Made by a program: the position numbers and the translations under genes
Assembly: GCF_000260965.1 (NCBI RefSeq)
Contig: NC_017856.1
Coordinates: 1,890,001 to 1,922,000, forward strand
Source of the DNA: Methylophaga frappieri
GTDB lineage: Bacteria > Pseudomonadota > Gammaproteobacteria > Nitrosococcales > Methylophagaceae
Length of the DNA stretch: 32,000 bases
Direction: 5' to 3'
Notes under the pieces: generated by a model
What the model was told of the DNA's origin: nothing
Seen by the model: the letters and a program-made list of their open reading frames with translations, nothing else
Database searches by the model: none
Shown here: positions 1 to 32,000 of the stretch, in pieces
Layout of the letters: every line of letters begins with the position of its first letter
Position numbering within the stretch: position 1 is the first letter of the stretch

Positions 1-10
1 GCAGGCGCAT

Positions 11-54
11 TAAATAGTAAAGCTCCCGCCTGCCGGATTCGTCGGCAGGCGGGG
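11..54 (-). terminator. Rho-independent terminator: perfect 11-bp GC-rich stem (25-35 pairs with 43-53), 7-nt loop, T-rich tract on the minus strand
   Basis: CCCGCCTGCCG/CGGCAGGCGGG inverted repeat. On the minus strand it is followed by GCTTTACTATTT. It sits 9 nt after the stop codon of the TBDR remnant. Confidence 0.55.
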
Positions 55-62
55 TTATACGT

Positions 63-239
63 TTACCAGTTATAGGTTGCCGTCAGGTACGCCGAACGTT
101 CTACGCCATAAAAACAAGCATAGCTACACGTCGCATACTCCTTATCAAACAGGTTACTAATGTTTAATGTCAAATTCACATTTTCACGATGCGTCTGTAG
201 TCTTTGAATAACTCCAACATGATGAACTGTCAGCTTGCT
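63..239 (-). pseudogene. 3' remnant (58 codons plus stop) of a FhuA-like TonB-dependent receptor
   Basis: My translation: SKLTVHHVGVIQRLQTHRENVNLTLNISNLFDKEYATCSYACFYGVERSAYLTATYNW*. It has the NLFDxEY motif, a Cys-x4-Cys pair and a terminal aromatic residue, all typical of TBDR C-termini. The frame is closed upstream by an in-frame TGA at 240-242, and the piece is too short for the ORF track. Confidence 0.6.
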
Positions 240-252
240 TCAACACCGTCTA

Positions 253-2427
253 TTAAAAGTCATAGCGCAAACTCGCGGTCACATTTCTCGGTGCACCATA
301 CGCATACTGACTGTAAAAACCGATCTGACTGTAATATTTTTCATCAAACAGATTATTTACATTCAACTGGGCCTGCAGATCTGGCGTAATCTGATAGCGG
401 GCCATTAAATTTGCCAGAGCGTAACTTTCTTGCTTGAGTTTGTCTGGGTTACCCAAGGGGTTATTGGCAATTGTGTAATTGCTGCTTTCCCAGTTCACAC
501 CCGCACCAAAAGTCAAATTCTGAATCTGGTAGGTGGTATAAAGGGTTGCTGTACGACGTGGATAAGACGTATTGACTGTGTCACCGTTAGCATCTTCAGC
601 GCGAAATTGTGACCACCCCAATAAGACATTCCAGTTTTCAGTTAGTGCCCCCGCCAGTTCGATCTCAAAGCCTTTACTGGTTGCACCCTCGGCTGGAGTA
701 TAGGCTTGTTGATTAATTGAACCGGGCACCAGATTATTCGGATCAACTTGTCCCAGGTTGTCTTGTTCGATCCGGAAAACCGAGAAGCTCGCATTCAAAC
801 GGCCATCTAGATAAGCCGCTTTCAACCCTGCTTCGTAATTTTTGCCCTCGATAGGATCCAGGTAATCGCCATTTTTATCTTGCAAGTTTTGCGGATTAAA
901 AATATCGGTATAGCTGACATATGCTGAGTAAACATCGTTGAAGTCATAAATCAGACCCGCATAAGGCGTGACTTCATCACTATGCTCAAACTCGTACAGA
1001 CTGCCATTCCATTGCATGCCAGATATTTCCCAATCGGTAATACGGCTACCCAAAATCAAGGTCAGCGGATCCGCTAAAGATAAGCGCGATACGGCATAAA
1101 AACCCGTTTGCTCCGTATCCTGGCTAACATAGGTTGCTTTGGGACCCCATACAGGTTCCGGATAGCTGCCATCCCATTGGTAAAAGTTGCCAACCGGTGC
1201 TGGATTCGTTGCCGGACGGCGATCAGCAACAAAGTCCTGATCACTATGCATCATCCCGATAGTGACTTCATGCTCACGACCAAATAACGAAAAAGGCACA
1301 TTGCCATAAATATCAACGTTATCCTGTTCACGTTCAGTGTCATACCAGCTATTACTGGCTCGCAACCCTTCACCGGTAACGCGATCTGGTGAACCACTCA
1401 AATACAACAGCCGCAAGTCACCTTCATTGATACTTTTACTGTAGGCGGCGTAGATCGAGGCGCCTGATTCAAATACATGCTCGAGATTCGCATAATAATT
1501 TGTCACATCAGAGCCCCACTTGCTCCAATCCGCCGCAGTCGTTTTAGAACGATTCCAGTTTGTACGGCTGCCATCACTAAACCATGTTGGCAAACCACCC
1601 CACATTGAGCTGGTCGGATCATGTTTTTGATGACTGACACCAATATTCAATAAGGTTCGATCCGTCAGATCAAACCCCATTGTGCCAAAGAAAACTTGAC
1701 GCTCATCTTCGAGTAAATCTTCAAAAGAATGGCCTTGGCGATAGCTACCAACGAGACGACCCCGAATCGTGCCTGCTTCGTTTAATGGCGTCGAGATATC
1801 AACCGTTCCCTGATATTTATCCCACGAACCCGCTGACACGATCGCATGCCCCTGGAACTCACGACTATCTGCCCGTTTACGCACCAGATTAATCGCCGCC
1901 GAAGGGTTGCCGGCCCCCGTCATCAGACCCGTTGCCCCCCGCACGATTTCAACCCGATCGAAGATGGCCGTATCCGTTTGTGTTTCGCCAGCAGAATAAC
2001 CGCCTTCCCAGGTGGTTGGAACACCATCAATCATCAAATTTGTGATTGCAAAACCCCGTGCAGAGAAGCTTTGACGTGAACTGTCTAACATTTTTGAAGA
2101 CACGCCCGTTGCCGTTTTAACGACATCAGTAATAGTTTCCAGCTGGAAGTCATCTATCACCTGACGTGAAATAATGGTGACAGACTGCGGCGTTTCTCGA
2201 AGTGACAAACCCAAACGAGTCGCTGTATTGGTTCGGGCGGTAGTGTACTCACCTGTCGCTTCGCTACTGATAAACCCTGTGCCAGATACGCCCATCGTTG
2301 GCAAAGAAACTGTCTCAGAGGTAGTTGACGGATTCTGTTGATTATTTTGTGTGTCGACCTCGGCAAAAGCAGACTGAGCAATAAGTAAACTGATTGATGC
2401 GGCCAGAAAAGTCGGGTTAGAACGCAT
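253..2427 (-). CDS. TonB-dependent siderophore-type outer-membrane receptor
   Basis: Signal peptide MRSNPTFLAASISLLIAQSAFA, plug motifs (RETPQSVTII, RGF), a long beta-barrel, and C-terminal NNLFDEKYY...SLRYDF. I chose ATG 2427 (GGAG 6 nt upstream) rather than the GTG at 2439. Confidence 0.9.
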   Translation of the reverse strand: MRSNPTFLAASISLLIAQSAFAEVDTQNNQQNPSTTSETVSLPTMGVSGTGFISSEATGEYTTARTNTATRLGLSLRETPQSVTIISRQVIDDFQLETITDVVKTATGVSSKMLDSSRQSFSARGFAITNLMIDGVPTTWEGGYSAGETQTDTAIFDRVEIVRGATGLMTGAGNPSAAINLVRKRADSREFQGHAIVSAGSWDKYQGTVDISTPLNEAGTIRGRLVGSYRQGHSFEDLLEDERQVFFGTMGFDLTDRTLLNIGVSHQKHDPTSSMWGGLPTWFSDGSRTNWNRSKTTAADWSKWGSDVTNYYANLEHVFESGASIYAAYSKSINEGDLRLLYLSGSPDRVTGEGLRASNSWYDTEREQDNVDIYGNVPFSLFGREHEVTIGMMHSDQDFVADRRPATNPAPVGNFYQWDGSYPEPVWGPKATYVSQDTEQTGFYAVSRLSLADPLTLILGSRITDWEISGMQWNGSLYEFEHSDEVTPYAGLIYDFNDVYSAYVSYTDIFNPQNLQDKNGDYLDPIEGKNYEAGLKAAYLDGRLNASFSVFRIEQDNLGQVDPNNLVPGSINQQAYTPAEGATSKGFEIELAGALTENWNVLLGWSQFRAEDANGDTVNTSYPRRTATLYTTYQIQNLTFGAGVNWESSNYTIANNPLGNPDKLKQESYALANLMARYQITPDLQAQLNVNNLFDEKYYSQIGFYSQYAYGAPRNVTASLRYDF

Positions 2428-2487
2428 GCATAACTCCACGAAACGGTTAGAAGAGCAGGCATACTAGAGCAAAGAAAACTTGAATGC

Positions 2488-2508
2488 AAATAGGATTTAT
2501 TCTTATTA
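2488..2508. promoter_or_regulatory. Weak Fur-box-like AT-rich element upstream of the TBDR
   Basis: The reverse complement AATAAGAATAAATCCTATT matches about 11 of 19 positions of GATAATGATAATCATTATC by my hand alignment. Confidence 0.25.
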
Positions 2509-2530
2509 GCAAAAAGTTCCCGAGAAATTT

Positions 2531-2977
2531 TTATTCTGGCAAAACCCGTAATTTGGCGGCAATAAAATCCTGATGGGCAACATGCAATAAGCCTGCTATT
2601 CTGCGAATGACATGTTGCTCTACCGCTTCCACGACATCATCTGACGCAGCCATCGTCCAAAGCTGCTCAATTAACTGAATTTTTTCTGGCATCGTGTATT
2701 GTTCATTGATGTGTCGGGTAAAAGCAAAGTAATCCGTCGCTTGCGCATGCGCTGTAATGGCATCCTGCTGGAGTTGTTTGGCTTCGACATCAGTGAGATC
2801 AAACTGTGTTTTCAGTAGCTTTTGCAGGGTCGCCACCTCCTCCGGCTGCTGTTCGTCATCGGCTGCCATCACTTCCACCAACAGTGCAGCGACGGCAAGC
2901 TGACTATCCCCTTTTGATACTGGCGTGGTCAGCGCATTGTCTGAAAAATCCAAAATTTTCTTGAGGGCATCGAGCAT
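2531..2977 (-). CDS. TerB-family (tellurite-resistance TerB-like) protein
   Basis: 148 aa, all-helical, with paired acidic motifs (VEVMAADDEQQPEE ... MAASDDVVEAVEQ) typical of small TerB/COG4103-type proteins. Confidence 0.7.
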   Translation of the reverse strand: MLDALKKILDFSDNALTTPVSKGDSQLAVAALLVEVMAADDEQQPEEVATLQKLLKTQFDLTDVEAKQLQQDAITAHAQATDYFAFTRHINEQYTMPEKIQLIEQLWTMAASDDVVEAVEQHVIRRIAGLLHVAHQDFIAAKLRVLPE

Positions 2978-3054
2978 ATTTTTATCCGATAGGTTTGACT
3001 GTTGGCACCAGATTCGCTGACTTGCTCAAACACAAGTGCCTCCAAATTTATTGT

Positions 3055-4005
3055 TTATGACGGGCGTTGATTGTTTCCACTCACCGTGCGAAGTTTATTG
3101 ACTGCCAGCGATGCAGCCGCCGTCCGCGTTTCCACCCCCAGCTTGGTAAAAACATGCTCCATATGCTTATTAATCGTGCGGGGACTGGTACCTAGAATTT
3201 CACCAATACTTTTGTCTGTTTTGCCCAGAATCACCCAATGCAGGACTTCAGACTCCCGCTTAGTCAAGCTGAACAATGCCCGTAACGCTTCAATCTGCGC
3301 TGTTTCAGACTCTTCACGAAGTAAAATCAGCCACTGATCTTCACTTTGAAGATCTGCCGGATTAAAGATTAACCGCCCATTCGGGTTATTGATGATAAAT
3401 GATCTTAACCGCTGCTCGCCGCCCTGTTTTAGACTATCCAGCCACGTTTGAAGCTGTGCTGGCGTCTCTTGGTTGTTTAGCGCATCATCCGACGGACAAT
3501 AGGTGTTAATGAGCTGTCTGGCGAGCGGCGTCTGCCAGATGACTTTTCCTGTTTTGGGGTAAACGGCTATCGCCGCCTGACCGAAAGCATCCAAAGCGCC
3601 TTGGGTTTGGTTAATCAACCGGGAGTTTTTTAGGTGGGTGTTGATTCTTGCAATCACCTCAACCGGACTCAGCGGCTTAGTCACATAATCAATGCCGCCA
3701 GCAGAAAATCCGGAAACCACATGTTCCGACTCGGTCAGCCCGGTCATAAAAATCACTGGAATATGTCGGGTACTTAAATCTTGTTTCAGTGCGCGACACA
3801 CCTCAAACCCATCCATCCCCGGCATAAGGGCATCAAGCAAGACAATATCGGGTGACGCATTGCGGCTGATTTCCAATGCGGATTCACCATTATCCGCAAC
3901 CAGCACGGTATAACCGGACTCATCCAGCGCGTCGTGTAAAAATGCTAAGGTATCGGGCGTATCGTCAACGACAAGCACGACCGTATTCAACACAGATTCA
4001 GCCAT
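3055..4005 (-). CDS. Response regulator: REC domain, unknown ~120-aa middle domain, LuxR/GerE-type HTH
   Basis: REC motifs VLVVDD, DIVLLDALMPGMDG and KPL. C-terminal LTKRESEVLHWVILGKTDKSIGEILGTSPRTINKHMEHVFTKLGV. Its start overlaps the kinase stop by 8 nt (ATGGCTGA). Confidence 0.85.
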   Translation of the reverse strand: MAESVLNTVVLVVDDTPDTLAFLHDALDESGYTVLVADNGESALEISRNASPDIVLLDALMPGMDGFEVCRALKQDLSTRHIPVIFMTGLTESEHVVSGFSAGGIDYVTKPLSPVEVIARINTHLKNSRLINQTQGALDAFGQAAIAVYPKTGKVIWQTPLARQLINTYCPSDDALNNQETPAQLQTWLDSLKQGGEQRLRSFIINNPNGRLIFNPADLQSEDQWLILLREESETAQIEALRALFSLTKRESEVLHWVILGKTDKSIGEILGTSPRTINKHMEHVFTKLGVETRTAAASLAVNKLRTVSGNNQRPS

Positions 4006-7000
4006 TAGCTAATTTGGTTTCAATAAAGGTTTTGAGTTTACTCAGCTGCATGCGCGAAGCCATCTCACGTATTTCGGCAATAAACACCGCATCAGCCAGC
4101 TTGTCAGCTTCGATTTCGTCGATTAACTGACGAACACCAGCCAAATAACCGAGATTGAGTAACGATATCAGTTTTTCCATGATCTCACGAGGTGGTAAAA
4201 GCGATGATGAACGCTGAATTTCAGATTCTGCCTTGCTATCCGGCGTAATCCATTCTATGTTTAAGCGTTCACCAATCCAGTTGATTAACTCAATTAAATT
4301 AACGGGTTTAAGAATAAAATCCTTGGCGGTAATACCCGAACTATTTTCCAGATTTTTATCAAAAGCATTTGCCGAGATAATCCCAATAGTCACTGACGAT
4401 TTATGCACATTGCGGATTAAATGACAGGTCTCCCAGCCATCCATCTCCGGCATTGCTAAGTCCATAAAAATGATCTCAGGTTGAAACTCGGGATAAAGTT
4501 GCAAACATTCTGCACCTGATGCCGCCTCTTTCACCTCAAATCCCAGCGGAATCAGCACATTCAATAATAGCTCCCGATCAATCGGCTCATTATCAACAAC
4601 CAGAATTTTTCGGCGCGGCCCCTGATACCCCATTGGCATATGCGTGGCCAGCAATGGCAATGACTCTTCAACACGGACAGAAGGCAAGAACAAACGGATA
4701 GAAAACATCGTACCTTCGCCAACGACACTCTTAACGTGTAATACCCCACCCATAAGCTCTGTCAGTAATTTACTAATTGTCAGGCCCAAGCCTGTGCCAC
4801 CAATCCCTTGGGCACTGCTTCCACGAGCAAATGGTTCGAAGATATGCTCAAGTTCATTCGCCTTAATGCCCGGGCCAGTATCTTGTATTTCAATCGTTAA
4901 AAACTCACGAGCATGATTAAACCTTAACGAAATGCCCCCCTCACTGGTGTACTTGACCGCATTGCCAATGATGTTAATTAATATTTGACTGAGTCGTTTG
5001 TGGTCAGCACGCACCACGGCCGGCAAACCCGGGCTGATATCATAATCAAACTGTAAGCCTTTATTAATCGCTTGTAGTTCAAACATGCTGACAATTTGCT
5101 GAATATATTCCGGAAAACGCAGTGATTTGACGTCAAATTGCAATTTCCCGCTTTCAATCCTAGCGATATCCAATGTGCCTTCGATCAAAGACAAAAGGTG
5201 CTCGCCACTGCGTAAAATGACTTTAATGGCATTCTTTTGATCCGCTGGCACACTGCTCTTGTTATCCATCAACTGGGCATAGCCCAGAATACTGTTTAAC
5301 GGCGTTCGTAGTTCATGACTGATACCGGTGATATAACGACTTTTCGCTTCATTTGCCTGCTCCGCAGAAATACGCGCCTGTTGTAACTCCGCATCGGTTT
5401 GTTCATGCAAGCGAATTTCACGCTGCAATAATCGCGTTTGATGATTGGATTCTTGCTGCGCCACATTACGGCTTTGTGATGTCAAAATTAACCACCAGAC
5501 AATGATGCCACTAACCAGCACTAATGCAGCAAAAGCTTTAAAAAAGCCCACTCTAATTTCTGGCAAAATATGGGCAGCATTGGCTGTGGTCGTCAGCGAA
5601 ATATGCAGATAAATCAGACCAAATATTGCCCCCAGCAACAGCACCGTCATCCCCATTAACAGAATGTAATGACCAACGCCGTGTTGAATATAGCCCCAAA
5701 GTGATTTGGGCAATAGTCGCGTCATCCAGGCATACCATTGCGAGTCCAGTTTGGCATGCGGTTTACAGGCATCATTACAGCGTGCATCCAGACAACAGCA
5801 CAACGAACAAATAGGGCCTTGATAAGCTGGGCAATGGGCAATGTCATCAATTTCAAATTCACGCTCACAAATACTGCAAACAGCTCTGGTTATCCCTGTA
5901 CGAAACTGATGAGGCTCACGAGCCAGGTAATATTTCCCCTTGGTCCACCACGCAATTAATGGAGAACAAATTAAGGCGGCAAACATGGCGATAAATGAAG
6001 AAAAAGATTGCACTTCCAGGCCAAATACGCCGATAAATGCCAACACAGAAAGCACCGATGCAATGGCCATCGCGCCAACGCCAACCGGATTGATGTCGAA
6101 TAAGTAAGCACGTCTAAATTCAACCCCTTTAGGACTCAACCCAAGTGGCTTATTGATGACTAAATCTGCAACCACCGCCGTTATCCAGGAAATGGCAATA
6201 TTTGAATATAAACCGAGGATCTGTTCCAAAGCCTGAAACACATCGAATAACATCAGCATGGTAGCAATGACCACATTGAACAGCAGCCACACCACCCGCC
6301 CCGGATGGCTGTGCGTCAGCCGGGCAAAAAAGTTAGACCAAGCCAGCGAGCCGGCATAGGCATTGGTAATATTGATTTTGACCTGCGACAGCACCACAAA
6401 AAAGACTGTTACAGCCAACAGCACATCCGCATTATCAAAGACATAAGCAAAAGCAATGTGATACATATGCGTTGGATTAACGGCTTCTTCTACCGACCTT
6501 GTTGCGGTGATCGCAAGATAGGCAAGCAAGGCACCAGCAAACATTTTTATCATGCCGATAAAAATCCAGCCGGGTCCCGCCAAGATCACCCCTAAATGCC
6601 ACCGGAACCGGTTTTGGCTATTTTTTTCAGGCATAAACCGCAAGAAATCCACTTGTTCCCCAACTTGCGGAATCAGCGCCATGCCTATCGCAATGGCCGT
6701 TCCAAACATATAAATATTGAAGCCGGCGTCGTAGCCTGAACTGCCGGCAAAATGCATCAGTCCGCGTACCGTTTCAGGCTCTTTAGCAAAAATGAACACG
6801 AATGGCAGCATCATTAAAAACAACCAAACAGGCTGCGTAATCATTTGAATTCGACTGATGAGCGTCACCCCATGCGTGACAAGGGGAATAATCACAATGG
6901 CCGAAATCAGATACCAGACATAGATCGGCAGCTCGAAATACATGCTTAATGCATAGGCCATGATCACGGCTTCAAGCGCAAAGAGAATAAACGTGAAAGT

Positions 7001-7405
7001 GGCGTACACGAAGGACGAAATGGTTGATCCGATATAACCAAACCCGGCACCACGCGTCAGTAAGTCCATATCTAAGCCATATTTGGCTGCGTAATAACTG
7101 ATGGGCAGGCTGGTCAGGAAAATGATCAGGCTAATCGTCAGAATCGCCCAAAAAGCATTAAGAAAACCGAAGTTAACCGCCAGCGTACCGCCGATGACTT
7201 CCAGCACCAAAAAAGAAATAGCGCCTAAAGCCGTATTCGAGACACGAAAAATAGACCATTTTCTGAAAGCGTGGGGAGTAAAACGCAGGGCGTAGTCTTC
7301 CAGCGTTTCATTGGCGACCCACGTATTGTAATCACGGCGGATTTTGACAATACGCTGGGGCGCATTTTGGTCTGATGAATCCATCAACGCATCATTACTG
7401 CTCAA
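3998..7405 (-). CDS. Hybrid sensor histidine kinase/response regulator with an N-terminal 12-TM NCS1/purine-cytosine-permease-like domain
   Basis: Residues ~20-490 look like a permease (NETLEDYALRF..RKW motif, about 12 TM helices). A Cys-rich block spans 510-547 and two TM helices span ~578-643. H-box SHELRTPLN, HATPase GTGLGLTISK, and REC with FMDLAMPEMDG...KPV. The first codon is TTG at 7405 with AGGAA 5-6 nt upstream; the next in-frame ATG is 7384. Confidence 0.9.
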   Translation of the reverse strand: MSSNDALMDSSDQNAPQRIVKIRRDYNTWVANETLEDYALRFTPHAFRKWSIFRVSNTALGAISFLVLEVIGGTLAVNFGFLNAFWAILTISLIIFLTSLPISYYAAKYGLDMDLLTRGAGFGYIGSTISSFVYATFTFILFALEAVIMAYALSMYFELPIYVWYLISAIVIIPLVTHGVTLISRIQMITQPVWLFLMMLPFVFIFAKEPETVRGLMHFAGSSGYDAGFNIYMFGTAIAIGMALIPQVGEQVDFLRFMPEKNSQNRFRWHLGVILAGPGWIFIGMIKMFAGALLAYLAITATRSVEEAVNPTHMYHIAFAYVFDNADVLLAVTVFFVVLSQVKINITNAYAGSLAWSNFFARLTHSHPGRVVWLLFNVVIATMLMLFDVFQALEQILGLYSNIAISWITAVVADLVINKPLGLSPKGVEFRRAYLFDINPVGVGAMAIASVLSVLAFIGVFGLEVQSFSSFIAMFAALICSPLIAWWTKGKYYLAREPHQFRTGITRAVCSICEREFEIDDIAHCPAYQGPICSLCCCLDARCNDACKPHAKLDSQWYAWMTRLLPKSLWGYIQHGVGHYILLMGMTVLLLGAIFGLIYLHISLTTTANAAHILPEIRVGFFKAFAALVLVSGIIVWWLILTSQSRNVAQQESNHQTRLLQREIRLHEQTDAELQQARISAEQANEAKSRYITGISHELRTPLNSILGYAQLMDNKSSVPADQKNAIKVILRSGEHLLSLIEGTLDIARIESGKLQFDVKSLRFPEYIQQIVSMFELQAINKGLQFDYDISPGLPAVVRADHKRLSQILINIIGNAVKYTSEGGISLRFNHAREFLTIEIQDTGPGIKANELEHIFEPFARGSSAQGIGGTGLGLTISKLLTELMGGVLHVKSVVGEGTMFSIRLFLPSVRVEESLPLLATHMPMGYQGPRRKILVVDNEPIDRELLLNVLIPLGFEVKEAASGAECLQLYPEFQPEIIFMDLAMPEMDGWETCHLIRNVHKSSVTIGIISANAFDKNLENSSGITAKDFILKPVNLIELINWIGERLNIEWITPDSKAESEIQRSSSLLPPREIMEKLISLLNLGYLAGVRQLIDEIEADKLADAVFIAEIREMASRMQLSKLKTFIETKLANG

Positions 7406-7593
7406 CGTATTTCCTGACTGGTGTTGCCTGACAAACTAAGCGGATAATGCCAATATATCGTTATCATTTTTAGGTATCGACTCATAGTAACGCATGTCGC
7501 TATACCATTATCTACGCAATATAACGTATTGAACATCATTGCTCTGTTTTGCTAGCAATCGCATCGCTTTGTGCGCGGACAAGTCTGCTCTCT

Positions 7594-8202
7594 CTAACCC
7601 AACATTAAACCTTGCTTTTCAATAAAGGCAATAATGTTATCCAGACCCTGTTCTTTTTTCAGGTTACTAAACACAAAAGGACGCTCGCCTCGCATTCGTT
7701 TTGCATCACGGTCCATCACCTCCAGTGAGGCACCGACTAATGGCGCTAAATCTGTTTTATTAATAATCAATAAGTCTGATTTAGTAATACCTGGGCCTCC
7801 CTTACGGGGAATCTTTTCACCCGCAGACACATCAATCACATAAATAGTCAGATCAGAGAGTTCTGGACTAAACGTCGCCGCCAGATTGTCGCCACCGCTT
7901 TCGACAAAAACAATATCCAAGGGATCAAACCGCTGACTCAACTGAGCCACCGCCTCAAGATTCATCGAGGCATCTTCTCGAATCGCGGTATGCGGGCAGC
8001 CGCCTGTTTCCACACCAATAATACGATCTGCTGTTAAAGCTTCGTTACGTGTTAAAAACTCGGCATCTTCCTTGGTATAAATATCATTGGTTACCACAGC
8101 AATATTGTATTTGTCGCGCAAATGCTTACAGAGCGCTAATGTTAATGCGGTTTTACCAGACCCAACCGGGCCACCGATACCCACTCGCAATGGTTCTTTC
8201 AT
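7594..8202 (-). CDS. ureG: Urease accessory GTPase UreG
   Basis: P-loop [16 protein letters not shown] and NKTDL motifs. I chose ATG 8202 ([12 protein letters not shown]), which gives a typical length of about 202 aa. The ORF-track start at 8256 would overlap ureF by 35 nt. Confidence 0.93.
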
Positions 8203-8221
8203 TGTGGTGTCATCTCTCTTA

Positions 8222-8899
8222 TCAGGAACGGAATAATCTTGAATACTGCGTTTCATGCCGACAACCAGCGATACTTAACGCCGGACAAAAATTGTGAATC
8301 TCATCCTCCGGTAATTGCATGGCTTCGGTTATCAAGGTCGGGATGATCTGGCCAAGCTCAGACAAAATGCGCTGGCCGGCAACTTGTCCAAGTGGCACAG
8401 CCTTCATGATGGCGCTGACCTGGTTTTCTAAAAAAGACCAGGCATAAGCGTGCAGTGTGTGTTGCTGCGAAATAGCCCAATCATATGCGGTCAGGCTGAA
8501 AATCGTTGGAAATGCTGGTTGTTTGAGCTGTTTTGTTAATGCGCAAATGGGCGCCGGCCAGGTTGCCAGTTCATCTTGTAATCTTAATAAAGAATAGGCC
8601 ATTTGCTGAGTTTCCGCTAAGGCTTCACGACTGTCTCGACCCGCCTGATAAAAAGCATCCCAATATTGAATAGCTTCAAGGTTTTGATGTTGCCATGCTT
8701 GATATAACCTGAGTAACACCGGTAACTCAAAGTTGGCGTAATAAACTGATAAGACATCTTCTATCCATGTTGAAGCAGAACGGACATCTTTCACCACCGC
8801 CGTTTCAATCGCCCACTCCAGTCCTTGAGAATAGCTATATGCACCAACCGGCAGCATGGGACTGGCAAGCTGTAACAGTCGTGAAAGCGAAGCAGACAT
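8222..8899 (-). CDS. ureF: Urease accessory protein UreF
   Basis: [25 protein letters not shown] is a typical UreF N-terminus. The start overlaps the ureE stop (TAATG). Confidence 0.92.
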
Positions 8900-9390
8900 T
8901 ACGAATGGGAATGGTGGCCATGAGAATGGTGATGCCCATCATCATGATGGTGATGAACACCACCAGAATAGGCACCGGACTCGGGTTCAAACGGCGCCTG
9001 CATCAATTCGACCTGAACACCCAAACCAATCAGCATATCCTGCAAAACGCTATCTTGCTCCAGCTTCAGCCAGCCCGAACCAATTTCCAGTGGCACATGT
9101 CGGTTACCCAAGTGATACGCAGCCTGAGCGAGTGCTTGTGGGGTTTTTGCCGTGACGCGCATCACAGCCTGATCCGCAGCAACAACCGCGATCACCTCAC
9201 CCGACTCTGCCTGCAAAAAATCCCCACCCCGCAATATGGTGCCGCGTTTCAGGTAAAAAGCGGCTTCTGAGCCTGATTCCAAGGTCACTCTGATTCGGCT
9301 TTTTTGACGTAAATCGTAGGATAACGTTGCGACATCATCAACCGTCATCTCAGGTTGTGCGGCCACCAGCTTGGTTGTTACCGATAACAT
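8899..9390 (-). CDS. ureE: Urease metallochaperone UreE with a His-rich C-terminal tail
   Basis: GNRHVPLE motif and tail GGVHHHHDDGHHHSHGHHSHS. Confidence 0.93.
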   Translation of the reverse strand: MLSVTTKLVAAQPEMTVDDVATLSYDLRQKSRIRVTLESGSEAAFYLKRGTILRGGDFLQAESGEVIAVVAADQAVMRVTAKTPQALAQAAYHLGNRHVPLEIGSGWLKLEQDSVLQDMLIGLGVQVELMQAPFEPESGAYSGGVHHHHDDGHHHSHGHHSHS

Positions 9391-9401
9391 GGCTTTCCTT
9401 A

Positions 9402-11120
9402 CTAAAACAAAAAATAACGCTGCGCCATCGGCAGCTCTGTCGCGGGTTCGCAGATCAGTAAATCACCATCGGCAAGTACCTGATAAGTCTCCGGATCAAC
9501 GGAAACATGCGGTGTTGCATCATTTAATACCATGTCTTTTTTGCTGATATTACGACAGTTTTTGACGGCAATTAATGGTTTTTGCAACTGTAACCCCTGT
9601 ACAGCCGGATTGTGCAGCGCGGCTTCAGAAATAAAGGTCAATGATGATTGAACAGCTTTGCCAAAACTGCCAAACATAGGGCGATAATGAACTGGCTGTG
9701 GCGTTGGAATCGAAGCATTCGGGTCCCCCATTGCCGCCGCAGCAATCATACCGCCCTTCAAAATCAGACTGGGCTTGACGCCAAAAAAAGCCGGTCGCCA
9801 CAAGACTAAGTCAGCAAATTTACCGGGCTCAATTGAACCAACTTTATGTGCGATACCATGGGTTATTGCGGGGTTAATCGTATATTTGGCAATGTACCGT
9901 TTGATACGAAAATTATCGGCGTCGCCTTCACCACGTTGCGCATCTTGCGCCAGCGCGCCACGCTGTAATTTCATTTTATGTGCCGTCTGCCAAGTTCGAA
10001 TAATCACCTCACCAACCCGCCCCATCGCTTGCGAGTCCGAAGACATCATCGAAAAAGCCCCCGTATCGTGCAAAATATCTTCCGCAGCAATGGTTTCTCG
10101 ACGAATCCGTGATTCAGCAAAAGCCACATCCTCCGCAATAGCCGGATCCAGATGATGGCAAACCATCAGCATATCCAGATGCTCATCTAGCGTATTGACG
10201 GTAAAGGGTCGAGTCGGGTTGGTTGAAGAAGGCAATACGTTCGGCGAACTTATCGCTTTAATAATATCCGGGGCATGGCCGCCGCCAGCACCTTCGGTGT
10301 GAAAGGTGTGAATTGTCCGCCCCTTGAAGGCGGCCAGTGTTGTTTCGACAAAGCCGGATTCGTTCAACGTATCTGAGTGAATCGCAACTTGAATATCCAT
10401 CTCATCGGCAACCGACAAGCAAGTATCAATAGCGGCTGGCGTTGTTCCCCAGTCCTCATGCAATTTCAAACCAATAACACCGGCCTCAACTTGCTCCTTG
10501 GCAGGTTGCGGTTGAGATACATTACCCTTACCAAAAAACCCCAAATTCATCGGAAAGGCTTCAGCGGCTTCGAGCATGCGATGAATATGCCAAGGACCTG
10601 GCGTACAAGTCGTTGCATAAGTGCCGGTAGCCGGCCCGGTTCCGCCACCCAGCATGGTGGTGACACCAGACATCAGCGCTTCTTCAATTTGTTGTGGGCA
10701 AATCCAGTGAATATGACTATCGATGCCGCCTGCGGTCAAAATCATGCCTTCACCGGCAATAATTTCGGTCCCAGCCCCGATTGGAATCGTGACATCCGGC
10801 TGAATATCCGGATTACCTGCTTTACCAATCGCCCAGATATGGCCATCTTTAATAGCGACATCGGCCTTGATGATGCCAGTTATCGCATCGATGATTAACG
10901 CATTGGTTATAACGGTATCGGCGACTTCTGCAGCAGGCAATTGTGACTGTCCCATGCCATCGCGAATGACTTTACCCCCACCGAACTTGACCTCCTCACC
11001 ATGCGTGGTCATATCCTGCTCAACTTCTATCCAAAGATCGGTATCGGCCAATCGAATTTTGTCACCAACCGTTGGACCAAACATTTCGGCATAGGCCTGC
11101 CGATCAATTTCCAGACTCAT
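9402..11120 (-). CDS. ureC: Urease alpha (catalytic) subunit
   Basis: 572 aa with [28 protein letters not shown] and MVCHHLD motifs. The start overlaps the ureB stop (ATGA). Confidence 0.97.
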
Positions 11121-11425
11121 GACAAAGCCCCCATTACCTTGCCAGCAAAACCATAGACATGTCGTAATCCAGCTAAAGCAACTAACTCCACCGTCCGCGT
11201 CTGGCCGGGCTCAAAACGCACTGCCGTTCCCGGGGCAATATTTAATCGAAATCCATAGGCTTGCTGACGATCAAACTGTAAGGCCGTATTCACCTCATAA
11301 AAATGATAATGTGAGCCAACTTGAACCGGTCGATCGCCACTATTGGCAACATCGATAGTGACGCACTGTCGCCCCACATTCATCGGTAGTTTGCCTGTTT
11401 TTACGCGCATTTCTCCGGGTATCAT
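11117..11425 (-). CDS. ureB: Urease beta subunit
   Basis: MIPGE...[17 protein letters not shown]...FEPG, 102 aa. Confidence 0.96.
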
Positions 11426-11434
11426 GTTGCTACC

Positions 11435-11737
11435 TCATACTATCGGGTTGTGAACCGTGACCAGCTTGGTGCCATCAGGGAAAGTGGCCTCAACCTGAAT
11501 TTCAGGCAACATGTCAGCAATCCCTGCCATGACATCCTCCCGCGACAACAAGGTTGCGCCATAATCCATCAGCTCGGCAACCGTCTGCCCATCCCGCGCC
11601 CCTTCCATAATCGCCGCTGATATATAAGCAACGGCTTCTGGATAATTTAATTTCAGGCCGCGATTTTTGCGCCGCTCAGCCACTAGTGCCGCAGTAAAAA
11701 TTAATAATTTATCTTTTTCTCTTGGCGTCAGTTCCAT
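11435..11737 (-). CDS. ureA: Urease gamma subunit
   Basis: [23 protein letters not shown]...[14 protein letters not shown], 100 aa. Confidence 0.96.
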
Positions 11738-11756
11738 TGTGAATCAGCCTTCATTT

Positions 11757-12638
11757 TCAAGTAGCCCAGATACGAGGGCGAATCGCTGGTCGAGCAGCAT
11801 ACCAAGGACGTAATACCTGCCACAAACCATCAAAATAGTGTTTTGCATCCTGAGCACAAACGCCCATATATCTCGCTGTAAACACTTCTGGCAATGCCGA
11901 GACGCCATAATCGGCTGAACGCTTGGGCACAATATCACGACAAGCCTGTAAGACGTCAGATGGGACTTCACCTGCGGCAACCACAAAGCTGCCAAAGACT
12001 GGCCGACTGTCCAACCCGGCTAATGCCATACGAACACGGCTACTTGGCCGAATAACTGCTGACTCATTCCAGATTAGCCGTTTGTCGCGTTTAATTTGTA
12101 ATCGTTGCTGAAAACGCCCCTGATGCCAATATTCACCACTGGCCTGGCGTCCTAAACAAACCACTTCCCAGCCGGCAAAAACAGCAGATTCACATAACTG
12201 AACTTGTGTTTCTAATCTCACCTCAGCTGCATCAAAGACAATATTTTCTTGCGGTAACCATTCCAACAAACTGGCGGTCTTCAATGAAAAATTAATGTGT
12301 TGACTTGCCTGACGACCGGCAGATTTATACCATTTCGTCGCACCCGGCGTGGTAAGCAAAGCTGCCGTATGTGGTTGCATTTGGGTTGATAATTGCAGTT
12401 TATCGCCACCCGCAACCCCACCAGGCGGATGAACAATAACCCCGTGCGCGAGATCTGAGCCTTCAGGATAGAGCATTTTTTGCACCACCAGAGGACCACG
12501 ATGTTGACGGCGTGCCAATATCGTCTGATCTGCACGCTTTGCAAAATTTAGGCTTAGGCTGGCATCCCAGCCAGCCATCGCCTGGTTGGTAACAGTATGA
12601 TTAGCTTTCGTTGGTAATAAAGCAGGCTCGGTGCGCAT
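11757..12638 (-). CDS. ureD: Urease accessory protein UreD
   Basis: GWDASLSLNF, HRGPLVVQK, HPPGGVAGGD and PRIWAT motifs. The ORF-track start at 12686 is a TTG. I chose the first ATG at 12638 (AAGGAG 15 nt upstream), so the start is uncertain. Confidence 0.85.
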   Translation of the reverse strand: MRTEPALLPTKANHTVTNQAMAGWDASLSLNFAKRADQTILARRQHRGPLVVQKMLYPEGSDLAHGVIVHPPGGVAGGDKLQLSTQMQPHTAALLTTPGATKWYKSAGRQASQHINFSLKTASLLEWLPQENIVFDAAEVRLETQVQLCESAVFAGWEVVCLGRQASGEYWHQGRFQQRLQIKRDKRLIWNESAVIRPSSRVRMALAGLDSRPVFGSFVVAAGEVPSDVLQACRDIVPKRSADYGVSALPEVFTARYMGVCAQDAKHYFDGLWQVLRPWYAARPAIRPRIWAT

Positions 12639-12705
12639 GATTAAATTGAGCAACTCCTTGATCTCGTATAGACCGCAACATAGCAAACCACCAAGACTCT
12701 TTCAC

Positions 12706-13395
12706 CTAAACGGTCAGGAATTTTTTAATCATGGCAGCATCGACATTCTCACGTCGATCTTCATGAATAAACTTGCCTTTTTCAATCACAATGATCCGAT
12801 CAGCAATCTCCATGGTAAAACTGAGCACCTGCTCGGAGACAATGATGGTAATTTCCCGCATTTTACGTATTTCATTCAATACCTTAGCGATATCTTTAAT
12901 GATAGATGGCTGGATACCCTCTGTGGGCTCATCCAACAACAACACCTTCGGATTGGTTACCAAGGCGCGGGCAATAGCTAATTGCTGCTGCTGACCACCA
13001 GACAGATTGCCACCTTTGCGATGGCGCATATCATGCAACACGGGAAACAAAGCAAAAATTTCATCGGGAATCGACTTCATTTTTGATACCTGCAACCCGG
13101 TTTCAATATTTTCCTGCACCGTCAGCGTTGGAAAAATCATGCGACCTTGCGGGACGTAAGCAATACCACTGGCAACACGTTTATGACTTTCAAGTGCCGC
13201 AACCTCGGTATCAGCAACACGCACTTTACTGGCCTGACTGGGTAAAATGCCCATCAACGATTTAAACAAGGTGGTTTTACCCATACCATTTCGGCCCATA
13301 ATCGCCAACGTTTCGTTTTTGTCGGCTTTGAAGCTGATGTCATGTATCACCTGACTTTGACCGTAACTGACCTGCAAATTTTCTACTTCAAACAT
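12706..13395 (-). CDS. urtE: Urea ABC transporter ATP-binding protein UrtE
   Basis: Walker A GRNGMGKTT, signature LSGGQQQ, Walker B LLLDEP. 229 aa, last gene of the urt block. Confidence 0.9.
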   Translation of the reverse strand: MFEVENLQVSYGQSQVIHDISFKADKNETLAIMGRNGMGKTTLFKSLMGILPSQASKVRVADTEVAALESHKRVASGIAYVPQGRMIFPTLTVQENIETGLQVSKMKSIPDEIFALFPVLHDMRHRKGGNLSGGQQQQLAIARALVTNPKVLLLDEPTEGIQPSIIKDIAKVLNEIRKMREITIIVSEQVLSFTMEIADRIIVIEKGKFIHEDRRENVDAAMIKKFLTV

Positions 13396-13416
13396 GGCGA
13401 GACTCTCCGCTTCAAA

Positions 13417-14163
13417 TTAATGTCCAAGATAGACTTCAATAACTTTTTCATCCGCCTGAACTTTGTCCATTGACCCTTCCGCCAAAATTTTTCCTTGGTG
13501 AAGCACAGTGACTTTACGGGCGATTTTCTTAACAAATTCCATGTCATGTTCGATGACAATAACCGAGCGGTTTTCGCAAATTCGATTTAGTAACTCAGCA
13601 GTTTCGTCCCGTTCCTTGGCGCTCATGCCGGCAACTGGCTCATCGAGCATCAATAGCTCCGGGTCTTGCATGAGCAACATGCCGATTTCGAGCCATTGTT
13701 TTTGTCCATGACTGAGAATGGCGGCTTCCGTATCAAGAAAACGCTCCAATTGAATTTCTCTTGCCACATCATGAACGCGTTGCGTGACGGCATCGGTCGT
13801 CTTGAAAAACAAACTACCAAACACCCCTCGCCCTTCCGGGTAGGAAACTTCCAGGTTTTGGTAAACCGTCAGATTTTCGTAAATGGACGGTGTCTGAAAC
13901 TTACGTCCAATGCCCGAACGCACGATTTCATGCTCGGCCATTTTAGTCATTTCTTTGTTTTTAAAACTAATGGAGCCAGAGCTGCACTTGGTTTTACCGC
14001 AGATCAAATCCAGCAACGTCGTTTTACCCGCGCCATTGGGACCAATGACAACACGAAGCTCGTTTTTATCAATATACATCGTCAAGCTGTCGACAGCTCT
14101 AAAGCCATCAAAGGACACCGTCAGATCTTCAATCGCTAACAGGAAATCTGTTGTGGTCGTCAT
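13417..14163 (-). CDS. urtD: Urea ABC transporter ATP-binding protein UrtD
   Basis: Walker A GPNGAGKTT, LSHGQKQ, LLMLDEP. The start overlaps the urtC stop (TAATG). Confidence 0.9.
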   Translation of the reverse strand: MTTTTDFLLAIEDLTVSFDGFRAVDSLTMYIDKNELRVVIGPNGAGKTTLLDLICGKTKCSSGSISFKNKEMTKMAEHEIVRSGIGRKFQTPSIYENLTVYQNLEVSYPEGRGVFGSLFFKTTDAVTQRVHDVAREIQLERFLDTEAAILSHGQKQWLEIGMLLMQDPELLMLDEPVAGMSAKERDETAELLNRICENRSVIVIEHDMEFVKKIARKVTVLHQGKILAEGSMDKVQADEKVIEVYLGH

Positions 14164-15332
14164 TATTTGGCTCCCTCTGTAGTGGGTTCAGACGCAACCT
14201 GTTTTGGTTGAGTTTTTTCCGTTTCGACTTGCTCTGAGTTAGTAAAAAATGCCCGTAAAAAAGGGACTTTCGGGGCATATTTATTCCAAATCCCTGCCAG
14301 ACCGTTCGGGAAGAACATGACTACCGCAATAAACAGGCCGCCCATCAGGAATAACCATAATTCGGGGAAAGTTTCGGAAAAGGTTGTTTTACCCGCATTC
14401 ACCAGCAGCGTGCCGTAAACCACGCCGATCAATGACATGCGGCCACCTACTGCGGCAAAGATAACCATTTCTATTGACGGGACGATACCGACAAACGAGG
14501 GTGACATGAAACCGACCTGCAAGGTAAACATGGCGCCACCAATCGCGGCAATCACCGCAGAGATACAAAAGATAAAGATCTTAAAGTTAGACACGTCATA
14601 TCCGGAGAACCGAACGCGATCTTCTTTATCTTTCATGGCAAGCAACAGCTGACCGAACTTGCTGGTCAGGATGAACTTGCCGAGCATAATAGCGCCCAAC
14701 AGCAAAATGGCGTTCAAGAAGTACAGCAGATATTTCGCTGAATCCGTTCGAATATCCCAGCCATTCAAGGTTCGCAGGTCGGTGATACCGTTAATACCGC
14801 CGGTATAGCCCTGTTGACCGACAATCAGTACTGTCAGGATAACGGCAATGACCTGGGTAATGATGGCAAAATAGACCCCCCCCACCCGGCGCTTGAACAT
14901 CGAATAACCAATGATAAAAGCAAATACTGCCGGTACCACGAGAATCGCAATCAAGGTAAAAGTAAAGCTTTCAAACGGAACCCAGAACCAAGGTAATTCA
15001 TAGAGCTGATTCCAATCCATAAAGTCCGGAATACCTGGCGTTGTCTGGATCTTGGTGCTTTCCGGGTCTGATGCTTCCAGTTTTAAAAACATGGCCATGG
15101 CATAACCACCAAGACCAAAGAAAATACCTTGACCCAAGCTCAAAATACCACCATACCCCCAGAGCAAGACCAAGCTGATTGCGGCAAAAGCATAGGTCAG
15201 ATACTTACCAACCAGATTTAACCGAAACAGATCCAGCGCCAGTGGCAAAATCACCAGAATCAGTACAGCGAGAATACCTATTGCCAGGGCACCACGCTTA
15301 CCACCTAACAGTCGTTCATAGACAAAATTCAT
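14163..15332 (-). CDS. urtC: Urea ABC transporter permease UrtC
   Basis: 389-aa polytopic LivM-like permease with AGGAGA 6 nt upstream of the ATG. Confidence 0.9.
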   Translation of the reverse strand: MNFVYERLLGGKRGALAIGILAVLILVILPLALDLFRLNLVGKYLTYAFAAISLVLLWGYGGILSLGQGIFFGLGGYAMAMFLKLEASDPESTKIQTTPGIPDFMDWNQLYELPWFWVPFESFTFTLIAILVVPAVFAFIIGYSMFKRRVGGVYFAIITQVIAVILTVLIVGQQGYTGGINGITDLRTLNGWDIRTDSAKYLLYFLNAILLLGAIMLGKFILTSKFGQLLLAMKDKEDRVRFSGYDVSNFKIFIFCISAVIAAIGGAMFTLQVGFMSPSFVGIVPSIEMVIFAAVGGRMSLIGVVYGTLLVNAGKTTFSETFPELWLFLMGGLFIAVVMFFPNGLAGIWNKYAPKVPFLRAFFTNSEQVETEKTQPKQVASEPTTEGAK

Positions 15333-15349
15333 CTTTTATCTCCTGCTGA

Positions 15350-16273
15350 TTATTTACGAACTTTGATTGAGAACAAGCCTTCAGGGCGCATCATCAAAAT
15401 GATGACGAGGGCCAGCAAGGTAAAGACTTTGGCCATGGAACCACTGATGAAGAATTCCAGAATTGATTGTGCCTGGGCGATAGTAAAGGCTGAGGCAATG
15501 GTGCCAAACAAGCTGGCTGCGCCACCAAAAACAACCACCATAAAGGTATCAACGATGTACAAAGAACCGGATGTCGGGCCAGTCGATGCAATAGTGGTAA
15601 ATGCGGCGCCAGCAACCCCCGCAATACCGCAGCCAAGGGCAAAGGTCAGCCTGTCAACCTGTTTGGTATTGATACCCACGGCGCCACTCATGACACGGTT
15701 TTGCGTTGTCGCACGCACGTTCAACCCCCAGGTTGAGCGATACATCAAGAGAAACACCCCAATGGTGACGATAGTTGTCAGGCCAAGAACAAACATGCCA
15801 TTAATTGGGATGAAAATAGAATCTGTTGGCATCCACGATCCCATTAGCCAGTCGGGTAATGTGGGGCTAACTTCACGCGCACCAAAAATCGACCGGAAAG
15901 ACTGTTGCATGATGAGGCTCAAGCCCCAGGTCGCAAGCAAGGTATCCAGTGGCCGTTTATAAAGATGCCTTATCAAGACAAATTCGGTGAGATAACCAAA
16001 TAGTCCGGCGACAAAAAAGGACGCGATAATCGCGATGAAAAAGTAATATCCCATCAGATCAGGAAAATAGCTTTGGGTCATCACCGAAAGCAAATAGGTT
16101 GTATATGCCCCCATTGCCATAAATTCACCATGGGCCATATTAATGACGCCCATTTGCCCAAAGATGATTGCCAAGCCAAGTGCCATCAGAAGTAACACGC
16201 TGAACAGACTAATCCCGGCAAAGCCCTGCATCGCAAAAATTGACGTCAATTCTTGTATTGAATACTCACCCAT
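15350..16273 (-). CDS. urtB: Urea ABC transporter permease UrtB
   Basis: 307-aa LivH-like permease (GVINMAHGEF motif) with a GGAG RBS. Confidence 0.9.
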   Translation of the reverse strand: MGEYSIQELTSIFAMQGFAGISLFSVLLLMALGLAIIFGQMGVINMAHGEFMAMGAYTTYLLSVMTQSYFPDLMGYYFFIAIIASFFVAGLFGYLTEFVLIRHLYKRPLDTLLATWGLSLIMQQSFRSIFGAREVSPTLPDWLMGSWMPTDSIFIPINGMFVLGLTTIVTIGVFLLMYRSTWGLNVRATTQNRVMSGAVGINTKQVDRLTFALGCGIAGVAGAAFTTIASTGPTSGSLYIVDTFMVVVFGGAASLFGTIASAFTIAQAQSILEFFISGSMAKVFTLLALVIILMMRPEGLFSIKVRK

Positions 16274-16340
16274 AATGGATACTCCGAAACATTTTCCATT
16301 GAACCGAATGGTTATTAGTGATTGTGAATCTGGCTCAGGT

Positions 16341-16367
16341 AGCAGGCTGGCGAGAGGCCAGCCTGCT
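16341..16367 (-). promoter_or_regulatory. Intercistronic stem-loop between urtA and urtB (perfect 11-bp stem, 5-nt loop, no U-tract)
   Basis: AGCAGGCTGGC-gagag-GCCAGCCTGCT lies inside the 118-nt urtA-urtB spacer. Confidence 0.6.
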
Positions 16368-16391
16368 CTGTTCCAAGTCAGTCGTTAAGGC

Positions 16392-17642
16392 TTATTGGTA
16401 GCCTTCAGGGAAAGGATTTGGTTCAATCAGGTCAGACTCATAGACCACGGTTGCCTGACCGTCTTTGTTCCATTTACCAATGCGGGTTTTACTCCACAAA
16501 TGGTGGTTAGGATGTAACTTGACGTAGCCTTCTGGCGCCGTATCGAGTTCGATGTCACCGGCTTCAGAGACGGCCACTACCTTATCGACATCAAAGCTAC
16601 CGGCCTTTTCGACAGCGGCTTTCCACAACCATGGACCAAGATAAGCCGCTTGAGTCACGTCACCAATGACACTGTCATCGCCATGCATTTCCTTGAAGGC
16701 AGCAACGAATTCAGCATTGTTTGGGTTATCCAGACTCTGGAAATACTTCATAACTGAGTAAAAGCCTTCCAGGTTTTCACCACCGATACCCAATACTTCG
16801 TCTTCGGTTACCGATAACGTCAGCAAGGTTTGTTTGTCTGACGTAATACCAGCGGCATTCAGCTGTTTAAACCAGGCAACATTACTGCCACCGACTACTG
16901 CCGCAAAAATAACATCGGGTTTTTTCAGACGAATCTTATTGATTACCGAACCAAACTGGGTGTCACCCAATGGTTTGTACTCTTCACCCACTACTTTGCC
17001 GCCCAACACTTTTTCAATATGAGTACGGGCAATCTTCATTGAGGTTCGTGGCCAGATATAATCAGAGCCAATTAAATAAAACGTTTTGGCATCCTTTTCT
17101 TCAGCCACCCAGTCCAAACCTGCCAGAATTTGTTGTGTCGCTTCCTGGCCGGTGTAGATAACATTTTTGGATTGCTCAAGACCTTCATAAAAAGTCGGGT
17201 AATAGAGCAGACCATTTTCCTTTTCAAACACTGGCAGCGCCGCTTTTCGTGATGCCGATGTCCAGCATCCGAACACAGCAGCAACATCATCATTCACTAA
17301 CAGCTTTCTCGATTTTTCAGCAAAAGTTGGCCAGTCACTCGCGCCATCCTCTTGAATGATTTCAATTTGCCGGCCAAGAATGCCACCACTTTCGTTGATT
17401 TGTTTAATCGCCAGTTTTTCTGCTTCCTGTGCACCGGTTTCACTGATTGCCATCGTGCCAGTTAAAGAATGCAAAATACCGACTTTGACGGTATCGTCAG
17501 TGACGGCCAATCCCGTGGTATTCACTTCGGCAGTAGGGTAATCTGCTGCCATCGCGCTACTGGTAATCAATCCGGCAGCCACCATTGCACTGAACAGGGC
17601 ACCAGTTTTGCCTAAAAATTTTCGTCGGCTAAAGTAACTCAT
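16392..17642 (-). CDS. urtA: Urea/short-chain-amide ABC transporter substrate-binding protein UrtA (FmdD-like)
   Basis: LivK/amide-binding fold. I chose ATG 17642 (AGGAGA 7 nt upstream). The N-terminus MSYFSRRKFLGKTGALFSAMVAAGLITSSAMA looks like a twin-arginine signal. The longer ORF-track version runs into fmdB. Confidence 0.9.
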   Translation of the reverse strand: MSYFSRRKFLGKTGALFSAMVAAGLITSSAMAADYPTAEVNTTGLAVTDDTVKVGILHSLTGTMAISETGAQEAEKLAIKQINESGGILGRQIEIIQEDGASDWPTFAEKSRKLLVNDDVAAVFGCWTSASRKAALPVFEKENGLLYYPTFYEGLEQSKNVIYTGQEATQQILAGLDWVAEEKDAKTFYLIGSDYIWPRTSMKIARTHIEKVLGGKVVGEEYKPLGDTQFGSVINKIRLKKPDVIFAAVVGGSNVAWFKQLNAAGITSDKQTLLTLSVTEDEVLGIGGENLEGFYSVMKYFQSLDNPNNAEFVAAFKEMHGDDSVIGDVTQAAYLGPWLWKAAVEKAGSFDVDKVVAVSEAGDIELDTAPEGYVKLHPNHHLWSKTRIGKWNKDGQATVVYESDLIEPNPFPEGYQ

Positions 17643-17707
17643 CGTGTATCTCCTATCAGAAATTGAAGGTGAACTACGTTGTTCCCTACAGGTTGGTTTG
17701 TTAAAAA

Positions 17708-18043
17708 TTAGTGTCCAAGCATCCAGGGCCTGGCGGTCTTCTTGGTTTGCATCTGCAATCCATTTTTTGCACCAGCAGATTTGGCTGAATTGGCAGAACA
17801 GGTGTGGGTACCCGAACAGCCACAACTGGAACGTCGCAGGGTTTTCGGTTCATGCGCTGATTTTTCATTTCGCTCTTTGGCGACCCGTGTTGGTCTATCC
17901 ATCAAAGCCAGATAAGGCGCCGTAATAATCCGGCTGGCTTTGCCATGACATTCCGGACAAATCATGTCTTCATTGGCTTGTGCCAACTTGCGTAGCGCCG
18001 AAAACTCCCCACAGGTAGCACAACGATAATCATAAATAGGCAT
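17708..18043 (-). CDS. fmdB: FmdB-family zinc-ribbon putative regulatory protein
   Basis: MPIYDYRCATCGEF...ICPECHG (CxxC-x18-CxxC) followed by a Ser/Cys/Gly-rich tail. It sits directly downstream of the formamidase gene with a GGGGAGGGG RBS. Confidence 0.8.
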   Translation of the reverse strand: MPIYDYRCATCGEFSALRKLAQANEDMICPECHGKASRIITAPYLALMDRPTRVAKERNEKSAHEPKTLRRSSCGCSGTHTCSANSAKSAGAKNGLQMQTKKTARPWMLGH

Positions 18044-18062
18044 GTCACCCCTCCCCGTTTAG

Positions 18063-19286
18063 CTAAGACGCTTTACTTAAATCACTGCCTGGCGTGACCA
18101 GTTGCAGCGGCCCATCCACTGACGGATTAATGTCAAAATCAAAAATATCTGTCGGAATCCACAACGTAGCGCAGGCATTAGGAATATCGACTACCCCGCT
18201 AATGTGTCCCTGCACGGGTGCGGTCCCAAGAATCGATAGGGCTTGCTCACCGGTGTAACCAAATTTCTTCAGGTACTCGATGGCATTCAGGCAAGCTTGC
18301 CGGTAAGCCACATGCACATCCAGGTAGTGCTGTTTGCCTTGCTCATCGACTGAAATCCCTTCAAACATCAAAAAGTCGTTATAGGTTGGTGTCAGCGGGC
18401 TGTTTTTGAATAACGGATTTTTAATGCCGTACTTCTTCACCCCGCCTTTGATCAAGCTGACTTTGATATCCAGATAACCGGCCATTTCAATGGCACCACA
18501 AAAAGTGATTTCGCCATCACCTTGGGAGAAATGCAGATCCCCCATCGATAAACCGCCATCTTTGACATAAACCGGAAAATAGATTTTTGAGCCTTTGGTC
18601 AGATCTTTGATATCACAGTTACCACCATGCTCTCTGGGTGGGACCGTCCGCGCGCCTTCCTGAGCGGCTTTTGAGGCTTCATCCCCTTTCAGTCGACCCA
18701 TGACGGCAGATTGCGCATTTGGCGGTAAGGCCAAGGCGGGGACGCGTTCAGGATCAGTTGCGATCAAATCCGCTTCGCGTTTGTTCCACTCATCCAACAT
18801 CTCCCGTGATGGCAAGCAGCCAATCAGACCAGGGTGCATAATCCCGGCAAATTTCACATTTGGCACATGTCTTGAGCTGGCATAGATACCGCTGAAATCC
18901 CAGATTGACTTTCTGGCTTCTGGAAAATGATCGGTTAAAAAACCACCGCCATTTTCTCTGGAAAACAAGGCATTAAAGCCCCACTGAGAATCTTCAAATG
19001 TGCCAACATCCAGAATATCAACCACCATTAAGTCACCCGGCTCGGCCCCTTCTACGCCAATCGGGCCACTTAAATAATGGACTTGCTGTAAATCAACATC
19101 GCGGATGTCATTGGCACTGTCATTATTACCGATCTGCCCACCGGTCCAGTCCATACACTCCACTCTGAATTCATCGCCTGGTTTGACCATGGCAATCATG
19201 GGTAAGTCAGGATGCCAGCGGTTATGAATCTGGCCATCTTGTTCCCAGGGTTTTTTATCTAAATCAAGCTTTACCAACGTTTTCAT
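18063..19286 (-). CDS. fmdA: Formamidase (acetamidase/formamidase family)
   Basis: 407 aa. The N-terminus MKTLVKLDLDKKPWEQ...IHNRWHPD and GGNCDIKDL / HFSQGDGEITFCGAIEM motifs fit the family. AGGAGG RBS. Confidence 0.92.
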   Translation of the reverse strand: MKTLVKLDLDKKPWEQDGQIHNRWHPDLPMIAMVKPGDEFRVECMDWTGGQIGNNDSANDIRDVDLQQVHYLSGPIGVEGAEPGDLMVVDILDVGTFEDSQWGFNALFSRENGGGFLTDHFPEARKSIWDFSGIYASSRHVPNVKFAGIMHPGLIGCLPSREMLDEWNKREADLIATDPERVPALALPPNAQSAVMGRLKGDEASKAAQEGARTVPPREHGGNCDIKDLTKGSKIYFPVYVKDGGLSMGDLHFSQGDGEITFCGAIEMAGYLDIKVSLIKGGVKKYGIKNPLFKNSPLTPTYNDFLMFEGISVDEQGKQHYLDVHVAYRQACLNAIEYLKKFGYTGEQALSILGTAPVQGHISGVVDIPNACATLWIPTDIFDFDINPSVDGPLQLVTPGSDLSKAS

Positions 19287-19329
19287 CTTTACCTCCTGCT
19301 AGGGAAATCAACTTATCTTCAAGCGGCAG

Positions 19330-20466
19330 CTAGAACTGCAGTTGCATTGAAACGACGAATTGATCCTGATCTGCCAATCCTTCTCTTTCCAGGTCGCGAT
19401 AAACCGCAGTGACGGAGGCGTTGTAACCATCAATGAAGTAGTTCACCCCAAAATCTGTACGCTCTGTTTCGCCCGCATCAGAGTCAAAGCTCTGGTAGCG
19501 AACAAATGGCATGAACTGGCCCCAACCCACTTTTTGGTTGAAGATATAGCCCGTACTGACGTAGTAAGCTTCGCCCTGCTCAGACAAAAACACATCATCG
19601 GTGTCGTAATCGAAGTAGGCGGCCTCAAGAGATACCGCACCTGCGGCTAGTTTTTTCTCTACCAGTAAATCCACCGTCCACTGGGAATAATCACCAACGG
19701 CCGTTGTAGAAGCCGCACCATCCCCTTTATGACGACCTGCCACACCAATAGTGAATATGTCTTTGGTGCCAAGATAATTACCGGTGCCGTAATAACCCGG
19801 CTCTTTATCCCAAAAGCTATATTGCAGACGGCCGGCATACATCAGGTCATCATCCTGGTTTGGATTGGTCGCATTACCGCCCCGGCCAGCTTCATTACCG
19901 AGTCCACTGAATTCAAAAATTTTGTCCGCTTCGAACAGTCCAAATGAGTAAGCCAGCCGCTGATCGAATGCCGTTGCTACCAGCGCGACACCATCATCGC
20001 GACCGATAGTGCCGCCATTCCAGCCATAGCGTGCGGTAATATTTGCCCAGTAGCCGTCACCGGAGGTGTAGTAAGGTCCGGCCATGTTGGCGCGACTGCT
20101 TGGTGACAAGAATCGACCCGCCCATAGCGCCATGTCTGGTGTGAACTGAAATATCCCGGCCGCATCAATAATTTGAAAAGAGTCATTGCCACCGGATTTT
20201 TCCGAATTGAACATCCCTTTGATGTATTTATTTAACGAGCCCGAAACATACAAACGCGCACTATCCAGTTCAAAATCGTTGGTGTTGCCACCATCACTTG
20301 CCGCGTCTTCAATATTGCTATAGCTGCCACGCAGACCAAAGCCAACGCTGATGTATTGATCTTCACCAAAGGTAATCGTGCCCGCGGCCTGTGATGTTGC
20401 CATCGGAGCAAGCGTGGTTGTCGAAGCCAGCGCGACCAGATAGGCGACTTTGTTCATTTTTTTCAT
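19330..20466 (-). CDS. fmdC: Outer-membrane porin, FmdC-like (short-chain amide/urea porin)
   Basis: Signal peptide MKKMNKVAYLVALASTTTLAPMATSQA, alternating beta-strand pattern, C-terminal ...SMQLQF. It is the first gene of the fmd block. Confidence 0.7.
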   Translation of the reverse strand: MKKMNKVAYLVALASTTTLAPMATSQAAGTITFGEDQYISVGFGLRGSYSNIEDAASDGGNTNDFELDSARLYVSGSLNKYIKGMFNSEKSGGNDSFQIIDAAGIFQFTPDMALWAGRFLSPSSRANMAGPYYTSGDGYWANITARYGWNGGTIGRDDGVALVATAFDQRLAYSFGLFEADKIFEFSGLGNEAGRGGNATNPNQDDDLMYAGRLQYSFWDKEPGYYGTGNYLGTKDIFTIGVAGRHKGDGAASTTAVGDYSQWTVDLLVEKKLAAGAVSLEAAYFDYDTDDVFLSEQGEAYYVSTGYIFNQKVGWGQFMPFVRYQSFDSDAGETERTDFGVNYFIDGYNASVTAVYRDLEREGLADQDQFVVSMQLQF

Positions 20467-20659
20467 TCTTTTTCTCCCGAAAACTTACTGATAACAGTTG
20501 CTGTTGAATTCGCTCCGGTGCGCATCAACCATGAGGTTCGGGATTCATACTAGTCAGGTGTGTGCCGTGCTGAAATACGTCAAATTGCGTAGTCGTGTTT
20601 TGGTCAGTTTCCGTTAGGCTATTGCTAACCGACTCTATATATCTGGCAGAGGCAAACTC

Positions 20660-21157
20660 ATGGAAATCAATACAAAACAATCACTTATTGGGATATTTTT
20701 ACTTGGCGCGATGGCCATGACGTCAGGTTGCGGGGGCGAATTCAGCTATAAGCGCGGTGCATCGGCAACCGACTTTCAGCAAGAAAAGCAGCGTTGTGAA
20801 AAAGTCGCTGACTCAGCGACTGAACAAGATAAATGCCTGCAAGACAAAGGCTGGTTAGTGGTCGGCCCAGATAAGCCCTTGATTCCTTTGAGTCGAGGTG
20901 AAAGTAAAACGATTGCTGTTGCTGATAAGGCACTTGCTCCCGAAGCTGGAAAACCGGTTGATCCGTTGGAGAAATTGACGGTTAATTCATGGTGGCGTGT
21001 TGGCGCTGGTCCAGAAAAACTGCTTGCCGATAGCGCCGACTGCAATGCGTCATTGGGAGAGGGGCATGCCCCTGAGGCCAACCTGAGCATCGTCACCCGA
21101 GGCTTGCTGGCCTGTATGCAGGACAAAGGCTGGGCCGTGCTATTACAACAAAACTAG
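20660..21157 (+). CDS. Hypothetical lipoprotein with a duplicated Cys-Cys-QDKGW motif
   Basis: Lipobox AMTSG|C, GAGG 8 nt upstream of the ATG. One of only two credible plus-strand genes in the window. Confidence 0.6.
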   Translation: MEINTKQSLIGIFLLGAMAMTSGCGGEFSYKRGASATDFQQEKQRCEKVADSATEQDKCLQDKGWLVVGPDKPLIPLSRGESKTIAVADKALAPEAGKPVDPLEKLTVNSWWRVGAGPEKLLADSADCNASLGEGHAPEANLSIVTRGLLACMQDKGWAVLLQQN

Positions 21158-21158
21158 G

Positions 21159-22283
21159 TCAAGCGTTTGGCGCTTTCAATATGACGGCTGCCTGGTAGCG
21201 CGGCCGACCGTAACCCAATAAACGGTTAAATTCTTTGTGTGTCACAGGCACATATAAGCTATCCGTCAGGGTTTTATCATCATCCCAATCAATATCAGGG
21301 TCATGAAAGTACACAAACGTGTCCGATATGGAGGCCAGTAACACCCAGTGGGGGGATTTGCTTTGATTTAAACGATAAGAGCTTATCAAGGCCACCACTA
21401 ACGCACCGTCGTTCAGGTAATTACGTAGCTCGTTGACATCCAGACCTTGGTAAGTGAGGGTGATGCTGGATGCCGCAATTTGCTGCATAAAGTCTTTATG
21501 GACACACGCCATAACCTGTTTTTTCTCATCACTGCGCACTCCATTGATAAACGGCACGTCATCACTATTGGTAATGAGTGTGGTCGCAAACCCTCTGCGG
21601 TTCGCGGCCAATGCCAAGCCTTGAGCACTACAGCCACCATGGCCTGATGTCATAAAGATGGTGGTCGCCTCTCGCCAAATTTGCAGTTCAAGCGTTTGAT
21701 CCAAGGTCGGCCAATCAGCAGCTAAAGTTTTCATTGCCATCATCAAACTGGCAGGGCCACAGGTGAAGTCGGTACTTTGAGAGTAATGCACCACCTGGTT
21801 TTGCAAGGCATCAGGCTCTGGTTGCAAGACTTTCATCATTCGCATGGCATCAGTGTGGTCTTCATAAAAATCACTGACCACATCAAAGTGCTTATAACCT
21901 AATTTTTGATACAAGCGGATTGCACCCGCATTGTCCGGTCTGACTTCAAGACGGATAAAACTTCTGCCTGCTGCCAACGCCGCTTTTTCTATTGCCACCA
22001 TCAGCTGGTTAGCAACCCCTTGTTGTCGAAAATCAGGCGATACGGCGAGAGAATAAATACGTCCTAAAGAGGTGCCTCTGACATATAAAATCAACGCATA
22101 ACCAGCTAACTGATCGTTTCTTTCCGCCAGCAATAATAATGCGTTGGCTTTATTTATCATCCAGCGAAAACTGCGTGGCGACAGCCGATCTGAGGTAAAA
22201 CACACCCGCTCCAGATTCACCAGCGCAGGCACATCCTCTAAGGTTGCGGTCCGGATATGTAGCGATTTTTCAGTTACGCACAT
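21159..22283 (-). CDS. Bifunctional GNAT N-acetyltransferase / papain-fold (C39-like) cysteine peptidase
   Basis: Residues 1-155 are GNAT (RQQGVANQL acetyl-CoA loop, RLYQKLGY). Residues 165-374 are peptidase-like (QSTDFTCGPASLMMA, SPHWVLL, FHDPD). The ATG lies 1 nt after the upstream gene's stop. Confidence 0.8.
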   Translation of the reverse strand: MCVTEKSLHIRTATLEDVPALVNLERVCFTSDRLSPRSFRWMINKANALLLLAERNDQLAGYALILYVRGTSLGRIYSLAVSPDFRQQGVANQLMVAIEKAALAAGRSFIRLEVRPDNAGAIRLYQKLGYKHFDVVSDFYEDHTDAMRMMKVLQPEPDALQNQVVHYSQSTDFTCGPASLMMAMKTLAADWPTLDQTLELQIWREATTIFMTSGHGGCSAQGLALAANRRGFATTLITNSDDVPFINGVRSDEKKQVMACVHKDFMQQIAASSITLTYQGLDVNELRNYLNDGALVVALISSYRLNQSKSPHWVLLASISDTFVYFHDPDIDWDDDKTLTDSLYVPVTHKEFNRLLGYGRPRYQAAVILKAPNA

Positions 22284-22284
22284 G

Positions 22285-23247
22285 CTACTGGCCCGTTAAT
22301 CCCTCAAGCGCCATTTCAATGACCTGACGGCCACGAAATAAAACCAATTCCTGCCATTGCGTCTCATTCGGGCAAAAATAATCCTGCAAGGCATGTTTAA
22401 TATCCAGGGTTGCTTGATCAGACCAATCCACCTTCCCTTTTTGTTGTAACTGATGGTCAGCATACAACACCTGTAACATCTCACTATTACCAAAAGTGCC
22501 GTATTCCAGCGTCAGGAAACAGACCTGCTCTCCCTGACCATGCCAAAAATAATCATGCAATCCATATTTCATTCCAGAACTGGATGTGCCAAGTGCTGGC
22601 TCGGTCACCGTTGCGCCAAACAAATTTCGAGCCGTTTGTGTGGCTTTACTACCGGGGGGATGATCACAAATTAATTCACCATATCCATAGGGGCCGAGGC
22701 CACTATGAATATCGATGACAACGACGCTGTCGCGTTTTTCTGGCTTAATTTGCAATGCCAGCTGCTCGATGACTTCTCGTGACCAACTCGGCTTATCGCC
22801 TCCGAAGTATAGTGCATCACGCTGCTGATATTGACCTTGGCTTAAAGTGTCGAAAAGCGCTCTCTGACCACCAATATCTGCGGTATCCTGCTGACTCAGT
22901 TTTGCCCAAACCTGAAGCGCTTCAACTGAATCCGGCAGCGGCGCCGCGAAATCGACAAAATTTCGATTAATATCGATGCCATCATTGTCACTTCGGGATG
23001 CCCAAGCAAATCCCCAGGGATTAATCGCGTGGACCAATATCACACACACCTCTGCAGGCAAGCGTCGGTGACGACCCATAAAGTCAGACTGAATCGCTGA
23101 GCCCACCCCGCCTTCCACGCCATGCAGACCAGAAACCAAAACGAGTACATGCTTAGCTTTGGGGTTACCCGCCCAAGCAATATCGCAATACAGTTTTTCA
23201 TTTTTTGGACCACGCAAAGGATGCGCAATACTGTTAAACCGTTCCAC
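22285..23247 (-). CDS. DUF2817 / M14-like zinc carboxypeptidase-fold protein; the 5' end appears frameshifted (see finding at 23247-23336)
   Basis: SGLHGVEG, INPWGF and DINRNF motifs. The open frame begins only at a GTG, while the family-typical N-terminus (FSQRYAEARNTFF) lies in another frame at 23271-23336. Confidence 0.8.
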   Translation of the reverse strand: MERFNSIAHPLRGPKNEKLYCDIAWAGNPKAKHVLVLVSGLHGVEGGVGSAIQSDFMGRHRRLPAEVCVILVHAINPWGFAWASRSDNDGIDINRNFVDFAAPLPDSVEALQVWAKLSQQDTADIGGQRALFDTLSQGQYQQRDALYFGGDKPSWSREVIEQLALQIKPEKRDSVVVIDIHSGLGPYGYGELICDHPPGSKATQTARNLFGATVTEPALGTSSSGMKYGLHDYFWHGQGEQVCFLTLEYGTFGNSEMLQVLYADHQLQQKGKVDWSDQATLDIKHALQDYFCPNETQWQELVLFRGRQVIEMALEGLTGQ

Positions 23248-23497
23248 AACTGAACTGGTCTCGACAGCCGAAAAAACGTATTACGTGCCTCAGCATAACG
23301 TTGGGAAAACACGCTCAAAACAGCATCTGCATACATGACATCAACGCTCCTGAAAAAGTTGGCGAAGAATAGGCGTTTTGTCGGATTTTGACCAGACAAT
23401 CTGCTGCTTTGCAAAATTTTTTTGTTGCGTAACGGACGATTGGTTTTATCATGCACAAATTGGCATTAATCACTTTCTGGAGCGTGCTGCTGACTTT

Positions 23498-24982
23498 ATG
23501 AGTAACCATTTGATAATTGTAGAAAATCTTGGTGACTGGGCACCTTACTTTCCAAGCGCTCAAGTCGTCGCCGTTGATGATTACTTGCAAAACCCGAGTG
23601 TGATTTCTGGTGGTCGCGCGCAAATCATCAATTTGTGCGGCAGCCTCGATTACCTCAGTCCAGGCTATTACTGCTCAATGGTCGCTGAAGCCCGTGATCA
23701 TCGTGTGATGCCAAGTCTGCGTACTATCAATGATTTATCGCGTAAAAGTCTCTACGCCTTTGATCTGGGTGAGCTCAGCAACCAGCTGGATAAAGTGATT
23801 GCGGCCTGTGGCAAGCAGTCAGAAACACAGTTCAAACTCACCGTCTTTTTTGGTCAATGTGAATTCAAGGCACTGCAAAAGCTGGCGAGACAAATTTACG
23901 AGCAATATCCCTGCCCAATTCTGGAAATCGCGTTTACCCATAAAGGCCATTGGTTAATCAGTCAGATTCGGGCTGGCGCGTTGACCCAGCTTAATGAACA
24001 CGATCAAGATTTATTCGCCAATGCGCTGGATGCATTCAGTCATAAACTGTGGCGAAAGCCCTCACGCCGCCGGCAATACCGCTATGACATGGCCATTTTG
24101 CATAACCCGCATGAGACGATGCCGCCAAGCGACGCTACTGCACTAAAGCGGTTTATCAGCAGTGGTAAACGTATTGGCATTGATGTCGAGCTGATTACGC
24201 CGCGAGATTACATTCGTTTGGCTGAATATGATGCCTTGTTCATTCGTGAAACGACGGCTATCGACAACCATACCTATAAATTCGCCCGTCGGGCCGAGAG
24301 TGAAGGCTTGGTGGTTGTCGATGACCCAACCTCCATTATTCGCTGCACCAACAAGATTTACCTTAAAGAATTGCTGGAAAAACATCAGTTGCCCATGCCT
24401 GAGTCGCATCTGCTTTACCGCAATGATACGACCGGGCTACAAAAACTGTGTGAGACAGCTTCGTTTCCGTTAGTTATGAAAATTCCGGATGGCGCGTTTT
24501 CCAAAGGGGTCATCAAGGTCAACAATGCCGATGAATTGCAAACCAATGCCGCTGCCTTTTTCCAGCAATCGGCCATTATCCTGTTGCAGGAATTTATGTT
24601 TACTGACTATGACTGGCGTATTGGCGTGTTTAATAACCAGCCCATCTACGCCTGTCAGTACTTTATGAGTAAAGGTCACTGGCAGATCTATAATCATAAT
24701 AGTAAAAAAGGCACCGCCTCAGGCAAATCCACGGCCATACCGGTGTCAGAAGTACCGGAAAAAGTCCTTAAAATCGCCACCAAGGCGGCCAAATTAGTTG
24801 GCGACGGACTTTATGGTATTGATATTAAGCAGAGCGGCAACCGCATTGTTATCATCGAGGTCAATGATAATCCGAGCATCGACGCCGGTGTCGAAGACGA
24901 TTATCTCGGCATGGCATTGTACGACGATATTATGCGGGAGTTTTTACGCCGACTGGAAGCCACTAAAGCGGCACGTGGCTAA
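23498..24982 (+). CDS. RimK-like ATP-grasp amidoligase with an N-terminal RLAN-type domain
   Basis: The C-terminal ~290 aa are a RimK-type ATP-grasp (FPLVMKIPDGAFSKGV, LLQEF, IIEVNDNPS). The N-terminal ~200 aa are an extra domain. I chose the first ATG at 23498, because the ORF-track TTG at 23378 runs toward the divergent gene. Confidence 0.85.
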   Translation: MSNHLIIVENLGDWAPYFPSAQVVAVDDYLQNPSVISGGRAQIINLCGSLDYLSPGYYCSMVAEARDHRVMPSLRTINDLSRKSLYAFDLGELSNQLDKVIAACGKQSETQFKLTVFFGQCEFKALQKLARQIYEQYPCPILEIAFTHKGHWLISQIRAGALTQLNEHDQDLFANALDAFSHKLWRKPSRRRQYRYDMAILHNPHETMPPSDATALKRFISSGKRIGIDVELITPRDYIRLAEYDALFIRETTAIDNHTYKFARRAESEGLVVVDDPTSIIRCTNKIYLKELLEKHQLPMPESHLLYRNDTTGLQKLCETASFPLVMKIPDGAFSKGVIKVNNADELQTNAAAFFQQSAIILLQEFMFTDYDWRIGVFNNQPIYACQYFMSKGHWQIYNHNSKKGTASGKSTAIPVSEVPEKVLKIATKAAKLVGDGLYGIDIKQSGNRIVIIEVNDNPSIDAGVEDDYLGMALYDDIMREFLRRLEATKAARG

Positions 24983-25006
24983 GTTTGCATTGATTCAATG
25001 ATCAGC

Positions 25007-25043
25007 AAAGATGCCAGATTGGTTCTGGCATCTTTCGCTTTTT
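25007..25043 (+). terminator. Rho-independent terminator after the RimK-like gene
   Basis: An 11-bp stem AAAGATGCCAG/CTGGCATCTTT with a 7-nt loop, followed by CGCTTTTT. Confidence 0.7.
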
Positions 25044-25097
25044 ATACCCGTTAGATTCCAGCCTATGCTGGAGTGATGAGATTAGATAGAACCGCTA

Positions 25098-26174
25098 CTA
25101 ACTGGAATGATGTAACGCTTTCGTTCGATACAGCATATATAACGCGATAGGCGCACCCACTAAACCGATAACCGCATTTAAATGGAATACATGTCGACTC
25201 CAGGGCATGTGCACCACCCAATCAGCCGCTAATCCCAACGTGGCGCCAATCAGTCCGGCTGCGGGTAATAAAATCCGATGATCGGCACTACGCATAAATG
25301 CCCGCGCCAGTTGCGCCGCCACCAGGCCCAGAAAAGCGACCGGACCACAAAAAGCCGTCACCACACCACATAACAAACCAATCACCATCAAGGTTATGGC
25401 TTTGACACGCCCCACCGCCACGCCCATTGATGCCGCATAATTTTCCCCCAACAATAAACTGTTTAACGGTTTAATCAGCGCGATACTGGCGATCAGCCCA
25501 ACGATCACACAGGGAATCAGGATCTGTAATTGTTGATCGGTCGCCCCAGCGAAACTGGCATCATTCCAAATTTTGAAAGCCTGGGCCTGATTTTCATCAA
25601 TAAAGTGCATCAGCATGCTGATTAATCCGACCGAAAAATAACCAATCATCAAGCCCATAATCAGCAGTGTTACCACCCCGACGCGACGCGACAGTAATGC
25701 CAATAACCCCAGAATGGCACAAGAACCCAAAATCGACGCGACGGCTAAGCCAATATCACCAATCAAACCGTAACGTAATAAAAACGCGTTGCCGACCACA
25801 CCGGTCAACGTCACTAACAAAGCACAAGCCAATCGCGCGCCATGAACAATGCCTAACACATACGGATCGGCCAGTGGATTACGAAACAAGGTTTGTAGCA
25901 TCAAGCCAGCCACCCCCAACGCCGCACCTGAAAATAAGGCATTTAATGCTCTTGGTAATCGAAATTCGAGAATAATATTGGCCCAGGCCGCATTAACCTC
26001 AGTGGTTCCCGTTAATACCGCTTCCCAGACGGCAGCAAGCGGAATCGCCACACTGCCTACGGTGAGTTCAGCAAAAAATAAGGCCAGCGTTAACAAACTG
26101 ATCGCAGCCAGTAAAGCTTTTCGGCTCAACGCCGGCGAAAAAACGGAGCTTGTTGAAATCGTCTTTATCGTCAT
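25098..26174 (-). CDS. Iron-chelate/cobalamin-type ABC transporter permease (FecCD family)
   Basis: Polytopic, with RLPRAL, GAALGVAGLMLQ and GPVAFLGLV motifs. I chose ATG 26174 (2 nt after the upstream stop). An alternative ATG at 26204 would overlap the upstream gene by 28 nt. Confidence 0.88.
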   Translation of the reverse strand: MTIKTISTSSVFSPALSRKALLAAISLLTLALFFAELTVGSVAIPLAAVWEAVLTGTTEVNAAWANIILEFRLPRALNALFSGAALGVAGLMLQTLFRNPLADPYVLGIVHGARLACALLVTLTGVVGNAFLLRYGLIGDIGLAVASILGSCAILGLLALLSRRVGVVTLLIMGLMIGYFSVGLISMLMHFIDENQAQAFKIWNDASFAGATDQQLQILIPCVIVGLIASIALIKPLNSLLLGENYAASMGVAVGRVKAITLMVIGLLCGVVTAFCGPVAFLGLVAAQLARAFMRSADHRILLPAAGLIGATLGLAADWVVHMPWSRHVFHLNAVIGLVGAPIALYMLYRTKALHHSS

Positions 26175-26176
26175 AT

Positions 26177-27403
26177 CTAGGGTAACTGTCGTAGGAATTG
26201 CCATTCTGGTTCAGCCAGCGTTAAACGCTCGGGATGTAATACCGCAATCACTTCGGCTAACTGACGCTCTGGATGTGTCATGCTTTGGTCTTGAAAAGGT
26301 GACGCCCAGGCACCGGTGTAATCCCGATCCCACGCATAAACCTGATCGTTTTCCACTGACTGAAACCAGCCATGTAAGGGATTCGCGCTAATTAACGCGT
26401 TTTTATCTTTTTGTCCGGTCATCGTGCCTAACCACACATCGGCTTGATGGGCACCGGCATACACGGATTCAAATGGCAGAAAAATGAGGCTCCCTGCTCC
26501 TTGATGCGCAAAAATAAACTCGCCCCCTGCATCACGAATTAATTGGGCTTTTTGATTTTGCTGGGCAAACGTCTCAAAACTGGCACGGCTTGATAAATAG
26601 CCGGCCATCACCTTAGGTCGGTTGCTGACATCAGCGACTAACGCCTGCAAGGCATGATAACGTTCAACGCGTTGATTAAAAATGGCTTCAGCGTTGTTTT
26701 CGCGATTGGTCATCAACGCCAGCAGCTTTATCCATTCTGCTCTACCGAGTGGATGAGTTTCATGATGATCGGCTTGCGGTACAGCGGTAACGCCCAGCTC
26801 CCACAATCGAGGATGCATATTGCCGGCCGGATAAGCGGAATAAAAACTCAAATAGACATCGGCTTCAACCGACATCGCTTGCTCAATCGAGGCATGCCCA
26901 TAACCCCACATGTCATGCACCAAACCTTGTTTAATGCGTTGTTGCACCGCAGGCACCGTGACGCCACGGGTGTTATGCGTGCCGTAAAGTCGATCAACGA
27001 TGTCTAATTCAGCTAAAGCGCCTAATACCGAGGCGTTGCCAGCAATCAAACGCTGAATCGGCACTTGAATCACCGGTACATGCTTGGCTTGTTTTGGTAG
27101 CGGCGTGCCACATTGCACCAGCAAAAATTCTATTTGCTCACCGGTATTGGCATTGGGTTTGAACCTGACCCGTTTGTAATGTTGATGGTATTCCACAGAA
27201 AGTTGGGTGGAGTAAGCAAATTCCGTTTTATTCGGAAAATAATCTACATTGGGATCAAAATCCGCCACACAGGCATTATCGAGATTGGCAGTGGGAGATT
27301 GAGGCCCGATCGTCTGCTCAGGCCAGGACTCGCGTTCTGGCGGATCAATTTGTGAACATGCTGTTAACGTAACCAGCCAAAGTAAGCCTACTAACGCACG
27401 CAT
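26177..27403 (-). CDS. Periplasmic substrate-binding lipoprotein (iron-siderophore/cobalamin type) with a ~100-aa N-terminal extension
   Basis: Lipobox LTLTA|C. A class III binding-protein-like core starts near PIQRLIAGNASVLGALAEL. The start overlaps the ATPase stop (TAATG). Confidence 0.78.
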   Translation of the reverse strand: MRALVGLLWLVTLTACSQIDPPERESWPEQTIGPQSPTANLDNACVADFDPNVDYFPNKTEFAYSTQLSVEYHQHYKRVRFKPNANTGEQIEFLLVQCGTPLPKQAKHVPVIQVPIQRLIAGNASVLGALAELDIVDRLYGTHNTRGVTVPAVQQRIKQGLVHDMWGYGHASIEQAMSVEADVYLSFYSAYPAGNMHPRLWELGVTAVPQADHHETHPLGRAEWIKLLALMTNRENNAEAIFNQRVERYHALQALVADVSNRPKVMAGYLSSRASFETFAQQNQKAQLIRDAGGEFIFAHQGAGSLIFLPFESVYAGAHQADVWLGTMTGQKDKNALISANPLHGWFQSVENDQVYAWDRDYTGAWASPFQDQSMTHPERQLAEVIAVLHPERLTLAEPEWQFLRQLP

Positions 27404-28410
27404 TAGGCTGGTGTCTCTTGCGTGGCCAATGGTTCTGTTTGTAAGCGTTTAATGACTTTGACCATTTGTGCCATGCTGTCGAACGCTTGATGCTGGGCAT
27501 CAGCAATAGATAGCTGATATTGACCGGCATCGCTATGGATTCGTACTTGCGCGCTGTCACTTAGTCGACAACCAGCCCGTAACAAGGCTTTTTTAGCCCA
27601 GACAAAATGAATGCCGCTGCCCGTGAGTTTGACGGGAAAGTGGCCTTCACTGCCGACACGAAGTTCCGCATTTTCCAAATCAAACTGTAAGCCATCACTT
27701 TCGAAGGTCAGAGACAACGTCCCGCTCATGGCTAAATCTTCCGGCCCGCCAATATGTAATTGTCGCTGGCCATCAATCAGCCAAAACGTATCGGCATAAC
27801 GCAGTGCCAAGTCCAGATCATGGGTGGACAGCAACACTGCTAACTGGTGTTGATGCGCCAAATCCTGTAACAGCTGTATGATTTCGATTCGTCTTGGTAA
27901 ATCGAGAAACGCCGTCGCTTCATCCAGAATTAACACGTCAGGTTGTTGCGCCAGTGCTCTGGCAATCATCAGTTTTTGACGTTCTCCGTCAGAGAGTTCC
28001 GACACTAAACGCTGGGCCAGATAGCTTGCATCCGCTTTGTCCATGGCGTCAGCAATAATTTGATGATCGGCCTCACCCAGTTTGCCCGACCAGCCGATGT
28101 AGGGATAACGACCGAAACTTACCAGCTCTTCACCGCGTAATAATGGCGGCGTCACCCGTTCTGTTAACACTACGGCTAATCGTTTTGCGCGTTCCTGACT
28201 ACTGAGTTGACTGATGGCCACATCACCCAAATTCACACTGCCGCTGACACTGACTTGCATGCCTGCCAACGTTCGAATTAATGTCGACTTTCCTGAGCCG
28301 TTTGCTCCAATTAAGCAGACAAATTCACCGGGTTGAACGGCTAAATCAACGGGCCCGATAAGTCGAGTCCGTTGATAGCCTACTTCCAGTTGATGCGTGG
28401 TTAAACTCAT
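27403..28410 (-). CDS. Iron-chelate-type ABC transporter ATP-binding protein with a ~100-aa C-terminal extension
   Basis: Walker A GANGSGKST, LSDGERQ, ILDEATAFLD and H-loop STHD. The start overlaps the TBDR stop (TAATG). Confidence 0.9.
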   Translation of the reverse strand: MSLTTHQLEVGYQRTRLIGPVDLAVQPGEFVCLIGANGSGKSTLIRTLAGMQVSVSGSVNLGDVAISQLSSQERAKRLAVVLTERVTPPLLRGEELVSFGRYPYIGWSGKLGEADHQIIADAMDKADASYLAQRLVSELSDGERQKLMIARALAQQPDVLILDEATAFLDLPRRIEIIQLLQDLAHQHQLAVLLSTHDLDLALRYADTFWLIDGQRQLHIGGPEDLAMSGTLSLTFESDGLQFDLENAELRVGSEGHFPVKLTGSGIHFVWAKKALLRAGCRLSDSAQVRIHSDAGQYQLSIADAQHQAFDSMAQMVKVIKRLQTEPLATQETPA

Positions 28411-30548
28411 TAGAAACGCATGCCAAATGTCGCAAATAGGGTTCTTGGTGCGCCCGGGAAAGTCGGCACGAATGAACCACCTGAATCGTAGTAACGACGA
28501 TCCGTCAGGTTATGCAGGGTTAACTGCACTTTATATTTATCTGCCACACCGAACCGATAAGCCACATTGGCATCCCAACGGGTATAGGAAGGTAGCTTAA
28601 AGTCATTGGCAGAGTTGGCCTGACGCGCGCCCACATAGTTCGCGCCCAATCCGACACTCAAGCCATCCAGTTGCCCCAGAAAGTCATAGGTTGACCAGAT
28701 ACTGGCGCTGCGGCGCGGCGCATTTTCCAGCAAGTTGCCTTCTAGACCGCTATCACTGTCTTCACTGACATAGGCTTTTAACTGGGTATAGTTCGCCAGT
28801 AAACGCCATTGCGGGGTGATGGCGTAAGGTATGTCAATTTCCCAGCCGCGACTCCGCTTTTCACCCACCTGAATCGAATAATTCCAATCAAGCGGATCCG
28901 AAACAACCCCATTCTCACGACGAATATCAAACCACGATACGGTTGGTTCTAAACGGCCATCCAATAAGCTCAATTTCACGCCGGTTTCCAGTTGCTCACC
29001 CTTTGATGGTGCAGGCAAGGTGCCACTGCGTAACATGCCACTAAACGGTTCGGTTAAGAATGACTCTGCCCAACTGGCATAAACTGAGATTTCTTCTACA
29101 GGCGTCCAAGTTACCCCTACACGCGGTGAAAACGCATCATCGTAACGGCGTAAAGCGTCATCAATCGGTAAATATTCAGCGTAGCCTTTGTTCTTGCTGC
29201 GGTCATAGCGCAAGCCTAATAACAAACGCCATTGCTCAGAAAATTTAATTTCATTCTGCAGGTAAACGCCGATCGTGTGACTGGAATATTTGGATGAATC
29301 AAAATGCGTCAACGGCCCTGATACGGCACCATATTGTGGGTTATATAAGCTAATTGGAATATTCACTGGGAAACCAAACGGACTGACATCCGCGTACCCA
29401 TCAAAATCCCAGTAATCGTGATTGTAATCTGAACCAATCAGCACCCGATGCTCGACCTGACCGGTGTTAAACGTATTGCTCAGTTCGGCCATCACGGTAG
29501 CATCGACCTGTTTATCGACATTACGTCGTTTACTACGATTGACCATTGGATTACTCGGATCGGTGTAATCGACTGGCGCACCAAATCCATAGGCATACCA
29601 AAGCCCATCGGATCTAGCCCATGAACCTTGAATGCCGGTATGCAGTTTCCAGCCATTATCAAATTCATGATCGACCACTACGGAACCGAGCACGCTTTTG
29701 GTTTCAATATTCGCGTCAGGTTCGGCATAGCTGTTTTCAATCGGCACCGTCAGAAAAATCGGATCACTACCAAATCCGCGATCAAATCCGCCTTGCCGGT
29801 GACCGAGTTCCATTTCGGCATTTAAGGTGGTTTTAGGGGAGATTCGCCATTCTAGCACCGGCGAAATAAATTGCGATTCCGTATCCAGATTGTCACGGAA
29901 GCTGCCACTGTCTTGGAACGCCCCGGTCACCCGATAGCTGACGTTATCGGATAACGGCCCGGTAGTATCAAACGTGGCACGGTAAAAATCTTCACTGCCA
30001 GCGGTAAAATCGATTTCTGTTTGCGCAATATCTAACGGCTTTTTGGTCACCAGATTTACCACACCGCCCGGCTCGAAACGGCCATATAATGCTGATGCTG
30101 GTCCTTTAAGCACTTCGATTTGTTCAATATTGATTAACTCATCAACCGGTACAAATGCACTGCGTCGAAAACCATTTTTCAAGTTCGCATTTGTCGGAAA
30201 GCCACGTAGTCGAAAACGATCATTGCTACCGCCCCAGCCAACTTGCGGCGTCACACCTGGCACTGAACGCAACGCTTCACCCAGGGTAATTACGCCACGA
30301 TCTTCCATTAATTCTCGGGTAACCGTTTGAATGGAAAACGGCGTTTCCTTAATTGAGGTATCACTTTTATTAGTGGAGGGTGCGACGGTTGAGCGATAAG
30401 CCCGTTCACGCGTGCCGGTTATCGTTAGCATGTCTAATGTGTAATCACTTTCTTGAATTACTGGCGCTTCTTCTGCTGAAACAGCCCCACTAAAAGATGC
30501 CATAACAATGAAAAGCAAAAAATTCTGCTTTTTTAAGCTATTTAACAT
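28410..30548 (-). CDS. TonB-dependent outer-membrane receptor
   Basis: Signal peptide ...ASFSGAVSA, plug motifs (ETPFSIQTVTRE, LRGF, IEVLKGPASALYG), C-terminal HNLTDRRYY...FGMRF. Confidence 0.9.
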   Translation of the reverse strand: MLNSLKKQNFLLFIVMASFSGAVSAEEAPVIQESDYTLDMLTITGTRERAYRSTVAPSTNKSDTSIKETPFSIQTVTRELMEDRGVITLGEALRSVPGVTPQVGWGGSNDRFRLRGFPTNANLKNGFRRSAFVPVDELINIEQIEVLKGPASALYGRFEPGGVVNLVTKKPLDIAQTEIDFTAGSEDFYRATFDTTGPLSDNVSYRVTGAFQDSGSFRDNLDTESQFISPVLEWRISPKTTLNAEMELGHRQGGFDRGFGSDPIFLTVPIENSYAEPDANIETKSVLGSVVVDHEFDNGWKLHTGIQGSWARSDGLWYAYGFGAPVDYTDPSNPMVNRSKRRNVDKQVDATVMAELSNTFNTGQVEHRVLIGSDYNHDYWDFDGYADVSPFGFPVNIPISLYNPQYGAVSGPLTHFDSSKYSSHTIGVYLQNEIKFSEQWRLLLGLRYDRSKNKGYAEYLPIDDALRRYDDAFSPRVGVTWTPVEEISVYASWAESFLTEPFSGMLRSGTLPAPSKGEQLETGVKLSLLDGRLEPTVSWFDIRRENGVVSDPLDWNYSIQVGEKRSRGWEIDIPYAITPQWRLLANYTQLKAYVSEDSDSGLEGNLLENAPRRSASIWSTYDFLGQLDGLSVGLGANYVGARQANSANDFKLPSYTRWDANVAYRFGVADKYKVQLTLHNLTDRRYYDSGGSFVPTFPGAPRTLFATFGMRF

Positions 30549-30582
30549 GTTTGGAAAATTCCTAAAATTAAGTAAAACAATA

Positions 30583-30602
30583 CATTATGATATATCATAT
30601 CC
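30583..30602. promoter_or_regulatory. Fur-box-like palindrome in the TBDR promoter region
   Basis: CATTATGATATATCATATCC contains the perfect 12-bp palindrome ATGATATATCAT (30587-30598). It sits 39 nt upstream of the ATG and ~17 nt downstream of a perfect minus-strand TATAAT (30615-30620). Confidence 0.45.
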
Positions 30603-30630
30603 ATTGTAAGTGTAATTATAGCTGTACAAA

Positions 30631-30657
30631 CAAAAACGGCCGCTGAGAAGCGGCCGT
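30631..30657 (-). terminator. Rho-independent terminator of the upstream (partial) TBDR gene
   Basis: An 8-bp GC-rich stem ACGGCCGC/GCGGCCGT with a 6-nt loop, followed by TTTTTG on the minus strand, ~20 nt after the stop at 30678. Confidence 0.7.
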
Positions 30658-30677
30658 CTTATTGTGTTGCTTATCAA

Positions 30678-32000
30678 TTAAAAGCGATAGCTGGCACCAA
30701 CATGCAGGTAACGCTTTTCACCAACAAAATAGCGGTAATCCGGAATGTTAGCGTTGTAATCAGCCCGCTCTGCATACTCTGTATTAAAGAGATTTTGCAC
30801 ACGACCATATAAGGTCAGACTGCTATTCACCTCATGTGACAAATACAGGTTGAACACATCATGGCCTTCATATTTAAAAGTGTTGGCATCATTGAGATAG
30901 TATTCGCTCATGTGCAGCCACTCCAGCTCTGCCCGAGTCTGCTGGGTGGGATTCCAGCCTAACCGAATGTTTGCCATCCGTTTCGGCGCTGTTACCAGAT
31001 AGCTGCCATCTTCAATGTTGGCATCAGCTTTATCAAAGTCGTATTCATGTTTGGCAAAAGTTACGTTAGCCGCGATATCAAACTGATCGTTAAACGGGTA
31101 GAACATGCCCAGTTCCAAACCGGTATGCTCGGTTTTACCATCAGGGACATTGGTATCCGCGCTATCTGTAAAGAAGTAATCACGCTTTTTCATGTGATAA
31201 GCGGCGATTTCATATTGCAGCCCTTCACCCAATTTGCGTACTCCTATTTCAATGCTATCGATTTCTTCTGAATCAGCGGTACCGCCATTTTCAGTTGGTC
31301 GAATTTGCGCCCGATATAAGTCAGTCGTTTGTGGCGCCCGGTTACCGCGTGCGTAGTTAATGAAGGCACTGGTGTCTTCACTTAACTCTTGAACCAGCCC
31401 CAGTTTTGGGCTCAAGTTGCTGAAGGTATCAACATCACTGTCTGGGCGCAGGTAACGACTGCTGCCAGCCAATGTACGAGAACCGGTATTGTTGGTGTAG
31501 TCATAACGAGTATATTCATAGCGCAGCCCCGCTGTCAGACGGGTTTTATCAAGTATCTGCCACTCTGAGTGCACATAGGGTGCGATGACCGTCGCATCGA
31601 CATCATAGTCATAATGCACGCCCGGAATAAACGGTCCTGGAAATGGACGCGGGTTAAACTGAACTTCAGACAAACTGCCCTCTGTATATTCAAGGTCGGT
31701 ACCAAAAATAACTTTGTGGCCACCCTCTAAATCTTTGGTGTAGGCACTTAACAAGCCAATGCTGCTATGTTTGTTTTTCTCAACCGGCTGCCCCGGCAGG
31801 AAGTGCATCAAAAATTCCATTTCGGTATGACGAACATAGGGTGTCAATCGAAACGTTGAACTATCGGTCAGTTGACGTTCCCACTCTGTCGAAAGCCGTG
31901 TCGATTTCGCATCACGATAAGCTTCCGGGTTAGGGTTTGTCCGAGACAGGGACTCATCCTCATAGGCTTTAAAACCAACGATATAACCGGCTGTTTCCTG
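30678..32000 (-). CDS. TonB-dependent receptor, 5'-partial (continues beyond the window edge)
   Basis: Beta-barrel repeats with C-terminal NLFNTEYAERADY...HVGASYRF. My translation shows this frame stays open from 31847 to position 32000 (QETAGYIVGFKAYEDESLSRTNPNPEAYRDAKSTRLSTEWERQLTDSSTFR...), so the ORF-track M at 31847 is an internal TTG. Confidence 0.85.
   Translation of the reverse strand, partial: QETAGYIVGFKAYEDESLSRTNPNPEAYRDAKSTRLSTEWERQLTDSSTFRLTPYVRHTEMEFLMHFLPGQPVEKNKHSSIGLLSAYTKDLEGGHKVIFGTDLEYTEGSLSEVQFNPRPFPGPFIPGVHYDYDVDATVIAPYVHSEWQILDKTRLTAGLRYEYTRYDYTNNTGSRTLAGSSRYLRPDSDVDTFSNLSPKLGLVQELSEDTSAFINYARGNRAPQTTDLYRAQIRPTENGGTADSEEIDSIEIGVRKLGEGLQYEIAAYHMKKRDYFFTDSADTNVPDGKTEHTGLELGMFYPFNDQFDIAANVTFAKHEYDFDKADANIEDGSYLVTAPKRMANIRLGWNPTQQTRAELEWLHMSEYYLNDANTFKYEGHDVFNLYLSHEVNSSLTLYGRVQNLFNTEYAERADYNANIPDYRYFVGEKRYLHVGASYRF

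Follow-up and report, generated by a model that had tools for sequence, protein, structure and literature searches.

The closest described systems are sensors in which a transporter domain is fused to a histidine kinase. CbrA and CrbS/MxtR carry a domain of the SLC5/SSS transporter family and control nutrient-utilisation genes (PMC5715377 and PMC6591292). In 'Candidatus Kuenenia stuttgartiensis', the ammonium sensor Ks-Amt5 carries an Amt domain (PMC5764959). No published characterisation of a transporter-like sensor kinase of the NCS1-like type was found in the literature. We analyzed a 32-kb stretch of the Methylophaga frappieri genome (the window), which encodes a hybrid sensor histidine kinase of 1135 aa, and compared the locus with those of homologues in 80 genome loci and 80 metagenome loci, the latter being more distant (52-64% identical). 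We consider it reasonably likely that this kinase senses urea and/or short-chain amides (formamide, for example) through its transporter-like domain, as part of a two-component system. In bacteria carrying the kinase-regulator pair, it is at present the strongest candidate for the detection of urea and small amides, because the pair is nearly always located beside genes for urea and formamide uptake and breakdown that share a palindrome.

The kinase gene (3998..7405) lies on the minus strand, as do all genes and domains given below; the preliminary description had the same positions, and the strand is corrected here. The ORF starts with TTG just after AGGAA, and its translation matches with 100% identity a protein annotated in M. 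frappieri as 'two-component hybrid sensor and regulator'. The protein consists, in order, of a 12-TM LeuT-fold domain, an 8-Cys module, two TM helices, HisKA, HATPase and REC domains, and a four-helix tail. The signalling domains noticed earlier (DHp, HATPase and REC) were all recovered by Pfam: HisKA/DHp at residues 687-753 (5147..5347; PF00512, E=4.6e-18) with the phospho-acceptor His697 in SHELRTP, HATPase_c at 801-907 (4685..5005; PF02518, E=1.2e-26), and the fused receiver at 934-1042 (4280..4606; PF00072, E=1.2e-19) with Asp982 in FMDLAMP. The same architecture recurs in at least 8000 protein clusters and at least 530 species-level genomes, so an artefactual fusion can be dismissed. The C-terminal four-helix bundle (residues 1073-1134, 4001..4189; AlphaFold2 pLDDT ~90) has no Pfam match, and its best Foldseek match was not significant (E=0.54). 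As a His, a Pfam match and a significant structural match are all absent, we rejected the tail as an Hpt domain; none was found in the kinase by Pfam of the whole protein and of the tail or by Foldseek of the tail. The kinase stop codon is overlapped by 8 nt by the start of a response regulator gene (3055..4005; 316 aa), whose product contains REC (10-121) and a GerE/LuxR-type HTH (246-301) by Pfam, separated by ~120 aa without domain assignment. Wherever downstream sequence is available, the regulator gene almost always comes after the kinase gene in the same orientation.

The first AlphaFold2 model of the kinase was of moderate confidence (mean pLDDT 67). In the model, residues ~35-490 (5936..7303) form 12 TM helices, in agreement with hydropathy, and this domain is the proposed ligand-binding sensor. 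Foldseek against the PDB ranked first the two transporters that had been suggested for comparison, Mhp1 (E=7e-7, target TM-score 0.68) and CodB (E=5e-6, target TM-score 0.70); their entries occupied the top five positions, above every other LeuT-fold family, and the matches span the whole transporter with all 12 TM helices. At the sequence level, CodB was the only relative detected, by NCBIfam (E=2.6e-7; 29.8 bits, far under the 326-bit cut-off), by a family profile against the PDB (E=1.1e-3) and by hhalign (64.5% probability). The Pfam NCS1 model did not match the kinase even at E≤10. Thus, the NCS1-type assignment made earlier holds for the fold but lies below family thresholds, and the motif cited for it has a spacer of five residues instead of six (NETLEDYALRF-x5-RKW). 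The membrane domain is a divergent NCS1 relative, whose strict membership of the family is borderline. Its highly conserved core residues are E69, E145, E250, Q251, D253, R256, Q341, K343, N345 and N348.

The kinase gene is separated from ureG by 188 nt (7406-7593), as reported before, at the end of the putative target block. The block begins with an FmdC/ExtI-like outer-membrane porin gene (19330..20466; NCBIfam porin_ExtI, E=1.4e-24, under the cut-off), followed by fmdAB (17708..19286), consisting of the formamidase gene fmdA (18063-19286; NCBIfam FormamaseFmdA, 786 bits, above the cut-off of 500) and fmdB for a zinc-ribbon protein (17708-18043; FmdB TIGR02605). Next are the urea/short-chain-amide ABC transporter genes urtABCDE (12706..17825; NCBIfam UrtA and Pfam permease/ATPase subunits), of which UrtA passes the TIGR03407 cut-off (521 versus 492.75 bits), and the urease structural and accessory genes ureDABCEFG (7594..12686; Pfam). 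Across ~140 related loci, which come from metagenomes and several lineages of proteobacteria, the neighbours of the kinase-regulator pair are urtABCDE, fmdAB, ure genes or a porin gene of the fmdC-like type. The linkage with ure, urt and fmd that the preliminary description proposed to survey is therefore strong, and it takes three arrangements across genome and metagenome loci. In Methylophaga and Methylophilaceae, the pair is directly 3′ of urt-ure or urt. Among the 80 genome loci, it comes after urtBCDE-ureDABCEFG; it directly follows fmdC-fmdAB-urtABCDE in L009 and precedes this set in L015. In Oxalobacteraceae, the pair is convergent with a urt-like operon and an fmdC-like porin gene, the latter of which co-occurs with the pair in other loci, and on metagenome contigs it is divergent from urtABCDE-fmdAB or ureABC(EFG).

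A 16-bp palindrome, TACGYMAWWTKRCGTA, with the 7-2-7 consensus TACGYMA-WW-TKRCGTA, was found by motif search in exactly two copies in the window, where 0.23 are expected. One copy, TACGCAATATAACGTA (7513..7528, in the ureG-kinase gap), is a candidate autoregulatory regulator-binding site; it is located ~110 nt (about 108) upstream of the kinase start, with a sigma-70-like promoter (7480-7452) between it and the kinase gene, and Methylophaga and Methylophilaceae loci have it at the same position ahead of the kinase gene. The other candidate site, TACGTCAAATTGCGTA (20576..20591), precedes by ~110 nt the fmdC-like porin gene heading the fmd-urt-ure block, and the palindrome is also present upstream of fmdC-like genes in L009, L015, L050, L063, L069, L072 and L077. 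An unbiased inverted-repeat count over 52 regions detected TACGT-N6-ACGTA in 21 of the 26 regions of the urtA-type divergent class (shuffle maximum, 2). The 160 loci contain 96 palindrome copies against 26 expected, 92 of which precede kinase, urtA(-like) or fmdC-like genes by at most 400 nt, and the inner positions, left free by the search pattern, are also non-random. In loci with divergent kinase and ureA genes, the intergenic region between the two lacks the palindrome, which instead precedes a urtA-like gene farther downstream. No site was present in the loci of GGDEF-EAL type, which are devoid of the regulator. The conservation of this motif upstream of the kinase, fmdC-like, urtA and urtA-like genes supports the earlier suggestion that the output would run through the LuxR-type partner.

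The neighbouring genes indicate urea, formamide and short-chain amides as the ligand class, and the sensor interpretation of the preliminary description is largely supported. It is unlikely that the domain reports the activity or occupancy of Urt/UrtA, or an ion/proton flux, rather than an inducer, with fmd, urt and ure still as the regulated output. Periplasmic UrtA or the Urt transporter could then be the real ligand receptor and the kinase a co-sensor, for which DctA/DcuS and LysP/CadC are parallels. The linkage is indeed tightest with urtABCDE-type transporter genes, ahead of urease, and the transporter core varies unusually little whatever the output type, as would be expected of a shared mechanical role more than of differing ligand specificities. 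However, in L095 and L108, genes for stand-alone 12TM+8Cys proteins are followed after 6-22 nt by fmdA-fmdB, with urt genes absent from the sequenced flanks, and a full 12-TM pocket fold with a conserved polar core exceeds the needs of a docking surface.

The Cys-rich cytoplasmic block described previously is real: residues ~505-550 (5756..5893) contain eight cysteines (C510, C513, C525, C533, C536, C537, C543 and C547), each kept in 64-67 of 67 diverse representatives, stand-alone proteins included. This module probably binds metal; it has no Pfam match at E≤10, and AlphaFold2 models it at low pLDDT as short beta-hairpins and one helix. The two extra TM helices claimed earlier follow as TM13 and TM14 (residues ~576-640, 5486..5680; hydropathy peaks and AlphaFold2 helices 576-605 and 610-659), running into a helix toward DHp. 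The strict conservation of the cysteines and the proximity of the nickel enzyme urease with its accessory genes would suit a module that is itself the sensor, of Zn, of Ni for urease, of an Fe-S cluster or of redox state, attached to a degenerate membrane anchor. We regard this as improbable, as the membrane core is equally strongly conserved and many linked loci have fmd and urt without urease (L009, L097, L101 and others). Moreover, the Cys spacing and the modelled beta-hairpins resemble a structural zinc-ribbon-type knot, and a C1 zinc finger was the only similarity detected elsewhere, below significance (E=0.31).

The CodB sequence alignments span TM1-TM6 only, so that residue correspondences are uncertain, above all in TM8. 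In these alignments, the aromatic pair Trp108/Phe204 of CodB, described as conserved throughout NCS1 (PMC9379551), corresponds to Leu141/Leu244 of the kinase, and CodB Gln105 corresponds to Thr138. An ungapped hand alignment places K343 (Lys in 66 of 67 representatives) on the Na2-site Thr278. Leu in place of the ring-stacking residues would fit a small non-aromatic ligand. As the family cut-offs are not reached and the aromatic pair is missing, a small amide or urea appears more likely as the ligand than a ureide; of the earlier proposal of a ureide or amide sensor, the amide/urea part is thus favored by gene context while the ureide part is not supported. The putative pocket residues are almost identical in the GGDEF-EAL-fused members, whose neighbourhoods contain no nitrogen genes, and hence the domain may respond to a broader ligand than urea or amide; another reading is that these residues serve mechanism and not specificity. 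Sensing of allantoin, hydantoin, cytosine or uracil, with urea as a downstream product only, would agree with the nearest structures, a hydantoin (Mhp1) and a cytosine (CodB) transporter, and with the release of urea in ureide breakdown. Given the residue substitutions above, this is highly improbable; moreover, of the window genes that were tested, those found repeatedly beside the homologues are confined to urt, ure, fmd and the porin gene. Sensing of nitrogen status usually takes place in the cytoplasm (NtrBC/PII systems). A general regulator responding to nitrogen limitation itself and not to a specific amide or urea is accordingly very unlikely: ammonia represses the fmd cluster of Methylophilus methylotrophus (PMC10781810) and one variant (L146, beside fmdAB) combines a non-hybrid kinase version with an NtrC-type sigma-54 activator, but a sensor resembling a 12-TM permease implies that the solute is outside the cell or transported, and the linked genes are specifically urt, fmd and ure, as opposed to glnA, amtB and other Ntr targets.

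In the favored reading as a urea/amide sensor, the ligand would bind in the pocket at the centre of the LeuT-fold, NCS1/CodB-like domain, possibly to be transported. The resulting conformational change would pass via the 8-Cys module and the TM13-TM14 hairpin to the coiled coil and DHp, altering autophosphorylation at His697. Phosphate would then reach the adjacent REC-GerE regulator, maybe directly, in which case the fused receiver (Asp982) would modulate the transfer or act as a sink, or else via an Hpt protein encoded elsewhere. The regulator is predicted to bind the TACGYMA-WW-TKRCGTA sites observed at its own operon and at the fmdC-like porin gene, by which the porin gene, fmdAB, urtABCDE and ureDABCEFG would be switched on.

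Like CbrA and CrbS, the kinase uses a complete LeuT-fold secondary-transporter domain as its N-terminal sensor, and like CrbS it is a hybrid with a fused receiver. In contrast, the domain is NCS1/CodB-like instead of SLC5 (vSGLT ranks only 45th in Foldseek), the 8-Cys module and two extra TM helices stand in place of the STAC linker, and the partner is of GerE/LuxR-type instead of NtrC-type. Ks-Amt5 similarly puts the fold of a nitrogen-compound transporter to use as membrane sensor in a kinase fusion, but it has a trimeric Amt/Rh channel instead of an NCS1-like carrier, and ligand and linker differ too. With CodB, the kinase domain has in common the D-F-x-R-F motif after TM6 and an N-x-x-N-x-Y-type motif in TM8, whereas it is far under the family cut-offs and, unlike Mhp1 and CodB, carries an 8-Cys tail and signalling domains. 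The partner shares REC and the GerE HTH with the NarL/FixJ family, except for the extra ~120 aa between them, and its DNA binding is predicted. Its candidate operator consists of two inverted heptamers starting with TAC, 2 bp apart, similar in half-site to the NarL heptamer TACYYMT. In Pseudomonas aeruginosa, AmiC/AmiR also senses short-chain amides, inducing the amidase operon, but the logic is entirely different, as a cytoplasmic binding protein of periplasmic-binding-protein fold acts with an RNA-binding antiterminator, without a membrane sensor or a phosphorelay. The M. methylotrophus fmdCABDEF cluster comprises the same set of porin, formamidase, FmdB and Urt-type binding-protein-dependent transporter, for which the review PMC10781810 only mentions a putative positive regulator and describes no sensor. 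In Methylophilus genomes (L038, L041 and L061), the kinase-regulator pair is located next to urt and ure, and the pair is a candidate for the sensor of the M. methylotrophus cluster.

The kinase gene (3998..7405, minus strand) encodes a protein of 1135 aa from a TTG start codon preceded by AGGAA, and its product is 100% identical to an annotated M. frappieri 'two-component hybrid sensor and regulator'. Pfam models matched only the C-terminal half, namely HisKA (residues 687-753), HATPase_c (801-907) and REC (934-1042). Both phospho-acceptor residues, His697 of the H-box (SHELRTP) and Asp982 of the receiver (FMDLAMP), are present and kept in the family alignment, and the protein has all the elements of a hybrid HisKA kinase, i.e. 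an H-box histidine, HATPase_c and a fused receiver with its acceptor aspartate. The gene for the partner regulator follows on the same strand (3055..4005; 316 aa), with an overlap of 8 nt at the kinase stop codon. The regulator has the NarL/FixJ layout, with REC (residues 10-121, E=2.9e-27) followed by a GerE/LuxR-type HTH (246-301, E=2.2e-16). The stretch of ~120 aa between these domains (residues 125-245; window 3271-3633, minus strand) had no Pfam match at E<=10, and the match of PleD to the regulator is split into two stretches; by eye, the middle region looks PAS-like and could serve as a second, cytoplasmic input. Directly downstream of the regulator gene on the same strand lies a TerB-domain gene (2531-2977), which is absent from the related loci tested and is thus probably no part of the system.

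The N-terminal half had been taken in the preliminary description for a complete NCS1-type permease domain. Pfam returned nothing for residues 1-535 even at E<=10, the NCS1 model included, and phmmer, run with the N-terminus on the sequences of the PDB, produced only noise. The single NCBIfam match was sub-threshold, to cytosine permease CodB (NF008241; E=2.6e-7, 29.8 bits vs a cut-off of 326), and spans residues 36-224, that is, TM1 to about TM6 only. The score of a curated NCS1 family (Pfam NCS1 or NCBIfam NF008241) was therefore not reached. An AlphaFold2 model of residues 1-660, computed with 50 homologues as input (mean pLDDT 67, pTM 0.63), contains twelve helices in residues 52-487, a small beta-rich Cys region and two long helices (576-605 and 610-659), in agreement with the 12+2 TM pattern of the hydropathy profile. 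When the model was compared with the PDB by Foldseek, the top five entries were all Mhp1 and CodB, with 443-479 columns aligned and a target TM-score of 0.64-0.70 (E=7e-7 to 5e-6 for three conformations of Mhp1 and 5e-6 to 8e-6 for CodB). AdiC was the next family after NCS1 (E=1.3e-4), and CAT1, Nramp, NKCC, CHT1, LeuT and vSGLT likewise ranked behind NCS1 (E>=1e-4). The SSS member vSGLT came 45th (E=2e-3); with NCS1 ranking first, the domain is not an SLC5/SSS transporter domain of the CbrA/CrbS type. A profile of family members consisting of the N-terminal part only had CodB as its sole match in the PDB (E=1.1e-3), and hhalign aligned TM1-TM4 with E. coli CodB at 64.5% probability. The domain thus has the 12-TM LeuT/APC fold and is nearer to NCS1 than to other LeuT-fold families. 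Regarding the original assignment, the fold and the nearest relatives are borne out, Mhp1 and CodB being top-ranked over the full transporter, but membership by curated family thresholds is not: the N-terminal domain is a divergent outlier of NCS1 relatives.

We compared the substrate and cation sites with those of CodB, in which cytosine is sandwiched by Trp108 (TM3) and Phe204 (TM6) and hydrogen-bonded by Gln105, while Na+ is coordinated by Thr278 and Thr279 of TM8 (Na2 site); the aromatic pair, Trp in TM3 and Phe or Trp in TM6, is stated to be conserved throughout NCS1 (PMC9379551). Three independent alignments place Thr138, Leu141 and Leu244 of the kinase at the positions of Gln105, Trp108 and Phe204, respectively. 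Position 141 is Phe in 52/67 representatives and Leu in 11/67, the latter residue being that of the kinase's own clade, and the Leu at position 244 is shared by 63 of the 67 diverse representatives. By these alignments, on which the comparison depends, the ring-sandwiching aromatic pair of NCS1 is missing. The D-F-x-R-F motif after TM6 is common to CodB and the kinase (D253-F-L-R256-F). The HMM alignments stop short of TM8, where QVKINITNAYAGSLAWSN of the kinase was aligned by hand without gaps to WTTNDNALYASGLGFAN of CodB, bringing K343/I344 opposite Thr278/Thr279; position 343 is Lys in 66/67 representatives. Replacement of Na+ by a lysine amine is known from other LeuT-fold carriers such as ApcT, and from this alignment we infer that the amine of K343 might stand in for Na+. 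The membrane core is unusually conserved (E69, E145, Q247, E250, Q251, D253, R256, Q341, K343, N345, N348, Y350, W356 and N358). Judged by its aligned residues, the predicted pocket is not of the nucleobase or hydantoin type. The putative pocket residues of relatives with GGDEF-EAL outputs and without nitrogen-gene neighbours nearly match those of the kinase clade, except that T138 is replaced by C or S.

No Pfam model covers the Cys module, the C-terminal tail of the kinase or the part of the regulator between REC and HTH, all three of which are conserved. Between the transporter and kinase parts, where CbrA/CrbS-type kinases have a STAC linker, residues 490-686 gave no Pfam match (the presence of the STAC model in that Pfam copy is unconfirmed) and accommodate the 8-Cys module and two TM helices. 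The eight cysteines (C510, C513, C525, C533, C536, C537, C543 and C547) are kept in 64-67 of the 67 representatives at 31-69% identity, and no Pfam model covers the module. In the AlphaFold2 model it is formed, with low confidence, by short beta-hairpins and a helix resembling a knot of the zinc-ribbon type. Its sole outside similarity, to the C1 zinc finger of GEF-H1, was non-significant (E=0.31) and was discarded as a sign of kinship. The C-terminal tail (residues 1073-1134; window 4001-4189, minus strand) was modelled with confidence as a four-helix bundle. This bundle is not a degenerate Hpt, as it has no His, no Pfam match and a best Foldseek E value of 0.54. Pfam detected no Hpt domain in the kinase, so that the His-Asp-His-Asp relay is incomplete within the protein; some distant relatives, such as the homologous protein P0139, do have one.

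To see how widely the sensor part occurs, we searched 1.84 billion cluster representatives exhaustively with HMMER at E<=1e-3. This search yielded 1694 relatives, 418 of them at E<=1e-30, and ~1700 clusters (50% identity) carry the unit of 12 TM helices and eight cysteines. The C-terminal outputs vary among HisKA-HATPase-REC with or without Hpt, GAF-GGDEF-EAL, PAS-GAF-PAS-GGDEF-EAL, GGDEF alone and PAS-kinase, and stand-alone relatives of ~560 aa end right after the Cys module. These varied C-terminal parts and the stand-alone forms indicate that the unit is an autonomous, reusable input module. Examples on GGDEF/EAL/GAF/PAS outputs and in PAS-kinase-REC proteins are the representatives P0125, P0126 and P0132 and the genes at 7968-11258 of locus L086 and 7980-12323 of locus L089. 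Some members bear the automatic JGI name 'purine-cytosine permease-like protein' fused to histidine kinase; the architecture has thus already been met by annotation pipelines, and our search found no study of it. For ten diverse representatives, the names of the cluster members were looked up and proved uninformative.

Upstream of the kinase gene, the same strand carries, in order, an FmdC/ExtI-like porin gene, fmdA, fmdB, urtABCDE and ureDABCEFG, and the kinase start lies 188 nt from the ureG stop codon, as previously described. FmdA scored 786 bits against a formamidase equivalog cut-off of 500 and UrtA 521 bits against the urea-binding-protein cut-off of 492.75; the fmdB product matches TIGR02605, and the porin matches ExtI below the cut-off of that model. 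The set of an amide/urea cluster of the M. methylotrophus fmd/urt type (FmdA, FmdB, a UrtA-type binding protein and an FmdC-type porin) is therefore present. The mechanically listed urtA ORF starts with TTG at 17825 and shares 118 nt with fmdB (17708-17825); homology to UrtA begins only at residue 113, and the true start is thus probably further downstream. Between urtA and urtB, a gap of 118 nt contains a hairpin with 11 perfectly paired bp and a loop of 5 nt (16341-16367; AGCAGGCTGGC / GCCAGCCTGCT), which may act as an intercistronic stabiliser or attenuator after the binding-protein gene. Antisense to ureC, positions 10679-10968 of the plus strand match the Rfam family 5_ureB_sRNA (RF02514) with 79 bits. 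This model goes back to an antisense RNA of Helicobacter that covers the gene of the urease large subunit, and the match may merely reflect conserved coding sequence and not a real sRNA.

The preliminary description inferred a sensor for a ureide or amide nitrogen source, and the survey of neighbourhoods agrees with a link to amide and urea nitrogen: formamidase and Urt-type transporter genes recur beside its homologues. We scanned one genome per species, found a relative in 530 genomes and kept 80 loci at 66-90% identity from Methylophaga, Methylophilaceae, Oxalobacteraceae and Gallionella; neighbours were called by tblastn with the proteins of the window. Nearly all loci with sequence downstream of the kinase gene have the regulator gene next to it. 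In Methylophaga and Methylophilaceae, the pair comes after urtBCDE-ureDABCEFG. It directly follows fmdC-fmdAB-urtABCDE without urease in L009 and precedes such a block in L015, and in Duganella, Massilia and Rugamonas it is convergent with a urtABCDE-like operon and an fmdC-like porin gene. In Gallionella (L074), the pair is ahead of urtABCD-like genes. When metagenomes were scanned with a more distant clade as the query alignment, 80 loci were added, in which the pairs, 52-64% identical to that of the window, are divergent from urtABCDE-fmdAB or from ureABC(EFG), often with a second urtA-like operon downstream of the regulator gene.

Two further architectures are linked to the same genes. Stand-alone genes for the 12-TM and 8-Cys unit lie 6-22 nt upstream of fmdA-fmdB (L095, 1420-3111; L108, 498-2168), and a non-hybrid version of the kinase is found with an NtrC-type sigma-54 activator beside fmdA-fmdB (L146, 131-4974). 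On this gene arrangement, the stand-alone proteins are candidate formamide or amide permeases, and L146 is a candidate for alternative regulatory wiring; the former also suggest that solute:cation symport by the domain is plausible. The GGDEF-EAL and PAS-kinase variants had no nitrogen genes nearby in the loci examined, and L086 and L089, with unrelated neighbourhoods, were of no help as a guide to the ligand. As the fmd/urt linkage recurs in three architectures and several gene orders, shared ancestry of a single operon is no easy explanation for it. There is good support for the kinase-regulator pair as a unit that regulates urea and amide genes.

We counted all perfect inverted repeats in 52 divergent intergenic regions along with shuffled controls. 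Of the 26 urtA-type regions, 21 contained TACGT-N6-ACGTA (shuffled maximum, 2). The less strict 16-bp palindrome TACG-N8-CGTA is present in exactly 2 copies in the 32-kb window, compared with 0.23 expected. The first (7513-7528) is located in the ureG-kinase gap ~108 nt upstream of the kinase start, with a sigma-70-like promoter between it and the kinase gene, and the second (20576-20591) is located ~110 nt upstream of the fmdC-like gene heading the fmd-urt-ure block. Across 160 loci (2.3 Mb), 96 matches were found vs 26 expected, 92 of which are within 400 nt upstream of a kinase, urtA(-like) or fmdC-like gene; among these loci, the GGDEF-EAL-type ones lack the palindrome. The eight unfixed positions are also non-random, resulting in the consensus TACG-Y-M-A-W-W-T-K-R-CGTA, which is laid out as two inverted heptamers 2 bp apart. 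This layout is typical for NarL-family GerE-HTH regulators. We read the palindrome as the candidate binding site of the regulator, which would imply that the regulator controls its own expression together with that of the fmdC-like porin gene, fmdAB, urt and ure. Looser matches at 16511 and 17979 fall inside the coding sequences of urtA and fmdB and were taken as chance. Upstream of the fmdC-like gene, inspection by eye revealed no convincing sigma-54 promoter and a scan for sigma-70 promoters found none.

The fmdC-like gene shares the intergenic region with the second palindrome with a divergently transcribed ORF of 165 aa (20660-21157, plus strand), for which neither Pfam nor NCBIfam gave a match; in both L009 and L015, a homologue with 43-45% identity occupies the same position. 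Beside the fmd block, the segment 21159-24982 holds three genes, for a GNAT and peptidase-C39-like (DUF3335) protein, a DUF2817 protein and a RimK-like ATP-grasp protein with an RLAN domain, the last of which is divergently transcribed.

We regard the following mechanism as the most likely. Urea or a short-chain amide, a ligand suggested by the gene context, would bind to the NCS1-like pocket and possibly be carried through. The resulting conformational change would reach the DHp domain by way of the 8-Cys module and the hairpin of TM13-14, leading to phosphorylation of the regulator, which would then act at the palindromes. Since the kinase has no Hpt, the phosphate may be transferred from His697 directly to the regulator, with the fused receiver as a modulator, or via an Hpt encoded elsewhere. 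The physiology of the fmd cluster fits this proposal. The Methylophilus cluster, which is inducible by formamide and urea, has been known since the 1990s, and Methylophilus genomes carry the kinase-regulator pair beside urt and ure. A 2024 review mentions only a 'putative positive regulator' of the fmd cluster and neither describes nor names a sensor (PMC10781810). More speculatively, the 12-TM NCS1-like domain with its 8-Cys tail could be a widespread, so far unnamed module that acts as a receptor or 'transceptor' specifically for urea, formamide and other small amides, the pair could be the missing sensor through which formamide and urea induce fmd, urt and ure in methylotrophs and soil Proteobacteria, the GGDEF-EAL variants could link the same solutes to c-di-GMP, and the Cys module could be a new metal-binding transmission element; we regard this picture as a whole as possible but somewhat doubtful.

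Urea and small amides are major environmental nitrogen sources, and our full-text literature search found no bacterial membrane receptor for this predicted ligand class and no paper on an NCS1-fused kinase. In a 2026 genome paper on Ectopseudomonas guguanensis, a matching neighbourhood, in which fmdA and urtABCDE lie with a two-component hybrid kinase and a LuxR-family regulator, is drawn as annotation only. The locus described here is a concrete, testable candidate with a defined kinase, regulator, predicted operator and target operon. It also defines an unannotated 12-TM and 8-Cys module present in thousands of signalling proteins, and NCS1 joins SLC5 and Amt among the few transporter folds that have been redeployed as sensors in kinases. 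CbrA and CrbS/MxtR, in which an SLC5 domain is connected by a STAC linker, and Ks-Amt5, in which an Amt domain is fused to a kinase, operate on the same principle as the present kinase. In contrast to these proteins, the latter combines an NCS1/CodB-like carrier with an 8-Cys and 2-TM connector and a LuxR-type partner. The principle of the transporter-fused kinase is thus already established, and the present kinase differs in the carrier family, the connector, the partner and the predicted ligand class.

Follow-up and report, generated by a model that had tools for sequence, protein, structure and literature searches.

Three genes, encoding an RLAN-RimK ligase, a GNAT acetyltransferase fused to a C39-like papain-fold domain, and a putative DUF2817 zinc peptidase, form a real enzyme module that recurs in many bacteria, including Pseudomonas aeruginosa. 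The invariant core of the module is the acetyltransferase and the ligase, and both peptidases are accessories. We tentatively propose that it works in the cytoplasm as a "build and trim" amide-bond module whose product is a short acidic peptide, N-acetylated like NAAG or NAGGN, a reading that we consider quite possible though somewhat short of probable.

The module was analyzed in a window of 32,000 nucleotides from Methylophaga frappieri (NC_017856.1:1890001-1922000), which contains the following features:

21159-22283, minus strand: GNAT + DUF3335 fusion ORF, 374 aa (AFJ03031)
21159-21797, minus strand: C39-like papain-fold domain (DUF3335), a putative cysteine peptidase/transacylase, aa 163-374 with stop (PF11814, 1e-83)
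21810-22283, minus strand: GNAT N-acetyltransferase domain, aa 1-158 of AFJ03031 (PF00583, 3e-19)
22285-23247, minus strand: DUF2817 ORF, annotated piece, 320 aa (AFJ03032)
22285-23336, minus strand: DUF2817/M14-fold zinc peptidase gene, interrupted by a 1-nt deletion (PF10994, 1e-73)
23271-23276, minus strand: T6 run, frameshift site in the DUF2817 gene (sequence and six relatives)
23337-23497, no strand: divergent intergenic (promoter) region, 161 bp, separating the ligase gene from the DUF2817 start at 23336 (sequence)
23498-24982, plus strand: RLAN-RimK ligase gene, 494 aa (AFJ03034/WP_014704454)
23498-24067, plus strand: RLAN domain, aa 1-190, predicted truncated ATP-grasp-like fold (AF2 and Foldseek)
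24068-24982, plus strand: basic linker and RimK-type ATP-grasp catalytic module, aa 191-494 (alignment of 36 sequences)
25007-25035, plus strand: intrinsic-terminator-like hairpin, 24 nt past the ligase stop codon (consensus match only)

The ORF positions given in a preliminary description of this DNA were correct, as was its spacing of a single nucleotide from the DUF2817 stop codon to the start of the GNAT gene. Relatives have a similar divergent spacer of about 150 to 200 bp, and the 161-bp spacer here holds only weak sigma-70-like matches, no more than expected from shuffled sequence. The hairpin downstream of the ligase gene has a stem of 12 bp and, after it, a T-rich tail. No N-terminal signal-peptide-like sequence was seen by eye in the three translations, and none of the three proteins matched any family among the defense-system models of PADLOC at E <= 0.001.

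In the M. frappieri sequence the DUF2817 gene is frameshifted by a 1-nt deletion in the T6 run. The 320-aa ORF matches the DUF2817 profile (PF10994) at 1e-73 and 249 bits and is the only piece annotated in the GenBank record, and its frame contains a TAA at 23283-23281. All six aligned relatives from the Methylophaga group have one extra base at the run, and with one base inserted there the gene encodes a 350-aa protein whose alignment with homologs of 356 to 376 aa runs from end to end. The frameshift may be a genuine lesion, or it may reflect a sequencing error in the homopolymer. The ATG at 23336 does give the 161-bp divergent gap reported earlier; it is not in the frame of the 320-aa ORF, however, so that this measure reads silently across the frameshift. 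The protein has the motifs HGVEG and DINRNF, and when the 350-aa reconstruction was aligned over its full length with 17 homologs, H72, E75, R125, H211, and E278 were invariant in all 18 sequences. These residues match the M14 zinc ligands, the substrate-polarizing Arg, and the catalytic Glu.

Across genomes, linkage of the three genes goes far beyond chance. A RimI/NAT-type GNAT gene adjoins the RLAN-RimK ligase gene in 76 of 80 species-level loci and the two are also found as single-chain GNAT-RLAN-RimK fusions of 663 to 671 aa, which together mark them as the core. The fused C39-like domain is present in at least 46 of the 80 loci and missing from about a third; loci without it occur in Lysobacterales and Aeromonas. 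DUF2817 sits between the ligase and GNAT genes in 13 and is missing from about five-sixths. Pairing of GNAT and ligase extends in other orientations to Alphaproteobacteria and Aeromonas, a co-directional ligase-DUF2817-GNAT/C39 operon occurs in an Alcanivoracaceae genome, and a search that started from DUF2817 led to the trio in an unrelated gamma-proteobacterial MAG as well. The preliminary description was thus right that the genes belong together in other genomes as well, but the members of the trio are not equal partners.

The flanks of the module are not conserved. As the preliminary description had remarked, no substrate gene is evident: no conserved precursor gene or acidic-tailed ORF was found near the module. 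Nor does a carrier-protein gene lie next to it in the 12 loci with called-gene Pfam annotation (L001-L006, L087-L089, L091, L094, and L095). A SET-domain (protein lysine methyltransferase) gene begins 12 bp after one fusion gene, polyamine biosynthesis genes stand beside one fusion locus, and the GNAT-C39 gene of the P. syringae group is overlapped at its end by a gene for a lipoprotein-type polysaccharide deacetylase. Halophiles are not the only taxa that carry the module, and this distribution gives no indication of a role as an osmolyte.

The ligase combines an RLAN domain (PF14401, 1e-52, 178 bits against a cut-off of 25, aa 27-176) with a RimK-type ATP-grasp domain (PF08443, aa 285-462). 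It is 50 to 88% identical over its full length to the homologs listed, all of which have PF14401, and its N-terminal Met is the start shared with the full-length homologs. In the AF2 model (pLDDT 80), the C-terminal ~300 aa superpose on RimK structures (TMt 0.77, top Foldseek matches), and the nearest structures are RimK, LysX, and ArgX. The residues K328, E365, D442, E454, and N456, which align to the E. coli RimK ATP/Mg ligands K141, E178, D248, E260, and N262, are invariant in all 36 ligase sequences.

Could the ligase simply be the housekeeping bS6 glutamylase RimK, with neighbors that are unrelated to it? The preliminary description had itself named this as an outcome that would count against it. 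The match to TIGR00768 (5e-27) and RimK as the best PDB match point in that direction, but the NCBIfam scores fall below the cut-offs both for rimK_fam TIGR00768 (94.8 bits against 143.4) and for PRK10446, the bS6--L-glutamate ligase (41.8 against 331). Identity to RimK structures is only ~20%, the extra domain accounts for 190 aa, and the neighbors of the ligase are conserved across classes. Moreover, P. aeruginosa has both a canonical RimK (PDB 7QYR) and a 495-aa RLAN-RimK ortholog, and P. syringae likewise carries a canonical RimK (PDB 7QYS) alongside the ligase ortholog; this coexistence argues for a different role. We consider the housekeeping reading very unlikely and have rejected it: the ligase is a paralog of RimK, not the bS6 enzyme.

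How far the ligase resembles RimK at its substrate sites bears on what it makes. In RimK, R189 engages the acceptor carboxylate and R64 the incoming Glu, and R8, R96, R98, and R102 form a belt (PMC10375531). The equivalents of R189 and R64, R374 and R250, are invariant in 36 of 36 ligase sequences, and the position of R282, which corresponds to R96, is occupied by R or K. In place of the belt arginines R8, R98, and R102 the ligase has N/D, T, and Y; by this argument, which combines an MD study of E. coli RimK with alignment at ~20% identity, the six-arginine poly-Glu belt is missing three of its members.

Between RLAN and the ATP-grasp module lies a conserved, very basic linker, WRKPxxRR. The RLAN domain modeled alone (AF2 pLDDT 80) finds in the PDB almost solely ATP-grasp enzymes by Foldseek (ArgX, LysX, PsnB, and RimK; E 1e-4, TMq 0.53 to 0.57). 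Sequence-profile similarity between RLAN and the ligase's own ATP-grasp half is not significant. The model predicts that the RLAN fold is a truncated ATP-grasp-like module.

The partner protein consists of a GNAT domain (PF00583, 3e-19, aa 20-130) and a DUF3335 "Peptidase_C39 like" domain (PF11814, 1e-83, 280 bits, aa 166-370), and profile searches thus bore out all five domain assignments made earlier (RLAN, RimK ATP-grasp, DUF2817, Acetyltransf, and C39-like). The best NCBIfam match of the GNAT is rimI (TIGR01575), at 80.9 bits against a cut-off of 86.4, and the GNAT of fusion protein P0334 exceeds that cut-off at 90.5 bits. The closest solved structures are the N-terminal acetyltransferases VipF, YpeA, Naa20, RimI, and Ard1. 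Reading of the aligned sequences shows the CoA motif R-x-x-G-x-A (R-Q-Q-G-V-A), and E113, Y130, and Y140 are invariant in the alignment. In the C39-like domain, all 28 sequences share Q169, C175, H312, and D328, with spacings of 6 from Gln to Cys and 16 from His to Asp that match those of papain/C39-type enzymes. We rejected a canonical C39 bacteriocin-processing peptidase: the domain is fused to a GNAT and not to an ABC exporter, and no conserved precursor ORF lies nearby.

The same domain had been supposed to belong to a fusion that caps or releases a peptide tail. Its two domains hold up; release is uncertain, since by analogy with CtaG and BtrH the papain-fold domain may be a transacylase instead of a releasing peptidase. 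CtaG, which HHpred matches to PF11814 and BtrH, was shown by experiment to act as a transacylase together with an ATP-grasp ligase of the iterative kind (PMC7183216). In this module, Cys175 could carry an acyl or peptidyl group derived from the ligase or the GNAT and pass it to an amine, such as a polyamine, part of the cell envelope, or a secondary metabolite, to be compared with CtaG/BtrH and the ATP-grasp enzymes CtaD/BtrJ. The intact Cys-His-Asp triad is consistent with such a role, as are the polyamine genes and the overlapping deacetylase gene, but each of these neighbors is confined to a single locus or clade. The absence of carrier-protein genes from the 12 annotated loci, the unconserved flanks, and the dispensability of the C39 domain in many lineages also speak against it, and we regard it as improbable enough to be given little weight.

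Returning to the N-acetylated peptide, we infer the following substrates, product, step order, and function for RLAN. The acetyl-CoA-dependent GNAT would acetylate an amino acid or short peptide on its alpha-amino group. The ligase would then phosphorylate the terminal carboxylate of the acetylated molecule, held by R374, and join to it an acidic amino acid, in all likelihood L-Glu, that R250 keeps in place. With three of the six belt arginines gone, the product would be short, extended by one or a few residues and not by a long poly-glutamate tail: an N-acetylated acidic di- or oligopeptide. Where present, the C39-type Cys-His-Asp domain and the DUF2817 enzyme would hydrolyze it, or the Cys domain might instead transfer it onward. 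RLAN, as a catalytically dead ATP-grasp-like half-module, would provide a binding platform for a substrate, partner, or ligand.

Two-enzyme fusions are most typical for consecutive action on one small substrate, and the GNAT-RLAN-RimK fusions have a layout analogous to that of the GNAT-ATP-grasp enzyme Ngg. The N-acetyl-peptide reading is further consistent with the invariant ATP/Mg ligands and R374/R250 of the ligase, the GNAT motifs, the C39 triad, and the DUF2817 zinc and catalytic residues, as well as with the lack of a signal-peptide-like sequence, a conserved precursor gene, or an acidic-tailed ORF. A RimK-family enzyme that makes a small N-acetyl peptide has a precedent in RIMKLA, the NAAG synthetase (PMC10550729). 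Against it, the closest relatives of the GNAT (RimI, Naa10/20/30, and VipF) acetylate protein N-termini and the closest structural relatives of the ligase act on protein C-termini, which favors a protein or peptide target; the SET-domain gene also hints at protein modification.

This leads to the reading of the preliminary description, a writer and eraser of tails, which stands as one of two roughly equal readings; the N-acetyl-peptide pathway fits the GNAT-ligase core and the fusions at least as well. In its present form, in our estimate less likely than not but still a serious rival, the ligase would add Glu/Asp to the C-terminus of an unlinked protein and the GNAT would acetylate a protein N-terminus, perhaps one exposed by the fused C39-type endopeptidase, with DUF2817 trimming the tail as CCP opposes TTLL and RimB opposes RimK. 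That a RimK can be paired with its own protease for cleaving the tail is well established (PMC11957051). Other points in favor are that RimK, LysX, and ArgX all work on acidic protein C-termini, that the GNAT is nearest RimI and NAT enzymes (one fused GNAT passing the rimI cut-off), and that the equivalent of R189, which holds the C-terminal residue, is invariant; the basic linker and the SET-domain gene are likewise in keeping with it. On the other hand, no target gene is conserved nearby, half of the poly-Glu belt is lost, eraser genes are absent from many loci, and there is no obvious reason to fuse N-terminal and C-terminal protein modification in one polypeptide. A rather unlikely elaboration is a hitherto unrecognized post-translational "termini code" of bacteria, the joint work of the RimI-like GNAT and the ligase, in which N-terminal acetylation and C-terminal glutamylation would mark a specific unlinked protein, conceivably the ribosomal bS18/bS6 pair, with cysteine and zinc erasers of its own and the pseudo-ATP-grasp RLAN as target-recognition module. 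If true, bacteria, P. aeruginosa among them, would have an equivalent of the TTLL/CCP tubulin code.

In the literature we found no experimental study of the module, as the preliminary description had supposed. The association itself is not new: it is recorded in domain databases and comparative-genomics papers, from which the RLAN Pfam domain and the GNAT-DUF3335 fusion stem, and NCBI names the proteins accordingly.

Several known systems share parts of this design. The mammalian NAA/NAAG pathway (NAT8L, RIMKLA/B, and aspartoacylase, which like DUF2817 belongs to the M14-related fold group) and the bacterial NAGGN pathway (Ngg, AsnO, and an M42 peptidase) also unite a GNAT acetyltransferase, a RimK-like ATP-grasp ligase, and a metallopeptidase, and Ngg, a GNAT-ATP-grasp fusion, resembles the GNAT-RLAN-RimK fusions. 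They differ in that the GNAT here is RimI-like and that RLAN and the C39-like domain have no counterpart there. The module is not the Ngg/NAGGN system: NAGGN synthetase TIGR03103 matches at 31.8 bits against a cut-off of 569, in the GNAT part only (27 to 33 bits for the fusions), and no amidotransferase or M42 gene is adjacent. The tubulin code, eukaryotic, acting on a protein substrate, and without a GNAT or papain-fold partner, offers an analogy only, in that the TTLL ATP-grasp Glu ligase is opposed by the M14 zinc carboxypeptidase CCP.

CtaD/CtaG (closthioamide) and BtrJ/BtrH (butirosin) likewise pair an ATP-grasp ligase with a papain-fold Cys-His-Asp enzyme, related in the case of CtaG by HHpred to PF11814, the family of the domain found here; they are thiotemplated on carrier proteins in secondary-metabolite clusters (PMC7183216), whereas here the papain-fold domain is fused to a GNAT and the annotated loci have no carrier-protein gene or cluster. 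RimK/RimB(/RimA), which glutamylates bS6 in E. coli and Pseudomonas, shares with the module a RimK-clade ATP-grasp enzyme with the same ATP/Mg ligands, R189 and R64, a cytoplasmic location, and a dedicated peptidase. It differs in its lack of RLAN, in the low identity, sub-cut-off scores, and reduced belt of the module ligase, and in its partners, a retropepsin-like protease and an EAL protein in place of GNAT, papain-fold, and M14-fold enzymes. Finally, RloABC of P. aeruginosa comprises the ATP-grasp RloC, the 7TM inactive transglutaminase RloB, and the secreted retropepsin RloA (PMC11957051). The module has other accessory families and neither a membrane component nor a secreted protease, but RloABC too is a paralogous RimK-like ligase with its own peptidase, found in the same genomes, and it passed from comparative-genomic prediction to experiment only in 2025 (PMC11957051).

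The three module proteins correspond exactly to AFJ03031, AFJ03032 and AFJ03034, encoded on the 2,697,465-bp chromosome of Methylophaga frappieri JAM7. ORF calling placed their genes where a preliminary description, made from the sequence alone, had put them, and profile searches recovered every domain named there (RLAN, RimK-type ATP-grasp, DUF2817, GNAT and C39-like). The sequence likewise confirmed that a single nucleotide separates the stop codon of DUF2817 from the start codon of the GNAT gene. The features are as follows.

21159-22283, minus strand: GNAT-C39 fusion, 374 aa; GNAT PF00583 (3e-19, aa 20-130) and DUF3335 "Peptidase_C39 like" PF11814 (1e-83, aa 166-370)
22285-23247, minus strand: DUF2817 ORF, 320 aa; PF10994 (1e-73), with a weak match to the M14 enzyme MpaA
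23498-24982, plus strand: ligase, 494 aa; RLAN PF14401 (1e-52, aa 27-176) and RimK-type ATP-grasp (aa 285-462)
25007-25035: strong terminator-like hairpin, 3' of the ligase gene

By eye on the translations, no signal-peptide-like N-terminus was seen in the three proteins, and a promoter scan of the divergent spacer upstream of the ligase gave matches no more numerous than those in shuffled sequence. Convergent to the GNAT-C39 gene is a 165-aa predicted lipoprotein, Q7C_1889 (20660-21157, plus strand), with a lipobox-like "MTSGC"; it has no Pfam or NCBIfam match and forms a singleton cluster in a collection of 15 billion proteins. The rest of the surroundings was read by eye from translations. 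A minus-strand block at 7594-20466 resembles a nitrogen-scavenging set, with ORFs of the sizes expected for urease subunits and urease accessory proteins, five ABC transporter genes of which the first (477 aa) is urea-binding-protein-like, a small zinc-ribbon ORF, and two ORFs that look formamidase-like (407 aa) and porin-like (378 aa). Convergent with the ligase, also on the minus strand (25098-30548), lies an uptake operon-like set of a TonB-dependent receptor, FecCD-type permease, periplasmic binding protein and ATPase; a TonB-dependent receptor occupies the same position in other Methylophaga (loci L005 and L006).

The DUF2817 gene itself is disrupted. An ATG is present at 23336, as the 161-bp divergent spacer described initially requires, but it opens "MYADAVLSVFSQRYAEARNTFF" in a frame different from that of the 320-aa DUF2817 ORF, whose own frame meets a stop at 23283-23281. 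The T6 run at 23271-23276 of this minus-strand gene (22285-23336) is 1 nt short relative to all six of six Methylophaga-group relatives, and adding one base there yields a 350-aa DUF2817 protein collinear with homologues of 356 to 376 aa. The N-terminal segment lost through the frameshift contains the invariant F21, and the GenBank annotation holds only the GTG-started 320-aa piece. Because JAM1, a sister strain published together with JAM7 in 2012, had its genome read by pyrosequencing and the sequence later needed correcting (PMC5918138), a pyrosequencing homopolymer error is a plausible source of the 1-nt deletion; it could also be a real lesion.

To define the unit, we collected 80 loci with a relative of the ligase, one per species, and searched each for the other two proteins. 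The GNAT gene adjoins the ligase gene in 76 of the 80 (75 divergent, 1 co-directional), and a C39-like domain is present in at least 46, a lower bound because a few of the GNAT-only loci represent contig ends or likely frameshifts. A DUF2817 gene lies between the GNAT gene and the ligase in 13 loci, which take in all Methylophaga, Marinospirillum, strain HdN1 and several MAGs, at 38-45% identity. Upstream sequence was too short to judge partners in two loci, and neither partner was found in two others despite adequate flanks. The proposed linkage of the three genes thus extends to other genomes, at 76/80 for GNAT and 13/80 for DUF2817.

The arrangement varies by lineage. An Alcanivoracaceae genome carries one co-directional operon running from ligase through DUF2817 to GNAT-C39, while Azospirillum and Tistrella (loci L097:3856-6452 and L099:3884-6494) encode a co-directional GNAT-C39 followed by RLAN-RimK across a gap of about 40 bp, on megaplasmids or chromids. 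In Pseudomonas aeruginosa and P. syringae the two core genes occur and DUF2817 is missing; the PAO1 locus tags of the pair are presumably PA1943/PA1944, a guess from the rbs-operon neighbourhood. Aeromonas has a divergent GNAT-only gene beside the ligase (34% identity), and in Lysobacterales the GNAT is a 157-aa protein lacking the peptidase domain. Starting from DUF2817 instead led to a MAG with the same GNAT-C39/DUF2817/ligase trio; a Caenispirillum DUF2817 homologue stands alone, so this family is not exclusive to the module. At the edge of a 9-kb plasmid record of Legionella adelaidensis lies a RimK family gene.

Among the loci compared, no conserved flanking genes were found, and a search for more partners 3' of the GNAT gene returned clade-specific cases only. 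All-ORF clustering of the loci was discarded, as high-GC loci produced many spurious overlapping ORFs. Since the flanking genes are unconserved, the unit is GNAT plus ligase, to which the two peptidases are often added as accessories. PADLOC defence models gave no match to the module. The window contains no real ORF with an acidic C-terminus, in agreement with the initial observation that no substrate gene is evident nearby. In the P. syringae group (L003:3848-4747; L004, L026 and L027), a lipoprotein-type polysaccharide deacetylase gene (PF01522) overlaps the GNAT-C39 stop by 4 nt, and some Methylophaga have a TerB gene 3' of the GNAT gene.

The association extends to single polypeptides. A search of the full library with RLAN alone returned only 741 clusters at 50% identity, and most full-length RLAN proteins run to about 490 aa. 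Single-chain GNAT-RLAN-RimK fusions number three, at 663-671 aa; the genes of two of them lie on short contigs. One fragment fuses DUF3335 to RLAN. About 290 bp downstream of the fusion gene, two independent short contigs (L092:2816-3019 and L093:2346-2549) have a 67-aa, very basic ORF (MAKKASKKKPREIVVVGSKVKE...). At another locus (L094:5001-7600 and 7679-11992), a SET-domain (lysine methyltransferase) gene begins 12 bp after the fusion gene, which sits beside a convergent polyamine cluster of agmatinase, carboxynorspermidine decarboxylase- and dehydrogenase-like genes and arginine decarboxylase; this context occurs in one genome only and is not repeated elsewhere.

A full-length AF2 model of the ligase (pLDDT 80, pTM 0.76) places its C-terminal 300 aa on RimK structures (TMt ~0.77). 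RLAN modelled alone (23498-24067; pLDDT 80) retrieves almost exclusively ATP-grasp proteins from the PDB with Foldseek, among them ArgX, LysX, PsnB, RimK, ITPK1 and synapsin (E down to 1e-4, TMq 0.53-0.57). By our own reading of the model, its secondary-structure order would match a pre-ATP-grasp domain combined with a lid-like beta-alpha-beta-beta unit and would lack the catalytic C-domain. An hhalign comparison of RLAN with the ligase's own ATP-grasp half found no significant sequence duplication (probability 2%). The modelled fold suggests that RLAN is a truncated, non-catalytic (degenerate half) ATP-grasp-like module ahead of the active one.

Judged by their residues, all four module domains appear catalytically competent. 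In an alignment of 36 sequences with E. coli RimK, the ligase's ATP/Mg ligands (K328, E365, D442, E454 and N456) are invariant, as are R374 and R250, the counterparts of RimK R189, which grips the acceptor's C-terminal residue, and R64, which grips the incoming Glu (PMC10375531). Of the six RimK arginines lining poly-Glu (the belt), three are replaced: R8 by N/D, R98 by T and R102 by Y. The DUF2817 protein retains the M14 zinc ligands H72, E75 and H211, arginine R125 and catalytic E278, all invariant. The papain-fold domain has invariant Q169, C175, H312 and D328 with C39-type spacing. A transacylase role for this domain, with its precedent in CtaG, which HHpred links to PF11814 and which partners an iterative ATP-grasp ligase (PMC7183216), strikes us as quite improbable. 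In the GNAT domain the CoA motif is present and E113, Y130 and Y140 are invariant; its nearest relatives are N-terminal acetyltransferases, and its nearest structures are VipF, YpeA, Naa20, RimI and Ard1.

The possibility that the ligase is simply the housekeeping RimK was rejected: it falls below both curated RimK cut-offs and shares about 20% identity with RimK structures, and P. aeruginosa and P. syringae encode canonical RimK (PDB 7QYR and 7QYS) plus an orthologue of the ligase. Its distinction from the bS6 glutamylase therefore holds.

What might the module make? The preliminary description proposed a protein-tail writer/eraser. The N-terminal acetyltransferase type of the GNAT, the ligase's closest relatives, which act on proteins, the one SET-domain neighbour and the RimK/RimB precedent (PMC11957051) argue for this main alternative, which we consider somewhat less likely than our preferred reading. 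Our preferred reading, held tentatively, is that the module makes a short N-acetylated acidic peptide. The GNAT would N-acetylate a single amino acid or a short peptide; the ligase would lengthen the acetylated molecule at its carboxylate by one acidic residue or a few, probably Glu; and the Cys (C39) and Zn (DUF2817) enzymes would break down the product or pass it on. Such a peptide product would fit the GNAT-ligase core and single-chain fusions, the loss of the poly-Glu belt and the lack of a linked substrate gene. By analogy, it would also fit NAAG and NAGGN synthesis, which share the enzyme logic proposed here. RIMKLA is a NAAG synthetase (PMC10550729).

The gene association itself is no new discovery. 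RLAN and the GNAT-papain fusion were reportedly first described by Iyer et al. 2009 (Mol Biosyst). A RLAN Pfam family already exists, and NCBI names the proteins "RimK family protein" and [quoted passage not shown]. A passage in one earlier paper mentions the GNAT-DUF3335 fusion, citing Iyer et al. 2009 (PMC10318531), and a passage in another describes ATP-grasp/GNAT operon links as previously observed (PMC4431377). A full-text literature search found no experimental work on DUF2817, DUF3335, PF14401, PA1943/PA1944 or the RimK, GNAT and C39 combination. The combination was thus rightly called unstudied by experiment, but comparative genomics and NCBI naming had already recognised it, and the module is unlikely to surprise a specialist in ATP-grasp comparative genomics. 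New here are the counts that place GNAT and ligase at the core, the fusions of three domains in one chain, the loss of belt arginines, the prediction of an ATP-grasp-like RLAN and the frameshift in the JAM7 DUF2817 gene. Identifying the product would yield either a novel metabolite, an acetylated acidic peptide, or a novel protein modification in bacteria that has its own dedicated erasers, and would give functions to three families of "unknown function" (RLAN, DUF3335 and DUF2817). Orthologues in genetically tractable Pseudomonas make the question directly testable.

Klebsiella CfmP was dropped as a related system, as the CfmP paper concerns a TupA-like ATP-grasp enzyme. A RimK-like ligase with a dedicated peptidase is a known kind, represented by RimK/RimB and RloABC. 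RimK-family ligases (RimK/RimB) remodel the proteome in Pseudomonas, and RloABC, a second paralogous module, was tied only in 2025 to osmotic stress tolerance, antibiotic sensitivity and biofilm formation (PMC11957051). The module described here would make a third RimK-like system; it occurs widely among gamma- and alpha-proteobacteria, with P. aeruginosa, P. syringae, Azospirillum and Legionella among its carriers. Its proteins miss the curated cut-offs for RimK, Ngg and, narrowly, RimI (80.9 bits for the GNAT against the rimI family cut-off of 86.4). It is a real, conserved enzyme module and a variant on the RimK-ligase-plus-peptidase theme, differing from both RimK/RimB and RloABC in its RLAN domain and in all of its partners.
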